Shown here: one piece after another, positions 1 through 23,475 of the stretch
Numbering within the stretch: the stretch's first letter is position 1
How the letters are laid out: every line of letters begins with the position of its first letter
Virus record (IMG/VR): IMGVR_UViG_2529293249_000015
Span: 1-23,475 of that record
DNA: 23,475 bases
Source of the DNA: a virus
Lineage: Duplodnaviria > Heunggongvirae > Uroviricota > Caudoviricetes
Direction: 5' to 3' (one strand)
The notes under the pieces: model-generated
Seen by the model: the letters and a program-made list of their open reading frames with translations, nothing else
Databases searched by the model: none
What the model was told of the DNA's origin: nothing
Made by a program: the position numbers and the translations under genes

Positions 1-258
1 ATGCAAACCGTTATTTTTGGTCGTCCGGGTTGCCCTTACTGTGTGCGTGCAAAAGATCTGGCTGAGAAATTGAGCAATGAACGCGATGATTTTCAGTATC
101 AGTATGTAGATATTCGTGCGGAAGGGATCACTAAAGAAGATCTACAACAAAAGGCAGGTAAACCCGTAGAAACCGTGCCGCAGATTTTTGTCGATCAGCA
201 ACATATCGGCGGCTATACCGATTTTGCTGCATGGGTGAAAGAAAATCTGGACGCCTGA
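1..258 (+). CDS. grxA: glutaredoxin 1
   Basis: 85-aa ORF with the CPYC active-site motif (GRPGCPYCVRAK), matching E. coli Grx1 in length and sequence; sits beside ybjM/ybjL as in E. coli. Confidence 0.9.
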   Translation: MQTVIFGRPGCPYCVRAKDLAEKLSNERDDFQYQYVDIRAEGITKEDLQQKAGKPVETVPQIFVDQQHIGGYTDFAAWVKENLDA

Positions 259-267
259 TCGTCTGAC

Positions 268-300
268 AAGCCCTCGCGTTGAGGGCTTTACTGATTTTTT
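268..300 (+). terminator. hairpin plus T-run between convergent grxA and ybjM
   Basis: 8-bp stem (aagccctc / gagggctt) with 5-nt loop at 268..288, followed by a T-rich stretch ending in TTTTTT at 295..300; lies between the 3' ends of convergent genes. Confidence 0.4.
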
Positions 301-665
301 CTGTGCTGTGGTTTAAACAAACTACTGATAAATAAGAAACACAGTGCCCCCAGCGCACACCAGAACACCGCGCTTAGTAACCATGCCAGCTCTTGCCAGA
401 ATGAGCGCGTCGGTGAAAAAAACAGCCGCATAATGAGCATCGAACAGGGTGCCGCCAGCATTGCGCCAAACAGAGGTTTCAGGACTTCTCTACGCTGTGA
501 AAAGAAGCTGGCGACTGCTCCAGGAAGAATGAAAAATAGCAAGCCGATTTCAGGATGCCCGGCAGCCCGAAAAGCGCCTTTCATGTGCGTCGCCAGAAAA
601 AGGCACACCACAATGAAGAGGACAAAACAGCAGATTGCCCCCGCCCAACGTTGTTTATGTTTCAC
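288..665 (-). CDS. ybjM: inner membrane protein YbjM
   Basis: 125-aa hydrophobic ORF, N-terminus MKHKQRWAGAICCF, in the expected position between grxA and ybjL. Confidence 0.8.
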   Translation of the reverse strand: MKHKQRWAGAICCFVLFIVVCLFLATHMKGAFRAAGHPEIGLLFFILPGAVASFFSQRREVLKPLFGAMLAAPCSMLIMRLFFSPTRSFWQELAWLLSAVFWCALGALCFLFISSLFKPQHRKNQ

Positions 666-934
666 TCGTTCCTCCTGACACTGCGTCTATCGAACACATT
701 TTTCGCCAGTGTGGCGTTCAGTAAGATAAAGCCGCTTCGCATTCCATGCTAATATAGGCCAACGCAATTCATATAGCCGTTGATACCTAATGTGATTACA
801 CTAGTAAAATATATTGTTACTTTACTATCGTTTAGGTGCGCTGAATGAATCTGCGCCCTGAATTCTGGTAAAAAACATTATCGTAAATTACCATTTCTTT
901 CAACAGCTTACTAGTAAACAAGAAGTTAGCCTCC

Positions 935-2620
935 GTGAATATAAACGTCGCCGAATTGTTAAATGGGAATTACATTCTGTTATTATTTGTGGTCCTCGCG
1001 CTTGGGCTATGTCTCGGAAAGTTACGACTTGGTTCGATCCAACTGGGTAATTCCATTGGCGTTTTAGTCGTATCGCTGTTATTAGGCCAACAACATTTCA
1101 GCATTAACACCGATGCGCTTAATCTTGGCTTTATGCTGTTTATTTTCTGCGTCGGGGTCGAAGCCGGACCGAACTTTTTTTCCATTTTTTTTCGCGATGG
1201 GAAAAATTACCTAATGTTAGCACTGGTGATGGTTGGCAGTGCGCTGGTGATCGCCTTAGGGTTAGGTAAGCTGTTTGGCTGGGATATTGGCCTGACGGCC
1301 GGTATGTTAGCAGGCTCTATGACGTCGACACCGGTTCTGGTCGGTGCTGGCGATACACTGCGTCATTCCGGCATGGAAAGCAGGCAGCTCTCACTGGCAC
1401 TGGATAATCTGAGCCTCGGGTATGCCTTAACCTATTTAATCGGTCTGGTGAGTTTGATTGTTGGTGCGCGTTACTTGCCGAAATTGCAGCATCAGGACTT
1501 ACAGACCAGCGCCCAGCAAATCGCCCGCGAACGTGGCCTGGACACTGATGCCAACCGTAAGGTTTATTTACCGGTGATCCGCGCCTATCGCGTCGGCCCG
1601 GAGCTGGTGGCCTGGACCGACGGCAAAAATCTGCGTGAACTGGGTATTTATCGACAAACCGGCTGCTACATTGAACGTATTCGACGTAACGGGATTCTGG
1701 CAAATCCAGACGGTGATGCCGTGCTACAAATGGGCGATGAAATAGCGTTGGTAGGCTATCCCGACGCCCATGCCCGACTCGATCCCAGCTTCCGTAACGG
1801 TAAAGAAGTTTTCGATCGTGACCTTCTCGACATGCGTATCGTCACTGAAGAAGTGGTCGTTAAAAACCATAACGCTGTAGGTAAACGTCTCGCACAACTG
1901 AAGTTGACCGATCACGGTTGCTTCCTTAACCGCGTCATTCGTAGCCAGATTGAGATGCCGATAGATGACAACGTCGTGCTTAACAAAGGTGACGTTTTAC
2001 AAGTCAGCGGTGATGCCCGTCGCGTAAAAACCATCGCCGATCGCATCGGCTTTATCTCGATTCACAGCCAGGTCACTGACCTGCTGGCATTTTGCGCCTT
2101 CTTTGTTATTGGGCTGATGATCGGGATGATCACCTTCCAGTTCAGCACATTCAGTTTCGGCATGGGGAACGCTGCCGGGTTGTTATTCGCCGGAATTATG
2201 CTGGGCTTTATGCGTGCTAACCACCCGACCTTCGGTTACATTCCGCAAGGTGCATTAAGCATGGTGAAAGAGTTCGGCTTGATGGTGTTTATGGCAGGCG
2301 TTGGTCTGAGCGCCGGTAGCGGTATTAATAACGGCCTGGGCGCGATTGGCGGTCAGATGTTGATTGCCGGATTAATTGTCAGTCTTGTGCCCGTGGTTAT
2401 CTGTTTCTTGTTCGGTGCTTATGTATTGCGAATGAACCGCGCACTGTTGTTCGGCGCAATGATGGGCGCACGCACCTGCGCGCCGGCAATGGAGATCATC
2501 AGTGATACAGCTCGCAGTAACATCCCTGCGCTGGGCTACGCGGGCACCTACGCAATCGCCAACGTCCTGCTGACGCTGGCAGGGACAATCATCGTCATGG
2601 TATGGCCAGGATTAGGATAA
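935..2620 (+). CDS. ybjL: putative AAE-family transporter YbjL
   Basis: 561-aa polytopic membrane ORF with GTG start ([20 protein letters not shown]), central soluble TrkA-C-like region, matching YbjL in length and N-terminus. Confidence 0.85.
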
Positions 2621-2732
2621 AACTGAAGTTGCCCTGAAAATGAAATTTTTTTGCACAACCGCAGAACTTTTCCGCAGGGCATCAGTCTTAATTAGTGCCA
2701 CTGCTTTTCTTTGATGTCCCCATTTTGTGGAG

Positions 2733-2775
2733 CCCATCAACCCCGCCATTTCGGTTCAAGGTTGATGGGTTTTTT
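2733..2775 (+). terminator. intrinsic terminator-like hairpin downstream of ybjL
   Basis: Perfect 10-bp stem cccatcaacc (2733..2742) / ggttgatggg (2760..2769), 17-nt loop, followed by TTTTTT (2770..2775). Confidence 0.5.
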
Positions 2776-2855
2776 GTTGCCTGAAATTTATGCCTTTTAA
2801 AATCATGATGTTAGAAGCAGTGTTTTTTAACGATGGCGACAAATTGGCGGCAGAG

Positions 2856-3074
2856 TCAAAGAGAGAGCGCCACCTGTCCTGATTTCATTGGATGCGGCTG
2901 AACCGGATTTGACTCTTTTGGCGTTGCAATCGAACGAACAAAAGTTTCATGGGTAACAAAAGTATGGCTGCAGTTAATGTTCTGGCACTGGTTGTAACGC
3001 TCTTTGGTCAATGAAGATACCTGAAAACTGCTGCGAGTATGGGCGGCACTTCCACACAGTGGGCAAATCATCAT
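2856..3074 (-). CDS. ogr: Ogr-family zinc-finger late transcription activator
   Basis: About 72 aa from MMICPLCGSAAHTRSS with C-x2-C ... C-x4-C pattern (CPLC ... CQNINC), resembling P2 Ogr; located directly after D as in P2. The tracked ORF extends 11 codons upstream; I take the MMICPLC start. Confidence 0.85.
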   Translation of the reverse strand: MMICPLCGSAAHTRSSFQVSSLTKERYNQCQNINCSHTFVTHETFVRSIATPKESNPVQPHPMKSGQVALSL

Positions 3075-3164
3075 TTTTCGAGTTCTCCTCATTTTTGCTA
3101 AATTCACAATAATGATACCGCATTATTCCATTTTGAAAACTTAAAAGTTCTCCATTGCGAAGAA

Positions 3165-4265
3165 TCATTCAATTTCGAAATCATCAATCTTCACTTCAAG
3201 CTCCAGACTGGTCGTAAAACCGTTATCCGGGCTGACAGTATGCGTCAGGGTGGTAATGGTCCATTCCGCATCATCTATCGGCTGTTTAAAGCCACTGACC
3301 TTCACAGGCATTTCCGTGTAGAGATCTGCCCGACCTTCTGCCAGTTGTAGCGAGAATGACGCAACGCCGCGTTGCAGGCGTTCCCACTGCATTTTCGCCG
3401 CTCGTTCGGCGTTGCTCCGGTTGGCATAAGTGCGATTAAGTACCAGCACGTTTTCATCCGTACCCACCAGGTAATCGCCCTGCTTCGCTTCCGGCTCTTT
3501 CTTCTGCTTCTTAGTCCTGCGCTTACGCTTCACCGTGGTGCTTTCTTTCTTCTCGGGTTCGCGGGTATGCAACCAGCTGGCAATTACGCCCGTGTAGGCT
3601 CCGCGATCTGCCAGGGTAAAGCGGTGACTGTCGCCGTCCTTGCGTGTGATAGTGATAACCGGTAGTGGTTTACCGCTGGCGCTTTTGCCCTGTCCCTGCC
3701 GAATGAATAACAGATTGCCATTTTTCACCGACGCAATAGCACCGTACTGGCGCGCCAGCCGCATCAAAAAACTGCCGTCACTTTCATTGGTCTGGTCTAT
3801 ATGATCCACGGGTTTATTCGACAGGTCTTTACCCAGTGCCATCTTCAGTTTGTGCCGCGCGGCTATTTCCTTCACCACTTCCCCGACTGTGGTCTTGTGC
3901 CACGACTTTTCACGGCGGGTATTCAGCGTTTCACGAAAATCAGCACTTCGCGCCCGGATAGTCAGGCGATCCGGCGCGCCAGTGTGTTCAATCTCGTCCA
4001 CCGTGAATGCCCCTTTCGGGAAAAGCGGCTGCCCCTTCCAGCCCAGCGCCAGCGTAATGACCGCACCACGGCGCGGCAGCGCGATTTTTCTGTCGGCGTC
4101 GTCCAGTTCCAGATCAAGCTGGTCTGCTTCAAAGCCCCGGTTATCCGTCAACGTCAGCCCCATCAGGCGGTTGTCCAGCACAGTGGTGATATCCCTGCCC
4201 TCAATACTGATGCTGAATGCCGGAGTTTTGTTGCCTTTCTTAAGCAGTTCAGAGCTGAAATTCAC
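3165..4265 (-). CDS. D: tail protein D (late control gene D homologue)
   Basis: 366-aa ORF, GTG start overlapping the U stop; position and size match P2 gpD. Confidence 0.85.
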   Translation of the reverse strand: MNFSSELLKKGNKTPAFSISIEGRDITTVLDNRLMGLTLTDNRGFEADQLDLELDDADRKIALPRRGAVITLALGWKGQPLFPKGAFTVDEIEHTGAPDRLTIRARSADFRETLNTRREKSWHKTTVGEVVKEIAARHKLKMALGKDLSNKPVDHIDQTNESDGSFLMRLARQYGAIASVKNGNLLFIRQGQGKSASGKPLPVITITRKDGDSHRFTLADRGAYTGVIASWLHTREPEKKESTTVKRKRRTKKQKKEPEAKQGDYLVGTDENVLVLNRTYANRSNAERAAKMQWERLQRGVASFSLQLAEGRADLYTEMPVKVSGFKQPIDDAEWTITTLTHTVSPDNGFTTSLELEVKIDDFEIE

Positions 4266-4747
4266 GACAGCAGCCCTCCCACCGTTTTACTGATATCACT
4301 TAAGGCAGATGTTGCCGTGTCCTGCAGATTATTCAGTTGCGTACTGAGATCACCGAACATATCGGACAGGGATTCATCCACCCGTTTGAGCGACAGGGTG
4401 AACTCAATCCGGCGCGGCATACCGTCGCGGAAAAACTCCGTTTTAGACTGATTTAGTCCCTCAATCACATACATGCCGTAAATCGTGCCGCTGCCTTCAA
4501 TCAGAGGCCATGCTTTCCCCTGTTCTGCCATCTGCTCCAGTGCCAGCAACGACAGCCTGCCGCCTGTTATCTCCGGCATAAGAACACCAGAAAGCGTCAG
4601 CATGTCATTGTCCGGTCCCAGAAACTGCGTTGACGGGCGTCGGTTAACCCGGCTGTTAGCCGCATGTCGCCAGCTGCGCTGATACTGCAGCTCCTGATAC
4701 GGCACGGTGCGCAGCATAAACACGTACAATCCCAGCACCATCATCAT
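4262..4747 (-). CDS. U: tail protein U
   Basis: 161-aa ORF (MMMVLGLYVFMLRTVPYQELQYQRSWRH) resembling P2 gpU; start overlaps the T stop. Confidence 0.9.
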   Translation of the reverse strand: MMMVLGLYVFMLRTVPYQELQYQRSWRHAANSRVNRRPSTQFLGPDNDMLTLSGVLMPEITGGRLSLLALEQMAEQGKAWPLIEGSGTIYGMYVIEGLNQSKTEFFRDGMPRRIEFTLSLKRVDESLSDMFGDLSTQLNNLQDTATSALSDISKTVGGLLS

Positions 4748-7700
4748 GCGTCGTATCCCCCCTGATCGCTGTAGTTACTCCTGGCTTTTGCCTTCAGCCT
4801 GCGTTCACGTTCATCAAGCTGGCGGGCCACCTCCCGCGCAATATCCTGCGCACTTTGTCCTGGCTGCGTCTGAATGATGATCTGCGTCGGTGCCTCAATC
4901 CGTTGAACGGGCGGCACAGCAGCTGCGCGACTCACCATCGCTTCACCGCCTTTCGCGGGAAGCGCCAAAGGATGCAACGGTGGAAGCTCTACTGGCGCGG
5001 CAGCAACGCCCATCATTCCGGCAACAACGGCAGCCAGTGCAGCTGTATTTCTCCGGCTGGTCACATTTGCCGGGCCGTTAACAATTTCCGGCCCGTTTTC
5101 ACCGACGATGCCAAACTGCCCGCGCGGGATATACCCGCCGCTGTCATACATCCCCGCAAAGCCATATCCCCATGACGGAAAACCACCTGATGGCATCATC
5201 ACTTTGCCGTCTGCATTCACTGTTGCGGGTTGCTGACGCGTCACGCTTTCCGGCAGTTTCGCCTTTGCAGCCTCTTTACTGATAATGCCGAGTTTCTCCA
5301 GCAACCAGGAAACGCCGGATTTCAGGGAGTCCAGCGGATGCATGACCATATTCAGCCCTTCCGCCAGTGCCTCCCCGAATCGTCGCCCCATTGCCGCTGC
5401 GCTCTGCAGTTCGGCAGAGGTCGACTTAACGGGCGTCAGCAGATCAGTAAACCAGCCCCACAGCGCCTGCACTTTGTCGCCAATCCACTGGAACACGGGC
5501 TTAAGCGGTTCGAACGCTGCACTGATGGGACCTGCCGCCGCTTTGAATCCTTCCACCACGCCACCGAGAAATGCGGTGATGGGTTGCCAGTATTTCCAGA
5601 CAACCAGCGCCACGCCCGCCAGTGCAGTAACCACAAGACCTATCGGACTGAGCAGAGCACCTAACAGACCAGATATGGCATACAGGGCAACGCGCAGCAT
5701 CGCCAGTGGACCAGATGCCAGTACTCGCAGCACCGTGCCTGCGGCGGCCAGTCCACCGCGCAGTACCGCCAGAGGATTCATAAACATCACAGCAACAGCA
5801 CGTAAACCGGATAATCCAGACTGCAAAAGTGCAACCGGCGCACCTGCTACAGTTTTCAGGACATTTCCCGTCAGTGATGCCGTGCGGCGCAAAGACGACA
5901 ACGGCGCAGTAAGTAAACCTGCGGCGTTGCCCGATGAAGCAAGCCCGCGTCGCAGCAGTGCCAGTGGTGCGCCAGCCAGCCAGGACAACGCGCTGCTGGT
6001 TCGAGTTACTGCTGCCGTAACGGAAGATAACGTTTTGATACCCAACACAGAGAATCCCAGACGGATCACTGCCAGCGGCCCCAGCACTGCAGCCAGCGCC
6101 ACCGCTAAGGTGCCGAGGCCGACGGTAACCGCAGCCACAACAGCCGATGCTTTCATCAGTGTGCCTGTCAGTTCCGGGTTAGCTTCCACCCAGCGACGCA
6201 ACGCCCCCGTGACGCTTTTCACCGTGTACAGAATATCCATCAGCGGCTGGCGCAGCGTTTCGCCCAGGCTGCTGAAGGTGTTCTGCGCTCCGGTTTTAAC
6301 CAGCAACCACTGCGCAGAAAGTGAATCCTTGTTAATGTCGGATTCTTTCTGCATGGAGCCAAGCGCATCATTGCCCGCTGTCAGTTTTAACTGACGCTGC
6401 AGTTCCGGCAGGTTGTTTGCCAGTTTCGCCGCGTCATCGCCAAACTCTTTACCAAACAACATAGTCATGGCAGACAGGCGCTTGTCCTGCGGCAGCGCGT
6501 TTACCTTCTCCAGCACGCGCTGGATAGTTCCCATCGCATCCTTCGTCATCTGCTTTTCAATCACTTCAGGATTGAGTTTCAGCAGATTCATCCCTTCAAA
6601 GAAACTCTTGCTTTGCATGGTGGCAATGGACAATTCACGCACCATCGCGTTTGCTGCACTGGCTGCAACCTCTGGCGCAGCGCCCAGTGTCAGGAAGGTG
6701 GAACCCAGCGCCGCCGCTTTACGATAATCCAGACGGTCAGCCACACCGCCCAGACGTTGCATCACATCAATGATGTCTGCCCCTTTCGACATGGCGTTAT
6801 CATCCAGATAGTTCAGCGCATCACCGAGCTGTTCAATATTGCGGGTGGGGATTTTGTAGAGCTGGGCGATTTTCCCCAGACTTTCTGACAGTTCATCCGC
6901 TGGCAGCTCAAAGGCTGTTGCCGCCTTTGCTGCCGTACTGGCGAAGGCCAGCAGGTCACGTTTCTGATCTTCCCAGCTGTCGTCAGGGTTTGCGACGTTC
7001 ATGCGCGCACCACCTTCAACCAGTGCAGCGAAGTCCACCGCACCGTTTTCCATCGGCAACTGTTCGCTGGCAGCCTTGATGGCATCCTGCATTTCATAAA
7101 AACGTGCAGTGCGGTTGCCATTATCGTCACGCAGACCATTGACCTGCTTTGCCACACCTTTCATGGCATCTTCCATGCTGGTATAGCTTTTTACTGCCGC
7201 CATCACTGGCGCACCCATTGCCAGCCCTGCAGCCGTGGTGGTGGCTCCGGCACCTGCAATACGATCACGCACCTCCAGCGAACGGGCATAACTGGCACGC
7301 GCTGCATTCATCCTACGCTGAGCTTCCCCCAGTCGCTTCAGCCGCGCCTCCTGTTTCGAAAGTTCCTGGTTATAACGTGATGTTTCACGGGCTAAACGGG
7401 CAGTTGCTCCCGCATCGTCTTTCGCAGAAATTCCCGCCCGGTACAGTTCAGCACGCACTAGCGCCGTCTGCTGCTGCAGCTTTTTCTGGCGTTCTTCCAG
7501 GCGCTGAACAGCCAGCCGTTGACGGCCCAGAGCAACAACCTGACGTTGCGAAGGCGGCCCCATCGCTCCCAGTTCCTGACTGAGCAAATTTGCACGCTGG
7601 CGGGCATAGTTCAGCCTGTCGCCTAATTTCTGATTTTCTGCCTGCAGCTTTCGGAAGCTGTCCAGACTGCTCCCGGCCTGATCAAGCTGCTTTATTGCAT

Positions 7701-7821
7701 CGCGGGATTTTTTGACAGCAGCAGCCAGTTCTCTTGAACTGGCCTGCGCAGATCGAAATGGGCGGGTGAGCTTGTCAACCGCATTAAGAATGACCTGCAG
7801 ACGCAGGTTGTTATCACTCAT
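4744..7821 (-). CDS. T: tail tape measure protein
   Basis: 1025-aa ORF with coiled-coil-like N-terminal third, hydrophobic Ala/Leu/Gly-rich repeat block and Gly-rich C-terminus; directly downstream of E/E'. Confidence 0.9.
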   Translation of the reverse strand: MSDNNLRLQVILNAVDKLTRPFRSAQASSRELAAAVKKSRDAIKQLDQAGSSLDSFRKLQAENQKLGDRLNYARQRANLLSQELGAMGPPSQRQVVALGRQRLAVQRLEERQKKLQQQTALVRAELYRAGISAKDDAGATARLARETSRYNQELSKQEARLKRLGEAQRRMNAARASYARSLEVRDRIAGAGATTTAAGLAMGAPVMAAVKSYTSMEDAMKGVAKQVNGLRDDNGNRTARFYEMQDAIKAASEQLPMENGAVDFAALVEGGARMNVANPDDSWEDQKRDLLAFASTAAKAATAFELPADELSESLGKIAQLYKIPTRNIEQLGDALNYLDDNAMSKGADIIDVMQRLGGVADRLDYRKAAALGSTFLTLGAAPEVAASAANAMVRELSIATMQSKSFFEGMNLLKLNPEVIEKQMTKDAMGTIQRVLEKVNALPQDKRLSAMTMLFGKEFGDDAAKLANNLPELQRQLKLTAGNDALGSMQKESDINKDSLSAQWLLVKTGAQNTFSSLGETLRQPLMDILYTVKSVTGALRRWVEANPELTGTLMKASAVVAAVTVGLGTLAVALAAVLGPLAVIRLGFSVLGIKTLSSVTAAVTRTSSALSWLAGAPLALLRRGLASSGNAAGLLTAPLSSLRRTASLTGNVLKTVAGAPVALLQSGLSGLRAVAVMFMNPLAVLRGGLAAAGTVLRVLASGPLAMLRVALYAISGLLGALLSPIGLVVTALAGVALVVWKYWQPITAFLGGVVEGFKAAAGPISAAFEPLKPVFQWIGDKVQALWGWFTDLLTPVKSTSAELQSAAAMGRRFGEALAEGLNMVMHPLDSLKSGVSWLLEKLGIISKEAAKAKLPESVTRQQPATVNADGKVMMPSGGFPSWGYGFAGMYDSGGYIPRGQFGIVGENGPEIVNGPANVTSRRNTAALAAVVAGMMGVAAAPVELPPLHPLALPAKGGEAMVSRAAAVPPVQRIEAPTQIIIQTQPGQSAQDIAREVARQLDERERRLKAKARSNYSDQGGYDA

Positions 7822-8250
7822 CGTTGGCCCCGCTTCTCTGAATCGCTTTATACCGCCATTCCAGCACTTCGGTCAGCGGCATAACGTCAGTAACGGATGG
7901 CGGCCAGTGAAAAATGGTGGCGATATCTGCCACCAGATCGTCAACCGTCAGGCTGTCGGTAAAACGGCAAGCACCGACTTCTTCAACAAAAAAGTGACAA
8001 CCTCAACCGACATGGCAGTGAGATCTGCCGGGTCCATCTCTGCAATTTCCTGTGCAGTCAGTGCCGGACTGGAGATGCGGGGGATCACGGTCATCATCGC
8101 GTTTACATCCATATCCATAATGGCCTGCAGGCGTGTACCGCGCAGCGCACCGGACTGCGGTTTACGCAGCACAATTTCGGTGATTTCTGTTTTACCGCGC
8201 TTGATGGGGGTATCCAGTTGAATGGTCTTTTCAGTCTGCTTATCGCTCAT
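7815..8250 (-). CDS. E: tail assembly chaperone E+E' (product of programmed -1 frameshift)
   Basis: A -1 shift at T_TTT_TTG (complement of 7987..7993) opens a frame that I translated by hand to ...VEEVGACRFTDSL...RSGANDE and that ends at TGA (complement 7815..7817), overlapping the T start codon. Confidence 0.65.
7948..8250 (-). CDS. E: tail assembly chaperone E
   Basis: 100-aa ORF immediately upstream of T in the P2 gpE position; contains the slippery heptamer near its 3' end. Confidence 0.85.
   Translation of the reverse strand: MSDKQTEKTIQLDTPIKRGKTEITEIVLRKPQSGALRGTRLQAIMDMDVNAMMTVIPRISSPALTAQEIAEMDPADLTAMSVEVVTFLLKKSVLAVLPTA
7987..7993 (-). other. slippery heptamer T_TTT_TTG for E/E' -1 frameshift
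   Basis: Minus-strand sequence ACT TTT TTG TTG in the E frame; the same heptamer type used by P2 E/E' and the lambda G/GT family. Confidence 0.65.
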
Positions 8251-8304
8251 TTTGCTGTCCTGTCAATTGGGTTCTGGCGCGGTATCCCGCGCCGTTCAGA
8301 TATA

Positions 8305-8820
8305 TCAGAGGCCGAGGGCGTTGCGGTGCGCTTCCATCAGGTCCACACCGTCCACAATTTCCACCATGTTGATAAGGTCCACTTCATAGAGCACCTCACC
8401 ATTGATGGTCAGCTTCGCGTAGCTGTTGGTACTGGTCACTTTGGTGGTGTTGCTTTCGCCCGTCTTCCACTCGCCGGAATCCACTTCTTTGTGACGTCCA
8501 CGCACGACAAGCTCCACGGCCTGCACTTCCCCGGTATCGTCACGCTGAATAGAGCCGGTAAAGCGCAGCTGGATGCCATCCACCGTGGCTTTACCCATCT
8601 GTTTAAACAGCAGCAATTCAGTACCACCAATGGAAAATTCTGTGTCCAGCGCACTGTCATCAAGCCCCAGATCCACATCCACCGCACCCGGCATTCCGCC
8701 GCCGCGATACTTCTCATATTTGCGGGTAAATTTCGGCAGCGTCAGCGACTCAACGATCCCCTGCCAGTTGTTCCCGTCGTTAAACAGGTTCAGGTGTTTT
8801 AATTTGCGTGGTAAAGCCAT
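8305..8820 (-). CDS. FII: tail tube protein FII
   Basis: 171-aa ORF (MALPRKLKHLNLFNDGNNWQGIVE) resembling P2 gpFII; downstream of the sheath gene. Confidence 0.9.
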   Translation of the reverse strand: MALPRKLKHLNLFNDGNNWQGIVESLTLPKFTRKYEKYRGGGMPGAVDVDLGLDDSALDTEFSIGGTELLLFKQMGKATVDGIQLRFTGSIQRDDTGEVQAVELVVRGRHKEVDSGEWKTGESNTTKVTSTNSYAKLTINGEVLYEVDLINMVEIVDGVDLMEAHRNALGL

Positions 8821-8829
8821 GTTGTCCCC

Positions 8830-10002
8830 TTACGCGCTGACCTGGCTGGCGAAATTCACCAGGTACTGATCGGTGATGCGCTGACGCAGCATCAGGTTTT
8901 CAAGTGGCGGCACTGGCGTGTAGTCGTAGTCGATGGTGAATTTTCCGGCTTTCAGCGTGTCTTTGTCGTTCACCGACTCATCCAGCCAGCAATCACCACC
9001 AATGAGATAGCCCTGACTGATCAGGCTGCGCATTTTGGCGCGGATACCTTCGATAATGTCGCGGGCCAGCGACGGGTTAAGCGGTTTATCCACCGCCCAC
9101 ATGTGTGCTTCTGCCATCGTGTCCATCAGCACCTGCGCCGTGCGGGTGTAGTTTTCGAAGGCAAAGAGCGGGTCATCACTCAGGCAGCGGGAACCCCAGA
9201 AGCGGAAACCGTCTTTACGCACAAGCGTGGTGACGTCGTTCTGGTTCAGCAGACCTGCATCGGTTGCCGGGTCCTGCAGATCCCAGAACACATCTGCAGA
9301 AATTCCGGTGACACCGTTCACGCCCACGTTGGACAGGCTTTTGTGCCATCCGGTCTGCTCGTCAATTTTGGCGCGCAGACCAAGCGCACGGGCGGTGGCA
9401 TATGCCGTTGCTTCGGCATTCAGCACCGTGTCCCAGCCAGTAAAGTCAGGCCAGATCAGCATCCCTTCGCGCTGGCTGAAGTTTTCGCGGTAAGTGATCG
9501 CCTCCTGCACTGTCTTGCAGCCATACGCTGACAGGTAAGCAAATCCACGCAGGCTTTGCGCCACGCTCAGCAACTCAGTAGCTACCGCCTTGGTGTCGTG
9601 GCCTGGCACGCCGAGAATGCGCGGTTTAACGCCGAGCTGTGACTGGGCAGATAACAGGGCTTTCATACCTGTTTTTTTACCTTCAGCAGTCACTGCGCCG
9701 ATGATATTGGTCGTGGTTTCGTCTTCCGTTTCACCCTGCGGCACACGCACAACAATGGTCACGGGTTTTGCCTGGTCAGCGATGGCATCCAGCGAACGGG
9801 CCAGAGTACCTGACTCACCCGCTTTACCGCTGGCAGTCAGCACATCAGTGATCAGCACGGGTTTATTAAGAGGAAACATTTTTGCATCGGCATCATCGCC
9901 CGTGCAGACCATACCCACGATGGCGGTGCTCACCGTGGTAATAGATCGGGTGCCTTCGTTGACTTCAACAACGCGCACCCCGTGGTGGTAATCCTGAGCC
10001 AT
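8830..10002 (-). CDS. FI: contractile tail sheath protein FI
   Basis: 390-aa ORF ([21 protein letters not shown]) resembling P2 gpFI; strong AGGAGG RBS upstream. Confidence 0.9.
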
Positions 10003-10078
10003 AGTGGCGAACCTCCTGATTGGATTAGGCTTCGCCCTATGTTGAAGTGATTGTGCCTGACAAACAGCTAAGCGCAGT

Positions 10079-10096
10079 TGTACCGTTATTCACACA
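10079..10096 (-). promoter_or_regulatory. candidate Ogr-dependent late promoter element upstream of FI (P_F)
   Basis: TGT-N12-ACA dyad (coding strand TGTGTGAATAACGGTACA), then 34 nt, then CAACAT, then about 40 nt to the FI start codon. Confidence 0.45.
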
Positions 10097-10144
10097 AAAT
10101 GACGGTATTTGTCTGCTTGCAGGGATAATCAAAATAATGCTGAT

Positions 10145-10711
10145 TCAGGGGGATTCATTACTCTTATTTGCCGGAAATTTTCTATAAATTGTGGAAACAC
10201 CCACATCAAAAATCAGTGCAATACGCTGTCTTGATTCTCCGCCCTCGAGTAAGCGTCCAATCTGTGCCCACTGTTCGGTGGTCAACTTAGGACGGCGTCC
10301 ACCTACTCTGCCTTTATCACGAGCTGCAGCCAGCCCCGCCCTGGTACGTTCAACTATCAGTTCGCGTTCCATTTCAGCTAGGGCCCCCATGACATGAAAA
10401 AAGAAACGGCCCATTGGGGTGCTGGTATCAATACTGTCAGTCAGGCTTCGGAAATTCACGCCACACTGACGCAACTCTTCTATCAGCGTAACAAGATGCC
10501 GCATACTGCGCCCCAACCTGTCCAGCTTCCAGACAACCAGAGTGTCTCCTGCCGATAGTGTCCTGAGCAGTTTTTTAAGCCCCGGTCTGTCGGACTTAGT
10601 GCCACTGATTTTATCCTCAAAAATCCGCTCACATCCCGCGCAGTTCAGTGCATTACGTTGCAAATCGGTGTTCTGGTCATTTGTTGACACGCGTACATAG
10701 CCAATAAGCAT
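10145..10711 (-). CDS. serine-recombinase DNA invertase (Gin/Hin/Cin/Pin family)
   Basis: 188 aa from MLIGYVRVSTNDQNTDLQRNAL with catalytic Ser motif and C-terminal helix-turn-helix; near-identical in stretches to Gin/Hin. The tracked ORF has a 15-codon upstream extension; the ATG at 10711 has an RBS. Confidence 0.9.
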   Translation of the reverse strand: MLIGYVRVSTNDQNTDLQRNALNCAGCERIFEDKISGTKSDRPGLKKLLRTLSAGDTLVVWKLDRLGRSMRHLVTLIEELRQCGVNFRSLTDSIDTSTPMGRFFFHVMGALAEMERELIVERTRAGLAAARDKGRVGGRRPKLTTEQWAQIGRLLEGGESRQRIALIFDVGVSTIYRKFPANKSNESP

Positions 10712-10778
10712 GATCAATCCCCTGAATAAAAACCGTGGATGATGCCAGTTAGCCATTATCTCTGCATTTTCATAAACG

Positions 10779-10809
10779 TTGGTTTGGGAGAAGCGGCAAA
10801 ACGGAATGT
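10779..10809. repeat. left inverted repeat of invertible segment (recombination site)
   Basis: 31-bp sequence ttggtttgggagaagcggcaaaacggaatgt, a perfect reverse-complement match to 12293..12323. Confidence 0.8.
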
Positions 10810-11134
10810 GGGAACAGGTTCAGGTCAGATACCGGATATGAGTAGCTTTGCATCAGCACTCTCTTCGAGTGGCTACCAGAAATTACCTTCTGGACTAATT
10901 ATTCAGTGGGGGGCGGCTGTTGCTGGAATTGGCAGCACTGGGGGTACAGGAAATGTAGTCTCATTCCCTGTTGCATTCCCCAGATATTGCGCCCAAATAA
11001 TTACATCTTACGATAATGGAAGCTCGTCAATCATTGCTGGTGCAGCAGGAAACCAAACTACCACTCAATTTCTTTTACGTTGTGGTGCAACCGGTGGTAG
11101 TTATAACTTCCGCTGGTTAGCCGTGGGGTATTAA
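10781..11134 (+). other. alternative tail-fibre C-terminal (receptor-binding) cassette, currently unexpressed orientation
   Basis: Begins in frame at the repeat with GLGEAAKRNVG, the same residues found at the H crossover point, and continues as a different fibre tip (...QIPDMSSFASALSSSGYQKLPSGLIIQWG...). Confidence 0.7.
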
Positions 11135-11136
11135 TT

Positions 11137-11580
11137 ATGGATAACTACTATTTTTCACCTTCGACTTTGGCATTTTATCCTGAAGATCTCATGTTGTTAT
11201 ATGAAGCAGCAGGAACTTTACCTGATGATATTATTTCTGTGCCACATGAAATATTTGCTACTTATTCAGGAGAGCCACCACGAGGAAAAAAGCGAGGTAC
11301 TACAGAAGATGGGCAGCCCACCTGGAGTAATCTGCCGCCTTTAAGTCATGAGGAAGAAGTTGAGGTTGCGGACGCCCAAAGACAGTTTCGTATTGATGAG
11401 GCGAACGACTACATGAATAGTAAGCAATGGCCAGGTAAAGCCGCTATTGGTCGTCTGAAAGGCGAGGAACTGGCGCAATATAATTCGTGGCTGGATTATC
11501 TGGACGCACTGGAGCTGGTCGATACTTCCGGTGCGCCAGATATTGAATGGCCTACACCTCCGGTAACTCAGGCCAGCTAA
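11137..11580 (+). CDS. tail-fibre assembly protein, alternative-orientation copy
   Basis: 147-aa ORF ending in the conserved tail-fibre-assembly motif VDTSGAPDIEWPTPP; follows the alternative fibre tip. Confidence 0.8.
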   Translation: MDNYYFSPSTLAFYPEDLMLLYEAAGTLPDDIISVPHEIFATYSGEPPRGKKRGTTEDGQPTWSNLPPLSHEEEVEVADAQRQFRIDEANDYMNSKQWPGKAAIGRLKGEELAQYNSWLDYLDALELVDTSGAPDIEWPTPPVTQAS

Positions 11581-11947
11581 TCTCAGGAGCCGTCGAAGTG
11601 TCGACGGCTTTTACTTCTTTTTTGTAGTCCATCCAGGCAGATAGTTTTTCTTTATCTGTACTGCTGATATCACCAAGCATTAATTCCACCCGCCAGTCAG
11701 CTGTGACATTATCGGCATGAGCAAGTAACTGCATTCGCTGATTTTCAGCACGTGCGACATAATCAATCGCCGGAGATTTCAGTACCGGTAAACCATTTTC
11801 ATCTGACGTGATTAATTTCCCCCCTTCCTGCTGTCCGGCAATTAATTCATTGTATAAGTCTGTACTTATCTCAACAATGTCAGCAGACATGTCGCTGTTT
11901 ATACCATCAAAGAAAAAACCATTAGTCGATTTTGAGAAATAAATCAT
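11552..11947 (-). CDS. tail-fibre assembly protein, active-orientation copy (P2 G position)
   Basis: 131 aa from MIYFSKSTNGFFFDG, ending in VDTSTAPEISWPELP; starts just after the H stop; overlaps the opposite assembly gene by 29 bp at the 3' ends. Confidence 0.8.
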   Translation of the reverse strand: MIYFSKSTNGFFFDGINSDMSADIVEISTDLYNELIAGQQEGGKLITSDENGLPVLKSPAIDYVARAENQRMQLLAHADNVTADWRVELMLGDISSTDKEKLSAWMDYKKEVKAVDTSTAPEISWPELPEV

Positions 11948-11955
11948 AGATATAC

Positions 11956-13371
11956 CTATACACCGATTGCTACCCAAAAACAGGACCTTTCATATTTGAC
12001 AATTTCTCCCTGAGATATACCGCCAACAATTATATAGAACTGTGATTTGCTGATATCAGAACAGTTCGCTATGCCCATTGCAGATATACCAGCCACCGAC
12101 GTTGTATGTGGCACAGCCAACAGCGCAAGTGAACGATTTGGGAATGTTACCGGGTAAGTCACCGTATAGTTTGATGCTCCACTGACAATACCCCACTGAA
12201 TAATCAGACCTGAAGGGAGTTTTTGAAACCCCGTTGATGAAAGTGAACTGGCAAACGCCGCCATATCCGGAATTTGGTTTTGCTCGTTACCTACATTCCG
12301 TTTTGCCGCTTCTCCCAAACCAAGGTATGTGAGAAGACCAGTTACATCCTTTCCACTCAAATTAGTCAGCGTATTGTCCAGCGGTTGTTTACCTGCCAGT
12401 GCATTAAGCATTGTCGTGGCAAAGTTCGGGTCATTCCCCAGCGCCGCCGCCAGTTCGTTCAGTGTATCCAGTGCCGCAGGTGCAGAACCCACCATTGCCG
12501 CAATCGCCGATTTCACAAATGCCGTGGTGGCAATTTGTGTATTGTTGACCGACTGTGCCGCAGTAGGTGCGGTTGGCGTTCCGGTGAGTGCCGGACTCGA
12601 CAGCGGCGCTTTCAGTGCCAGCGCATTGTTAATGGTGGTACTGAATTTCGGATCATTGTTAATGGCTGCGGCTATTTCTTTCAGCGTGTCCAGCGTGGCT
12701 GGCGCACCATTAATAAGGGCCGTCAGTGCCGCCTGTACAAACGCAGTGGTCGCAACCTGCGTGGTATTATTCCCCGCCGCTGGCGTTGGCGCTTTGGGGG
12801 TTCCGGTAAATGTCGGGCTGGCTTTTGGCGCGTACTGTGAATGCGGGTCCGGTGCGGCAAGATGTTTTGCCATCTGATCATCCGCGTACACCTTCAGCTC
12901 CAGTGCCTTGTCATCCACATACTTGCGGGTTGCCAGCACTACAGCAGGGTCGATTTTCAGGGTGATATTGTCCGTGCTGCTGGTAATCAGCACCATGCGC
13001 ACGGTCTGAGTGCGCCCGCTACCTTCAGCCAGTTGCGGCTTATAGCTTTCCGGGCAGTTGCCCACGGCAATCAATGCCCCGGACTCATCAAACAAGCCCA
13101 CTTCACGTATCCACCAACCGCCCTCGTTTTCAGGGATCACCTGTTCGGCAATAATCTGGCTGCTGTTCTGCGGGTCGATATAAAGCATATTCAGCGCAGC
13201 CCGGCGTTTCTCATTTACCAGTGCCGTCTGCTTTGCGTCCGGCGTTGGCAATACTCCACCGCCATCGCCCACCGCCATATGGGTAATTTTTAGCGGCACA
13301 CCGAGCGCGGCGGCGCTGGCAAGTTTCGCCGCGCCAATATCCGTCAGCAGGGTATAAAATTTTGTGCTCAT
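11956..13371 (-). CDS. H: tail fibre protein H
   Basis: 471-aa ORF with P2 gpH-like N-terminus (MSTKFYTLLTDIGAAKLASAAALGVP); the C-terminal 122 aa lie inside the invertible segment. Confidence 0.9.
   Translation of the reverse strand: MSTKFYTLLTDIGAAKLASAAALGVPLKITHMAVGDGGGVLPTPDAKQTALVNEKRRAALNMLYIDPQNSSQIIAEQVIPENEGGWWIREVGLFDESGALIAVGNCPESYKPQLAEGSGRTQTVRMVLITSSTDNITLKIDPAVVLATRKYVDDKALELKVYADDQMAKHLAAPDPHSQYAPKASPTFTGTPKAPTPAAGNNTTQVATTAFVQAALTALINGAPATLDTLKEIAAAINNDPKFSTTINNALALKAPLSSPALTGTPTAPTAAQSVNNTQIATTAFVKSAIAAMVGSAPAALDTLNELAAALGNDPNFATTMLNALAGKQPLDNTLTNLSGKDVTGLLTYLGLGEAAKRNVGNEQNQIPDMAAFASSLSSTGFQKLPSGLIIQWGIVSGASNYTVTYPVTFPNRSLALLAVPHTTSVAGISAMGIANCSDISKSQFYIIVGGISQGEIVKYERSCFWVAIGV
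12293..12323. repeat. right inverted repeat of invertible segment (recombination site, inside H)
   Basis: Reverse complement is identical to 10779..10809; encodes GLGEAAKRNVG in the H frame. Confidence 0.8.
12382..12816 (-). repeat. tandem duplication of a roughly 70-aa module within H
   Basis: Two adjacent units, TGTPKAPTPAAGNNTTQVATTAFVQAALTALINGAPATLDTLKEIAAAINNDPKFSTTINNALALKAP and TGTPTAPTAAQSVNNTQIATTAFVKSAIAAMVGSAPAALDTLNELAAALGNDPNFATTMLNALAGKQP. Confidence 0.6.
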
Positions 13372-13973
13372 GGATTCACTCTCATTGTGTCAATAACATG
13401 GACCGCCCCGCCTTCATGCGCGGTGCCACCGGAAATAATCGTTTCGTTGATATACGGATAGATCGTGATTTCTTCGCCAAGATAGCTGGCGGCTCCCACC
13501 CAATGCGGGCCGCTGGTCTGCAGATTGATGGACATGCCGATCATGTGGCGGCTACATGGTTTGGCATCGCTTATCAGTCGCTCAAGTTCCAGATAGGTAT
13601 CTTCAGTGATGCCCTGGTCCTGCACGCCGATATCCAGGCGAAACGTGCCCGGTGTTTCTCCGGTCTGCCACCACTCAATAATGCGGATCAGGAATCCGAA
13701 CGGCTCCACCACCCGCCGCACGGCACTGGTGGTCCCTTTATGCTGATGAATATAAAAAGCATCCTTCACCACCTGGCGCTTGACGCTTTCTGTCCAGCCC
13801 TCGTCCCAGCGATCCACAGAGAACGCCCAGGCGAGATAAGGCAGGAAACTGACCGGACAGGTTGCCGGATTCCACAAGTCACGAAGCGGCACCTGCAGAT
13901 CAGAAATCCCGCTGCAGGTTTGCGCCAGTCGACGCTCCAGTGGTGTTGAACCCGGTGGCAGCAGACTATTCAT
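13368..13973 (-). CDS. I: baseplate assembly protein I
   Basis: 201-aa ORF between J and H, overlapping both; position and size fit P2 gpI. Confidence 0.85.
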   Translation of the reverse strand: MNSLLPPGSTPLERRLAQTCSGISDLQVPLRDLWNPATCPVSFLPYLAWAFSVDRWDEGWTESVKRQVVKDAFYIHQHKGTTSAVRRVVEPFGFLIRIIEWWQTGETPGTFRLDIGVQDQGITEDTYLELERLISDAKPCSRHMIGMSINLQTSGPHWVGAASYLGEEITIYPYINETIISGGTAHEGGAVHVIDTMRVNP

Positions 13974-14874
13974 CCGTTCCTCCGTTGGTTACGCTCCACT
14001 GCGTACATGATGCCGCCTGTGTTTTGTTCAGGACCACATCCGCCAGAGGAGAAGCCAGCTCCACACGCTGCACCCCCTCAACATGCAGGGCGGCAAAGAT
14101 GGCGCTACGGCGAATATCCCGACCAAGACGCGTCTGACTGGCGATGTACTTCTGCAGGCTGGCTTTTGCCGCTGCCATTACCGGCTCTGCTTCCGGTCCA
14201 GGATAGAGAAAAATGGTGGCTTCCACGCGATACGGGATGATTTCTGCGCTGCGAACCGTAAGACGGTCAGCCACCGGGCGGACGTTCTCACTGTTCAGAG
14301 CTTTTTCCACCACGTCCAGCAGGTCTTTTTCTGCAGTTCCATCGCCTTCGCGGCTAAGGACAGTCAGCACCACCTCTGCAGGTGCCGGGCTGGTTGCACT
14401 GGCATCCGCCACCCGACCGTCGGCGCTTCGGGCATGAAATTCATAAGCTGCAGTTGGCCCCGCAACAGAAAGCCCTTCAAAGGCTGCAGGCACACGCAGG
14501 CGCAACGCTTCATCGCTTTCCATCACAGCTGCAACGGGCGGCACAGCATCATTATCAGCAGGCGTCACCGTCAGGCGTGTCACGTTGTAGTTGGCAGCGA
14601 GCTGGTCAAGATCGCCGCCCATCGCGTAAGCCACCATCACCGCCTGCGCGGCTTCGTTAATGCGCTGGCGCAGAAGCAACTCACGGTAAGCGTTCTCCTG
14701 CAACAATTTAGTGGCGGGTTCAGATTCCAGTTCCAGCGTGCGGATCACTGCTTCCTGCTCATCTTTCGGATGAAGCGCCACAAATTCTGCCTTGCGTTCG
14801 GCAAGCAGCGTCTCAAAGTCCGGCACATCCACAATCTGCGGTGCAGGCAACTGCGAAAGGTCAATCACTGCCAT
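13966..14874 (-). CDS. J: baseplate assembly protein J
   Basis: 302 aa from MAVIDLSQLPAPQIVDVPDFETLL with AGGAG RBS; the tracked ORF extends 13 codons further upstream. Confidence 0.9.
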   Translation of the reverse strand: MAVIDLSQLPAPQIVDVPDFETLLAERKAEFVALHPKDEQEAVIRTLELESEPATKLLQENAYRELLLRQRINEAAQAVMVAYAMGGDLDQLAANYNVTRLTVTPADNDAVPPVAAVMESDEALRLRVPAAFEGLSVAGPTAAYEFHARSADGRVADASATSPAPAEVVLTVLSREGDGTAEKDLLDVVEKALNSENVRPVADRLTVRSAEIIPYRVEATIFLYPGPEAEPVMAAAKASLQKYIASQTRLGRDIRRSAIFAALHVEGVQRVELASPLADVVLNKTQAASCTQWSVTNGGTDE

Positions 14875-15220
14875 TCTCTGCTCCTGTTGATACGGAAAGG
14901 GACACAGGCACACCGTTATTCCGCCGCCCGGTCAGCTCCACCACCATTGAACCGTCAAAATTGCTGTTGATGGTGATGGAATCCAGCGTCAACCGTGGCT
15001 CCCAGCGACTCAGCGCCACATACACTGCCGACATGACCTGCAGGCGTAATGCCGGATTTTGTGGCTGATCTATCAGTGCCGACAGCAGGGAACCATATTC
15101 CCGGCGGGCAATACGGCTACCCTGCGGTGTCAGCAGAATGTCCCGCACCGACTGGCGCAGATGATCAATATCAGTAATGACTTTGCCGCTGGTATTGTTC
15201 ATCCCGCTATAAAGCGTCAT
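14861..15220 (-). CDS. W: baseplate assembly protein W (gp25-like)
   Basis: 119-aa ORF between V and J in the P2 gpW position. Confidence 0.85.
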   Translation of the reverse strand: MTLYSGMNNTSGKVITDIDHLRQSVRDILLTPQGSRIARREYGSLLSALIDQPQNPALRLQVMSAVYVALSRWEPRLTLDSITINSNFDGSMVVELTGRRNNGVPVSLSVSTGAENGSD

Positions 15221-15795
15221 ACCGGGCCTCCGGTTGTATCGCCGCCTTTCAGGACGCCAGTATGCTGATGCGCATCAACCACGATCCCGTTAGAACTCAT
15301 CGCTCCGCCGCCCTGGGTAACGCCACCATTGATCACCACTTCGCTGTTAATGCGCGTGCGGTCAGCCTCCAGTACAAACTCACTGGTTTTCATGGTGATG
15401 TTGTCAGCAGCCTCAATGACCATTGATTTGATGCCCCTGACATACCAGCGCCCGGTGGCGGGTTCGTATTCAAACCAGCCACCGTCAGGATGTTCTGTCA
15501 CGCAGGCGTCCGCCGACGTCGACGGTGGTGCGAACTGATTCGAATAAACAGCGGGCAGCGCAAAGGCGGTTTCCAGATTGCCGCCCAGACTCAGCAGCAC
15601 CACCTGCTCACCTTCCGATGGTCGCCACCATGTACGGGCATTCCCGGCACGCAGCGTCAGCCAGCTGATCCAGTTGGTTTCAAGCTCGCCCGTTTTCACC
15701 CGGCAAAGCCAGTTTTCCCTGTCCACTTCGGTGACTACCCCTGTGCGGATCAGGTTGGTGATAAGGCGCATGATTTCGGTTAATTGTGCGTTCAT
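15217..15795 (-). CDS. V: baseplate spike/hub protein V
   Basis: 192-aa ORF (MNAQLTEIMRLITNLIRTGVV); an in-frame stop four codons upstream fixes the ATG; no Shine-Dalgarno sequence upstream. Confidence 0.85.
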   Translation of the reverse strand: MNAQLTEIMRLITNLIRTGVVTEVDRENWLCRVKTGELETNWISWLTLRAGNARTWWRPSEGEQVVLLSLGGNLETAFALPAVYSNQFAPPSTSADACVTEHPDGGWFEYEPATGRWYVRGIKSMVIEAADNITMKTSEFVLEADRTRINSEVVINGGVTQGGGAMSSNGIVVDAHQHTGVLKGGDTTGGPV

Positions 15796-15841
15796 AGGGA
15801 AAGGTTGCCATCAGGGGAAGAAAGGCGGCAGTGCTGCAACT

Positions 15842-15859
15842 TGTATCAGTGCTGATACA
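15842..15859 (-). promoter_or_regulatory. perfect palindrome TGTATCAG-TG-CTGATACA upstream of V (candidate P_V Ogr site)
   Basis: Fits TGT-N12-ACA; followed 34 nt later by CAACCT, as at the FI and O sites; only 46 nt separate the element from the V ATG. Confidence 0.4.
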
Positions 15860-15863
15860 AAGA

Positions 15864-16310
15864 TCACCCCGCCAGCCATTGCAGAATCATGTCGCGGGTC
15901 ATTGCCTCAACATCATCATTTACACCCAGAAGGCGACGCTCTGCGTAACGCACCTCCGGTCCCTTACGACTGACGCGATCTCGCAGGCCGTAATGGTGAA
16001 CGCGGGCAATGCGCTGCACCTTGCCTTCAAACTGCACGCTGGCAGAGTCGGCGCTGGCGGCAGTTTTCAGGTATTTTGTGGTGCGCAGCTTTGTAAACAT
16101 CTGACGTTTGATGCGCCCCTTTTTGCTGCGTGCTGTTACTCTGCGCGGCTCATAACTGCTGCCATCTGGATTGCGCTGCATCCTGATGTTCTGTTGCTGT
16201 GTCCGGCGCAGTTCCTGCGCCAGCTGACGCATCATGCGGCTTCTTGCGACTGGCTCCAGATTCGCCAGCAAGGCACTCAGCCAGTCGTCTACTTTCTGCA
16301 GTTCAGCCAC
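15864..16310 (-). CDS. S: tail completion protein S
   Basis: 148-aa ORF with GTG start one codon after an in-frame stop, overlapping the R stop. Confidence 0.8.
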   Translation of the reverse strand: MAELQKVDDWLSALLANLEPVARSRMMRQLAQELRRTQQQNIRMQRNPDGSSYEPRRVTARSKKGRIKRQMFTKLRTTKYLKTAASADSASVQFEGKVQRIARVHHYGLRDRVSRKGPEVRYAERRLLGVNDDVEAMTRDMILQWLAG

Positions 16311-16734
16311 GTTTCACCGTCCACATTTCTTCAGGTTCATCGGGTTCCGTTATCGCTTCAACGCTCGACACACTTCCGTCAGTGCTGACCAGCACACGCT
16401 CCGTCAGCTGCAGGTTCAGGCTGATATCACAGACATCGTTGCGCAGAATATCCACTTCAAAGGTGAATAGCTTTTCCCGTAACGTCGGGTTATTGATGGC
16501 ATCAGACTGGTTATCCCGCAGCCACAGCAAAACCGGGGCCATCAGCAGATTCTGGTCGCCGCTGAAATCTTCAATCACCACGTTAAGGGTGTAGCGGTAC
16601 TCCCATGACATGGAGCTGGCCCCGGTGGCAACCAGCGAACCGTTATCCACAAACAGATGCAGTTTGTCCGGGTTATTACGGACATAAGGCACTGCTTTAT
16701 TGAGGGCGTGGCGCAGGGATTGTGGTTTGTTCAC
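16303..16734 (-). CDS. R: tail completion protein R
   Basis: 143 aa from GTG (VNKPQSLRHALNKAV...) preceded by AGGAGCGAAACA; the tracked ORF begins 7 codons upstream at TTG. Confidence 0.75.
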   Translation of the reverse strand: MNKPQSLRHALNKAVPYVRNNPDKLHLFVDNGSLVATGASSMSWEYRYTLNVVIEDFSGDQNLLMAPVLLWLRDNQSDAINNPTLREKLFTFEVDILRNDVCDISLNLQLTERVLVSTDGSVSSVEAITEPDEPEEMWTVKRG

Positions 16735-16987
16735 TGTTTCGCTCCTGACACGCAATAATCATGTCCACTTTGTCTGCACAGACCGCCCAGGCGGCCTCCG
16801 TTTCATCCAGCAATGCGTTCAGATCACCGTTATTGTGTGGCGCTGCCTGATCCAGCTGACACGGCGTCACTCGCGGACAACCACTGACGGTAAGCTGCAC
16901 CTCCGGTGAGTGCCGGACGTTCCCGCAGCCGGATAATGTCAGCAGGCAAAGGAGTATCAGCCCAGCGGCGTAAATCCTCGTTCTCAC
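16697..16987 (-). CDS. lysC: LysC, outer-membrane lipoprotein spanin (Rz1-like), nested in lysB
   Basis: 96-aa ORF with lipoprotein signal and lipobox LTLSGC, Pro-rich mature region; starts inside lysB in another frame and ends overlapping the R start. Confidence 0.7.
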   Translation of the reverse strand: MRTRIYAAGLILLCLLTLSGCGNVRHSPEVQLTVSGCPRVTPCQLDQAAPHNNGDLNALLDETEAAWAVCADKVDMIIACQERNSEQTTIPAPRPQ

Positions 16988-17258
16988 GTTTCAGTTCCTC
17001 AATCCGGCGTTGTCGTTGTCTCAGCAGTGCACTGGTCTGTTCTGCTTCGGCATAGAGCCGCGCCTGCTCCCGGTTGTTAGTTTCAGTCAGAATGGACAGG
17101 CTGATAAGCTGGTTGTTGCTCTTTGCCAGCGCCTGGCTTTTGCTCTGCAGCTCGTCTGCCTGCGTGCTGATGGTCTGGCTGGCATCAGCCAGCCGCCACG
17201 TCTGCCAGCCCAGCGCCGTCAGTAATAACGCCAGCACACCCAGCAGCAACCGGTTCAT
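16830..17258 (-). CDS. lysB: LysB, inner-membrane spanin (Rz-like)
   Basis: 142-aa ORF: N-terminal transmembrane helix (LLLGVLALLLTALGW) then coiled-coil-like charged region; start overlaps the lysA stop. Confidence 0.8.
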   Translation of the reverse strand: MNRLLLGVLALLLTALGWQTWRLADASQTISTQADELQSKSQALAKSNNQLISLSILTETNNREQARLYAEAEQTSALLRQRQRRIEELKRENEDLRRWADTPLPADIIRLRERPALTGGAAYRQWLSASDAVSAGSGSATQ

Positions 17259-17632
17259 GCTGCTACCTGTTGCGCCATCTGATTACGGGTGATCCAGAAG
17301 GCAATAACGGTCAGTAGATAAAAGACCAGGGTAATAGCCCACTCCGTCCAGGCGAGACTTACGACAATCAGCAATCGCATCACCCAGCTGATAAATACGT
17401 TTTCTTTTCGGGTAATTGTCTTCAGCAAAGATGCCCTCAACTCCTGCCAGAGCGGGCCATTCTTAATTAACGCAGCCAGTGCTACCGGAATTACCGCCCA
17501 TGTCAGCAAACAGGCTACCCAAACGCCGGACGCTGCCAGTACCGGAAAAATCCCCTGCGGATACACCATTGCGGCGATTAACAGCGCCATCCATAACATC
17601 AGAAACAGCCCGCTGATTAATTTCTTTTTCAT
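17255..17632 (-). CDS. lysA: LysA-like membrane protein (lysis timing)
   Basis: 125 aa from MKKKLISGLFLMLWMALLIAAM with about four predicted transmembrane helices; the ATG at 17632 has an RBS and follows the endolysin stop. A longer upstream start at 17704 is possible. Confidence 0.6.
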   Translation of the reverse strand: MKKKLISGLFLMLWMALLIAAMVYPQGIFPVLAASGVWVACLLTWAVIPVALAALIKNGPLWQELRASLLKTITRKENVFISWVMRLLIVVSLAWTEWAITLVFYLLTVIAFWITRNQMAQQVAA

Positions 17633-17633
17633 T

Positions 17634-18146
17634 TCAGTTTGCTCCCTGTAAACACCAGGCCATCTCCCGCGCACGGCGGTTATCCAGCCCCTGATTAAAC
17701 ACACCTTTTACATAAACCCAGCGCGGCAACTGTCGGCACGCATCCGCCCAGCGCCGCTGATTGAGTAATTTCACCAGCGTGGAACTGCAGGCATTGCCCG
17801 TTCCCACGTTGAAGGCAAACGACACCGCAGCGTCATATACCTTCTGCGGCGGCTGTTGTTTCACACACCTTTCCAGCGCCCGCTCCACACGCAGCACGTT
17901 GGAAATCAGTCCTTCTGCTGCCTGTCGTTCCGTAATGGTTTTGCCGGGAATGACGCCTGACGTGTTACCAATGCCGTCGGTCCAGACGCCCGCGCTGCAC
18001 TGATACGGCTGCAGACGACAGCCTTCGTAATCGGCAATCAGTTTCAGCCCCTCCACGGAGGTGTGAAGCTGCTGAAACCCCGGCAGCGTGGCAGCAATAG
18101 CCAGCACGGCCCCGACAAGGCAGCGTTTAACGATTGATGGATTCAT
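17634..18146 (-). CDS. SAR (signal-anchor-release) endolysin, T4-lysozyme fold (P2 K position)
   Basis: 170-aa ORF; N-terminal weakly hydrophobic Ala/Gly-rich helix (CLVGAVLAIAATLPGF) then YEGCRLQPYQCSAGVWTDGIGNT, closely resembling P1 Lyz / phage 21 R type lysozymes. Confidence 0.85.
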   Translation of the reverse strand: MNPSIVKRCLVGAVLAIAATLPGFQQLHTSVEGLKLIADYEGCRLQPYQCSAGVWTDGIGNTSGVIPGKTITERQAAEGLISNVLRVERALERCVKQQPPQKVYDAAVSFAFNVGTGNACSSTLVKLLNQRRWADACRQLPRWVYVKGVFNQGLDNRRAREMAWCLQGAN

Positions 18147-18342
18147 AGTCCTCCCGCGAGATCTGCCCGTCGCGCAGAAGCTGGTAGGCTTTGTGTTTGT
18201 AGTACCAGTTGATAGCCAGCATCAGCACACCAATCATCAGGCCGCCCAGCGTTGAGGCATCCTTGATGGACAAATCGCCCAGCCAGGCCAGCACAACGGC
18301 GATGCAGTACGTGATAAAGGCGCTGATTCGCTCAAGCGTCAT
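18127..18342 (-). CDS. class II holin (two TMDs, possible pinholin; P2 Y position)
   Basis: 71-aa ORF with two hydrophobic helices (ISAFITYCIAVVLAWLG; LGGLMIGVLMLAINWYY) and charged C-terminus; GGGAG RBS; overlaps the endolysin start. Confidence 0.7.
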   Translation of the reverse strand: MTLERISAFITYCIAVVLAWLGDLSIKDASTLGGLMIGVLMLAINWYYKHKAYQLLRDGQISREDYESINR

Positions 18343-18345
18343 AAT

Positions 18346-18549
18346 TCACTCCCATAGCTGGACGGTCTGCACGGTGGTGGTGGTCGGAATGTCCGGCAGC
18401 TCCACCTGCAGCCCGTGAGGTAAAAAGGGGCCATATTCGGCAAGCCCCGGATTTGCCTTCAGTACCTGCTCCGTGACACCCTGCGTGCGCCCGTAATGAC
18501 GCCAGCAAAGCGCGTCCACCGTGTCATACTGATGCGCACGCACTTTCAT
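18346..18549 (-). CDS. X: tail protein X
   Basis: 67-aa ORF (MKVRAHQYDTVDALCWRHYGRTQGV...) matching P2 gpX in length and sequence pattern. Confidence 0.8.
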   Translation of the reverse strand: MKVRAHQYDTVDALCWRHYGRTQGVTEQVLKANPGLAEYGPFLPHGLQVELPDIPTTTTVQTVQLWE

Positions 18550-19013
18550 CAGATAAGCTCCACTGTGCAGTGCGGCGCATCCTGCACCCGACTGATGGCC
18601 CAGCGGGCGTCACGCCACAAATCACCGCTGGATTCCGCCAGTTCCTCGCCTCGCTTCACACCGGATGCCGTGGCGTCATAGTCCTGGTATCGTTCGTTGA
18701 GCATGGCGCGTGCCCAGCAGTAAACCGCGTTGAAATAGTGCTGAATGCGCTCACTTTTGCCGTCCAGCTGTTCCGCCGGAACCTCAGCCAGCGACACATA
18801 CCCCAGCATCTGCTGACGTCTGCGAAACTCATACAGCTCTGCGTTGACCTCCGAAATTGCCGACAGCGCAACCTGCTTTAAACGCGGCTGCGTCACCGTG
18901 CCGTCAGTGCGCATGACACTGCGAAACTCCGACAGGTCCACATCAGGCCAGAACGGCGTATTTCTGATGATTTCCGCCTGTTCCGGTGCCTGTTCTGGCG
19001 CAACAAACTTCAT
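18549..19013 (-). CDS. L: capsid completion protein L
   Basis: 154 aa from MKFVAPEQAPEQAEIIRNTPFWP with AGGAGA RBS; the tracked ORF has a 21-codon extension without an RBS. Confidence 0.85.
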   Translation of the reverse strand: MKFVAPEQAPEQAEIIRNTPFWPDVDLSEFRSVMRTDGTVTQPRLKQVALSAISEVNAELYEFRRRQQMLGYVSLAEVPAEQLDGKSERIQHYFNAVYCWARAMLNERYQDYDATASGVKRGEELAESSGDLWRDARWAISRVQDAPHCTVELI

Positions 19014-19108
19014 GCTGCTTTCTCCTGAAATAGAGGGCGGTGGACGGGGTTTTGATGTGGCAGTGCCTTTCGCCACCCCGTGCCGCCCGTGCGCGGGGGC
19101 ACGTTCTG

Positions 19109-19759
19109 TCAGCGGCTGTCATTGCGCAGTCTGCGCTCCAGCTGCTGTTTGTCTTTTTTCACGCCACAGCGGGGATCAAGCTGTAACGCATGGTTGAGAT
19201 GATTAAGGGCGGAAGCCGGATTGCTTTCACTCAGGACAGCGCCAATCGCTTTATGCAGACGCGCCCGTGACTGGTCCGGCATATCCAGACCGTCTGTCAG
19301 CTCCAGCGTCTGCAACAACAGATCGGCATCAAAGCCGGTGGCGGCAAGCATTGCGCTCTGCGCGGCGTCTGCCATTTCCTCTGCCAGCACGGTCTGCACG
19401 TTGCGGTTACCCAGCGGCATCACCCAGCCATGACGCAGGGCATGACGCCCGATCTCCAGCGCCCCGGCATAATCTCCGGCATCAATGCGCCACAGCATCA
19501 CGTACATCAGCACGTCATCCTGTTGAGCGCCTCCGGCAGCCAGGACACCCTCTGCCCAGGCGGCGTACTTCGGCAGCAGCTCCACCTTGATTTCCGCTTT
19601 TTTGACCGTGGACTGAACGCCCTTGAGACGGCGGCGGTCTTCCGCCAGTTGCAGCAGCATCAGGTCATAGCCCGATGCGTGGCGAACACTGCCGCCCTCG
19701 CGGGCGGCCTGTTCAGCCTGAACGCGCAGGCGATGCTGCCGTGCGGGACTCAGGCTCAT
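19109..19759 (-). CDS. M: terminase small (endonuclease) subunit M
   Basis: 216-aa ORF in the P2 gpM position between N and L (DDVLMYVMLWRIDAGDYAGALEIGRHALRHG). Confidence 0.85.
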   Translation of the reverse strand: MSLSPARQHRLRVQAEQAAREGGSVRHASGYDLMLLQLAEDRRRLKGVQSTVKKAEIKVELLPKYAAWAEGVLAAGGAQQDDVLMYVMLWRIDAGDYAGALEIGRHALRHGWVMPLGNRNVQTVLAEEMADAAQSAMLAATGFDADLLLQTLELTDGLDMPDQSRARLHKAIGAVLSESNPASALNHLNHALQLDPRCGVKKDKQQLERRLRNDSR

Positions 19760-19762
19760 GGA

Positions 19763-20821
19763 TTACGCTCCGGTTTCGGCTGCGGCGGCGCTGAAATCAC
19801 CAATCTGGATGTTTTCCACCAGTGCGGCGCAGCGGTAGTCCTCAACCACATAGGCTTCATTAACGGATTCAAAGTTTTCAATCCGGTCACGTTTCGGGTT
19901 GTCGATAACTGAACGGCGGCGGGTGTCTTCCTGCCAGTAGATGGACAGGTTATCCAGACGGGTGATCAGCAGTGCATTCGGCGGGAAGAACGGCGCACGC
20001 ACGGCCTGCAGGCCACCCATGCGTTTCTGACTGATGATCATATCGGCAGCCAGTTTTTCACTGTTTTCCTGCTCTTTGTTGACCAGTGGGAAATACTTGT
20101 CAGACAACAGTTCACGGCCGCAAATCACCACCAGATCGTCATCGTCCTGGTAGACCACGTCGATAAGCTCATTGACGGCATCCATCACCACGGCGTCCAG
20201 GTTGGCATATTCGCCACCTTTCCCGACTTTCACCGCACCCGGTGTGGTTTCACCGCCCGTGGTGGTGCTGCCCATGACGTGATCCGGTGCATCCTCACGG
20301 ATTTTCTGCAGCCAGCCTTTATTCACATCCTGCAGCAGCGGGTTTTCGCTACGGTTTGAGGTTTTCGCACGCTTCACGCCGTTAAAGCCGATCATGATGC
20401 GGTCCAGTGCCTGACGTTTCACGATCGCGTCACGAATACGCACCTGGAAATCCTGAAACTTCGCCCACAGGTCCAGCTTCGCGTAGGTCAGCACCGTGTC
20501 AAAGTTGGTCTGCTCGCATTTGTATTCCACATCGACCATCAGCGTCGGATCGACAGGCTCACGCTCTTTTGCGGTGGTATCAGTGGTTCCGGCAATGGTG
20601 CTGCCAACACCCAGCCCCAGCAGCTGACCAGACTGCTCGGTCACTGGCGTGACGTTAATCAGCGTCAGGAAAGCGGCGGATTGCTGGATCTGGTCTTCCA
20701 GCGTCTGCTGCACAGACGGCTCCACGGTGAACTTGCTGGACAGTTCTTCAACTGCCACACCGTTCAGACGCGCCAGCTGCTGCAGGTAAGCGTTAAAAGC
20801 AAAGCGGGTATTCTTCTTCAT
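19763..20821 (-). CDS. N: major capsid protein N
   Basis: 352-aa ORF (MKKNTRFAFNAYLQQLARLNGV) resembling P2 gpN in length and sequence. Confidence 0.95.
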   Translation of the reverse strand: MKKNTRFAFNAYLQQLARLNGVAVEELSSKFTVEPSVQQTLEDQIQQSAAFLTLINVTPVTEQSGQLLGLGVGSTIAGTTDTTAKEREPVDPTLMVDVEYKCEQTNFDTVLTYAKLDLWAKFQDFQVRIRDAIVKRQALDRIMIGFNGVKRAKTSNRSENPLLQDVNKGWLQKIREDAPDHVMGSTTTGGETTPGAVKVGKGGEYANLDAVVMDAVNELIDVVYQDDDDLVVICGRELLSDKYFPLVNKEQENSEKLAADMIISQKRMGGLQAVRAPFFPPNALLITRLDNLSIYWQEDTRRRSVIDNPKRDRIENFESVNEAYVVEDYRCAALVENIQIGDFSAAAAETGA

Positions 20822-20837
20822 CAGGTTTTGTGCTCCA

Positions 20838-21671
20838 TCAGCAATTGGTCAGAGTGTCAGCGGGGGCGTTACCGCCTGTTGCACGCTGGCGGTAGTCCTG
20901 GCGGCTGTCTTCATGACTTAGCTTATTCACCAGTTCGTTAAAGGCGGTCTGCTGTGCCTGCAGGGCAGTCTCCAGCTCAGACAGACGTTCTTCCTGCTCA
21001 GACAGGGATTTTTCGGTGCGTGCGCTCAGGTTCTGCTGCTCAGTGGCGACCAGCTCCACGGCCTTATGCACATCAGAGAACCGGGCGTCATCGGACTGCT
21101 CTTTTTTGGTGAACAGCGCCGTGACACGGGCAAACAGGGACGGTTTGTCATCCTGGATTTCTTCCAGTTCGATCACCGTTTCCTCTGCAGCGGTAAAGAG
21201 ATTGGCAGGATTCTGCTTGCGGTTTGCCAGCGGGTTATGGGCTGCACTGGCGCTGAATGTCAGCATTTCAGTGCCCAGACTGGCAGGGTCATCAGTGGCA
21301 GCCAGGCCGACCAGGTAGGCTTTGCCCGTATCAGCGAACTTCGGGCTGACTTCCATAGAGGTGAATAATTTCTGGCCTTTTTTCACCAGCTCCACCAGGG
21401 ACTCCGTTGGCTCAACGTCGGCATACAGCGCCATCTTGCCTGCCAGCGGACCTTCCGTGATTTCTTCAGCAAACAGCGCCGTCACCTTGCCGTAGCGGTT
21501 AAAGGTGCTGTCCGGCAGATAAGACTTGATGTGCTCAAGGTTAATCAGCGCGGTGTACACCGTCGGGTTGTAGCTGGCTGCCATCTGTTCAAGCCATTCA
21601 CGCTGGATTTCGCGTCCGTCGGTGGTGGCACCTTCCACCCCGATGCGAAAACGCTTTACTTTCACTGTCAT
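20838..21671 (-). CDS. O: capsid scaffolding protein O
   Basis: 277-aa ORF (MTVKVKRFRIGVEGATTDGREI) with acidic, coiled-coil-like C-terminal half; P2 gpO-like; GGAG RBS. Confidence 0.9.
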   Translation of the reverse strand: MTVKVKRFRIGVEGATTDGREIQREWLEQMAASYNPTVYTALINLEHIKSYLPDSTFNRYGKVTALFAEEITEGPLAGKMALYADVEPTESLVELVKKGQKLFTSMEVSPKFADTGKAYLVGLAATDDPASLGTEMLTFSASAAHNPLANRKQNPANLFTAAEETVIELEEIQDDKPSLFARVTALFTKKEQSDDARFSDVHKAVELVATEQQNLSARTEKSLSEQEERLSELETALQAQQTAFNELVNKLSHEDSRQDYRQRATGGNAPADTLTNC

Positions 21672-21749
21672 GAGCCGTGCTCCGTTAGAAAAAACTTACT
21701 GGAGCCTTATGGTTGCGGTGATAGGGGCAGTGAAACAATGCGCGGTATT

Positions 21750-21767
21750 TGTACCGACAACCACACA
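21750..21767 (-). promoter_or_regulatory. candidate Ogr-dependent late promoter element in the O-P intergenic region (P_O, possibly shared with P_P)
   Basis: TGT-N12-ACA dyad (minus-strand reading TGTGTGGTTGTCGGTACA), then 34 nt, then CAACCA, about 78 nt before the O ATG; shares TGTGTG-N6-CGGTACA with the FI site. Confidence 0.45.
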
Positions 21768-21813
21768 AACCGCAGGCGGGGAAAGCCTTCATTCAAGGCT
21801 GTAGGTTTGTTCC

Positions 21814-23475
21814 ATGAACACCACACTGACACCCGCAGATCTCGATCCCCGTCGGCAGGCCATGCTGCTGTACTTTCAGGGATACCGCGTAGCCCGCATT
21901 GCTGAAATGCTGGGCGAGAAAGTTGCAACCGTTCACAGCTGGAAAAAACGCGACAAGTGGGGTGACTATGGGCCGCTGGATCAGATGCAGCTCACCACCG
22001 CCGCACGCTACTGCCAGCTCATTATGAAGGAGCACAAAGAAGGGAAAGATTTCAAAGAGATTGACCTGCTGGCGCGCCAGTCGGAACGCCACGCGCGGAT
22101 CGGCAAGTTTAACAATGGCGGCAACGAAGCCGACTTAAACCCTAACGTCGCCAACCGCAACAAAGGCCCGCGCCGTCAGCCGGAAAAGAATGTTTTCACC
22201 GATGAGCAGATTGAGAAGCTGGAAGAAATCTTCCATTCCTCCATGTTCAACTACCAGCGCCACTGGTGGGAAGCCGGAAAAACCAACCGCATCCGCAACC
22301 TGCTGAAGTCACGCCAGATCGGCGCGACCTTTTACTTTGCCCGTGAAGCCCTGATTGACGCTCTGCTTACCGGACGTAACCAGATTTTCCTTTCCGCCAG
22401 CAAGGCACAGGCCCACGTCTTTAAGCAGTACATCATCGACTTCGCTAAAGAAGTGGAGGTGGAGCTGAAAGGCGATCCGATGGTGCTTCCTAACGGGGCC
22501 ACGCTTTACTTCCTCGGCACCAATGCCCGCACGGCCCAGAGTTATCACGGCAACCTGTATCTGGATGAATATTTCTGGATACCGAAATTCCAGGAGCTGC
22601 GCAAAGTGGCTTCCGGTATGGCTATTCACAAAAAATGGCGACAGACCTATTTTTCCACGCCATCCAGCCTGACACACAGTGCTTATCCGTTCTGGTCCGG
22701 TGCGCTGTTCAACCGTGGGCGCAACAAAGCCGATAAGGTGGACATCGACCTGTCCCACAGCAATCTGGCCCCCGGCCTGCTGTGCGCAGACGGACAATAC
22801 CGCCAGATAGTCACCGTGGAAGATGCGGTGCGCGGCGGCTGTAACCTGTTCGACCTTGACCAGTTGCGCATGGAATACAGCCCGGACGAATACCAGAACC
22901 TGCTGATGTGTGAGTTCGTGGACGATCTCGCGTCCGTGTTCCCGCTCAGCGAACTGCAGGCGTGCATGGTGGACAGCTGGGAAGTCTGGACCGACTTTCA
23001 TGCACTGGCCCTGCGCCCGTTTGGCTGGCGCGAAGTGTGGATCGGTTATGACCCGGCAAAAGGTACGCAGAACGGCGACAGTGCCGGATGCGTGGTGGTG
23101 GCTCCGCCAGCCGTACCGGGCGGTAAATTCCGCATTCTTGAGCGTCACCAGTGGCGCGGGATGGACTTCCGCGCTCAGGCTGACGCCATCAAAAAACTGA
23201 CCGAACAGTACAACGTGACTTATATCGGTATCGACTCAACCGGCGTTGGTCACGGGGTTTACGAGAACGTGAAAGCATTCTTTCCTGCCGTCCGGGAGTT
23301 TGTCTACAACCCCAACGTTAAAAACGCCCTGGTGCTCAAGGCCTACGACATTATCAGCCACCGCCGTCTGGAGTTTGACGCCGGGCACACCGACATTGCG
23401 CAATCATTTATGGCAATCCGTCGCGCTACCACCGCCAGCGGCAACCGCCCGACCTATGAAGCCAGCCGCAGCGAA
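21814..23475 (+). CDS. P: terminase large (ATPase) subunit P, 5' partial at window end
   Basis: Open frame from ATG 21814 to the window end with no stop (554 codons, hand-translated: MNTTLTPADLDPRRQAMLLYFQGYRVARIAEML...). Absent from the supplied ORF track only because it has no stop codon in the window. Divergent from O as in P2. Confidence 0.9.
   Translation, partial: MNTTLTPADLDPRRQAMLLYFQGYRVARIAEMLGEKVATVHSWKKRDKWGDYGPLDQMQLTTAARYCQLIMKEHKEGKDFKEIDLLARQSERHARIGKFNNGGNEADLNPNVANRNKGPRRQPEKNVFTDEQIEKLEEIFHSSMFNYQRHWWEAGKTNRIRNLLKSRQIGATFYFAREALIDALLTGRNQIFLSASKAQAHVFKQYIIDFAKEVEVELKGDPMVLPNGATLYFLGTNARTAQSYHGNLYLDEYFWIPKFQELRKVASGMAIHKKWRQTYFSTPSSLTHSAYPFWSGALFNRGRNKADKVDIDLSHSNLAPGLLCADGQYRQIVTVEDAVRGGCNLFDLDQLRMEYSPDEYQNLLMCEFVDDLASVFPLSELQACMVDSWEVWTDFHALALRPFGWREVWIGYDPAKGTQNGDSAGCVVVAPPAVPGGKFRILERHQWRGMDFRAQADAIKKLTEQYNVTYIGIDSTGVGHGVYENVKAFFPAVREFVYNPNVKNALVLKAYDIISHRRLEFDAGHTDIAQSFMAIRRATTASGNRPTYEASRSE

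Follow-up and report, generated by a model that had tools for sequence, protein, structure and literature searches.

The 235-bp interval between ybjL and ogr is very probably the attL site (B-O-P′) left when a tyrosine integrase inserted a P2-like prophage (Peduoviridae, Fels-2/186 type) at the 3′ end of the σE-dependent small RNA gene rybB. The interval (positions 2621..2855) belongs to a 23,475-nucleotide stretch of DNA, which we call the window. It holds the complete host regulatory RNA gene rybB, and the junction leaves this gene intact. From left to right, it comprises host DNA (2621..2764), the attachment core (2765..2778, extending to 2791) and the P′ arm (2792..2855), followed by the ogr stop codon. 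This region is not an anonymous spacer: it encodes RybB, a core envelope-stress regulator, whose terminator is a busy landing pad for phages.

The genes on either side identify a host flank and a prophage flank. On the left is ybjL, a host gene for an aspartate:alanine antiporter (935..2620, plus strand), recognized from its open reading frame and the RefSeq annotation of the matching region. On the right is the late-gene activator ogr (2856..3074, minus strand; Pfam Ogr_Delta, E=5e-22, and RefSeq annotation in lysogens), the last prophage gene before att, and beyond it a gene for a gpD-like tail or baseplate hub protein (3165..4265, minus strand; Pfam Phage_GPD, E=3.7e-27). These open reading frames agree with the preliminary description of this DNA, in which the ybjL stop at 2620 and the ogr stop at 2856 enclose 235 bp. 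RefSeq labels the DNA matching this region in lysogens as ybjL, ogr/Delta-like zinc finger and late control D. The open reading frames, Pfam matches and RefSeq annotation of near-identical lysogens give the P2-type order D-ogr-att in the window, so that an Ogr/Delta zinc-finger activator and gpD are arranged as in the late region of P2-like phages (Peduoviridae). An ogr-proximal junction had been expected on the P2 model, and the interval indeed represents the ogr-proximal (P′) end of a P2-like prophage. ARAGORN detected neither a tRNA nor a tmRNA anywhere in the window, which confirms the reported lack of a tRNA in the interval and rules out either kind of gene as the integration target.

Comparison with unoccupied chromosomes places the junction. 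A 901-bp query across the interval was run against 5426 complete E. coli genomes and found matches in 5419. The alignment covers the full 901 bp in 1115 of the 5419, which are lysogens, and the others align only over query positions 1..492, corresponding to the window up to 2791. Positions 2621..2778 of the window show 0 mismatches to the K-12-type empty site, after which homology is lost; relative to UTI89/O157-type empty sites, the window is identical through 2791 and divergence starts at 2792. A prophage end with its att half-site thus lies within 2621..2855, as originally proposed, with empty-site homology lost after 2778 or 2791, and contiguity of the whole 235 bp in prophage-free genomes, which would have moved the junction elsewhere, was not observed, because empty sites match only to 2791. 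The junction had also been placed directly downstream of ybjL. It is downstream, but not directly so, because 144 bp of host DNA (2621..2764) carrying rybB and its putative σE promoter precede it.

The window ends inside the late genes, and the best complete genomes are only 96-98% identical to it (over 9000..14000, with 89% covered); we therefore read attR and int in related lysogens. The nearest full lysogen (L002) is ~97% identical across the prophage and differs in its tail-fibre cassette. In the corresponding part of the window (10145..12335), a 1477-bp segment lies between two 46-nt inverted repeats (10767-10812 and 12290-12335; 89% complementary) and is adjoined by a 203-amino-acid open reading frame (10145..10756, minus strand) that is annotated as a recombinase in relatives. 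Homology between the window and L002 is lost exactly there (10794..12308), and the segment looks like an invertible tail-fibre cassette of the Gin/Cin type.

The empty site of strain DH5a (L001) reads ybjL-rybB-rcdA. L002 has the same ybjL-rybB-ogr junction as the window, with int and then rcdA ~34 kb further on. The empty site has a single copy of the 14-mer ATGGGTTTTTTGTT, and L002 has one at each end of its prophage, the copy at the int end directly preceding rcdA. An intact attP is present on an IMG/VR contig (L026), in which the int-side arm of L002 is joined via ATGGGTTTTTTGTT to the ogr-side arm of the window. Accordingly, attB reads ..GGTTG ATGGGTTTTTTGTT ATCTAAAACTTATCTAC.. and attP reads ..ACATAA ATGGGTTTTTTGTT GCCTGAAATTTATGCC.., the window supplies attL as B-O-P′ and related lysogens supply attR as P-O-B′. 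Reciprocal short queries show that the homology of attR and attB begins exactly at the A of ATGGG. This four-site comparison defines ATGGGTTTTTTGTT (2765..2778) as the minimal common core O, identical in attB, attP, attL and attR and present as a direct repeat at both prophage ends (attR being taken from related lysogens). Site comparison further gives a full 27-bp attP core, ATGGGTTTTTTGTTGCCTGAAATTTAT (2765..2791), equal to the UTI89/O157-type attB allele. The caution that the core could not be read from one end alone was justified: it emerged only from the empty site combined with the far junction of a related lysogen, and it is by the proposed search for a direct repeat beside int that the 14-mer was found at both ends of that prophage.

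Two attB alleles follow rybB in E. coli, a K-12 type, ATCTAAAACTTAT, and a UTI89/O157 type, GCCTGAAATTTAT, as compared between L001 (2980-2992) and L045/L047 at positions equivalent to 2779..2791 of the window. The K-12-type attB has four mismatches to the 27-bp core (2779, 2780, 2783 and 2787), that is, at 4 of the 13 right-half positions. Because the GCCTG form is found next to rybB across Enterobacterales, in at least 120 species, the GCCTG-type attB is likely to be ancestral and the K-12-type allele, with its four clustered transitions, is likely to be derived. One database record with this locus, filed under the actinomycete Actinoallomurus acaciae (L102; NZ_JBHLZP010001226.1, 724 nt), consists of E. 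coli B2-type rybB-rcdA sequence and is most likely an assembly contamination.

Lysogens of K-12-type hosts narrow the site of exchange. In two of them (L002 and L046), attL keeps the phage bases GCCTG... and attR keeps the host bases ATCTA... over these 13 bp, which would confine both strand exchanges to 2765..2778. Judged from these alleles, strand exchange in K-12-type hosts must fall within this 14-bp segment. Serratia-type rybB genes differ up to GGG, which hints at a tighter, 12-bp exchange bound, GGGTTTTTTGTT (2767..2778). Core-type integrase sites were also sought by symmetry. The only inverted pair is the 7-bp repeat CATAAAT/ATTTATG in attP, 19 bp apart and too distant for a standard core, and we did not find it convincing. 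One attR is visibly altered: in E. coli MB50 (L048, ~1586..2300), an IS1A is inserted on the B′ side after ...GTTATCTAAAACTTATC and splits the prophage from rcdA, which would probably prevent excision.

The gene that hosts the core is intact. An Rfam scan of 2300..3300 returned a single hit, RybB (RF00110), at 2700..2778 on the plus strand; it scores 105.3 bits, where the gathering score is 40 (E=2e-22), and all 79 model positions are aligned (1-79/79). The gene, which we place at 2697..2778, is identical to the empty-site sequence and unchanged through its last base. We take its 5′ end to be 2697 (GCCACUG...) on the basis of the promoter spacing and of the published 5′ end. Its fold has a predicted energy of -25.2 kcal/mol (z=-3.3). 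Upstream, on the same strand, sequence matching identifies a candidate σE promoter (2663..2690), with a -35 element AGAACTTTT at 2663..2671 and a -10 element GTCTTA at 2685..2690. These have one mismatch in the -35 and two in the -10 element to the σE motifs published for rybB (-35 GGAACTTTT, -10 GTCAAA; PMC1804206). The same work places rybB between ybjK (rcdA) and ybjL (PMC1804206). At empty sites the gene order is ybjL-rybB-rcdA, and in the window rcdA is displaced by the prophage.

The 3′ part of rybB forms its Rho-independent terminator, a hairpin with a U-tract (2729..2773, plus strand) drawn from the Rfam consensus structure. The preliminary description had recorded a terminator-like hairpin at 2733..2775. 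It exists, as a stem of 2729-2742 paired with 2760-2773 and followed by a T-run (minimum free energy -23.3 kcal/mol, z=-3.9), but it had been left anonymous, whereas the Rfam match makes it the rybB terminator, and it is the integration target. A consensus terminator scan of 2500..3200 made no call; the scan limited loops to 8 nt, and the apical part of the rybB hairpin is a structured 17 nt. We nevertheless assign the hairpin to rybB because the Rfam match and the folding settle its identity. The core covers the 3′ shoulder of this terminator, namely the last 5 stem bases and the T-tract, and its full form runs a few bases beyond.

To the right of the core, the phage-only part of the P′ arm of attL (2792..2855) is absent from every empty site and contiguous with the P arm in the attP of L026. 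We compared it with a set of 44 arms drawn from attP and attL sites on viral contigs and in the genomes of many genera. An IHF-like box, AATCATGATGTTA (2801..2813, plus strand), has one mismatch to WATCAANNNNTTR. It falls in a block at +14..+30 after GCCTG that is similar to the IHF consensus and is conserved among 42 non-identical P′ arms; a relaxed IHF pattern lies exactly at +17 in 24 of the 42, with ATCA in 33 and TT in 41. Further along, tandem arm-type putative integrase sites, TGGCGACA-AAT-TGGCGGCA (2834..2853, plus strand), were recognized by pattern match and conserved spacing, and the corresponding 20-mer, TGGCGACAAATTGGCGGCAG, ends two bases before the ogr stop. With 3 mismatches tolerated, the arm-site pattern has a single match in the window, where 0.04 would be expected by chance, and the arm repeat is located exactly at +50 after GCCTG in 41 of the 44 arms. 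From these conserved positions, we infer that the integrase binds at 2834..2853 and IHF at 2801..2813.

The reverse complement of the arm sites reads cTGCCGCCAatt / tGTCGCCA, in full form cTGCCGCCActt. Of the two published arm consensus sequences, tgccGCCActt for the 186 type and tgTGGaCa for the P2 type (PMC3448106), the full form fits the former and not the latter. As well as in the P′ arm, the tandem repeat TGGCGACAAANTGGCGRCAG occurs in the P arm, where it overlaps the 3′ end of int, so that arm-type direct repeats distinct from the core are present on both arms. ESSI2_ev040, a diverged phage with an 86% identical Int, shares this core and has the same arm repeats on both attP arms, with the intervening sequence changed. 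In relatives, the P arm also contains an IHF candidate, AATCAATAAGTTA.

Several further features of the arms were observed. In the P arm of L002 (36866..36898, outside the window), the stretch from int to the core contains two copies of the direct repeat AACTTATTGTTTT, 20 bp apart. Its first copy in most relatives is TAACTTATTGATT, a perfect IHF consensus on the other strand, and the repeats are candidate IHF or Cox/Apl sites. In L008, L023, L044 and L138, the position of the P′ arm is taken by a (CACCAA)n hexanucleotide microsatellite that starts ~33 nt beyond the core. Four IMG/VR contigs (L012, L017, L020 and L039) combine the core AAATGGGTTTTTTGTTGCCTG and the P′-arm site at +50 with an unrelated left arm, where a gene ends in ...GATTTCTAA and neither an int 3′ end nor an arm repeat is found within 130 nt; these may represent a different element family that uses the same rybB core.

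The integrase gene itself was read in L002 (35790..36842, outside the window). Its product has Int_N (E=3e-32) and Phage_integrase (E=7e-22) domains, and the gene ends 74 bp before the core, so that in this lysogen a tyrosine integrase gene stands beside attR. The relatives encode a 186/Fels-2-type switch comprising CI (Phage_CI_repr and CI_C domains), CII and Fil, and at the Cox/Apl position a 73-amino-acid gene that is annotated as 'Cox protein' or 'MerR family' and gave no Pfam hit. Between cI and int, L002 carries an OLD-family nuclease as cargo (33947..35716, outside the window; AAA_15 and an OLD-like TOPRIM). Other lysogens have other cargo, including an ATPase in L003 and, in E. coli HS and CFT073, a 270-nt open reading frame located between int and attR, and the region beside attR is a variable cargo or defence slot across lysogens.

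Standard heterobivalent tyrosine recombination is the model with the best support. In this model, Int would bridge the arm sites and the core, with the tandem 186-type arm site serving the N-terminal domain of the integrase; IHF would bend the DNA, and strands would be exchanged within ATGGGTTTTTTGTT. The attP has a hairpin just after int, AACCCGTTTACATAAATGGGTT (-9.0 kcal/mol), whose counterpart in ESSI2_ev040 has a different loop (-9.0 and -9.4 kcal/mol in the two). In attP, ATGGGTTTTTTGTT supplies the T-tract and 3′ shoulder of this phage-borne hairpin, which would terminate int. Exchange in the shared ATGGG and T-tract would restore both terminators in full, that of rybB in attL and that of int in attR. 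Because the same core is the 3′ shoulder of both hairpins, each recombinant site would regain a full terminator and RybB would be unchanged. For the genome sampled here, the far junction is expected to read int, then ...AACCC(G/A)TTTACATAAATGGGTTTTTTGTT, then the rcdA flank; this junction beside int, like the exact cleavage points, we infer from the related sites.

Three other explanations of the interval were weighed against the evidence. That the true junction lies outside 2621..2855, in the 3′ end of ybjL or beyond ogr, so that the interval is all host or all phage, is scarcely credible: nothing was found in its favour, and it is refuted by empty sites that match only to 2791, with mismatches beginning at 2779 or 2792, and by phage attP contigs that match from 2765 rightwards. 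It is also very improbable that the hairpin serves only to terminate ybjL, or ogr on the opposite strand, with integration into anonymous intergenic DNA. Its position, 109 bp 3′ of the ybjL stop, would also allow it to halt read-through from that gene, and the RefSeq tables of the records compared give no ncRNA feature at the hairpin. However, an Rfam RybB match that is full length and scores 105 bits against a threshold of 40, σE promoter motifs correctly spaced upstream and the published rybB locus between ybjK (rcdA) and ybjL all argue for rybB, and no T-run follows the hairpin on the minus strand.

Somewhat less remote, although still improbable, is the suggestion that the prophage end is a remnant, in which a defective or rearranged element has lost int and attR and the junction is a fossil. 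Int and attR are outside the window, attR is damaged in some lysogens, such as strain MB50 with IS1A in B′, and ~80 genomes lack both an intact attB and this type of attL. Yet every late gene in the window is a long, intact open reading frame, and the P′ arm sites are undamaged, with the same sequence as in the free attP. Moreover, attL-type and attR-type sites are nearly equally frequent (1115 versus 1108), indicating that most elements at the rybB site keep both ends. The reading of the interval as the attL of a prophage integrated at the 3′ end of rybB is the one that we retain.

Occupancy of the site is widespread. In the set of 5426 complete E. coli genomes, an intact attB was counted in 4227, an attL-type site in 1115 and an attR-type site in 1108, so that the rybB site is occupied in about a fifth (~20%) of them. 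Beyond E. coli, 30 of 119 species-representative Enterobacterales rybB loci with a GCCTG flank carry an element with the arm site at +50. To compare the two attB alleles, allele-specific 47-mers spanning P-O-B′ were validated on local sequences and then run on the full E. coli collection, in which 1283 genomes matched neither allele probe. In raw counts, uncorrected for phylogroup or clonal sampling, 187 of 1549 genomes with the phage-identical allele are lysogens (12%), as are 898 of 2594 with the K-12-type allele (35%). Without correction for phylogeny, the mismatched K-12-type allele is therefore occupied ~3 times as often as the perfectly matching one.

Four attB mismatches clearly do not prevent integration. 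The possibility that the K-12-type allele serves as an escape (anti-integration) allele was rejected, since it is occupied more often, not less. Nor was a phage attP with the K-12-type core, ATCTAAAAC, found in IMG/VR, where all 7 hits are attR junctions with an rcdA flank. The occupancy difference may be a phylogroup or clonal sampling effect only. A biological explanation, which we consider unlikely, is that integrase binds the mismatched B′ half less strongly, that excision suffers more from this than integration does, and that prophages are trapped as a result; if this were true, attB divergence would be a route to prophage retention. This allele-dependent occupancy is the only possible new lead from the analysis, and a small one.

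The rybB attachment site itself is real, ordinary and already known, although the preliminary description did not recognize it as a documented one, and its presence in the literature means that nothing here changes current understanding of it. With the base-level map of the core, IHF-like box and arm sites, the ends of prophages at this hotspot can be called exactly. For the P2-type prophages Rybb*W, Rybb*B and Rybb*Cr, Archer et al. (2011) give the 'rybB ncRNA' as the site of insertion; Rybb*B, in E. coli B, carries retron Ec86 (PMC3032704). Hochhauser et al. (2023) report only Felsduovirus prophages within rybB at their hotspot #29, in 109 genomes (PMC10121019). Nilsson et al. (2011) deduced att cores for the Fels-2-group prophages PhiECO1 (E. 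coli HS), PhiECO2 (ATCC 8739) and PhiECO3 (CFT073) (PMC3448106); when checked here, the published coordinates of the HS and CFT073 prophages begin right after rcdA, beside the same integrase family. The element in the window shares with these known rybB prophages (PhiECO1-3, Rybb* and those of hotspot #29) the chromosomal site, the integrase family and the Fels-2/186-type switch (CI, CII and Fil). Nothing essential is different; what varies is the cargo (retron Ec86 in E. coli B, the OLD-like nuclease in L002) and the tail-fibre cassettes.

A close relative outside E. coli is Klebsiella phage 4LV2017 (GenBank KY271398 / NC_047818), with an integrase 99.4% identical. Its attL and attR are annotated as ATGGGTTTTTTGTTGCCTG(C), equal to the first 19-20 bp of the 27-bp core, and it has the same core, a Klebsiella rybB flank, the same P′ arm and an adjacent ogr-like gene. 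It differs in its host, Klebsiella, and in the extent of attB identity, which is 19-20 bp compared with 14 or 27 bp for the two E. coli alleles. The integrase of the rybB-site phages shares less than 60% identity with all other families of phage integrase in the collection. Coliphage 186 resembles the present element in its heterobivalent tyrosine integrase, in direct-repeat arm sites of the 186-type consensus on both arms, in its switch genes and in a core placed so that the target RNA gene is regenerated. The target of 186 is a tRNA-Ile gene and its core is long, whereas the present phage uses an sRNA terminator and a core of 14-27 bp and, unlike 186, has ogr next to att, as in P2. With P2 it shares the order D-ogr-att-int and the use of an sRNA gene end as attachment site, cyaR (ryeE) being listed as a P2 site (PMC3032704); the ryeE/ryeB sRNA loci, including the Salmonella ryeB hot spot, are noted as phage targets, likewise at an sRNA gene end. 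P2 differs in its arm consensus (tgTGGaCa), its core and its locus.

Follow-up and report, generated by a model that had tools for sequence, protein, structure and literature searches.

A probable programmed -1 ribosomal frameshift of the P2 E/E+E' type in the tail genes of a Fels-2-like prophage

How is the open frame that follows gene E of a P2-like phage translated, when it is offset by -1 from E and ends inside the tape-measure gene? We addressed this question in a window of 23,475 nucleotides (the whole stretch of DNA analysed), which is a Fels-2-type, P2-like prophage (Felsduovirus) adjoining ybjM/ybjL of an E. coli-like chromosome. By Pfam matches, its late genes are, in window order, D, U, T, E and FII, then FI, then an invertase with an invertible fibre segment, followed by H, I, J, W and V, by S and R, by the lysis genes and by L, M, N and O; none of the neighbouring late genes is disrupted. 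Gene E sits between the tube gene FII and the tape-measure gene T on the minus strand, within an FI-FII-E-T-U-D operon in which Pfam recognizes sheath, tube, tape measure, gpU and gpD in this order, the tape measure being of the TP901 type. The three genes that frame the question are:

8305..8820, minus strand: gene FII, tail tube protein, directly upstream of E (PF04985 Phage_tube, 8.8e-60)
7948..8250, minus strand: gene E, the zero-frame product, from ATG at 8250 to the stop TGA 7950..7948, 100 aa, a homologue of P2 gpE
4744..7821, minus strand: gene T, tail tape measure protein, 1025 aa (TIGR01760, 1.3e-92; PF10145; phrog_28, 3.5e-198)

In the -1 frame relative to E there is a stop at 8005..8003, and the frame is open from 8002. 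Since E itself ends at 7948, a slip from one frame into the other must fall within the 55-nt window 8002..7948, and the sole XXXYYYZ heptamer in that interval is T_TTT_TTG at 7993..7987. The initial annotation had placed this heptamer in the E frame at complement 7987..7993, and recomputing the phase gave the same result: the E-frame codons are ACT TTT TTG, so that TTTTTTG stands in the X_XXY_YYZ phase required for tandem tRNA slippage. After re-pairing, the -1 frame begins GTT GAA GAA and runs for 57 sense codons to the TGA at 7816..7814; the frame had been described as open for about 58 codons, which is correct as to the open frame and one codon too many unless the stop is counted. The predicted fusion comprises 88 + 57 = 145 aa, the length of roughly 145 aa proposed earlier, and its predicted junction peptide is ...VVTFLVEEVGACR. 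The elements of the predicted recoding are as follows:

7987..7993, minus strand: slippery heptamer T_TTT_TTG, read ACT TTT TTG (7995..7987) in the E frame
7814..7987, minus strand: E' segment in the -1 frame, which starts with GTT at 7987 and has 57 codons and the stop TGA 7816..7814
7814..8250, minus strand: composite E+E' coding region for the 145-aa predicted fusion, with G7987 read twice
7948..7986, minus strand: dual-coding stretch holding the C-terminal tail of E and the N-terminal part of E', with depressed diversity at all three codon positions

The far end of this feature had been set at 7815; the location holds, and the end moves to 7814. The ATG of T occupies 7821..7819, 2 nt upstream of the E' stop codon, and the E' TGA lies within ATGAGTGA. 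The two frames share 8 nt, which bears out the overlap claimed between the E' stop and the start of T, with the refinement that, given the position of the T ATG, the stop falls in T codons 2-3 (ATG AGT GAt) and not on the ATG itself.

A slippery heptamer alone would be unconvincing, because gene D has a TTTTTTG in frame as well, at 3771. We estimated a chance baseline from the 22 plausible genes of the window, which amount to 6010 codons. The 14 in-frame XXXYYYZ heptamers found in these codons lead to an expectation of about 0.04 in an 18-codon stretch with both frames open, and a -1 frame open for at least 57 codons is met at just 3.9% of in-gene positions in the window. The -1 ORF that follows the second TTTTTTG, in gene D, is just 31 codons long. 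Judged from the DNA, the arrangement at E exceeds chance, and what is decisive is the homology and the conservation of the -1 frame, which show that this frame is coding.

The homology concerns both parts of the predicted fusion. E matches Pfam PF10109 (Phage_TAC_7, tail assembly chaperone E/41/14; 1.1e-18, 67.5 bits, cut-off 25) and phrog_103 (9.6e-44). The -1 extension E' matches Pfam PF06528 (Phage_P2_GpE; 2.9e-18, 65.5 bits, cut-off 23) over fusion residues 107-143, and phrog_1756 (1.8e-22) over E' residues 3-57, a match that begins upstream of any start codon. No NCBIfam model was found for E or E', and a profile search of the PDB returned no solved structure for E or E+E'. A tblastn search with the conceptual fusion matched 425 phage records, 388 of them over at least 80% of its length; in 56 of the 60 rows listed, the match came in two pieces.

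We then compared 17 diverse P2-like lineages with gamma-, beta- and alphaproteobacterial hosts, namely the window and 16 others: Fels-2, RE-2010, P2, PSP3, phiCTX, KL3, a Mannheimia phage, a Vibrio phage, an Acidovorax phage, a Zymomonas element, ENT90, a Klebsiella phage, a Ralstonia phage, SEN4, Xuanwuvirus 503458 and a Burkholderia phage. As a check on the reconstruction, the same procedure applied to P2 yielded a 91-aa E and a 142-aa E+E', the published values (PMC3091744). In all 17 lineages E' is shifted by -1 with respect to E, and the overlap contains an in-phase XXXYYYZ heptamer. The heptamer is T_TTT_TTG in 13 of the 17, and the remainder carry T_TTT_TTC, T_TTT_TTT, G_GGA_AAG or A_AAT_TTT. 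Within E', residues D109, E128, W132, R133, A136 and R139 are invariant in 16 aligned fusions.

Close relatives were collected in a scan of IMG/VR that gave 80 sequences, 76 of them unique. Each of the 80 matches over 434 nt (3 x 145 - 1), with one exception of 440 nt that carries a 6-nt insertion. The T6 run is in phase in 76 of 76 unique relatives, and the run is followed by G in 69 of them and by A in 7. The synonymous third positions of the heptamer, 7993 and 7990, are invariant in all 76, whereas upstream only 7 of 85 third positions are. Nucleotide diversity upstream of the heptamer is highest at position 3 of the E frame (0.352 vs 0.113 and 0.060), and downstream of the E stop it is highest at position 3 of the -1 frame (0.247 vs 0.099 and 0.049); in the 39-nt dual-coding stretch it amounts to 0.098, 0.110 and 0.144 by codon position, compared with the upstream wobble value of 0.352. 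At the heptamer, the wobble variation among the 76 relatives thus passes from the E frame into the -1 frame, a pattern of substitutions that indicates purifying selection in the -1 frame. The initial annotation had called the site the conserved chaperone frameshift found upstream of tape-measure genes, and the PF10109 and PF06528 matches, the 17 of 17 lineages and the 76 of 76 relatives all agree with that description.

Other ways of accounting for this open frame have to be weighed against a ribosomal frameshift. E' might be an independent small gene, started at GTG 7933 and encoding a 39-aa 'GpE family' protein, and the presence of the heptamer would then be incidental. A separate 39-aa E' is annotated by PGAP and in several phage records, and many lineages have an ATG or GTG at the codon homologous to GTG 7933. 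However, 4 of the 17 lineages have no ATG, GTG or TTG before the conserved E' motif, the homologous residue there being Trp, Ala or Ile, and on account of this missing start codon we rejected independent initiation of E' as a conserved mechanism. By eye, the 16 nt preceding GTG 7933 contain no evident SD-like sequence. Both the phrog_1756 homology and the conservation of the -1 frame reach back past the GTG to the heptamer, and the synonymous positions of the heptamer are invariant. In P2, moreover, E' has no ribosome-binding site and is synthesized as an extension of E, according to Christie et al. 2002 (J Bacteriol 184:6522) as cited in PMC3931495 and PMC3091744. We consider an independent E' gene very improbable. 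So, too, is it highly improbable that the fusion arises during transcription, by RNA polymerase slippage on the T6 run that adds one U, giving a U7 mRNA that encodes the fusion directly. Such slippage would use a homopolymer site and reach the same frame, with a product that differs by one residue (Phe88 for Leu88, +34 Da), and a T6 run could allow it at a low level; yet the run is held at exactly 6 in 76 of 76 relatives and is not lengthened, its codon phase is conserved, and six residues are short for the E. coli RNA polymerase. Efficient slippage by this enzyme typically needs 8-9 or more residues. The non-homopolymeric heptamers G_GGA_AAG and A_AAT_TTT of relatives also speak against it, as they fit tandem tRNA slippage and cannot support polymerase slippage.

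The arrangement might finally be a coincidence, or the remnant of a decayed prophage with an unexpressed -1 ORF. That TTTTTTG also arises in frame in gene D is in keeping with coincidence, but the joint probability is small, and the -1 ORF, which Pfam matches strongly, is under purifying selection in its own frame. Also at odds with this reading are the intact neighbouring late genes and the presence of the 651-nt region around E, at 80% identity or more, in 999 of 5426 complete E. coli genomes. Many E. coli chromosomes carry this region at 100% identity; Escherichia phage 500465-1 matches it at 99.8%, and the DNA of Fels-2 at about 86%. Chance or decay is thus, in our view, extremely improbable. 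The locus very probably encodes a programmed -1 ribosomal frameshift of the P2 E/E+E' type, intact and ordinary.

If the ribosome slips at the heptamer, are there neighbouring elements that could stimulate it? Two candidates were found:

8000..8004, minus strand: SD-like GAGGT, candidate stimulator, 6 nt upstream of the heptamer
7955..7978, minus strand: candidate 6-bp hairpin GUCGGU...ACCGAC, beginning 8 nt after the heptamer, with 7978-7973 paired with 7960-7955

Folding of the RNA downstream of the heptamer had been suggested earlier as a check for a stimulatory structure, and it lent that structure no support. In the window, folding gave a z-score of -1.39 for a stretch of 114 nt and of -0.46 for one of 69 nt, and in 15 other lineages the scores ranged from -1.53 to +0.45, none of them significant. 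The RNAalifold consensus of 48 relatives was weak (-9.87 kcal/mol, with a covariation term of -0.69); in the same 48 relatives the GUCGGU/ACCGAC hairpin was paired in 91.7% of cells, with zero compensatory changes. Given these weak z-scores, the little covariation and a hairpin without compensatory pairs, we rejected a downstream stimulatory RNA structure. Upstream, the GAG of the SD-like GAGGT is invariant in 76 of 76 relatives, and anti-SD pairing upstream of the heptamer, by similar purine-rich motifs, stands above the positional background in 13 of 16 lineages (median rank 0.05). The significance of this pairing was lost once the amino-acid sequence was held fixed (synonymous codon resampling, Fisher p = 0.11), and because the signal vanishes in this way an upstream SD-like stimulator is unproven; the encoded residues account for the pairing in full. 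With neither a downstream structure nor an upstream SD supported, the efficiency of the slip is not predictable. We regard as unlikely the idea that the E frameshift of P2 and Fels-2 is tuned by undescribed cis elements, an SD-like GAGG(U/G) 6-7 nt upstream and, in the Fels-2 clade, the weak 6-bp hairpin 8 nt downstream. If this were true, phages could set differing E:E+E' ratios through the choice of amino acids at positions -4 to -2 ahead of the Phe-Leu slip site.

The E/E+E' frameshift, by which P2-like phages obtain two tail-assembly chaperones of different length from a single start codon, is required for P2-type tail assembly, and P2 is the system with which the window is best compared. 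The two share T_TTT_TTG in the same codon phase, an E' of 57 codons in the -1 relation, the place between FII and T, and an 8-nt E'/T overlap through ATGAGTRA (in the P2 record E+E' ends at 819 and T starts at 812). The fusions have 48.9% protein identity over residues 7-145, as aligned by tblastn in two pieces. They differ in that E has 100 aa in the window vs 91 aa in P2 and the fusion 145 aa vs 142 aa; as the E of the window is longer, its dual-coding stretch after the heptamer comprises 12 codons vs 6. Neither P2 nor the window has a significant structure downstream, and P2-type sites have been described as devoid of a downstream stimulatory structure (PMC3091744). For P2 itself, the TTTTTTG site, the 91- and 142-aa products and an E' without a ribosome-binding site are on record (PMC3091744, PMC3931495), and literature cited in these two papers has the fusion as produced and essential for tail assembly. 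The P2 GenBank record AF063097 carries a 'site of -1 translational frameshift' feature, the PSP3 and KL3 records have joined CDSs for E+E', and the record of Fels-2, the nearest named relative, describes gpE+E' as formed by translational slippage. Fels-2 (STM2699/STM2697.1), RE-2010, SEN8 and Escherichia phage 500465-1 share with the window the 100-aa and 145-aa lengths, the heptamer and its context. Few substitutions separate the window from its Fels-2 relatives; one of them is that the codon after GAG is GTT in the window and not GTG, which weakens the SD-like match.

Comparison can be extended beyond the P2 group. Phage lambda slips at a G_GGA_AAG heptamer and has a siphovirus tail, unlike the contractile myovirus tail encoded in the window. 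The P2 and lambda proteins are stated to have no amino-acid similarity (PMC3931495). The likeness to lambda G/G-T (Levin et al. 1993), and to tailed phages in general (Xu, Hendrix & Duda 2004), lies in the pattern of two overlapping ORFs between the major tail or tube gene and the tape-measure gene, and in the logic by which a -1 slip at a low rate fixes the ratio of the products (PMC5009743). The window shows the features of this general pattern: overlapping ORFs, a position between the major tail gene and the tape-measure gene, and a -1 shift at a slippery sequence. The A_AAA_AAG of E. coli dnaX is likewise a homopolymeric X_XXY_YYZ site for tandem slippage; of the dnaX stimulators, an upstream SD and a downstream hairpin, neither is supported in the window, the second being a stable stem-loop 5-9 nt after the slippery site.

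We propose the following course of events for this prophage. Ribosomes would initiate at the ATG at 8250, and most would stop at 7948 to give the 100-aa chaperone E, with a predicted mass of 10.9 kDa. In a minority, the tRNA-Phe on UUU in the P site and the tRNA-Leu on UUG in the A site would slip together on U_UUU_UUG, both re-pairing one base back on UUU_UUU; the GUU at 7987 would be read next, and translation would continue for 57 codons to the TGA 7816..7814, giving a 145-aa E+E' of about 16.1 kDa. That slippage takes place in this prophage, and how efficient it may be, we infer from homology and established knowledge; in P2, Christie and colleagues are reported to have found, in 2002, a frameshift efficiency of roughly 10%. 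The N-terminal domain common to E and E+E' may bind the tape-measure protein T and the E' domain may recruit the tube protein, while a fixed rate of slippage would set the E : E+E' ratio for tail assembly. Such a division of labour between the domains is suggested by analogy with lambda G/GT (Atkins et al. 2016, PMC5009743).

The frameshift described here is already known; it is a textbook recoding event, and biologically it is nothing new. The one practical point is a gap in annotation. PGAP gives the name 'phage tail assembly protein' to a sequence identical to E, and annotates the remainder as a gene of its own:

7814..7933, minus strand: 39-aa ORF with a GTG start at 7933, 'GpE family phage tail protein' (PGAP CDS L001 1918-2037)

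The 100-aa fragment is on record for about 1000 contigs, as is the 39-aa one under the GpE family name, and a collection of about 15 billion proteins did not contain the exact 145-aa fusion. We regard the 39-aa 'GpE family' ORF as spurious, the product of automatic pipelines that split E+E'. The practical value of the finding therefore lies in annotation: for phages and prophages with Fels-2-like tails, a joined E+E' is preferable for proteomics, for structure prediction and for the engineering of tailocins or phages.

Within the Fels-2 clade, the seventh base of the slippery heptamer at which E is predicted to shift into the -1 frame to yield the E+E' tail-chaperone fusion is not strictly fixed, since T_TTT_TTA replaces T_TTT_TTG in 7 of the 76 unique sequences compared among close relatives. 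In these seven loci, the A-site codon still encodes Leu, and the change alters the first E' codon at its first position. The variant heptamer is found at:

locus 1458-1464 in L047, L055, L069, L083, L086 and L087
locus 579-585 in L084

An SD-like sequence precedes the E heptamer:

8000-8004, minus strand, GAGGT, 6 nt ahead of that heptamer

The third base of its GAG is invariant (76/76 relatives), and similar motifs lie upstream of the slippery site in 13 of 16 diverse P2-like lineages. Codon resampling indicates that the encoded residues account for these motifs.

In-frame heptamers also lie in tail genes T and D:

4756-4762, minus strand, G_GGG_GGA, 4 codons before the stop of the tape-measure gene T
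3765-3771, minus strand, second T_TTT_TTG, mid-gene inside gene D

The -1 frame at G_GGG_GGA is that of the next gene, U, and is open for 164 codons; this heptamer is probably a chance by-product of the way the T stop and the U start overlap in ATGA. The heptamer in gene D, where the -1 ORF spans only 31 codons, was taken as an internal control for the chance occurrence of such heptamers.

Elsewhere, the window carries an invertible host-range switch of the tail fibre (10145-13371), whose arrangement of invertase and fibre genes is of the known Gin/Cin/Pin type:

10145-10756, minus strand, serine invertase (Resolvase + HTH_7)
10767-10812 and 12290-12335, 46-nt inverted repeats, 89% complementary, adjoining the invertase
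10739-11134, plus strand, alternative fibre C-terminus, bracketed by the repeats
11137-11580, plus strand, assembly chaperone of the alternative fibre, likewise bracketed
11956-13371, minus strand, active fibre gene H, opposing the alternative C-terminus and chaperone
11552-11977, minus strand, chaperone of H, opposing the same pair

The junction of prophage and chromosome was observed at 288-3107:

288-665, minus strand, host gene ybjM
935-2620, plus strand, host gene for a ybjL-like Asp-Al_Ex/TrkA_C permease
2856-3107, minus strand, Ogr-like zinc-finger ORF (CPLCG...C..C), directly downstream of gene D, after the host genes

No tRNA gene was found anywhere in the window, which places the att site within 2621-2855, an untranslated gap.

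The stretch that separates the lysozyme gene from tail gene R holds:

16830-17704, minus strand, two ORFs of 142 aa and 149 aa

Neither has a meaningful Pfam match; judging by location, both probably serve lysis as accessory genes of lysA/lysB type.

As for how the chaperone products are annotated, PGAP and several phage submissions call E' as a separate 39-aa 'GpE family phage tail protein' (7814-7933, minus strand), a call present on about 1000 contigs, and the exact 145-aa E+E' fusion is absent from the collection of ~15 billion proteins searched. Together, the split E' calls and the missing fusion amount to a systematic annotation gap in Fels-2-like prophages.

Follow-up and report, generated by a model that had tools for sequence, protein, structure and literature searches.

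Gene content of the window and its three dyads

The window, meaning the whole stretch of 23,475 nucleotides analysed here, covers that half of a P2-like (Peduoviridae) prophage in which the late genes lie, mostly on the minus strand. Escherichia phage 500465-1 ('Wadgaonvirus') and many Klebsiella prophages are ~97% identical to it over 81% of the window length, and the P-O region is ~90% identical to that of the Salmonella phages SopEPhi and RE2010. Pfam assignments, with BLASTP against P2, place the FI sheath gene at 8830-10002 (minus strand, ATG at 10002), the V spike gene at 15217-15795 (minus, ATG at 15795), S at 15864-16310 (minus), the O scaffold gene at 20838-21671 (minus, ATG at 21671) and the P large terminase gene from 21814 onward on the plus strand, with a Terminase_5 domain beginning at residue 11. 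An earlier note on this DNA had named FI, O and V as the genes downstream of three TGT-N12-ACA dyads, and the sheath, scaffold and spike assignments bear it out.

Towards the left end, a homologue of ogr (2856-3074, minus; Pfam Ogr_Delta, E = 5e-22) encodes a 72-aa zinc-finger activator with a CX2CX22CX4C motif and 51% identity to P2 Ogr over its full length. The DNA to the left of ogr (window 1-2860) is non-phage and includes a host gene for a 561-aa transporter (Asp-Al_Ex/TrkA_C by Pfam; 935-2620, plus) that lies outside the prophage, so the prophage end (att site) must fall between ~2620 and 2856. A terminator-like hairpin is found at ~2732-2775, 3' of the transporter gene.

A serine DNA invertase gene (10145-10756, minus; Pfam) lies upstream of FI, with tail-fibre/assembly ORFs in opposed orientations nearby (10739-11134 and 11137-11580 on the plus strand, 11552-11977 on the minus strand). 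With the invertase placed between pF, the predicted promoter of the FI operon, and the tail-fibre ORFs, the segment at 10145-11977 looks like an invertible host-range segment; a search of it for a long inverted repeat with default seeds detected none. A tie between pF and the neighbouring invertase was considered and is unsupported, no long inverted repeat touching the pF region having been found.

Perfect TGT-N12-ACA dyads occur at 10079-10096, 15842-15859 and 21750-21767, upstream of FI, V and O respectively, and occupy the only intergenic gaps that precede late operons. Read on the minus (coding) strand they are TGTGTGAATAACGGTACA (pF, 10096..10079), TGTGTGGTTGTCGGTACA (pO, 21767..21750) and TGTATCAGCACTGATACA (pV, 15859..15842), and exactly 34 nt past each dyad lie CAACAT (10044..10039), CAACCA (21715..21710) and CAACCT (15807..15802). 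The coordinates and sequences given for the dyads in the earlier note, together with its hexamers and their spacing, are all correct on re-reading.

The bare TGT-N12-ACA motif is not enriched in the window, with eight matches against 6.0 expected (at least eight in 28 of 100 shuffles) and, at one mismatch, 106 against 111, so that any significance had to rest on an extended motif and on conservation. The composite of dyad, N34 and CAAC is matched three times against 0.14 expected, and the extended pattern TTGTRY-N8-RYACAA is matched by the three dyads only, against none in 100 shuffles. The remaining five exact bare dyads (at 302, 957, 6774, 8769 and 21808) lie in host DNA or coding sequence and fail the extended pattern. 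The earlier note had suggested looking for further copies; across the whole window, the extended dyad relaxed to two or fewer mismatches returned nothing beyond chance and no further late promoters. Within FII, the bare dyad at 8769-8786 is followed on the minus strand, at a distance of 34 nt, by the −10-like GAAATT; as the dyad fails the extended pattern and sits in coding sequence, it is probably a chance match.

The predicted activator site of pF, the 20-bp dyad TTGTGTGAATAACGGTACAA (10078..10097, minus), fits the extended pattern and precedes the FI-FII-E-T-U-D tail operon. Its candidate −10 hexamer, CAACAT (10039..10044, minus), is matched by nAnCAT at identical spacing in relatives, and a GGAGG Shine-Dalgarno sequence at 10016-10012 stands ahead of the FI ATG. 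A CRP-like string, TGTGA-N6-GTACA, is nested in the pF dyad (10079-10096, minus) and is not kept in relatives.

The predicted site of pV, TTGTATCAGCACTGATACAA (15841..15860, minus), lies in the 68-bp gap between S and V, and its candidate −10 hexamer CAACCT (15802..15807, minus) ends 6 nt before the V ATG. In most species compared, ATTG or GTTG is found ~21-23 nt before a CATCCT hexamer upstream of V and is conserved together with it; the TTG of the pV −35 is thus more recognisable than that at the other late promoters.

Conservation and the P2 and 186 counterparts

Viral-contig relatives of O, V and FI yielded 19 distinct upstream variants for pO, 28 for pV and 70 for pF (60 distinct pF variants when anchored on the dyad). 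In every variant the distance from TGT-N12-ACA to the ATG is fixed, at −96 for O, −63 to −65 for V and −87 to −94 for FI, and neither TGT nor ACA changes; the N12, like the flanks, often differs wholly from one variant to the next. With the variants aligned at the dyad, a −10-like hexamer recurs 34 nt further on, apart from single-nucleotide shifts in a few pV variants. The hexamers follow nAnCAT at pF (GAACAT, TACCAT, CACCAT, CAATAT and others) and include CAACCT, CATCAT and TAAAAT, among others, at pV.

A wider scan with one genome per species, seeded with gpJ, covered 80 prophages in which J is mostly 64-71% identical (92-100% in three) and in which starts were located by tblastn. In many of these 80 the right half-site is degenerate (CCA, CAA or AAA) and the left half, (T)TGTG(C/T)CA, is found at the same position. 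The idea that P2, 186 and many diverse relatives, which have no exact TGT-N12-ACA, are missing the sites was accordingly rejected, since degenerate right halves appear at the same positions once sequences are aligned on start codons or on the P hexamer.

Pooling promoters with exact dyads only, at no more than 80% identity to each other, gave a set of 71. Beyond TGT and ACA, the positions conserved in this set, numbered with the first T of the dyad as 0, are T(−1), R(+3), A(+6), Y(+14), A(+18), TG(+30/+31), A(+53), T(+57) and A(+64), a pattern that reflects shared ancestry in part because many of the relatives are close, an effect that the 80% identity cut lowers and does not remove. These positions would correspond to an extension of the dyad, a vestigial −35, the two key positions of a −10 element and a purine start. 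Positions +52, +54 and +55, the C, A and C of CAAC, each carry less than 0.5 bit in the 71 non-redundant promoters, and CAAC was rejected as a conserved element, the hexamers of relatives reading GAACAT, TACCAT, CATCCT, GAAACT or TAGCCT. The proposal that the CAAC hexamer is the −10 region therefore holds for its position, with which the P2 −10 regions coincide (+52 to +57), but not for CAAC itself, only nAnnnT being conserved.

The late promoters PP, PO, PV and PF of P2 are Ogr-dependent, as Christie and Calendar reportedly established in 1985. In the P2 RefSeq record (NC_001895), each of the four late operons has its transcription start marked, along with the activator sites. Numbered in the frame set by the window dyads, the mapped P2 starts fall at +64 (pP), +64 (pO), +65 (pV) and +65 to +67 (pF), and that of 186 pJ at +66. 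Offsets of 64-67, or 47-50 nt after the dyad, put the centre of the site at about −55.5 to −58.5. The start that the earlier note had predicted about 47 nt after the dyad, at +64, fits this range and coincides with the conserved A, and its reading of the dyads as sites of Ogr/delta type near −55 gains support from the ogr homologue in the window, the annotated P2 and 186 sites and the conservation footprint.

P2 resembles the window in having the same four operons at the same positions and a single site common to the divergent PP and PO. Its −10 hexamers are homologous in position to those of the window: in the order P, O, V and F they are TAGCCT, GAAACT, CAATCT and (T)GAAAAT in P2, and TAGGTT, CAACCA, CAACCT and CAACAT in the window. 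In the P2 annotation, transcription of the V operon begins with the V coding sequence itself, on its first base, and that of the P operon at the seventh nucleotide after TAGCCT. The two phages differ in that P2 sites are imperfect (TGT-N12-CCA or CAA), whereas those of the window are perfect 20-bp dyads; in that P2 has 173 bp between P and O and gives P a 23-nt leader with a Shine-Dalgarno sequence, whereas the gap in the window is 142 bp and the P −10 ends 6 nt before the ATG; and in that P2 has orf30 and a putative terminator between S and V, where the window has 68 bp only.

Coliphage 186 (NC_001317) likewise has one annotated B-protein site for its divergent pV/p12 pair, and upstream of its sheath gene a B site and a mapped pJ initiation point at offset 66; the pF site of the window occupies the same position as the annotated P2 pF and 186 pJ sites. 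The 186 activator B is a C4 zinc finger of the same family as the Ogr of the window. The 186 sites are of the imperfect P2 type (TGTGTGGGCGGTTGTCCA, TGTGCCAGACATCATCCA), and its P-O-type gap, at 165 bp, is of the long, leadered type. The sites are located at 3063-3080, 10243-10260 and 17561-17578 in P2, and at ~3800-3817, ~9664-9681 and 14093-14110 in 186.

An exact TGT-N12-ACA is found at none of the P2 or 186 late promoters, whose right halves are CCA, CAA or CGG; perfect dyads at all sites are a feature of the window lineage and of many others. The imperfect right half-sites of P2 and 186 mean that site rules vary somewhat between activator lineages, which suggests that specificity classes of activator and site exist within the Peduoviridae.

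In satellite phage P4, delta is a member of the Ogr/Delta family that acts on TGT-N12-ACA sites centred near −55 and can trans-activate helper late promoters (cited in PMC3931495); Psid and PLL are the P4 late promoters. P4 is, however, a satellite with its own promoters, and a P4-like element is absent from the window. The late promoters of Smp131 and of phiRSY1/phiRSA1 were also assigned from sequence, to four regions with PP and PO on one element, and consist of a TGT-N12-ACA or TGTTGT-N13-ACAACA dyad alongside an Ogr-like CX2CX22CX4C protein (PMC3931495; PMC5694545). Those phages differ from the window in their hosts and in the extensions of their half-sites, and the source papers are without conservation analysis or start prediction.

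Predicted divergent promoters and leaderless transcripts

The earlier note had counted three late promoters. Three sites are indeed present, but the predicted late promoters are four, the dyad ahead of O also serving a divergent pP that had been overlooked. The shared pO/pP site, TTGTACCGACAACCACACAA on the plus strand (21749..21768, predicted to act on both strands), fits the extended pattern, and P2 and 186 each annotate one site here. The candidate pO −10, CAACCA (21710..21715, minus), is equivalent in position to GAAACT of P2, and relatives have GAAACT, CAACAT or CAAACA at this position; as position 6 of CAACCA is not the T usually found there, AACCAT (21714..21709), shifted by one nucleotide, may be the real −10. 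On the other side, the candidate pP −10, TAGGTT (21802..21807, plus), lies 34 nt past the dyad and ends 6 nt before the P ATG at 21814. From one hexamer to the other is 86 bp (34+18+34), the same distance as in P2. In the P-O gaps of ~40 diverse prophages anchored on the P hexamer, the 18-bp site is found at +34 and an O −10-like hexamer at +86 in nearly all, and a search for a second site at two or fewer mismatches in the 142-bp P-O gap of the window returned none.

TGTTCCATGAACACCACA, at 21808-21825, is another exact TGT-N12-ACA and runs across the P start codon. Relatives that are ~99% identical retain it, two relatives in which P is 87-93% identical lack it, and it is probably a chance match in the conserved 5' end of the P coding sequence.

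The geometry of pV and pP bears on how their transcripts begin. The V ATG lies at +64, the seventh nucleotide after CAACCT, a Shine-Dalgarno sequence is absent, and the N-terminus of V aligns with P2 gpV from residue 3; across ~75 species, a hexamer of the CATCCT/CATTCT type ends 6-7 nt before the V ATG. P also begins with ATG and without a Shine-Dalgarno sequence, and its N-terminus aligns with P2 gpP from residue 3. The TAG of the pP hexamer is an in-frame stop, which makes an upstream start codon impossible and leaves the ATG at 21814 as the only plausible start of P. As the predicted pV and pP starts fall on the A of the respective ATG, the V and P mRNAs would be leaderless. Classic leaderless mRNAs include those of lambda cI and P2 V. 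In keeping with this, a P2 late transcript is described as a classic leaderless mRNA (PMC4633059), and the V mRNA of the window phage is probably leaderless as well. For P, leaderlessness is a prediction extrapolated from geometry, and the P mRNA of P2 has its 23-nt leader.

P-O gaps fall into two types. In the long type (160-190 bp), to which P2 and 186 belong, TAGCCT is found 28-37 nt ahead of the P ATG, and a GGCGAGG Shine-Dalgarno sequence separates the two. In the short type (136-157 bp), which accounts for ~22 of 40 distinct sequences, the window included, the hexamer ends 6-7 nt before the P ATG. Besides the window, short-type members are Fels-2/SopEPhi-like phages, many Klebsiella prophages, and prophages of Yersinia, Rahnella, Pantoea, Serratia and other genera. 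The TAG of the short-type pP −10 (TAGCCT or TAGGTT) is in frame where the gap between hexamer and ATG is 6 nt, as in the window. On these grounds we lean slightly towards the view that a large short-gap subgroup of P2-like phages makes its large-terminase (P) mRNA leaderless.

If so, two of the four late operons, V and P, would start with 5'-AUG transcripts, and P2 and 186 would have acquired the 23-nt leader and Shine-Dalgarno sequence of P. Ogr-type promoters would then have leaderless initiation as a trait that recurs and is selected, perhaps imposed by the packing of two promoters and one shared site into ~140 bp. A literature search on leaderless transcripts from P2-like late promoters found no report.

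Proposed activation by Ogr and its meaning

P2 has four Ogr-dependent late promoters with the consensus TGT-N12-ACA (PMC3931495; PMC5694545), and the three dyads of the window very probably mark late promoters, likewise dependent on Ogr, in a P2-like prophage of the Fels-2/SopEPhi/'Wadgaonvirus' type. We infer late-promoter function in this phage from homology and conservation, and the same applies to binding by Ogr, to the role of the alpha subunit and to the precise 5' ends. In the proposed mechanism, the prophage's own Ogr would bind the three 20-bp dyads (TTGTRY-N8-RYACAA), whose centres lie 55.5 bp ahead of the predicted transcription starts, and from near −55 would recruit σ70 RNA polymerase through the C-terminal domain of the alpha subunit, in the manner of a class I activator. 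The alpha-subunit step is proposed because mutations in ogr suppress rpoA109, which lies in the alpha C-terminal domain (PMC11434276). For P2, late transcription is known from the literature to need Ogr and to fail in an rpoA109 host. The promoters would offer a usable −10 (nAnnnT, 34 nt past the dyad) and a −35 that is only vestigial (TG ~21 nt before the −10). A scan of 9800-22000 for the σ70 consensus returned none of the four promoters, as expected if they depend on an activator.

Three sites would in this way serve four operons: pF (FI-FII-E-T-U-D-ogr), pV (V-W-J-I-H-G), pO (O-N-M-L-...-S) and pP (P-Q), the symmetric P/O site being used from both of its faces. The predicted starts are ~10032-10029 for pF, ~21703-21700 for pO, 15795 for pV and 21814 for pP, which would give FI a leader of ~27-30 nt and O one of ~29-32 nt, and leave V and P leaderless. 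Class I σ70 promoters, such as those with CRP at −61.5, combine an upstream dyad with a weak −35 and depend on the alpha C-terminal domain, as the late promoters of the window are proposed to do; they differ in that their activator is a CRP-family protein rather than a 72-aa zinc finger, and in a TGT/ACA spacing of 10 bp rather than 12.

Since the pattern specifies only six bases, the dyads and hexamers might be chance matches, as the unremarkable count of bare dyads and the five matches in host DNA or genes would suggest. We consider this reading practically untenable, because of the composite and extended-dyad counts and of the footprint among relatives: the dyads are confined to the gaps ahead of late operons, and their distance to the ATG is fixed although the N12 and flanks have been replaced. 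The dyads could instead be sites for a host regulator. One candidate is CRP (TGTGA-N6-TCACA), of which the string nested in pF resembles one half-site plus part of the second; another is PpsR/CrtJ of purple bacteria, whose site is the same TGT-N12-ACA string and to which a literature search for the motif mostly led. CRP was rejected because TGT and ACA stand 12 bp apart, not the 10 bp of CRP, in each of the three sites and in all relatives, and because the TGTGA/TCACA extensions are not kept in relatives (for example TGTGCCATTCCCCACACA and TGTATCAGTTACGGTACA), whereas PpsR and CrtJ come from photosynthetic proteobacteria, not enterobacterial prophages. As the homologous P2 and 186 sites are moreover annotated as Ogr, delta or B sites, a host regulator is very unlikely to be what the dyads serve.

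Two further readings concern single sites. The perfectly palindromic pV element (TGTATCAG-CA-CTGATACA) might act in RNA, as a hairpin or terminator that ends the O...S operon: read-through RNA from S (15796-15875, minus) can form a 9-bp hairpin on the dyad, enclosed by GGCGG...CCGCC pairing and followed by UUUCUU (dG = −24.9 kcal/mol), and P2 has a putative terminator after S. The fold is, however, unremarkable (z = −1.76, with 10 of 200 shuffles folding equally well), the U-tract is poor, and relatives with a near-identical V have non-palindromic interiors (TGTACCATCGATACCACA, TGTGCCAAAAATCATACA) at −64 in which TGT and ACA alone are kept. Retention of TGT and ACA around a varied interior is the pattern of protein half-sites rather than of a stem, and a terminator is an improbable explanation of the element. 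In the window variant the hairpin, which overlaps the pV site and is not kept in relatives with another N12, might nonetheless attenuate the O operon weakly. P, for its part, might have a separate activator site and a leadered transcript, as its leadered mRNA in P2 would suggest; such a site could be degenerate or could be the exact bare dyad over the P start codon, which the closest relatives keep. Any conceivable P promoter would lie upstream of that dyad, which does not fit the extended pattern either and is missing where P is 87-93% identical, while the 142-bp gap holds no other site within two mismatches and P2 and 186 annotate a single shared site. A TAGCCT-like hexamer exactly 34 nt from the shared site in both long and short gap types, and a hexamer TAG that is an in-frame stop and leaves no space for a leader, also speak against a separate site for P, to which we assign only a small probability.

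The predicted late promoters of the window belong to a thoroughly characterised kind, and the only, modest, novelty is the predicted leaderless terminase mRNA of the short-gap subgroup. A previously unannotated prophage region nevertheless gains a regulatory map of three activator sites, four promoters and four predicted 5' ends; among the related public phage records examined, P2 and 186 apart, none carries a late-promoter annotation. The promoter grammar of the family is sharpened to TTGTRY-N8-RYACAA, TG at +30/31, a −10 of nAnnnT at +52 to +57 and a start at +64. The sites would be the handles by which Ogr and, by analogy, the delta protein of P4-like satellites turn on the virion and lysis genes, and as such may be useful for predicting prophage inducibility and helper-satellite compatibility and for engineering P2/P4-based delivery particles. 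The comparison across relatives also suggests that leaderless late mRNAs are more frequent in the family than the single textbook case.

Follow-up and report, generated by a model that had tools for sequence, protein, structure and literature searches.

The inversion of a segment within a phage tail-fibre gene is a mechanism already known from the G segment of Mu, the C segment of P1 and P2-like prophages in enteropathogenic Escherichia coli (EPEC). In Mu (invertase Gin, gix sites, sis enhancer), a serine invertase gene adjoins the segment on the outside and points away from it. The crossover is located within the fibre gene S, where one constant part meets either of two variable parts, and the two cassettes of tip and assembly gene (Sv-U and Sv'-U') are opposed. 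Both sites are 26 bp long, and the enhancer is at the 5' end of the invertase gene. In P1 the C segment (invertase Cin, cix sites) is 4.2 kb long, cin points toward it, and cixL overlaps the 3' end of cin. Salmonella Hin/hix and e14 Pin are of the same recombinase family, with 26-bp sites, an AA core and conserved Fis-contact residues. In the P2-like prophages of EPEC E2348/69, coexisting orientations of tail-fibre loci were validated by PCR (Goldberg et al. 2014, PMC4272514), and a three-repeat, four-state version is also present.

We analysed a stretch of viral DNA of 23,475 nucleotides, hereafter the window. According to a domain search it contains the P2-type tail genes H, I, J, sheath and tube, and it corresponds to the tail gene cluster of an E. 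coli prophage of P2-like (Peduoviridae) type, inserted next to ybjL. Within this cluster lies what is very probably an invertase-driven switch of the Mu G-segment / P1 C-segment type, with two states that would let the prophage build its tail fibre with either of two tips, Table 1. This type of switch had been proposed from the sequence alone, and every major element of that proposal is supported here. The discovery value is small: the mechanism is a textbook one and the prophage family is very common in E. coli, with related sequence in about half of the complete genomes searched. Its practical use is in annotation and assembly.

The locus shares with Mu the position and direction of the invertase gene, the crossover within the fibre gene (here H), the opposed cassettes, the 26-bp sites and the predicted enhancer position. 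However, the phage is P2-like and not Mu-like, the segment is 1.5 kb instead of 3 kb, and only about 110 fibre residues are swapped. The core is AA, as in cix and hix, whereas Mu has GA; the tips are gp53-like and unrelated to Mu S/S', and the assembly genes overlap at their 3' ends. The closest site match is found in P1/P7, where the inner half-site TTCTCTTAAACC corresponds to TTCTCCCAAACC and the outer half-site GGTATTGGATAA to GGTATGTGAGAA, with the same AA core; in P7 cixR (TTCTCTTAAACC-AA-GGTATTGGATAA) the crossover is annotated at this central dinucleotide. Unlike in P1, and as in Mu, the invertase gene has its 5' end toward the segment. Hin differs in that the segment it flips carries a promoter instead of a coding cassette and also contains hin itself, and e14 is a defective lambdoid element.

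Phage Cartapus (NC_070909) belongs to the same element family, and its invertase is annotated as 'Mu phage Gin invertase homolog'. In Cartapus and many E. coli prophages, the flanks are 95-97% identical to those of the window and the sites are the same; some share module A at about 99%. Unlike these P2-like relatives, the window pairs module A with module B, a pairing absent from the complete E. coli genomes. The EPEC loci probably belong to this family too; in contrast to their four-state version the window has two sites only.

Table 1. Features of the putative tail-fibre switch, in window coordinates.
Feature	Position	Strand	Properties
DNA invertase gene (188 aa), Gin/Cin/Hin/Pin family	10145..10711	-	Pfam Resolvase E=9e-52, HTH_7 E=2e-15
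Predicted recombinational enhancer	10622..10693	-	equivalent to nt 19-90 of P1 cin
Predicted Fis site II, GCGCGGGATGTGAGC	10627..10641	-	gene nt 71-85, 7/7 consensus
Predicted Fis site I, TGTCAACAAATGACC	10675..10689	-	gene nt 23-37, 7/7 degenerate Fis consensus
Putative proximal 26-bp site, TTCTCCCAAACC-AA-CGTTTATGAAAA	10767..10792	-	matches cix/gix; core dinucleotide 10779-10780
Left arm of 31-nt inverted repeat, TTGGTTTGGGAGAAGCGGCAAAACGGAATGT	10779..10809	.	exact reverse complement of right arm
Module B (Sv'), silent alternative tip	10781..11134	+	Pfam Gp53-like_C E=2.5e-17
tfaB, assembly protein paired with module B (147 aa)	11137..11580	+	Pfam Caudo_TAP E=6.8e-26
tfaA, assembly protein for expressed tip (131 aa)	11552..11947	-	Pfam Caudo_TAP E=3.9e-24
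Terminator-like hairpin and T-run	11585..11612	+	12-bp stem, 6 GC pairs (terminator scan)
Module A, variable H C-terminus, expressed orientation	11956..12322	-	Gp53-like_C at H residues 384-470
Tail fibre gene H(A) (471 aa)	11956..13371	-	contains right repeat arm
Right arm of 31-nt inverted repeat	12293..12323	.	inside H, encodes GLGEAAKRNV
Putative distal 26-bp site, TTCTCCCAAACC-AA-GGTATGTGAGAA	12310..12335	+	core dinucleotide 12322-12323
H constant N-terminal part (about 350 aa)	12323..13371	-	Pfam Phage_tail_fib E=4e-65, residues 1-150

Invertase, recombination sites and predicted enhancer

An intact invertase gene is present just outside the segment, where the sequence-only reading had placed a Gin/Hin-family recombinase. 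The ORF was listed as 10145-10756, and the homologous ATG at 10711 was taken as its start. The protein aligns without gaps to 184 residues of Mu Gin (PDB 3UJ3/4M6F; E=4e-92, 75% identity) and is 77.5% identical to P7 Cin (77.5-78% over Cin of P1/P7). With a catalytic N-terminal domain and a C-terminal helix-turn-helix, it is a small serine recombinase, and the catalytic residues Y5, R7, S9, D64, R65 and R68 are all kept. The M114V mutant of Gin is Fis-independent; here M114 is wild type, as is H106. In Hin, the contacts to Fis and the enhancer are made by Q151, R154, L155 and the basic helix B, and H107 is the position linked to Fis independence (PMC3798978). In the window the matching residues Q150, R153, L154, K47, R50 and H106 are all conserved.

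The repeat arms had been described as perfect over 31 bp. On re-checking they are exact reverse complements over 31 nt, delimited by mismatches on both sides (10778/12324 and 10810/12292), and form the longest perfect inverted repeat in the window; 20 mononucleotide shuffles gave 13-22 nt. A comparison with cix and gix sequences from annotated P1, P7 and Mu records, which the earlier reading had suggested, points to 26-bp sites with a 2-bp core (AA/TT) at the outer edge of each arm, one half-site lying within the repeat and the other outside. Both sites are of the hix/gix/cix type, inverted and with identical cores. The half-sites are symmetric at 8/12 (proximal) and 10/12 (distal) positions, and the outer half-site of the proximal site is non-coding. 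The proximal core sits 68 nt from the invertase ATG (67 nt in Mu), a position that is fixed in 73 related loci, i.e. those where the proximal site was recognised. Across 73 proximal and 48 distal sites of related loci, the AA core is invariant and both half-sites are conserved.

In relatives of the same architecture the perfect repeat is mostly only 15 nt long (28 of 56 loci, range 7-34). Because of this, the length of 31 nt seems incidental, and the 26-bp site, rather than the perfect repeat, appears to be the functional unit, which is useful for genome scans that look for such switches. An inner dyad (GTTTGG...CAAAAC) had also been noted as the likely recombinase-dimer site. The dyad exists in each arm (5/6), but we reject it as a binding site, since the cix-like 26-bp sites centre on the outer arm edges and are conserved in relatives. 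Systems with multiple inversions have three or more sites. A search of the whole window for TTCTCCCAAACCAA at up to 3 mismatches gave these 2 matches only, and a reading as a shufflon was dropped for want of a third site.

A search for a Fis-dependent enhancer at the 5' end of the invertase gene, also suggested earlier, was positive at the sequence level. The enhancer has been described as 65 bp with 15-bp Fis cores at each end (PMC3798978), with which a 48-bp spacing of sites is consistent. The invertase gene seems to carry such an element: two 15-mers with full consensus matches, Table 1, span 63 bp (nt 23-85) with their centres 48 bp apart. This spacing is reportedly the canonical one. A distance of 97.5 bp separates the centre of predicted site I from the proximal core, similar to the about 100 bp between the Fis enhancer and one site in hin. 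At the coordinates of predicted site II, matching 15-mers are present in P1/P7 cin (GCGCAGGATGTGAGC) and Mu gin (GTGCAGGATGTGAAC). In the P1 record the enhancer is annotated at nt 19-90 of cin, and 56 of these 72 positions are alike in the window, compared with an identity of 70% over the whole gene. Sites I and II are the sole consensus pair spaced by 48 bp in the gene. Against the enhancer, the degenerate consensus is expected about once per 128 nt by chance, and 3.2% of codon shuffles contain some such pair. Synonymous diversity is reduced over nt 13-48 and nt 73-96, and lowest in the stretch holding predicted site I, a conservation that is confounded by coding constraint and by translational constraints at the 5' end.

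Fibre-tip cassettes and their predicted exchange in frame

Between the arms lie two opposed cassettes, each formed by a fibre tip and an assembly protein gene. The constant part of H starts with a P2-type tail-collar N-terminal domain and shares 95.5% nucleotide identity with relatives, whichever cassette is present. The gene tfaA has 99.7% nucleotide identity to homologues in L001 and L002, and it is convergent with tfaB, their 3' ends overlapping by 29 nt. In the orientation of the window, module B has neither a start codon nor a promoter of its own, and annotations routinely list such a silent cassette as an independent protein, 'hypothetical' or 'gp53-like'. It contains no frameshifts or stop codons. 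The two tips share, or are similar in, their first ~47 residues and diverge strongly beyond.

Exchange at the core dinucleotides would involve 10780-12322, a segment of 1543 bp. Flipping it in silico joins the constant part in frame to tip B, giving H(B) of 467 aa, and tfaB then starts 2 nt past the H(B) stop codon; an in-frame swap of the fibre end together with its chaperone had been foreseen in the sequence-only reading. The right arm was said to encode GLGEAAKRNVG. Of this, GLGEAAKRNV is confirmed, and from the left arm these residues are read in frame into another C-terminal module, also gp53-like. The junction, G351, falls within the shared GLGEAAKRNVG linker, which keeps the reading frame open in either fusion. 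An annotated fibre from an E. coli EC11 prophage matches H(B) along its entire length at 97.9% identity, and in that prophage module B forms the expressed C-terminus of a complete H gene. As in Mu G and P1 C, the crossover is inside the fibre ORF, the constant part joins either tip in frame, and the expressed tip is followed by its own assembly gene in either orientation.

By homology to Hin, Gin and Cin, dimers of the invertase would bind the two 26-bp sites, with cores at 10779-80 and 12322-23. Host Fis would occupy the two sites predicted within nt 1-85 of the invertase gene, at a distance of roughly 100 bp from the proximal site, and inversion would probably depend on it. The two sites and the enhancer, three elements in all, would assemble into an invertasome, in which Ser9 would cut the identical AA/TT cores with a 2-nt stagger. 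The subunits would then rotate by 180 degrees, and religation would leave the 1543 bp between the cores inverted. In the present state the constant part and tip A would be expressed as H, followed by tfaA; in the inverted state, the constant part and tip B would be followed by tfaB. The two tips presumably differ in host range.

The switch may also be asymmetric, although we consider this idea, jointly with a related one on the linker, unlikely. The late tail operon and the invertase gene share one strand. The terminator scan found a strong hairpin only behind tfaB, directly after the gene and within the 3' end of tfaA on the opposite strand, and none after tfaA. In the A-on state late transcripts could cross the antisense B cassette into the invertase gene, while in the B-on state the hairpin would stop them before it. 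If so, the invertase dosage, and hence the switching rate, would depend on orientation. The related idea is that the 26-bp site and the GLGEAAKRNVG linker might form a portable docking junction that moves cassettes between unrelated tail modules, a possibility that arises because module B, at 99.8% identity, sits behind the same site in a non-P2 prophage.

Orientation in relatives and alternative explanations

The earlier reading described an invertible switch, and close relatives do carry either orientation. Between an E. coli FDAARGOS_1372 prophage and phage Cartapus, the flanks are identical at 2279/2279 and 1877/1877 positions and the segment matches (1530/1533) only when flipped. In two clonal pairs the flanks are 100% identical and the segment is 100% identical only in the flipped sense: strains N24 and N17 (flanks 2835/2835 on each side, segment 1533/1533), and the Combat13F7 chromosome against its own 45-kb record (flanks 2786/2786 on each side, segment 1582/1582). 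The elements flipped between clonal isolates have the same sites and an invertase 96-98% identical to that of the window. Isolates of the same clone can differ by inversion of the segment, and both orientations occur naturally among near-identical relatives. Among complete E. coli genomes, 14 carry tip A joined to H and 39 carry it on the invertase side.

For the exact element in the window, contigs break at 10780/12322, 10811/12291 and 12323, and one runs 94/94 into the predicted flipped junction. Only these breaks at the repeats suggest inversion of this element, and they could be an artefact of de Bruijn graphs at k<=31 and not true heterogeneity. Two 1543-bp Logan contigs are the expected k=31 graph product at any 31-nt repeat and are certainly artefactual, and the fold-back contig end of L097 is meaningful only if k>31. 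Since k=31 graphs give the same pattern, contig ends were downgraded as proof of heterogeneity; in general, short-read contigs break or fold back at such repeats. The only long copy that we found (GCA_946055615.1) is 100% identical over 9.4 kb and has the same orientation. All contigs found to encode the exact H(A) protein have the orientation of the window. The inner segment at >=80% coverage was found in no complete E. coli genome, the flipped A+B pairing was not found as finished sequence, and none of the 80 viral-contig loci carries module B.

These contigs bear on the first alternative, that the copy is a frozen relic with the anatomy of a switch but a fibre permanently ending in tip A, for example because the invertase is unexpressed in the prophage or the prophage is defective. 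Long contigs of the exact element show the A-on state only, and a simple scan of the stretch from the proximal site to the invertase ATG detected no sigma-70 promoter. Locked derivatives do exist, as in at least 15 complete genomes with EC11-type prophages, where module B is fused to H and only a remnant of the invertase is left. However, the invertase ORF in the window is not truncated and keeps all the catalytic and Fis-contact residues; the two sites agree in their cores and have half-sites that follow the consensus, and the silent cassette is undamaged. Near-identical elements are flipped between clonal isolates, and independent assemblies of the same element break at the repeats, one of them entering the flipped junction. 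We therefore consider a relic quite improbable, and this particular copy probably still switches.

It is very improbable that inversion is driven by RecA homologous recombination between the 31-nt repeats, with the neighbouring invertase incidental and the repeats existing only through linker codons common to both tips. Conservation of the shared GLGEAAKRNVG could by itself explain the identity of the arms, inside which the crossover point is not resolvable. Efficient RecA recombination usually requires at least 23-27 nt, and the Combat13F7 pair is flipped with just 19 nt of perfect repeat, which counts against RecA, as does the shorter perfect repeat of most relatives. Further, conservation reaches past the repeat into the non-coding outer half-site, completing a cix-like 26-mer, and the distance of the proximal site from the invertase ATG is constant among the 73 related loci and close to that in Mu. 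Loci that have lost the invertase hold a truncated and fixed segment.

Finally, we give almost no credence to an assembly artefact, in which the source contig would contain an inverted duplication or a chimeric join. Inverted repeats do cause wrong joins by short-read assemblers, and L097 has a contig end that folds back, but the arrangement is alike base for base in independent assemblies, recurs in finished genomes and in phage genomes that hold other cassettes, and has all its ORFs intact and syntenic with P2-like tail clusters.

Recombinase and recombination sites

We conclude that the locus is a real and intact Gin/Cin-type invertible tail-fibre switch, an ordinary one, and that in the window it is very probably active. 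Neither the kind of switch nor its family is new: it has precedents in Mu G, P1 C and the P2-like prophages of EPEC, and also in phage Cartapus, which carries an element of the same family as the window switch and an invertase annotated as homologous to Gin. The sequence-only reading had proposed a switch of this type and is supported overall, except for the site architecture that it assigned.

The window is part of an E. coli chromosome: 5419 complete genomes match grxA-ybjM-ybjL (1-2620) with 99.9% identity. Host genes run up to ybjL and are followed by an ogr/Delta-like gene and gpD, so the insertion point of the prophage is directly downstream of ybjL. Every late gene of the P2-like prophage is read from the minus strand, in the order D, U, tape measure, tube, sheath, switch, H, I, J, W, V, and the head genes come after these. 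GCA_946055615.1 holds an identical sequence (100% over 9.4 kb). Of 5426 complete E. coli genomes, 2781 have sequence related to 10000-12700, and so do phages (Cartapus of the Peduoviridae, 500465-1 and Klebsiella phage records).

The 188-residue invertase contains Resolvase and HTH_7 domains. Its alignment with Mu Gin (PDB 3UJ3 and 4M6F) is gapless, with 138/184 residues identical and E=4e-92, and its identity to P7 Cin is 77.5%, in agreement with the proposed Gin/Hin-family recombinase beside the segment. The nucleophile Ser9 and R7, D64, R65 and R68 are all kept. In Hin, Q151, R154 and L155 are the residues uniquely conserved in Fis-dependent invertases (PMC3798978); their counterparts here are Q150, R153 and L154, and helix B is still basic. 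H106 and M114 are wild type, thus there is no hint of a Fis-independent variant. The gene points away from the segment, like gin in Mu, and the distance from core to ATG is 68 nt, compared with 67 nt in Mu.

As claimed earlier, the arms 10779-10809 and 12293-12323 match perfectly as reverse complements along their 31 nt, with a mismatch at either boundary. They form the longest perfect inverted repeat in the window, above the 13-22 nt obtained in 20 mononucleotide shuffles. Reference cix and gix sites were read from the annotated P1, P7 and Mu records, where the crossover is marked at the central dinucleotide. The proximal site (invertase side) and the distal site (within H, the tail fibre gene) both align with them as 26-mers, see the table. 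This alignment places a 2-bp core at the outer edge of each 31-nt arm (10779-80 and 12322-23), with one half-site within the repeat and the other beyond it, and the exchanged segment is 10780-12322 (1543 bp). The inner dyad GTTTGG...CAAAAC, previously taken for the dimer-bound site, turns out to be the inner half-site plus downstream coding sequence; the true 26-mers straddle the arm edge.

The related viral-contig loci yielded 73 recognisable proximal sites and 48 distal ones. All of these have the AA core, and conservation extends to both outer half-sites, also to the one next to the invertase, which is non-coding. In 56 loci of the same architecture the perfect repeat, counted from the core inwards, has 15 nt as its commonest length (28 loci) and ranges from 7 to 34 nt. 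This commonest length is about that of one half-site with the core, as in hix. The 31-nt length is incidental.

Features of the locus, reference recombination sites and related copies of module B; half-sites are written inner half, core, outer half
Feature	Position	Strand	Details
Prophage-host junction	1-3165		grxA; ybjM 288-665 (minus); ybjL 935-2620 (plus); then ogr/Delta-like gene
gpD	3165-4265	minus	
Invertase ORF	10145-10711	minus	homologous start MLIGYVRVST; ORF listing extends to upstream ATG at 10756
gp53-like C-terminal module	10781-11134	plus	promoterless
tfaB	11137-11580	plus	
tfaA	11552-11947	minus	
Fibre gene H	11956-13371	minus	471 aa
Distal site			TTCTCCCAAACC, AA, GGTATGTGAGAA
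Proximal site			TTCTCCCAAACC, AA, CGTTTATGAAAA
P7 cixR			TTCTCTTAAACC, AA, GGTATTGGATAA
P1 cixL			TTCTCTTAAACC, AA, GGTTTAGGATTG
Mu gix			TTCCTGTAAACC, GA, GGTTTTGGATAA
Module B + tfaB, non-P2 prophage L008	3210-4300		compared with window 10774-11908
Module B + tfaB, non-P2 prophages L099 (positions given) and L010	3306-4772		compared with window 10774-11908; L099 also has part of tfaA

The silent cassette also appears as a 131-aa ORF, 10739-11134 (+), whose ATG is outside the repeat in the invertase 5' leader. PGAP labels the equivalent ORF in relatives 'hypothetical protein' or 'gp53-like domain-containing protein'. Most likely, this ORF is an annotation by-product of an unexpressed fibre tip and no independent gene.

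Inversion of the segment

Flipping 10780-12322 in silico gives H(B), the fibre with the silent alternative tip B, as an open frame of 467 aa. It is the same as H(A), with the expressed tip A, through G351-LGEAAKRNVG and diverges after that. The start of tfaB, the assembly gene paired with tip B, is 2 nt past the H(B) stop codon, and over its entire length of 467 residues H(B) has 97.9% identity to the fibre annotated in the E. coli EC11 prophage. The suggested in-frame swap of the distal fibre and its chaperone is upheld by these results. In the EC11 prophage (L009, NZ_CP073360.1, 2451-4700) module B is joined to H and tfaB is whole; the second tfa has been truncated, and the invertase has been reduced to a C-terminal HTH fragment. 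This prophage is therefore a naturally locked derivative in the B-on state, with tip B joined to H. At least 15 complete genomes, of isolates from human, poultry, pet and livestock sources, have this locked arrangement.

Between the FDAARGOS_1372 prophage and phage Cartapus the flanks are identical (2279/2279 and 1877/1877), and the 1533-bp segment matches at 1530/1533 positions only when reverse-complemented, compared with 511/1533 directly. Strains N24 and N17, CSF isolates with the element at the same chromosomal position, share 2835/2835 on each side and 1533/1533 in the flipped segment (512/1533 direct). The Combat13F7 chromosome and a 45-kb record of the same assembly agree at 2786/2786 on each side and at 1582/1582 when flipped (516/1582 direct), with a perfect repeat of only 19 nt. 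This record (L014, NZ_CP019246.1, 45,156 bp) is deposited as 'plasmid pCombat13F7-1' and carries a P2-like prophage tail region, which in a 7.2-kb comparison differs from the chromosomal copy only by the flipped segment; its H gene is flagged incomplete by PGAP. Possibly the record is a phage genome that has excised, or else a duplicate made in assembly that shows the minority orientation.

A synthetic flipped junction (invertase side and tip A) is contiguous in 39 complete genomes, and the window-type junction (tip A and the constant part of H) in 14. In EPEC P2-like prophages, sequencing and PCR have shown that the orientations coexist (Goldberg et al. 2014, PMC4272514). In the viral contigs L036, L039 and L089 the invertase or the constant part of H matched at unexpected positions or strands: in L039 the constant part is downstream of the invertase, and in L036 and L089 the best invertase match is on the minus strand. 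These may be larger rearrangements or tandem prophages.

For this exact element, tfaB was used as the look-up query, its sequence being the same in either orientation. It retrieved independent assemblies with contigs ending at the repeats. Two Logan-assembly contigs span 10780-12322, a break expected at k=31 whatever the heterogeneity, two NCBI contigs span 10811-12291, and contig L098 stops at 12323. Contig L097 (GCA_012363355.2) agrees with the window at every position of 7137-12323 (100%) and continues with 24 nt of reverse-complemented invertase-side flank; its end matches the predicted flipped junction at 94/94 positions and the native junction at 81/94. The same contig also carries the native left junction. 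Such a pattern is the expected signature of a mixed population, but it is suggestive only, as graph ambiguity at small k gives the same.

Predicted enhancer and transcription

The Fis consensus is degenerate, and the canonical spacing of Fis sites is 48 bp. A search for a Fis enhancer in the 5' part of the invertase gene, as earlier envisaged, gave a positive result at the sequence level. The Cin enhancer is annotated at nt 19-90 of cin in the P1 record, and the window matches it at 56/72 positions, with a whole-gene identity of 70%. Two predicted Fis 15-mers, TGTCAACAAATGACC at nt 23-37 and GCGCGGGATGTGAGC at nt 71-85, fit 7/7 specified consensus positions; their centres are 48 bp apart and their outer edges span 63 bp. 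For comparison, the enhancer described in PMC3798978 is of '65 bp', with 15-bp cores at each end. No other pair of Fis-consensus 15-mers in the gene has this spacing; in codon shuffles any 48-bp pair occurs in 3.2%, and a pair at these positions in 0.02%. Predicted site II is kept at the same coordinates in cin and gin. The centre of predicted site I and the proximal core are 97.5 bp apart; in hin this distance is about 100 bp.

Among 72 unique invertase genes synonymous diversity is 0.07-0.10 at nt 13-48 and 0.14 at nt 73-96, compared with 0.29 between these dips and 0.29 in the rest of the gene. Paired dips are the footprint that two flanking protein-binding sites would leave, here the predicted ones; the first dip could alternatively be due to translation-start constraints.

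A strong terminator-like hairpin with a T-run follows tfaB only, at 11585-11612 (+), within the 3' end of the tfaA coding sequence. The region downstream of the tfaA stop at 11552 (minus) showed no terminator. As the invertase is on the same strand, late-operon transcription could, in the A-on state (tip A joined to H), pass antisense across the B cassette and reach the invertase gene. The B-on state would put the hairpin in the path of this transcription.

Cassette exchange

The window differs from its closest relatives only in 10810-11390, i.e. tip B and the first ~85 tfaB codons, and ~98% homology resumes at 11391. In the assembly proteins the C-terminal ~63 residues are common to different cassettes, and the N-terminal ~85 vary along with the fibre tip. 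Module B is found, 99.8% identical, in a different prophage type beside yfdG/yfdH (O-antigen glucosylation) and in another myovirus-like tail module. The non-P2 copies are joined to short unrelated fibre genes (214-230 aa) by the same GLGEAAKRNVG linker and have a complete 26-bp site, TTCTCCCAAACC-AA-GGTTTTCGAGAG. This indicates a recent cassette exchange between different tail modules.

The segment is 1456 to 1982 bp long in the relatives, most of which have neither module A nor module B; this variety of tips is the familiar fibre-tip mosaicism. The A+B pairing of the window is absent from every complete E. coli genome searched, which is expected from cassette shuffling and needs no new mechanism. 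The genes tfaA and tfaB are convergent, and their 3' ends overlap by 29 nt (11552-11580), with the same overlap in the related loci L001-L003.

Follow-up and report, generated by a model that had tools for sequence, protein, structure and literature searches.

The window, that is, the whole stretch of 23,475 nucleotides that was analyzed, begins in the host chromosome, since bases 1-2620 represent grxA, ybjM, and ybjL of E. coli with 100% identity to sequenced strains. Downstream of the host genes lies a P2-like prophage that looks apparently complete; its ogr, gpD, gpU, tape measure, tube, and sheath genes come before an invertible locus, and gpI, gpJ, gpW, and gpV are located past this locus and the fiber gene. 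The gene order tape measure, tube, sheath, invertase, segment, fiber, and gpI/J/W/V is that of a P2-type tail cluster. A contig of assembly GCA_946055615.1 matches the window at 99.99% identity. Three of the prophage genes preceding the invertible locus have the following coordinates.

4744-7821, tape measure
8305-8820, tube
8830-10002, sheath

The invertible segment comprises 1541 bp (10781-12321) and carries two 26-bp crossover sites at its ends. It contains two convergent pairs of genes, each encoding a fiber tip and a tail fiber assembly protein (chaperone), and is flanked by an invertase gene on one side and by the constant part of the fiber gene on the other.

10145-10711, minus strand: DNA invertase gene, a serine recombinase of 188 aa of the Pin/Gin/Cin/Hin group (Pfam Resolvase and HTH_7)
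10739-10780, plus strand: 14-codon stub MMPVSHYLCIFINV, taken from the open reading frame list, which keeps the putatively silent tip in an ATG-started open frame
10767-10792, no strand: left 26-bp crossover site TTTTCATAAACG-TT-GGTTTGGGAGAA, identical to the pinE-proximal site of e14
10781-11134, plus strand: alternative fiber tip in the unexpressed orientation, 117 aa, Gp53-like C-terminal domain (Pfam PF21882)
11137-11580, plus strand: alternative tail fiber assembly gene, 147 aa, with the 'long' end ...WPTPPVTQAS (Pfam Caudo_TAP)
11552-11580, no strand: 29-bp dual-coding overlap of the convergent assembly genes
11552-11947, minus strand: expressed tail fiber assembly gene, 131 aa, with the 'short' end ...WPELPEV (Pfam Caudo_TAP)
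11956-12321, minus strand: expressed fiber tip, 121 aa, forming the C-terminal, invertible end of the 471-aa fiber gene (Pfam PF21882)
12310-12335, no strand: right 26-bp crossover site, reverse complement TTCTCACATACC-TT-GGTTTGGGAGAA, inside the fiber gene
12322-13371, minus strand: constant part of the P2-type tail fiber gene, an N-terminal tail-collar domain and shaft (Pfam Phage_tail_fib)

The invertase scored 175 bits with Resolvase and 57 bits with HTH_7, both above the cut-offs, and is 85% identical at the amino acid level to PinE of e14 and 74% to Gin of Mu. It is full length, contains the catalytic-serine motif YVRVSTNDQ, and is transcribed away from the invertible segment. The Fis consensus GNNYRNNWNNYRNNC was matched once, at nucleotides 71-85 of the invertase gene, where the match is conserved in pinE and gin; a confident second site was not found. 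The left and right crossover sites have the inner half GGTTTGGGAGAA and the TT core in common and form a 46-nt inverted repeat (I1), with the central TT at 10779-10780 as the exchange point of the left site. Two copies of the 19-bp core, in inverted orientation, occur in the window (none expected from 100 shuffles). A search of the window with the core pattern found no third crossover site of the kind present in shufflons; because the pattern occurs at only two places, the locus is a simple two-state switch and not a shufflon. All four open reading frames of the segment are open. The stub lies opposite the region upstream of the invertase gene, in antisense, and is homologous to the annotated start of e14 stfE, MPFACYFFIFINV.

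The constant part of the fiber matched Phage_tail_fib with 218.8 bits. Both tips belong to the Gp53-like_C family (PF21882, curated cut-off of 24.9 bits): the alternative tip scored 63.6 bits over profile positions 1-84 of 84 and the expressed one 52.9 bits over positions 1-83. The original prediction placed an alternative tip of about 117 aa after shared crossover residues, and its length is exactly 117 aa if counted from position 10781, the first base past the crossover dinucleotide, within the open reading frame 10739-11134 (plus strand). The two tips begin with the same 11 residues, GLGEAAKRNVG, and both contain the stretch QIPDM..FAS.LSS.G.QKLPSGLIIQWG. The proposed divergence beyond a short conserved stretch is borne out by BLASTP, in which the tips were 61% identical over the first 67 aa and the last ~50 aa could not be aligned. 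Among solved structures, PDB entry 4MTM matched both tips at the sequence level (E values of 1.4e-5 for the alternative and 7.7e-5 for the expressed tip). The R1 pyocin fiber 6CXB matched the alternative tip with E=7e-4, and pyocin fibers were weaker matches than 4MTM for both tips.

Both assembly proteins were assigned to Caudo_TAP (PF02413) with scores of 91.4 bits for the alternative and 85.7 bits for the expressed one, at a curated cut-off of 22.1 bits. The true start of the expressed assembly gene is the ATG at 11947 and not the TTG at 11977. The stop codons of the tips and the starts of the chaperone genes are separated by gaps of 2 and 8 nt. The two chaperones are only 25% identical, with the similarity mostly C-terminal, and a sequence search with the alternative chaperone found no relative with a solved structure. 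The 29-bp overlap of the convergent assembly genes, already proposed at 11552-11580, can be read directly off the sequence. It is also present in e14 tfaP/tfaE, LD91-1, KP12, EC11, SCU-485, and 28A18CPO003A, and in all 72 convergent assembly-gene pairs found at 80 IMG/VR loci. In each of these 72 pairs, a 'long' end (WPTPP..QA[RS]) is matched with a 'short' one (WPELPE[AV]), but the loci were gathered with a single-protein query and for this reason one type of pair dominates the sample (60 of 72). Pin-type segments have this 29-bp overlap as a constant feature.

The segment had been described, by eye, as more AT-rich than the flanking tail genes, and windowed calculation gave the same result. 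The GC content is 46.6% in the 800 bp originally described and 44.9% in the whole segment, vs 56.3% in both flanking stretches of the phage backbone; the wider flanks within the window have 53.4% (left, host DNA included) and 56.6%. At third codon positions, the GC fraction is 0.34-0.41 in the segment vs 0.58-0.66 in backbone genes. No other 1541-bp interval of the sequence is as AT-rich as the segment, while for the 800-bp stretch 5.8% of outside intervals are equally low, all of them among the host genes on the left. Low GC extends over the whole segment and is not limited to its unexpressed half, and the invertase gene is intermediate (49.9%). A comparable dip was found in the e14 P segment (45.6%), the Mu G segment (45.2%), and three sister prophages, and is characteristic of such segments.

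With a probability of about 0.93, this P2-like E. coli prophage has an invertible host-range switch of the Pin type with two states, and the 10781-11580 region is the half that is currently OFF. The invertase would recombine the two inverted 26-bp sites at the central TT and flip the 1541 bp between them. Since the right site lies inside the fiber gene, each orientation would join the constant body in frame to one of the tips, and the same flip would put the matching chaperone gene behind the fiber gene, on the late tail-gene transcript. The unused tip and chaperone would then face the wrong way, without a promoter. As judged from Gin, Hin, and Cin, Fis and an enhancer inside the invertase gene would probably be needed. 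A population of lysogens could thus release phage with two kinds of fiber tips, hedging between hosts that differ in the recognized surface structure, probably lipopolysaccharide.

Consistent with the predicted silence of this module with its own assembly gene, the OFF copy lacks a fiber body and lies between Pin-type sites beside an intact invertase gene. A promoter scan, which is weak evidence, found no promoter-like site driving the module or located upstream of 10739, and a good ribosome-binding site was also not found upstream of 10739. The OFF copy is probably silent, because no promoter was predicted. Alternatively, it may be not fully silent: the open reading frame 10739-11134 could be expressed in the lysogen as a free Gp53-like protein that benefits the host. 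It might, for instance, sit on a surface receptor and keep other phages from adsorbing, as reported for e14 StfE2, which has the same build. Such a function could coexist with the switch. The ATG-started stub is conserved between the window (MMPVSHYLCIFINV) and e14 stfE (MPFACYFFIFINV), and the alternative tip is 42% identical to the C-terminus of StfP, which forms StfE2. According to PMC12529663, over-produced StfE2 reduced T2 adsorption to 3% at 8 min, but the effect attributed there to StfE2 itself came from over-production from a plasmid. Besides the missing promoter-like and ribosome-binding sites, a further objection is that the stub overlaps the crossover site as well as the region upstream of the invertase gene and may be conserved for that reason alone. 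Moreover, the prophage looks complete, so phage-side selection suffices to explain the module. We therefore consider a free protein unlikely.

Several findings bear on whether the OFF half can be switched on, as implied by the original prediction. Translation of the fiber body joined to the alternative tip at the central dinucleotide yields an open in-frame fiber of 467 aa. In a contig of GCA_012363355.2 (L004), 99.9% identical to the window, the sequence traverses the segment and exits into the reverse-complemented invertase-side flank; the junction keeps the base specific for the right arm and is the recombinant junction predicted for inversion. In principle, it could be an assembler mis-join through a 31-bp exact repeat. 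The predicted 802-bp junction of the fiber body and the alternative tip was found at full length, with 96.4% identity, in 16 complete E. coli genomes, of which EC11 was inspected individually and the other 15 were identified by junction search. The annotated fiber of EC11 is also 467 aa long and shows 92% identity in the constant part and 96.6% in the tip. In this strain, a deletion between the middle of the second assembly gene and a point within the invertase gene has removed the other tip and most of the invertase gene, locking the alternative tip on. Taken together, these data support a switch that probably works, with both orientations apparently occurring in nature, as seen in relatives of the window's strain. 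Among the contigs, the L004 junction alone is counted as evidence; the 1543-bp and 1481-bp contigs equal to the segment (L007-L010) were rejected as proof of inversion, since the 31-bp repeat could break L007 and L008. The latter are Logan contigs, presumably assembled with 31-mers. For the NCBI contigs L009 and L010, the breaks at the segment ends have no explanation from the 31-bp repeat.

Locked one-tip versions, EC11 with its deleted invertase and the 15 complete genomes found by junction search, raise the question of whether the switch is a fossil, with a segment that no longer flips and an alternative module that is dead cargo. SCU-485 could be viewed in the same way, as its partner chaperone gene is truncated and an invertase is missing from its vicinity. 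Such decay is very improbable here: the invertase gene has its full length and the catalytic motif, the four open reading frames of the segment are open, and a 99.9% identical sister assembly carries the recombinant junction. In addition, both crossover sites are intact and match the active site of e14, whose inversion was measured (PMC4272514 and PMC12529663). Coexisting orientations were measured in e14, a Mu prophage, and two P2-like prophages of EPEC (PMC4272514), and PMC12529663 gives TTGGTTTGGGAGAAGG as the repeat used for inversion of the e14 segment.

The switch proposed here resembles most closely the P segment of e14 with its PinE invertase (stfP-tfaP / tfaE-stfE-pinE). Besides the related invertase (85%), identical proximal site, and common inner half-site and TT core, both systems have two convergent modules of a tip and a chaperone, the same 29-bp overlap with one 'long' and one 'short' end, one tip type that is Gp53-like, and similarly AT-rich segments. 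Unlike the window, with its apparently complete P2-type tail and 471-aa tail-collar fiber, e14 is a defective element encoding a 209-aa fiber behind a Mu-type baseplate. The alleles are also different: the alternative tip is 42% identical to the StfP C-terminus, the window chaperones are 56% (alternative, over 100 aa) and 32% (expressed) identical to TfaP, the second e14 tip, StfE, is not Gp53-like, and the e14 segment is 1797 bp long vs 1541 bp in the window.

The G segment of Mu with Gin (S/U, S'/U') has the same layout, with the constant fiber part outside, convergent variable modules inside, and the invertase, related to that of the window (74%), just outside; its gix site, TTATCCAAAACC-TC-GGTTTACAGGAA, is related, and the segment is also AT-rich. 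In contrast, the Mu segment is ~3 kb long with much longer variable parts, its tips are unrelated to the Gp53-like domain, and U and U' do not overlap but are separated by a 28-bp gap that holds a separate bidirectional GC hairpin. The C segment of P1 with Cin is homologous to the Mu G segment with Gin, and inversion changes the host range of both Mu and P1. A P2-like phase-variable tail-fiber segment is known at the Fin invertase locus of the Salmonella prophage Fels-2. Invertible tail-fiber switches are textbook knowledge dating back to Mu, P1, and e14, and the locus described here is a standard example of them, closest to the e14 Pin segment but mounted on a P2-type tail. The P2-like prophages of E. 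coli E2348/69 (PMC4272514) share the phage backbone and a switch at the tail fiber gene, and both orientations were measured side by side in their cultures, but one EPEC locus is a shufflon with three repeats and four variants, while the window has two sites.

Concerning specificity, the expressed tip is 100% identical to the tip of Escherichia phage Cartapus, whereas in isolated phages the relatives of the alternative tip do not exceed 64% identity. Both tips are 36-42% identical to the short fibers of Shigella phages SfI, SfII, SfIV, and SfV. A tblastn search with both tips against 50,697 phage records revealed no phage with a characterized receptor above ~66% identity, a level reached only by uncharacterized P2-like phages. 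The R-type pyocin foot domains (6CXB, 6CL5, and 6CT8) and AP22 gp53 (4MTM) have the motif G(L/I)I(I/V)QWG in common with the tips, but the identity is low and no ligand is transferable. The proposal that a database search of the tips would predict their receptors thus failed, as neither matches a tip with a characterized receptor; for the same reason, and given the distinct GC profile, the original prediction does not have to be abandoned. The difference between the tips may imply different receptor specificities. Our best guess for the receptor is lipopolysaccharide, by analogy with P2 and pyocin fibers; R-pyocin fibers bind the lipopolysaccharide core, which provides a lead.

The Gp53-like fold common to both tips and the strong conservation of their proximal halves could also mean that the receptor is the same and only the antigen differs, so that the switch serves, for example, to escape from a host-encoded defense directed at the fiber. 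We consider this very unlikely, since the distal ~50 residues are unalignable and the distal tip travels with the fiber-binding domain of the chaperone, a pattern expected for a specificity determinant. The established difference in host range between the orientations of Mu and P1 also argues for distinct receptors.

The module was also predicted to be a horizontally exchanged host-range cassette, and this proposal gained considerable support. In strain SCU-485, the end of a 214-aa fiber and the adjacent tfa are 100% and 98% identical to the alternative tip and chaperone, respectively, with a DNA match of 99.3% over 803 bp. The SCU-485 fiber is encoded behind a Mu/e14-type baseplate (gp46, gp47, and YmfQ), beside O-antigen glucosylation genes. 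The alternative tip is 96.6% identical to the fused fiber of EC11, and different cassettes are present in sister P2-like prophages that use the same attachment site or whose backbones are 96-98% identical. Since the module is shared with a Mu/e14-type tail and near-identical P2-like backbones carry other cassettes, horizontal exchange of a host-range cassette appears well supported. In LD91-1, only positions 10841-11390 are replaced, which correspond to the distal tip and the N-terminal 85 residues of the chaperone, and the unit of exchange can apparently be smaller than 800 bp. The limits of this replacement fit the chaperone model of PMC9608196, which cites the Mu Tfa structure and in which a variable N-terminal domain binds the fiber tip and a conserved C-terminal domain drives trimerization. 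The tip together with the N-terminal part of the chaperone behaves as a portable unit across P2-type and Mu/e14-type tails, useful for host-range engineering of phages and tailocins. As for annotation, the fiber of this prophage should be listed with two alternative C-termini, and the open reading frame 10739-11134 should not be treated as a hypothetical protein in its own right. Assemblies from short reads are broken or wrongly joined at the locus.

Two hairpins were found in the coding ends of the assembly genes.

11497-11542, minus strand: hairpin with no U tract after it, -27.3 kcal/mol, z -4.6 vs shuffles
11585-11612, plus strand: terminator-like hairpin followed by TTTTACTTCTTTTTT, -18 kcal/mol, z -2.8

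The minus-strand hairpin is located directly past the stop codon of the expressed assembly gene, where the end of the alternative gene is encoded, and is more stable than synonymous recodings (z about -3.1). In the same way, the plus-strand hairpin starts 5 nt past the stop codon of the alternative assembly gene, where the expressed gene has its coding end, and exceeds synonymous recodings in stability (z -2.9). This arrangement is common to the overlapping pairs, in which each transcript has a hairpin of -18 to -30 kcal/mol past its own stop and within the coding end of the partner. Among 31 distinct sequences in four protein classes, comparison with synonymous recodings gave z of about -1 to -4.6; z was at or below -2 in 27 of them, and in 21 at most 3 of 300 recodings were equally stable. 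Solitary chaperone genes (U and U' of Mu, G of P2, and tfa of lambda) showed no excess stability (z between -1.7 and +2.4). Among these, lambda tfa serves as a matched control, since its protein end is one residue off that of the overlapping gene L015, and its value is -12 vs -23.8 kcal/mol. Owing to the palindromic DNA, the sense strand folds just as well. It is possible, at somewhat less than even odds, that these hairpins are selected 3'-end signals, either terminators or transcript-stabilizing elements, placed inside the coding sequence of the partner and replacing an intergenic terminator like that of Mu. The embedded pair of hairpins at a fixed overlap is the only mildly new item, and it makes a small testable addition to how compact segments end their transcripts. 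Within the pair of the window, a U tract follows only the plus-strand hairpin (11585-11612), which likely acts as a terminator once the alternative module is switched on.

The tail fibre assembly (chaperone) genes of the invertible segment, the alternative one at 11137-11580 (+) and the expressed one at 11552-11947 (-), are convergent and share their last 29 bp. Convergent assembly genes overlapped by exactly 29 bp in all 72 pairs found among 80 IMG/VR loci (one pair type accounted for 60 of them), and the pair of the e14 element has the same exact overlap. Every overlapping pair combined one "long" end (...WPTPPAVQAR) with one "short" end (...WPELPEA), and these tails are antisense readings of each other. 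In contrast to these Pin-type pairs, U and U' of Mu are separated by a 28-bp gap holding a bidirectional hairpin. In the window, the coding end of each of these two genes contains a stable hairpin:

11497-11542 (-), stable hairpin within the coding end of one assembly gene, just beyond the stop codon of its overlapping partner
11585-11612 (+), stable hairpin placed in the same way

The same coding-end hairpins were present in L001, L002, L015, E. coli EC11 (L011) and SCU-485 (L012), e14 (L014) and the IMG/VR loci (L016-L095), and were more stable than synonymous recodings, with z <= -2 in 27 of 31 distinct sequences. They were not found in the solitary assembly genes examined, namely Mu U and U', P2 G and lambda tfa. 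The coding-end hairpins could act as embedded terminators or could stabilise 3' ends.

The silent tip is housed in an ATG-started ORF of 131 aa (10739-11134, +). Ahead of the tip is a 14-aa stub, MMPVSHYLCIFINV, conserved between this ORF and e14 stfE. StfE2 of e14 has the same build of stub and tip; one paper (PMC12529663) reports that over-produced e14 StfE2 blocks T2 adsorption. Genome annotations label ORFs of this type "hypothetical protein" or "phage tail protein".

At the left end of the window (1-3107) three host genes come first and the prophage end follows, which places the prophage next to ybjL:

1-258, grxA, host gene
288-665 (-), ybjM, host gene
935-2620, ybjL, host gene
2856-3107 (-), Ogr-type zinc-finger gene in the prophage end

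The AT-rich spots near 400-650 and 2550 belong to host DNA and junction DNA. In this prophage the invertase and invertible segment take up the slot that separates the fibre genes from the sheath gene (10003-10144 region); phage P2 itself (L096/L098) has gene G there, together with a terminator and fun(Z), a non-essential cargo gene.

Automated annotation of the tail-fibre switch locus calls for caution because public assemblies built from short reads are broken or folded back precisely where this prophage has its crossover sites. The contig of GCA_012363355.2 (L004) ends, in its last 24 nt, in the recombinant junction, L005 terminates at the crossover, and four contigs (L007-L010) equal the invertible segment.

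The window's alternative tip and chaperone recur with 99% DNA identity in SCU-485 (NZ_CP053245.1, 5710-10249), closing a fibre of 214 aa that sits behind a baseplate of the Mu/e14 type. Immediately after them comes an O-antigen glucosylation cluster (yfdG, yfdH and a DUF6056 gene), placed as in Shigella serotype-converting phages. EC11 (NZ_CP073360.1, 4674-5095) carries a locked derivative: its fibre is fused to the alternative tip, the partner assembly gene has been cut short, and the invertase survives only as a C-terminal helix-turn-helix remnant. A junction search detected this fusion in 16 complete genomes (EC11 alone was inspected individually), isolated from human, poultry, pig, sheep, cat and dog.

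Follow-up and report, generated by a model that had tools for sequence, protein, structure and literature searches.

Late promoters and leaderless gene V of phage P2

The few leaderless genes known in Escherichia coli come from lambda, P2 and Tn1721, with Christie & Calendar 1985 cited for P2 (PMC4633059). In the GenBank record of P2 (NC_001895), the start of the V operon is annotated at 10308, the very position where the V coding sequence (10308..10943) begins, and an activator site is annotated at 10239-10266, centred 55.5 nt upstream of that start. The late activator Ogr binds to inverted repeats with centres at about -55 from the starts of late promoters and requires RNA polymerase's alpha subunit (PMC3152322); late transcription in P2 is known to need both the activator and the C-terminal domain of alpha (PMC3152322, PMC11434276), rpoA109/ogr suppressor genetics have also been noted (PMC11434276), and the consensus TGT-N12-ACA has been stated for PP, PO, PV and PF (PMC3931495). 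A literature search for leaderless gene V in P2 or P2-like phages returned nothing beyond the citation in PMC4633059. The dRNA-seq table of Salmonella SL1344 gives start sites for the ogr homologue of SopEPhi and, at some distance, for the sheath gene, while no start site for SopEPhi V is found among the rows listed (PMC3293720).

The prophage and its S-V junction

The window, i.e. the whole stretch of 23,475 nucleotides analyzed here, is a P2-like prophage with late genes mostly on the minus strand, as read from its open reading frames and the annotation of a related record. Its genes are arranged in the order P / O N M L X Y K lysA lysB R S / V W J I H G / FI FII E T U D / ogr. NC_049342, the annotated record closest to the window, is identical over the 401-bp S-V junction that was queried; it is not collinear with the window past the tail-fibre region (288-bp offset), and gene-level numbers were computed on the window itself. 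The S-V junction shares 100% identity with that of Escherichia phage 500465-1 (Peduoviridae, Wadgaonvirus) and 82% identity with that of Fels-2. A tRNA/tmRNA scan of the window for an attachment site gave no match.

Gene S (15864..16310, minus strand), the final gene of the O operon, encodes a tail completion or virion morphogenesis protein (Pfam Phage_tail_S, 8e-42) and ends with a TGA stop codon at 15866-15864. Gene V (15217..15795, minus strand) encodes the baseplate central spike, a protein of 192 aa with the Pfam domains Phage_base_V (6.2e-18) and Apex (6.7e-06), and heads the late operon V-W-J-I-H-G with an ATG at 15795-15793. The intergenic region (15863..15796, minus strand) is 68 bp, in agreement with the original prediction; at this distance the S stop codon neither overlaps nor adjoins the V start codon, as it would in translationally coupled genes. 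In relatives, the same junction is a hot spot for cargo genes, whose products contain SIR2, TIR, GmrSD/Schlafen, AIPR, KAP NTPase, FRG or OLD-like ATPase domains, and the site is empty in the window.

A terminator scan identified no intrinsic terminator in the 68-bp gap, as its sole match in the region lies inside S and is at chance level. Since S is not followed by a terminator, transcripts of the O operon that read through S and carry the V AUG internally are likely, and such read-through probably occurs; an additional V transcript with its 5′ end well inside S, named at the outset as a result that would speak against a leaderless V, may therefore exist.

The predicted late promoter of V

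The intergenic region contains a predicted binding site for an Ogr-type activator (15842..15859, minus strand), which conforms to TGT-N12-ACA and is a perfect 8+8 palindrome, TGTATCAG-CA-CTGATACA (in full, TGTATCAGCACTGATACA), with arms that can be extended to 9 bp (15860-15841). The centre of the dyad had been spelled TG, as on the plus strand, while the minus strand reads CA; it is located at 15850.5, a distance of 55.5 nt from the A with which the V ATG begins. The -10-like hexamer CAACCT (15802..15807, minus strand) occupies -12..-7 relative to this A and is separated from the dyad by exactly 34 nt (15841-15808), confirming the spacing that had been claimed. Directly upstream of the hexamer is a TG dinucleotide (15809..15810, minus strand; -15/-14), which may function as an extended -10 motif, and directly downstream is the all-pyrimidine spacer TTCCCT (15796..15801, minus strand; -6 to -1), which reaches to the ATG. 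As all residues from -6 to -1 are pyrimidines, the first purine offered to RNA polymerase is the A of the V ATG, and by the general rules of start-site selection this A would sit at the preferred distance of 7 nt from the -10 hexamer. The promoter scan detected no sigma-70 -35/-10 promoter in 15500-16400, and no -35 element is found at V.

The cognate activator is provisionally identified as the product of the ogr homologue (2856..3074, minus strand), a C4 zinc-finger late activator of 72 aa (Pfam Ogr_Delta, 8.8e-22), in which the cysteine residues of the zinc finger C-X2-C-X22-C-X4-C (Cys4, Cys7, Cys30 and Cys35) are all conserved. It is 51%, 54% and 68% identical to P2 Ogr, 186 B and the Fels-2 protein, respectively, and presumably binds the V dyad. 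The V element therefore has the features of a P2-type late promoter, namely the dyad, a weak -10 without a -35 element, a cognate activator and a position at the head of a late operon, with a start that is predicted.

The same arrangement was also said to precede FI and O, and it is indeed present at both, as TGTGTGAATAACGGTACA-34-CAACAT and TGTGTGGTTGTCGGTACA-34-CAACCA, respectively. The FI late promoter (10039..10096, minus strand) is composed of the dyad at 10096-10079, 34 nt and CAACAT at 10044-10039; from its predicted start near 10032, the leader ahead of the FI ATG at 10002 would be about 30 nt long and include AGGAGG. The O late promoter (21710..21767, minus strand) is composed of the dyad at 21767-21750, 34 nt and CAACCA at 21715-21710, and its predicted start near 21703 would leave a leader of about 32 nt with a Shine-Dalgarno (SD) sequence ahead of the O ATG at 21671. 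The composite TGT-N12-ACA-N34-CAAC occurs three times in the window versus 0.14 expected, and only at the heads of the V, FI and O operons. Neither the bare TGT-N12-ACA (8 matches in the window versus 6.0 expected) nor perfect palindromes with 8-bp arms (4 versus 2.3 expected) are unusual alone; with these counts near chance, the argument rests on the position of the element and on its conservation in relatives.

The V start codon and its 5′ region

V was predicted to have no SD sequence, and this holds: its duplex with the anti-SD sequence (-1.8 kcal/mol) is the weakest among the 24 genes of the window, the remaining genes ranging from -3.1 to -11.0 kcal/mol, with values of -9.5, -6.6 and -9.5 kcal/mol for W, J and I, respectively. 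An in-frame stop codon had been placed four codons upstream of V. The TGA at 15813-15811 (minus strand) is in fact six codons upstream, while the exclusion of an earlier start stands, since the five codons that follow it (TGG CAA CCT TTC CCT) include no possible start codon. V starts with ATG, whereas R, S and D in the window start with GTG. The N-terminal Met-Asn of gpV aligns with those of P2 gpV and 186 Orf32, and this conservation fixes the assignment of the start codon.

A second ATG is present in frame at codon 9 (15771-15769), and V would have a 24-nt leader if this were its true start and the first ATG a mis-assignment. This candidate was rejected as exceedingly improbable: no SD sequence lies ahead of the second ATG, the residues that align with P2 gpV and 186 Orf32 run from Met-Asn onward and Met9 is not conserved, and the automated annotation of NC_049342 takes the first ATG. 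When the mRNA is taken to start on the A of the first ATG, its first 50-80 nt are predicted to fold weakly (z about -1.2, not significant) with the AUG unpaired, which is compatible with a leaderless V, though not diagnostic.

Conservation of the promoter-ATG geometry in relatives

A scan of viral contigs (IMG/VR) yielded 80 loci encoding gpV proteins 88-100% identical to that of the window. Upstream sequence was sufficient at 79 of them, giving 38 distinct sequences that fall into 22 classes, defined by dyad-to-ATG spacers less than 80% identical between classes. Between the classes, sequence similarity ends at the V ATG. A perfect TGT-N12-ACA is nevertheless found in every one of the 22 classes, with its centre 54.5-57.5 nt from the ATG's A; 14 classes have it at 55.5 nt, and the dyad is 1-2 nt nearer or further in the other 8.

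When these classes were combined with P2, 186, Fels-2 and phages of Yersinia, Klebsiella, Salmonella and Ralstonia (30 representatives), the -10 signature NANNNT was located at exactly -12..-7 in 23 of the 30 V upstream regions and one position further upstream in the remaining 7, as compared with 0-6 occurrences at most other offsets scanned. Of these promoters, 24 carry a pyrimidine at -1, while G at -14 and T at -15 are found in 17 and 12 of them, respectively. V starts with ATG in all 30 representatives. Their anti-SD energies have a median of -1.5 kcal/mol, and the few lower values that were checked, such as that of AGAGG in 186, arise from sequences too far upstream to act as an SD. The dyad-ATG distance, the -10 at -12..-7, the ATG and the absence of an SD thus appear largely conserved among the 30 V regions in spite of unrelated spacers.

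The same figures bear on whether transcription might begin a few nucleotides upstream of the ATG, at the promoter described above, and leave a leader of about 1-5 nt. The range of dyad-to-ATG distances among classes and the 7 promoters with an upstream-shifted -10 signature would allow this, and, with the dyad off by 1-2 nt in 8 of the classes, a V leader of 1-2 nt is equally compatible with the data. The P2 V start, moreover, was reportedly mapped in 1985 by S1 nuclease, a method of limited resolution that is said to be accurate to only a nucleotide or two. Such a leader is nonetheless unlikely here, as TTCCCT offers no purine before the A of the ATG, which is 7 nt from the -10, and as the P2 record puts the start on the A itself. 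Very short leaders of this kind still lack an SD and behave functionally as leaderless (PMC3293720).

Start on the A of the V ATG is the reading that agrees best with P2. The original prediction had placed the start at or within a few nt of this A and had proposed a comparison with the S-V junction of P2, and there the annotated V-operon start coincides with the opening base of V; the distance of the dyad from the predicted start (55.5 nt) likewise matches the location of Ogr sites at about -55. The S-V spacer is thus very probably the orthologue of P2 PV, with a leaderless V mRNA that would start at the A of the ATG, a conclusion drawn from homology to a mapped promoter and from positional conservation, both of which support the leaderless mRNA that had been suggested.

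S could be located at 77 of the gpV loci, 49 of which have the 68-bp junction, while 28 carry cargo of 0.6-2.2 kb between S and V. This cargo is mostly on the opposite strand, and the dyad, the -10 and the ATG keep their geometry beside V. Dependence of V on coupling to S, which was named at the outset as a result that would speak against a leaderless V, is therefore unlikely: coupling is ruled out in the 28 cargo-bearing phages by the cargo itself, and their promoter-ATG geometry is the same as that of the others.

These loci also weigh on the proposal that V is made mainly from read-through of the O operon via S, with an internal AUG used either by S1-dependent initiation or by 70S ribosomes scanning after the S stop codon. 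Consistent with such expression are the lack of an intrinsic terminator between S and V, the pyrimidine-rich 68-nt spacer and an AUG that is unpaired in the fold of the read-through RNA. V is, in addition, evidently coupled to S in the Peduoviridae phages Klebsiella 3LV2017, P88_4B11 and ST16-OXA48phi5.4, in which the two genes overlap. Read-through as the main source of V is, however, very unlikely in the window. A spacer of 68 nt far exceeds the normal distances of termination-reinitiation, and an out-of-frame AUG (15811-15809) would catch scanning ribosomes. The three overlapping lineages all lack the dyad and differ at the start of V, P88_4B11 having a GGAGG SD and a GTG start codon and 3LV2017 the G-rich GGGGGT; they illustrate what a leadered, evidently coupled V looks like. 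Read-through would also leave unexplained both the retention of the promoter geometry in the 28 relatives with cargo and the locking of the -10 signature at -12..-7 from the ATG.

The palindrome itself might act in RNA rather than as a DNA site for the activator, as a hairpin that terminates or stabilizes the O-operon transcript, for it lies 4 nt past the S stop codon and a 9-bp stem is possible in the read-through RNA. This has hardly any likelihood. The palindrome is followed by AGUUGCAGC with no U-run and is not called by the terminator scan, while conservation in relatives is confined to the TGT...ACA ends and to where these stand with respect to the V ATG, the inner 12 nt often not being self-complementary. 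The element, furthermore, stays beside V and not S when cargo is inserted, and a like element heads FI and O/P. As a terminator, the palindrome was rejected on its lack of a U-run and of conservation as a hairpin.

Proposed expression of V

Expression of V as a leaderless first cistron could proceed as follows. Late in infection, the Ogr-family activator of the prophage would bind the TGT-N12-ACA dyad about 55 bp upstream and, as does P2 Ogr, recruit host RNA polymerase via its alpha subunit to a promoter without a -35 element, where only the weak -10 CAACCT and the upstream TG are offered to the polymerase. Transcription would start at the first available purine, the A (15795) of the V ATG, which is 7 nt beyond the -10, and the resulting V-W-J-I-H-G mRNA would begin with pppAUGAAC and carry no SD for V. 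A ribosome with initiator tRNA may then bind the 5′-terminal AUG of V by the leaderless (70S/IF2) route, while the genes downstream of V would each rely on a strong SD of their own. Initiation at a 5′-terminal AUG independently of an SD is a general property of leaderless mRNAs (PMC4633059, PMC3293720). Counted against a leaderless V was the inefficiency of leaderless translation in E. coli, given that V is essential. Lower output of gpV than of the other baseplate and fibre proteins is plausible, and would match a trimeric spike present in three copies per virion.

As a discovery the locus matters little, as the leaderless V mRNA of P2 is among the oldest examples and the window very probably carries the orthologue; a leaderless V here is a correct rediscovery of an already known property of P2 and not a new phenomenon. 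Its value is rather for annotation and engineering of P2-like prophages, as the entire V expression signal would span about 65 bp, from the dyad through to the ATG, a block which stays intact when defence cargo inserts just upstream, and as the promoter geometry allows the V start codon to be fixed. The promoter-to-AUG distance is kept across unrelated spacers, and probably likewise for P outside the P2/186 lineage, which suggests that a leaderless first cistron has been selected for in the late operons of a large phage family.

The start of terminase gene P

Gene P, which encodes the large subunit of terminase, starts on the plus strand (start region 21802..21816) with an ATG at 21814, in agreement with the annotation of NC_049342, and has TAGGTT at -12..-7. 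Between this ATG and the centre of the one dyad that O and P share (21750-21767), the distance is 55.5 nt. In relatives, TAGGTT is replaced by TATGTT, by which the only possible SD (AGG) is lost and the -10 is improved. A dyad-to-P-ATG spacing of 46-47 nt is also found in Fels-2, Klebsiella ST15-OXA48phi14.1, Ralstonia RsoM1USA and Burkholderia SBP7, as well as in phiCTX when its P is taken to start at an internal ATG. The exceptions are the two phages studied by experiment, P2 and 186, which have a GAGG SD for P, with a mapped leader of 23 nt in P2.

Judged from these sequences, P may follow V as the second late cistron to be leaderless in most of the family, and no mention of a leaderless P was found in the searchable literature. 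Whether leaderless expression is a conserved design rule of the late promoters of Peduoviridae, applying to two of the four late operons here, we consider evenly balanced. If true, the first cistrons of the packaging and baseplate operons would be translated leaderless in most P2-like phages, and several V and P start codons recorded in databases for phiCTX-like phages would be wrong.

Comparison with known systems

The closest counterpart is P2 PV, which is Ogr-dependent in P2 and resembles the V promoter of the window in its activator site centred about 55 nt upstream, in the absence of both a -35 element and an SD, in its CA-rich -10 (CAATCT in P2, CAACCT in the window) and in the position of V as the first gene of V-W-J-I-H-G. 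The two differ in several respects. The P2 sequence at V reads CAATCT-CACATGC-ATG, so that 7 nt separate the -10 from the ATG versus 6 nt in the window; the P2 dyad is imperfect, whereas that of the window is a perfect 8+8 palindrome; and orf30 and a terminator lie between S and V in P2, as opposed to 68 bp without a terminator. The gpV proteins share only 47% identity, and the V start has been measured in P2 while it is predicted in the window.

In phage 186, the V homologue orf32 is separated from S by a spacer of 69 bp, is preceded by CATTCT-TTGCACT-ATG and has no usable SD, all of which resemble the window, and the activator B is likewise of the C4 zinc-finger type and shares 54% identity with the product of the window's ogr homologue. 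186 differs in that only the TGT half-site is recognizable and that its record annotates no promoter there.

The textbook leaderless mRNA, cI transcribed from PRM of lambda, is similar to V in starting at the A of its AUG without an SD, from a weak activator-dependent promoter of a temperate phage (PMC4633059, PMC3293720). It differs in that CI binds next to the -35 and in that its product is a regulator of the lysogen and not a late virion protein. CI contacts sigma. The promoters Psid and PLL of P4 and PF, PO and PP of P2 belong with the V promoter in using the same activator family and TGT-N12-ACA at about -55 (PMC3931495, PMC3152322), but they produce leadered mRNAs with an SD, the leaders in P2 being about 23-40 nt long.

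Start regions of P and V

The start region of P, the gene encoding the terminase large subunit on the + strand, lies with the predicted activator dyad common to O and P at window 21750-21816, where 55.5 nt separate the dyad centre from the P start. The hexamer at -12 to -7 (counted from the A of the start ATG) reads TAGGTT in the window and TATGTT in relatives, and no convincing Shine-Dalgarno (SD) sequence was found upstream of P in the window. As judged from this sequence, the dyad-to-ATG geometry of P is of the same putatively leaderless type as that at V, the baseplate spike gene; in P2 and 186, P instead carries GAGG as its SD, and its leader is 23 nt long. Among the phages compared (L098-L102), the spacing found in the window recurs in Fels-2 (L098, 19747) and in Klebsiella, Ralstonia and Burkholderia phages, and phiCTX P matches it if an internal ATG is taken as the start.

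In phiCTX-type phages, the ATG codons encoding MNDF... (V) and MNAAVEI... (P) each follow a TGT-N13-ACA dyad after 47 nt. The database starts, an ATG 9 nt upstream for V (Pseudomonas phage BR319a, L093, 392-403) and a GTG 21 nt upstream for P (phiCTX, L101, 280-303), fall within the predicted -10/spacer of the late promoters and are therefore probably too long.

The V late promoter (PV) carries a TG at -15/-14 (window 15809-15810), a candidate extended -10 preceding a weak -10 hexamer. Position -14 is G in 17 of the 30 V promoters compared. The TG is not present in the window promoters of FI and O. Three Peduoviridae lineages, represented by Klebsiella 3LV2017, Escherichia P88_4B11 and Klebsiella ST16-OXA48phi5.4 (V start regions at L089 398, L090 392 and L091 401), have overlapping S and V genes and no dyad near V. 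P88_4B11 V has a GTG start with a GGAGG SD, and 3LV2017 V has a G-rich GGGGGT. PV is missing from these three lineages, in which V is evidently leadered and coupled to S.

Prophage boundary and tail-fibre segment

The left end of the window (288-2620) is host DNA, comprising a ybjM-like gene (288-665, - strand) and a ybjL-like permease gene with Asp-Al_Ex/TrkA_C domains (935-2620, + strand), which places the prophage boundary between ~2620 and ogr (2856). A scan for tRNA and tmRNA genes found none in the window. Over the 401 bp queried at the S-V junction, the sequence matches phage 500465-1 (NC_049342) exactly; a 288-bp coordinate offset in the tail-fibre region and a 1-nt difference upstream of P (tgttcc in the window, tgtgcc in NC_049342) indicate a prophage related, but not identical, to 500465-1. 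The invertible tail-fibre segment (10145-11980) encodes a Cin/Hin-type serine invertase (10145-10756, - strand), an alternative fibre tip (10739-11134, + strand) and an alternative fibre-assembly chaperone (11137-11580, + strand), facing the active, G-like chaperone (11552-11977, - strand).

Cargo at the S-V junction

The S-V junction is an empty site in the window (15796-15863), whereas 28 of the 77 close relatives carry AT-rich cargo of 0.6-2.2 kb there, mostly on the opposite strand and inserted directly upstream of the PV dyad. Relatives with cargo upstream of position 8001 include L026, L033-L036, L042, L044, L046, L048, L049, L051, L053, L054, L068, L071, L074, L077, L078, L081 and L083. 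The encoded domains include SIR2_2, TIR_2, GmrSD_N+Schlafen, AIPR, KAP_NTPase, FRG and the OLD-like AAA_15/AAA_21, and from these sequences the junction seems to be a hot spot for anti-phage defence. In P2, the equivalent position is occupied by orf30.

Follow-up and report, generated by a model that had tools for sequence, protein, structure and literature searches.

The 23,475-nucleotide window, the whole stretch of viral DNA analyzed here (IMG/VR record IMGVR_UViG_2529293249_000015), carries the holin-endolysin core of a lysis cassette belonging to a P2-like (Peduoviridae) prophage (Table 1). A preliminary description, made from the letters of the sequence, had given exact outer coordinates for the pair (17634-18342) and the 71 aa of the holin. 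It had also placed the pair in the K/Y position of a P2-like late operon, which agrees with the gene order: X, holin, endolysin, lysA-like, lysB, lysC, R, S. The two core genes overlap, with the endolysin ATG lying inside the holin codons for ...DYESINR-stop and the sequence GGGAGGA 2-3 nt upstream of this ATG. A GGGAG-type ribosome-binding site precedes the start codon of each of the two genes.

Table 1. Lysis genes and their features within the window
Feature	Position	Strand	Description	Evidence
Holin gene	18127-18342	-	71 aa, class II, two helices	ORF
Holin TMD1	18277-18327	-	residues ~6-22	
Holin TMD2	18199-18258	-	residues ~29-48	
Holin 3' end / endolysin 5' end overlap	18127..18146	-	20 nt	read from sequence
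Endolysin gene	17634-18146	-	170 aa, GH24 "true lysozyme" with N-terminal SAR-type segment	ORF
Cys9 codon	18120-18122	-		
Putative SAR (signal-anchor-release) domain	18075..18122	-	codons 9-24, CLVGAVLAIAATLPGF; 16 residues, uncharged, Ala/Gly-rich, after K7 R8	
Catalytic triad and caging Cys	17979..18026	-	codons 41-56, E41-G-C43-RLQPYQ-C50-SAGVW-T56	ungapped alignment to P1 Lyz E42/C44/C51/T57 and to HP1 Lys
LysA-position gene	17255..17632	-	125 aa, multi-TMD membrane protein	PHROG 162, E 1e-42; NCBIfam "DNZ54_00345 family"
LysB, Rz-like i-spanin	16830..17258	-	142 aa	TIGR03495 phage_LysB, 172 bits; PHROG 89
LysC, Rz1-like o-spanin lipoprotein	16697..16987	-	96 aa, lipobox LSG/C21	NF038368 P2_Rz1, 121.7 bits; PF23793

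Three further genes follow the core. The lysC gene overlaps the 3' end of lysB. The protein encoded at the LysA position resembles P2 LysA weakly, and in its C-terminal part only; precomputed Pfam matches to PF28015 ("LysA") are found on fusion alleles. The related cassettes L084-L088 lack the gene, which makes it an optional member, and its product may be an accessory of the lysis-timing or antiholin type.

The cassette is present in 1038 of 5426 complete E. coli genomes, or about one in five, and also in many Klebsiella prophages. The module is an ordinary one for a P2-like prophage that is very common in E. coli and Klebsiella; it is annotated in databases and is essentially already in the literature, and it is not novel.

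The endolysin, its cysteines and its N-terminal segment

Residues 39-161 of the endolysin match the Pfam model PF00959 (Phage_lysozyme/GH24) with an E value of 4.6e-40 (137.3 bits, cutoff 22.3), so that the region first described as T4-lysozyme-like is a GH24 domain above the curated threshold. The triad of such enzymes, Glu-8x-Asp/Cys-5x-Thr, is found with exact spacing as E41, C50 and T56 [PMC3556154 defines the triad and describes what its Cys does in catalysis]. The closest solved structure by sequence is that of P1 Lyz (PDB 1XJT, the active form, and 1XJU, the inactive form; phmmer E 2e-26 to 1XJT). By BLASTP the two proteins are 37% identical (E 1e-33), a match that, as judged from sequence, is far beyond chance. 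Within it the block EGCRxxPYxCxAGVWTDGIGNT aligns without gaps and sets C43, C50, E41 and T56 opposite P1 C44, C51, E42 and T57. A Foldseek search with an AF2 model of the endolysin likewise returned 1XJT as its top match (TM 0.76). This model, whose input alignment was shallow and contained relatives with at least 79% identity, served for the fold search only; it has a mean pLDDT of 72, falling below 50 exactly over residues 41-68, the region that bears on the geometry of C9, C43 and C50. In RefSeq the enzyme is named "lysozyme" only.

The preliminary description had credited the enzyme with a three-cysteine pattern. Cys9, Cys43, Cys50 and Glu41 are all present, but the protein has seven cysteines rather than three (residues 9, 43, 50, 94, 120, 137 and 165), and exactly seven, at corresponding places, are found in each of the query, P1 Lyz and HP1 Lys. 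It had also equated the three with Cys13, Cys44 and Cys51 of P1 Lyz, an enzyme that is activated by disulfide isomerization once it has left the membrane. That comparison holds for C43 and C50, which are in exact register with C44 and C51, but the aligners leave Cys9 at a position other than that opposite C13. Among 28 relatives with 79-98% identity, all seven cysteines are invariant or nearly so. Cys9 is invariant in these 28, and the SAR residues that flank it vary. The caging Cys, C43, which lies seven residues upstream of C50 in the motif E-x-C, is conserved in at least 90% of the relatives; a natural C43G variant occurs in P0089.

More distant comparisons drew on 108 diverged representatives, 26 with an N-terminal hydrophobic stretch and 82 soluble. 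C43 and C50 occur together in 25 of the 26, and in 23 of these 25 a further Cys lies in or beside the hydrophobic stretch (rough binomial tail of 1e-10 against an expectation of 30%, phylogeny ignored). The C43/C50 pair is also present in 25 of the 82 soluble homologues; thus, the pair is not diagnostic by itself and may exist without a disulfide switch. The SAR Cys precedes the caging Cys by 34 residues in the query, by 31-34 in the diverged homologues and by 38 in HP1, giving a family range of 31-38. C137 and C165 are found together in 16 of the 26 exported-type homologues versus 3 of the 82 soluble ones, and a helix Cys, at position 90 or 94, covaries with a loop Cys. In these alignments, then, the four cysteines at 94, 120, 137 and 165 behave as two covarying pairs linked to export.

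The presence of C43 and C50 in soluble homologues, where regulation by disulfides is unexpected, together with the C43G variant, leaves room for a SAR endolysin whose activation is purely conformational, as in R21, and in which C9, C43 and C50 were inherited and are unused as a switch. However, in exported forms the association of a SAR-embedded Cys with C43 and C50 is near-perfect and its spacing is conserved, the three residues are conserved within the family, and the disulfide mechanism is established for the closest characterized homologue (PMC3556154). A purely conformational activation is thus judged to be highly unlikely, and a disulfide switch that involves Cys9, Cys43 and Cys50 is the preferred reading.

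The N-terminal segment had been described as weakly hydrophobic and rich in Ala and Gly, and its hydropathy is indeed comparable to that of the SAR segments of P1 Lyz and HP1 Lys. From C9 to F24, 44% of the residues are G, A, S or T, and the summed Hessa-scale dG is +1.35 (versus +1.20 for P1). Since such a sum, taken with the polar ends, distinguishes the SAR segment only imperfectly from the TMD of the i-spanin, values for the best 15-mer were added; these are +1.48 for the SAR segment versus -3.65 for LysA TMD1 and -2.19 for the LysB TMD, so that the segment is less hydrophobic than the stable TMDs found elsewhere in the cassette, in LysA and LysB. Cys9 immediately follows K7 R8, at the very N-edge of the hydrophobic stretch, whereas the SAR Cys of P1 lies inside it. 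Cys9 was also considered as the Cys of a lipoprotein and was rejected in this role because it has no lipobox (VKR/C).

The layout of the segment is the n-h-c of a Sec signal peptide, and it could also be one that is cleaved, in which case the enzyme would be secreted like Lys44 of phage fOg44 and its cysteines would form ordinary periplasmic disulfides. Speaking for this are the n-region with K7 R8, the short h-region, the Pro/Gly-containing, c-like "TLPGF" and the fact that HP1 Lys is called a signal peptide by predictors, as SAR domains typically are (PMC7312051). However, there is no good -3/-1 cleavage site, the sole plausible candidate, L21-P22-G23/F24, having Pro at -2. Furthermore, a discarded peptide would not explain why Cys9, which has no preceding lipobox, is invariant and stays at a conserved distance from the caging Cys even where the N-termini are otherwise unrelated. 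The active P1 Lyz structure, 1XJT, aligns from query residue 13 and thus includes most of the N-terminal segment, and the near-identical KP12.peg.319 was purified at its full-length mass of 18.6-18.7 kDa rather than the ~16.3 kDa of a cleaved form, although this last observation is weak evidence. Although none of these points is decisive, cleavage of the segment is considered very unlikely indeed, and the segment is better read as a putative SAR domain that would stay with the enzyme.

The holin and the question of a pinholin

The upstream holin had been reported as a protein of 71 aa with two helices, as is the case. Its C-terminal tail, residues 49-71, is charged (5 K/R, 4 D/E), and its predicted topology is N-in/C-in. 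NCBI/RefSeq names it "HP1 family phage holin." It passes the cutoff of the Pfam model for the HP1 holin family (PF16080, 36.7 bits, cutoff 28.8), falls below that for the P21 holin S (PF04971, 23.2 versus 26), and matches PHROG 20, "holin," with an E value of 1.9e-26. When its family profile was compared to phage 21 S with hhalign, the probability was 66% (E 5e-5). Neither the pairwise comparison to HP1 Hol itself (21% identity, E 0.19) nor the profile comparison (hhalign probability 8%) is significant, and thus the holin is placed in the family by the Pfam model and by its match to the S21 profile.

The holin relatives examined (80 IMG/VR loci, L084-L088, and Yersinia, Erwinia and Pseudomonas phages) all adjoin a SAR-type endolysin, with three SAR lysin subtypes represented, and none adjoins a soluble endolysin. 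In the 80 IMG/VR loci, collected by a scan with the holin alignment, the holin is 100% identical throughout, so that these loci show a constant endolysin partner rather than diversity. TMD2 carries a small-xxx-small face of S30/T31, G34 and G38, which is invariant or nearly so and aligns with the G40/S44/G48 region of S21. TMD1 differs from its counterparts in proven pinholins: its summed Hessa-scale dG is -0.6 with 35% G/A/S/T, versus +8.6 and 55% for S21 and +4.7 and 50% for HP1 Hol. By hydropathy, TMD1 is not SAR-like and looks stable, though hydropathy alone cannot decide this. The gene has a single start codon with no dual-start motif, R5 precedes TMD1, and the two-residue "KM" of the Yersinia and Erwinia relatives is absent.

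The earlier reading of the module as one of SAR-endolysin/pinholin style is supported, and each of its elements that could be checked held, but for the pinholin there are caveats. Family membership, the S21 profile match, the TMD2 face and the linkage to SAR endolysins all agree with it, but TMD1 is not SAR-like by hydropathy, a dual start is lacking, and the small size of the protein, to which the preliminary description had appealed, is no evidence. Experimental evidence for pinholin function exists for HP1 Hol, the founder of the Pfam family (PMC7312051), and for phage 21 S (PMC6116005); for a holin identical to the one studied here, the heptamer model built by the KP12 authors is of low confidence (pLDDT ~51; PMC9902359). 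Hole size has been probed by lambda R complementation and leakage assays for HP1 Hol and for P1 LydD (PMC7312051; PMC9025707). With a TMD1 whose hydrophobicity exceeds that of proven pinholins and with a single start, the assignment of the present holin as a pinholin, made by analogy, is likely but unproven.

The same features would suit a class II holin of the canonical, large-hole kind, or one whose two TMDs are stable and undergo no topological switch, since a SAR endolysin needs only the depolarization that any holin gives; indeed, SAR endolysins can function with canonical holins such as P1 LydA and lambda S (PMC9025707; PMC6116005). The TMD1 hydrophobicity is that of ordinary TMDs, the similarity to HP1 Hol is weak, and the protein weakly resembles the final two TMDs of P2 Y, which is a canonical holin (E 1e-4), in addition to the R5 and the single start noted above. 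Set against these are the above-threshold match to the HP1 family, the profile match to S21, the conserved TMD2 face and the consistent absence of soluble endolysins next to the relatives examined. A canonical or topologically static holin is therefore possible but doubtful. In a more specific version, which we rate as unlikely, the holin lineage would have lost the topological dynamics of S21 and HP1 Hol and would trigger a P1-type SAR endolysin by a stable two-TMD mechanism, as the lack of a dual start and of "KM" and the fully hydrophobic TMD1 would allow; timing would then come perhaps from the LysA-position protein, and the lysozyme would have a C94-C120 disulfide that is shifted in register relative to the P1/HP1 positions. 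A small holin that is most likely a pinholin remains the favored reading.

Proposed lysis pathway and comparison with known systems

Gene structure, homology, residue correspondence, cysteine covariation and the co-occurrence of the holin family with SAR endolysins are observed here, while P1 Lyz, HP1 and phage 21 serve as the models for hole size and for the export, tethering, release and disulfide exchange of the endolysin. On this footing, we consider it quite probable that the locus is a P2-like prophage lysis core that consists of a SAR endolysin activated by a disulfide switch, a small holin, most likely a pinholin, and the spanins LysB and LysC. In such a pathway, which follows the general SAR/pinholin model (PMC6116005; PMC9025707), the host Sec system would export the endolysin, and its weakly hydrophobic N-terminal SAR helix (residues ~9-24) would tether it to the inner membrane with the lysozyme domain in the periplasm. 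The tethered enzyme would be inactive because the triad Cys50 would be disulfide-locked to Cys43, just as the catalytic Cys of P1 Lyz stays disulfide-bonded before the enzyme is activated (PMC3556154). The pairs C94-C120 and C137-C165 probably form disulfides with a structural role in the exported domain. Timed depolarization of the membrane would be provided by the 71-aa class II holin, most likely through the small holes of a pinholin, and would cause the SAR helix to exit the bilayer. Cys9, previously buried at the cytoplasmic edge of the membrane, could then attack the C43-C50 bond, forming C9-C43 and freeing Cys50, and refolding would yield the active E41/C50/T56 lysozyme. LysB and LysC would then disrupt the outer membrane, with the LysA-position protein as an optional modulator.

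While the cassette opens no new biological question, its annotation could be improved, since an enzyme labeled "lysozyme" could be described as a P1-Lyz-type SAR endolysin with named regulatory cysteines. A near-identical enzyme has already been explored as an antibacterial; Cys9, Cys43 and Cys50 probably gate activity, and this bears on the design of recombinant forms, for example a C43 variant or one that lacks the SAR segment.

The endolysin shares with P1 Lyz the GH24 fold family, the Glu-8x-Cys-5x-Thr triad, a caging Cys two residues after the Glu, an N-terminal SAR Cys and a total of seven cysteines. However, the identity is only the 37% given above, the SAR and caging cysteines are 34 residues apart rather than the 31 of P1, and an 11-residue loop after FNVG is missing from the query. 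The helix/loop pair of cysteines is also placed differently, at 94/120 in the query and at 91/118 in P1, the latter aligning with query A90/T116. Finally, the lyz gene of P1 is in a separate operon, and several holins (LydA, LydC and LydD) act with its product, whereas the query lysin follows one small holin. HP1 is similar as well: its Lys has the same seven-Cys pattern as the query endolysin, its hol and lys genes have a similar overlap, and the two products act experimentally as a pinholin and a SAR endolysin (Adamczyk-Poplawska et al. 2020, PMC7312051). In contrast, HP1 Hol has 78 aa and a less hydrophobic TMD1 and is only 21% identical to the query holin, and HP1 has neither a lysA-like gene nor a recognizable LysC, both of which are present in the query cassette.

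Much closer relatives are the cassettes of KP12 (peg.319/peg.320), Escherichia phage 500465-1 and Klebsiella phage 4LV2017, which are 96.6-97.6% identical at the nucleotide level. KP12.peg.319 is identical to the query endolysin at 167 of 170 residues, and KP12.peg.320 to the holin at all 71 of 71. Kim et al. (2023, PMC9902359) modeled KP12.peg.319 on 1XJT, described its SAR domain as conserved, purified the protein at full-length size and found it to be lytic; they did not analyze the cysteines and did not obtain a confident pinhole model of the holin. LysKpV475 was considered as a relative and set aside, as it is a different SAR lysin of the phiKMV type.

Like the query holin, phage 21 S21 is a class II protein of 71 aa with a small-residue face on TMD2 and a gene that adjoins that of a SAR endolysin. 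However, a Gly/Ser-rich insert gives S21 TMD1 a SAR-like character, and a dual start yields the antiholin S21-71; the query holin has neither the insert nor the dual start. The SAR lysins of the R21 type, such as the Yersinia phage lysin YenM_210.17, differ from the query enzyme in having Asp in the triad and no regulatory Cys. In P2 itself, the lysis genes occupy the same slot between X and R, and lysB and lysC are true homologues of those in the query. The core genes are another matter: the endolysin gives no significant alignment with P2 K (E 0.015 over 24 residues), and the holin, with 71 aa and 2 TMDs versus the 93 aa of P2 Y, has only weak similarity to the latter (28% over 54 residues). 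Thus, as far as these alignments reach, the hol/lys pair is a non-orthologous replacement of P2 Y/K, set within a P2-like frame of late genes.

The lysis cassette and its surroundings

The lysis genes belong to a P2-like prophage late operon on the minus strand of the window (table below). The preliminary description had placed the pair at 17634-18342, which corresponds precisely to the 71-aa and 170-aa ORFs. The holin and endolysin genes share a 20-nt overlap, and a GGGAG-type Shine-Dalgarno sequence lies upstream of each start codon.

Coordinates of the lysis genes and other features of the window
Feature	Position	Strand	Remark
N	19763-20821	-	late operon; M and L follow
X	18346-18549	-	directly before the holin ORF
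Holin, 71 aa	18127-18342	-	
Endolysin, 170 aa	17634-18146	-	
LysA-position membrane protein, 125 aa	17255-17632	-	
LysB	16830-17258	-	
LysC	16697-16987	-	R and S come after
Host YbjM and permease region	288-665 and 935-2620	- and +	left end of window
Hin/Gin-type serine invertase	10145-10756		Resolvase+HTH_7
Alternative tail-fibre tip	10739-11134		opposite orientation; Gp53-like_C
Second tail-fibre assembly gene	11137-11580		

The LysA-position gene is an optional member of the cassette. Its product, a "DNZ54_00345 family" protein with multiple TMDs, carries the wrong label "endolysin" in PHROGs and some phage records, and has a 143-aa counterpart in Erwinia phage EtG. In related prophages (L084-L088, with holins 56-73% identical) the endolysin gene leads straight to lysB. 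A single-G deletion in the endolysin W164 codon (window 17640-17660; GCCTGGTG to GCCTGTG) occurs in many public assemblies, complete genomes included. It joins endolysin residues 1-163, via the linker CVYREQTE, to the entire LysA-position protein, giving a 296-aa fusion (PF00959+PF28015; locus L094, 601-1491); collection entry P0012 and about 50 similar entries of this length represent it. Since P0012 alone appears on 24 contigs and in 48 indexed blocks of the collection, the fusion is a circulating allele and not a chance sequencing error; it probably represents a prophage variant defective in lysis.

Host chromosome makes up the left end of the window, where YbjM (PF11045) and a YbjL-type Asp-Al_Ex/TrkA_C permease are encoded; thus, the prophage end falls after about 2620 and before gene D (3165-4265). 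The invertase and alternative fibre genes (10145-11977) face the expressed H/G genes (11552-13371), and this region resembles the invertible host-range segments of Mu and P1.

Fold, cysteines and N-terminal segment of the endolysin

The T4-lysozyme-like catalytic region described previously is indeed present (Phage_lysozyme/GH24, PF00959, E 4.6e-40). The top solved relatives are the P1 Lyz structures 1XJT (E 2e-26) and 1XJU (5e-25), with R21, DLP12 RrrD and soluble GH24 enzymes scoring below them. BLASTP against P1 Lyz (sequence 100% identical to P1 record AF125376.2) gives 37% identity (E 1e-33). Because the catalytic block EGCRxxPYxCxAGVWTDGIGNT aligns without gaps, E41, C43, C50 and T56, all present in the endolysin, correspond to P1 E42, C44, C51 and T57, and the proposed register of C43/C50 with P1 C44/C51 is upheld. 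An AlphaFold2 model of moderate quality (mean pLDDT 72, <50 over residues 41-68) has active P1 Lyz, 1XJT, as its best PDB match in Foldseek (TM 0.76).

The preliminary description named three cysteines, with C43 and C50 flanking Glu41. C9, C43 and C50 are all there; however, the protein has seven cysteines (9, 43, 50, 94, 120, 137 and 165), and E41 precedes both C43 and C50. In a MAFFT alignment P1 Lyz and HP1 Lys likewise have exactly seven: one in the N-terminal hydrophobic segment (query 9, P1 13, HP1 11), the caging and catalytic pair common to all three, a C-terminal pair in register (query 137/165, P1 150/178, HP1 155/183), and a helix/loop pair, which the query has at 94/120 and P1 and HP1 have at the places of query A90/T116.

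Among 28 close relatives (79-98% identity), every cysteine except C43 is invariant, and C43 itself reaches at least 90% conservation, while the SAR residues surrounding C9 vary. In a natural variant from Dryocola sp. (P0089) the caging Cys43 is replaced by Gly (YEGGRLQ; column 43 of alignment A1), and C9 and C50 are kept; if the P1 model holds, this enzyme would be "uncaged".

The query, P1 Lyz and HP1 Lys were combined with library representatives <80% identical to the query to form a diverged set (n=108). An N-terminal hydrophobic stretch is present in 26; 25 of these carry C43+C50, and 23 of the 25 have a Cys in or beside the stretch, the two exceptions appearing N-terminally truncated. A crude binomial tail, which ignores relatedness, is 1e-10 against a 30% chance expectation. 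The distance from SAR to caging Cys is similar (31-34 in diverged homologues, 38 in HP1, 34 in the query), although the SAR sequences themselves are unrelated. The C43+C50 pair also occurs in 25/82 soluble GH24 homologues (no N-terminal TMD), and so is not by itself diagnostic of a disulfide switch; soluble enzymes with a catalytic Cys were noted previously by the phiCbK authors (PMC3556154). C137+C165 is nearly confined to exported forms (16/26 versus 3/82 soluble), and the helix Cys (position 90 or 94) covaries with the loop Cys. This covariation suggests that periplasmic forms have two structural disulfides of their own, of which one is register-shifted in the query lineage.

The N-terminus has K7 and R8, then 16 uncharged residues, CLVGAVLAIAATLPGF, then QQ. 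The weak hydrophobicity (table below; the scale values are those of Hessa et al.) and basic N side make this segment SAR-like, as first described.

Composition and hydropathy of N-terminal and membrane segments
Segment	G/A/S/T	Summed Hessa-scale dG	Best 15-mer
Query SAR segment	44%	+1.35	+1.48
P1 Lyz SAR	55%	+1.20	-1.02
HP1 Lys SAR	56%	-0.19	
LysA-position TMD1	25%	-2.54	-3.65
LysB TMD	33%	+0.99	-2.19

On sequence alone, cleavage of the segment as a signal peptide is possible but improbable. According to the HP1 authors, the SAR of HP1 Lys is scored as a signal peptide by SignalP (PMC7312051). In the query, LPG|F is the sole conceivable leader-peptidase site, and its -2 position is Pro. Cys9 is not preceded by a lipobox. 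The query is very probably a SAR endolysin, and it likely uses a P1-type disulfide switch.

The 71-aa holin

The proposed pinholin assignment was partly sustained. The holin exceeds the threshold of the Pfam HP1 holin family (36.7 bits; threshold 28.8) and falls narrowly below that of the P21 holin S family (23.2; threshold 26). A 24-sequence family profile matches phage 21 S (sequence 100% identical to OL657228.1) with a probability of 66% (E 5e-5). The family keeps S7, T11 and A15 in TMD1 and S30/T31, G34 and G38 in TMD2, the latter aligning with the S21 G40/S44/G48 region.

Gene linkage points the same way. An identical holin precedes the query-type endolysin in every one of 80 IMG/VR loci, and the same seven-Cys enzyme follows the 56-73% identical holins of Jejubacter, Enterobacter-type and Edwardsiella prophages. 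Relatives of 28-37% identity (Yersinia and Erwinia Peduoviridae) have an S21-like dual start, MGLKMEK..., and precede a seven-Cys SAR lysin; others are paired with an R21-type SAR lysin (one Yersinia phage) or a phiKMV-type SAR lysin (a phiKMV-like Pseudomonas phage). No soluble endolysin was seen beside any holin relative examined.

SAR endolysins also work with canonical holins (PMC6116005, PMC9025707), and the query holin could be canonical: its TMD1 matches ordinary TMDs in hydrophobicity (summed dG -0.6, versus +8.6 for S21 and +4.7 for HP1) and lacks the Gly/Ser-rich insert of S21 TMD1, the gene has a single start codon, and HP1 Hol itself is only weakly similar (21% identity, E 0.19; hhalign probability 8%). 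Nevertheless, because the relatives examined adjoin only SAR-type lysins and the profile matches are to the Pfam HP1 holin family and to S21, a pinholin is somewhat favored over a canonical holin.

Distant holins of Yersinia and Erwinia P2-like phages (L089, L091, L092) begin MGL[KST]MEKI..., an S21-like antiholin/holin dual start; the query-lineage N-terminus (18328-18342), MTLERI..., is shorter by two residues and no longer has the second Met. The query holin (18130-18342) also matches P2 Y (locus L095, 717-995; 28% over 54 residues, pairwise E 1e-4) across the last two TMDs of this three-TMD canonical holin, which hints at distant kinship between the two classes.

Lysis model and known systems

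The analysis demonstrates homology, residue register, cysteine covariation and gene linkage for the cassette, and these bear out the essentials of the preliminary description, a P1 Lyz-type SAR endolysin with a 71-aa two-TMD holin. Export, non-cleavage, release, disulfide exchange and hole size would follow P1, HP1 and phage 21. In the best explanation, built on this analogy, Sec would export the endolysin and the SAR helix would tether it, inactive, with C43 caging C50. Depolarization of the membrane by the holin would release the helix, allowing C9 to attack C43, free C50 and let the enzyme refold; spanins would then disrupt the outer membrane.

The cassette is ordinary, widespread and already annotated, and is effectively published for a near-identical phage. 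It is 96.6-97.6% identical in nucleotide sequence to Escherichia phage 500465-1 (Wadgaonvirus), vB_EcoM-813R9 and Klebsiella phages KP12 and 4LV2017, and is present in 1038/5426 complete E. coli genomes, some copies being 100% identical. RefSeq names its products "lysozyme", "HP1 family phage holin", LysB, LysC and "DNZ54_00345 family protein". The query holin and KP12.peg.320 are identical, and KP12.peg.319 differs from the endolysin at 3/170 residues. Kim et al. (2023) modelled KP12.peg.319 on 1XJT (TM-align 0.83), looked for its pinholin partner, purified it at full-length mass (18.6 kDa; calculated, 18.69 kDa) and obtained lytic spots, without discussing its cysteines (PMC9902359). P2-like phage HP1 has the same hol-lys arrangement, and HP1 experiments support a pinholin and SAR endolysin (PMC7312051). 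Relative to P2, the query pair is a non-orthologous replacement of Y/K, with lysB and lysC conserved.

Follow-up and report, generated by a model that had tools for sequence, protein, structure and literature searches.

A probable shared activator site for the divergent O and P late promoters of a P2-like prophage, with a predicted leaderless terminase mRNA

The O–P region and its setting in the prophage

The window, by which we mean the whole analysed stretch of 23,475 nt, comprises the late region of a P2-like (Peduoviridae) prophage. Its right-hand part holds two divergent genes: O, which encodes the capsid scaffold/protease (20838–21671, minus strand; Pfam Phage_GPO, E 3.7e-113), and P, which encodes the terminase large subunit (21814–23475, plus strand; Pfam Terminase_5, Terminase_6N and Terminase_6C) and is truncated by the window end. 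The P product (gpP) is 64% identical to gpP of P2. The O–P intergenic region measures 142 nt, compared with 173 nt in P2. Over about 1 kb around the dyad described below, the DNA is 98–99% identical to Escherichia phage 500465-1 (Wadgaonvirus), to Cartapus (Elveevirus) and to many Klebsiella prophages. NC_049342 and NC_070909 are examples of phages with an identity above 98%.

The left end of the window is host DNA, with an Asp-Al_Ex/TrkA_C transporter gene (935–2620) followed by the sRNA gene rybB (2700–2778; Rfam, 105 bits). A gene for a zinc-finger activator of the Ogr/Delta family (2856–3107, minus strand; Pfam PF04606, E 8.8e-22) comes immediately after rybB, and the prophage junction (att) therefore appears to lie adjacent to the rybB 3′ end. 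The true start of the activator gene is probably an internal codon of this open reading frame. Further into the prophage, a serine invertase gene (Resolvase and HTH_7 domains; 10145–10756, minus strand) adjoins a tail-fibre C-terminus and an assembly gene, both of which, within 10145–11580, lie on the strand opposite to H and G. The segment 10145–11580 looks like an invertible host-range segment of the Gin/Cin type.

TGT-N12-ACA at about −55 is the binding site of the activators Ogr, B and Delta, which act via the alpha subunit of RNA polymerase. A pattern scan placed a predicted binding site of this type, the perfect TGT-N12-ACA dyad TGTACCGACAACCACACA, between O and P at 21750–21767 (centre 21758.5), where extended arms of the form TTTGT-N12-ACAAA span 21748–21769. 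Taken together with the gene annotation, the scan showed that the P/O, V and FI late operons are each preceded by a dyad. The V dyad (15842–15859) is centred 55.5 nt from the V ATG (15795), as in P. The FI dyad (10079–10096), located directly beside the serine invertase gene, is centred 85.5 nt from the FI ATG (10002), which implies that the FI operon has a leader. In the preliminary description of this DNA, the O–P dyad lay at a distance of 78 nt from the ATG of O (21671, minus strand) and of 46 nt from that of P (21814), with the V dyad likewise 46 nt from its own ATG; all three distances are correct. The same description had also equated the O-side distance with the FI geometry, which does not hold, the distance from the FI dyad to the FI ATG being 76 nt.

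Across the whole window, TGT-N12-ACA is not enriched: the count of eight matches compares with an expectation of 6.0 and was attained in 28 of 100 shuffles. Three of the eight matches lie upstream of late operons at P2-like distances. As the bare motif is not enriched, the case for function depends on position and conservation. Conservation was assessed in a close viral set of 78 contigs, corresponding to 45 distinct intergenic sequences, and in a bacterial set of 80 loci, each from a different species, with gpP identities of 69–100%. Together with the window, the bacterial loci make 81, with 75 distinct 90-mers around the P start. A perfect TGT-N12-ACA is centred exactly 55.5 nt from the P ATG in 51 of these 75 distinct sequences, and another three carry a perfect dyad at 56.5 or 57.5 nt. 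The TGT and ACA halves (indeed TTGT and ACAA) are invariant in relatives, and the 12 inner nucleotides are variable. The lack of window-wide enrichment would be in keeping with a functionless chance match between O and P. We regard the probability of such a match as negligible, since the position of the dyad is conserved exactly over dozens of species around a variable inner sequence, and since the dyad is homologous to the annotated sites of P2 and 186.

The O–P dyad had been described as the single perfect one in the interval. This is true of elements wholly inside it, but a second perfect TGT-N12-ACA, TGTTCCATGAACACCACA (21808–21825), overlaps the P ATG, with its centre at +3 of the predicted P start. 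We rejected it as a functional site because it is perfect in only 11 of the 75 relatives. Codon 4 of P, which reads ACA in 38 of 75, forms its 3′ half; the 5′ half is variable among the relatives (mostly GGC, TGG or TGT). This sequence pattern is most likely explained by chance. No second conserved dyad was found in the O–P interval among the relatives.

The P promoter and the P start codon

The P start codon is the ATG at 21814–21816 (plus strand). The N-terminal motif DPRRQA (residues 11–16) is aligned with gpP of P2, and many relatives have Leu as residue 17; this identifies the ATG at 21814 as the true start and led us to reject Met17 (21862) as an alternative. In RefSeq relatives, the CDS is annotated from the equivalent of the same ATG.

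A −10-like hexamer of the P promoter, TAGGTT, is located at 21802–21807 (plus strand) and starts 43.5 nt from the dyad centre, as does TAGCCT in P2. It occupies −12 to −7 relative to the P ATG, and its TAG lies in frame four codons upstream, both as previously noted. The distance from the dyad centre to the A of the P ATG is 55.5 nt, and this A (21814) is the seventh nucleotide after the hexamer. Since the hexamer has the same offset as in P2, the A of the ATG stands at the position of the mapped +1 of P2 (a G), where transcription is predicted to start. At least 90% of the 75 distinct sequences have C at −1, and a pyrimidine at −1 followed by a purine at +1 is a favoured context for transcription starts.

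All 75 distinct sequences show TAnnnT followed by 6–7 nt and then ATG, with the hexamer at −12 to −7 in 60 of them and at −13 to −8 in the remaining 15. Hexamer variants at P include TATGTT, TATTTT, TAATCT, TAGTCT, TAGGCT and TAGCCT; T1, A2 and T6 are thus kept, and AGG is not. ATG is the P start codon in 75 of 75, and a Shine–Dalgarno (SD) core, defined as at least 4 nt of AGGAGG, was found at −15 to −4 of this ATG in none. Changes in the length of the P N-terminus are codon indels within the gene and leave the distance between ATG and dyad unaffected.

P had been thought to lack an SD apart from a weak AAGG. The AAGG is present 16–19 nt upstream of the P ATG, and the lack of an SD very nearly stands; the reservation concerns AGGT within TAGGTT (21803–21806), which is 7 nt from the ATG, a usable spacing, and may form 4 nt of pairing with the anti-SD. 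Relatives carry TATGTT, TATTTT or TAATCT at the position of TAGGTT, so this pairing is not conserved. Given a longer transcript, AGGT could serve as a weak SD. Its spacing is the point in favour of a P transcript that originates within or beyond O, antisense to it, and that is translated by weak AAGG or AGGT pairing or with no SD, the distance between dyad and ATG then being a by-product. We consider such a transcript improbable. AGG is lost in most relatives while TAnnnT and its spacing are retained, there is no consensus promoter upstream, and the two classes of hexamer–ATG spacing that are set out below would be left unexplained. A scan of 21550–21950 found no consensus sigma-70-type promoter, as expected of activator-dependent promoters, and no Rfam match was found around the O–P region.

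The sequence around the P start has two further features. An inverted repeat, AGCCTT-N5-AAGGCT (21784–21800), lies between the dyad and the P −10 hexamer; the corresponding hairpin was rejected as an element, given its lack of conservation in relatives and its position upstream of both predicted starts. The early P codons (21814–21840, AUGAACACCACACUGACACCC) are CA-rich, and leaderless mRNAs in E. coli are reported to be translated better when CA repeats follow the start.

The choice of start site by RNA polymerase can vary by 1–2 nt, and a P leader of 1–2 nt has to be allowed for. More generally, the dyad may be shared while the P transcript starts at about 21808–21813, in which case the mRNA would have a very short leader and would not be strictly leaderless. 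This would fit both the variation of about 1 nt in start-site selection and the 15 of 75 relatives in which the hexamer lies 7 nt from the ATG, so that the P2-equivalent +1 is the C before the ATG. However, the conservation of C(−1)A(+1) speaks for initiation at the A, and P2 V also has a 7-nt gap, yet starts at the A of its ATG. A leader of 1–5 nt would contain no SD and would itself behave as a leaderless mRNA. We therefore hold a start within 21808–21813 to be unlikely, though worth keeping in mind. Sequence conservation and the analogy with mapped P2 starts suggest that the 5′ end of the P mRNA is probably the A of its AUG, give or take 1 nt.

The O promoter and a probable shared activator site

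On the O side, the transcript is predicted to start at 21703 (minus strand), 55.5 nt from the dyad centre as in the P2 geometry, which results in a 32-nt leader. A Shine–Dalgarno sequence of O, GGAG, was read from the sequence at 21680–21683 (minus strand), and the SD core is present in 48 of 49 relatives. The hexamer CAACCA (21710–21715, minus strand) occupies −12 to −7 of the predicted O start and has the same dyad offset as GAAACT of P2; either CAAACA or CAACCA occurs in 38 of the 49 distinct relatives. Its assignment as the −10 element of O is a weak one. A −35-like TTGTTT of the O promoter (21733–21738, minus strand) is at least 90% conserved in the dyad-anchored alignment. Predicted O leaders of the relatives are 26–55 nt long and their intergenic regions 136–170 nt; the indels among close relatives are located in the O leader, downstream of the predicted O start. 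The distance between the predicted starts at 21703 and 21814 is 111 bp, the same as between the P2 starts at 3016 and 3127.

At the 43.5-nt dyad offset, the O, V and FI promoters of the window carry CAACCA, CAACCT and CAACAT, respectively (V hexamer around 15801–15807, FI hexamer around 10039–10044; both coordinates are approximate), and P alone carries TAGGTT. Two flavours of −10-like element, TAGGTT and the CAAC type, occur in one phage.

The preliminary description had also considered that P might use a degenerate activator site of its own near 21719–21737, from which a leadered transcript would arise near 21780. This stretch is indeed conserved among close relatives, but its conservation is accounted for by the core promoter of O on the other (minus) strand. 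No conserved dyad, with up to one mismatch allowed, is present at 21719–21737, and no separate, well-conserved activator site for P was found among the relatives. A start near 21780 would lack a TAnnnT hexamer at about 21770, and a leader beginning there would hold no SD. As P2 and 186 also have one site only, we judge a second activator site for P to be very improbable.

The pP and pO promoters of P2 were reportedly described by Christie and Calendar in 1983 and 1985 as divergent late promoters with one Ogr site. The GenBank record of P2 (AF063097) annotates one 'activator binding site; pO, pP promoters' at 3057–3087. It gives a P transcript start at 3016 and a P ATG at 2993, corresponding to a 23-nt leader, and an O start at 3127 with the O ATG at 3167. 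The P2 site holds TGG-N12-ACA centred at 3071.5, 55.5 nt from each mapped start. Comparison of the window with the P–O region of P2 thus revealed a single site in both, with identical offsets of 55.5 and 43.5 nt. The paper on Smp131 gives the same coordinates for its PP′ and PO′ (PMC3931495). The record of 186 (NC_001317) contains one B-protein site, annotated for 'activation of pV and p12 promoters', and the P homologue of this phage (orf12) has a 23-nt, SD-bearing leader.

Taken on its own, the assignment of 21750–21767 as an Ogr-type activator site that the P and O late promoters share is very likely correct. One activator site shared by P and O is already known, as the P2 and 186 records each annotate one. 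The prophage's own Ogr-type zinc-finger protein would bind the single dyad at 21750–21767 and, because the dyad is palindromic and lies midway between the promoters, would most likely activate sigma-70 RNA polymerase both leftward and rightward. The O operon would be transcribed leftward from near 21703 with a 32-nt leader that contains GGAG. Rightward, transcription of the P–Q operon would begin at the A of the P ATG (21814), such that the terminase mRNA would lack a 5′ untranslated region and undergo leaderless translation.

The preliminary proposal that the palindrome serves both promoters and that the P transcript is leaderless is supported by the one-site annotation of P2 and 186, by the P2-like geometry, and by the spacing, the ATG and the missing SD in 75 of 75 sequences. 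Activator binding at the dyad, the two transcript starts and leaderless translation are the parts of this scheme that we infer. As a whole explanation, the combination of a shared site, both transcript starts and a leaderless P is probable. The use of an SD-bearing P leader by the best-studied relatives, P2 and 186, counts against a leaderless P. So does the inefficiency of leaderless translation in E. coli, where AUG is required for efficient leaderless initiation. A leaderless P is not mentioned in the literature that we found on late promoters or leaderless transcription in P2-like phages.

P architectures in the Peduoviridae and comparison with known systems

Relatives of the P2/186/PSP3 type (gpP at least 82% identical to P2; n = 42 distinct) all carry TAGCCTTGCCnnG followed by a 22–23-nt leader with a CGAGG-type SD, and a P leader of 22–23 nt was found only in phages of this type. 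Pectobacterium prophages have GTAGCCTTGCCGTC directly followed by the ATG, versus GTAGCCTTGCCGTG-(22 nt)-ATG in P2, which places the indel exactly at +1. The form with the ATG at +1 is also found in Erwinia ENT90, Aeromonas LPM4, Ralstonia RSY1 and Pseudomonas phiCTX; the dyads of LPM4, RSY1 and phiCTX (1961–1979 in phiCTX) are TGT-N13-ACA, not N12. In phiCTX, RSY1 and LPM4, the P ATG lies 6–7 nt after an xAnnnT hexamer and about 57 nt from the dyad centre.

In the phages examined, hexamer–ATG spacing falls into two classes, either 6–7 nt without an SD or about 28–30 nt with one, and the sole exception is Yersinia phage vB_YenM_42.18. In this phage (about 1385–1480), a perfect dyad and TAGCCT precede 48 nt of leader, which lead up to the annotated P ATG, include a mini-ORF of 13 codons and lack a clear SD. 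Two spacing classes are what selection for either leaderless or canonical initiation would produce.

Compared with the Pectobacterium type, P2, 186 and PSP3 look as though their 22–23-nt SD leader had been inserted exactly at +1. The P2 leader (2991–3018) is flanked by an 8-nt direct repeat, GTATTCAT, a sequence feature that hints at an origin by duplication. We are slightly inclined to view leaderless P mRNA as the majority, and probably ancestral, state of the Peduoviridae, those of Enterobacterales, Aeromonas, Pseudomonas and Ralstonia included, and the leader of P2, 186 and PSP3 as a derived insertion at +1. If this is true, most P2-like phages carry two leaderless late operons, P–Q and the one that begins with V. 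This would perhaps keep the expression of terminase and baseplate hub low, or couple it to the state of the ribosome pool.

The shared activator site is textbook P2 biology, and its value here is that it confirms the late-promoter annotation in the prophage. If the P operon is leaderless in most P2-like phages, this prophage family, which is large and widespread, would offer a natural paired comparison for the study of leaderless translation and of the overlap between promoter and start codon: the same promoter and the same gene, with a 23-nt SD leader in P2 and 186 or without it in the clade of the window. There is also a warning here for gene callers, which should neither penalise nor shift the P start codon for its missing SD.

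Among characterised promoters, P2 pP/pO is similar to the O–P region of the window in having one dyad between divergent P and O that is centred 55.5 nt from both starts (predicted in the window). The hexamer on the P side, TAGCCT in P2 and TAGGTT in the window, begins 43.5 nt from the centre in both, the O leader bears an SD, and the gene for an Ogr-family activator adjoins the tail genes. Unlike in the window, the dyad of P2 is imperfect (TGG-N12-ACA), and in P2 a 23-nt leader that carries a GAGG SD separates +1 from the P ATG; this segment is missing in the window. In phage 186, too, the annotation gives both divergent promoters a single activator site and the gene order is the same; the 23-nt, SD-bearing leader on orf12 is a difference.

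Leaderless mRNAs are rare in enterobacteria, and gene V of P2 is among the few classic cases. P2 is cited among the few known leaderless genes in E. coli (PMC4633059), and in the P2 record the annotated V transcript start is the first base of the CDS. The leaderless P is a variant of this known case. V and P share an activator site about 55–57 nt upstream of an ATG that is also the transcript start (predicted for P in the window), and both have a weak xAnnnT hexamer 6–7 nt before the ATG, with no SD; in P2 V the hexamer is CAATCT, 7 nt before the ATG. In contrast to P, V belongs to the baseplate operon, and its leaderless start was mapped experimentally in P2, whereas that of P in the window is a prediction.

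In the Ralstonia phages RSA1/RSY1 and in phiCTX, the late promoters are of the TGTTGT-N13-ACAACA type, in a published description that contains no discussion of leaderless transcripts (PMC5694545). As in the window, the divergent P and O homologues flank one dyad, and the P side consists of TAGCGT or CAGCAT, 6–7 nt and the ATG; unlike in the window, the spacer is 13 nt instead of 12, and the activators are distant. Finally, the lambda cI mRNA from PRM, the classic leaderless transcript, resembles the P mRNA of the window in arising from an activator-dependent promoter with the A of its AUG at +1 (predicted for P), although the activator, the position of its site and the gene function are unrelated.
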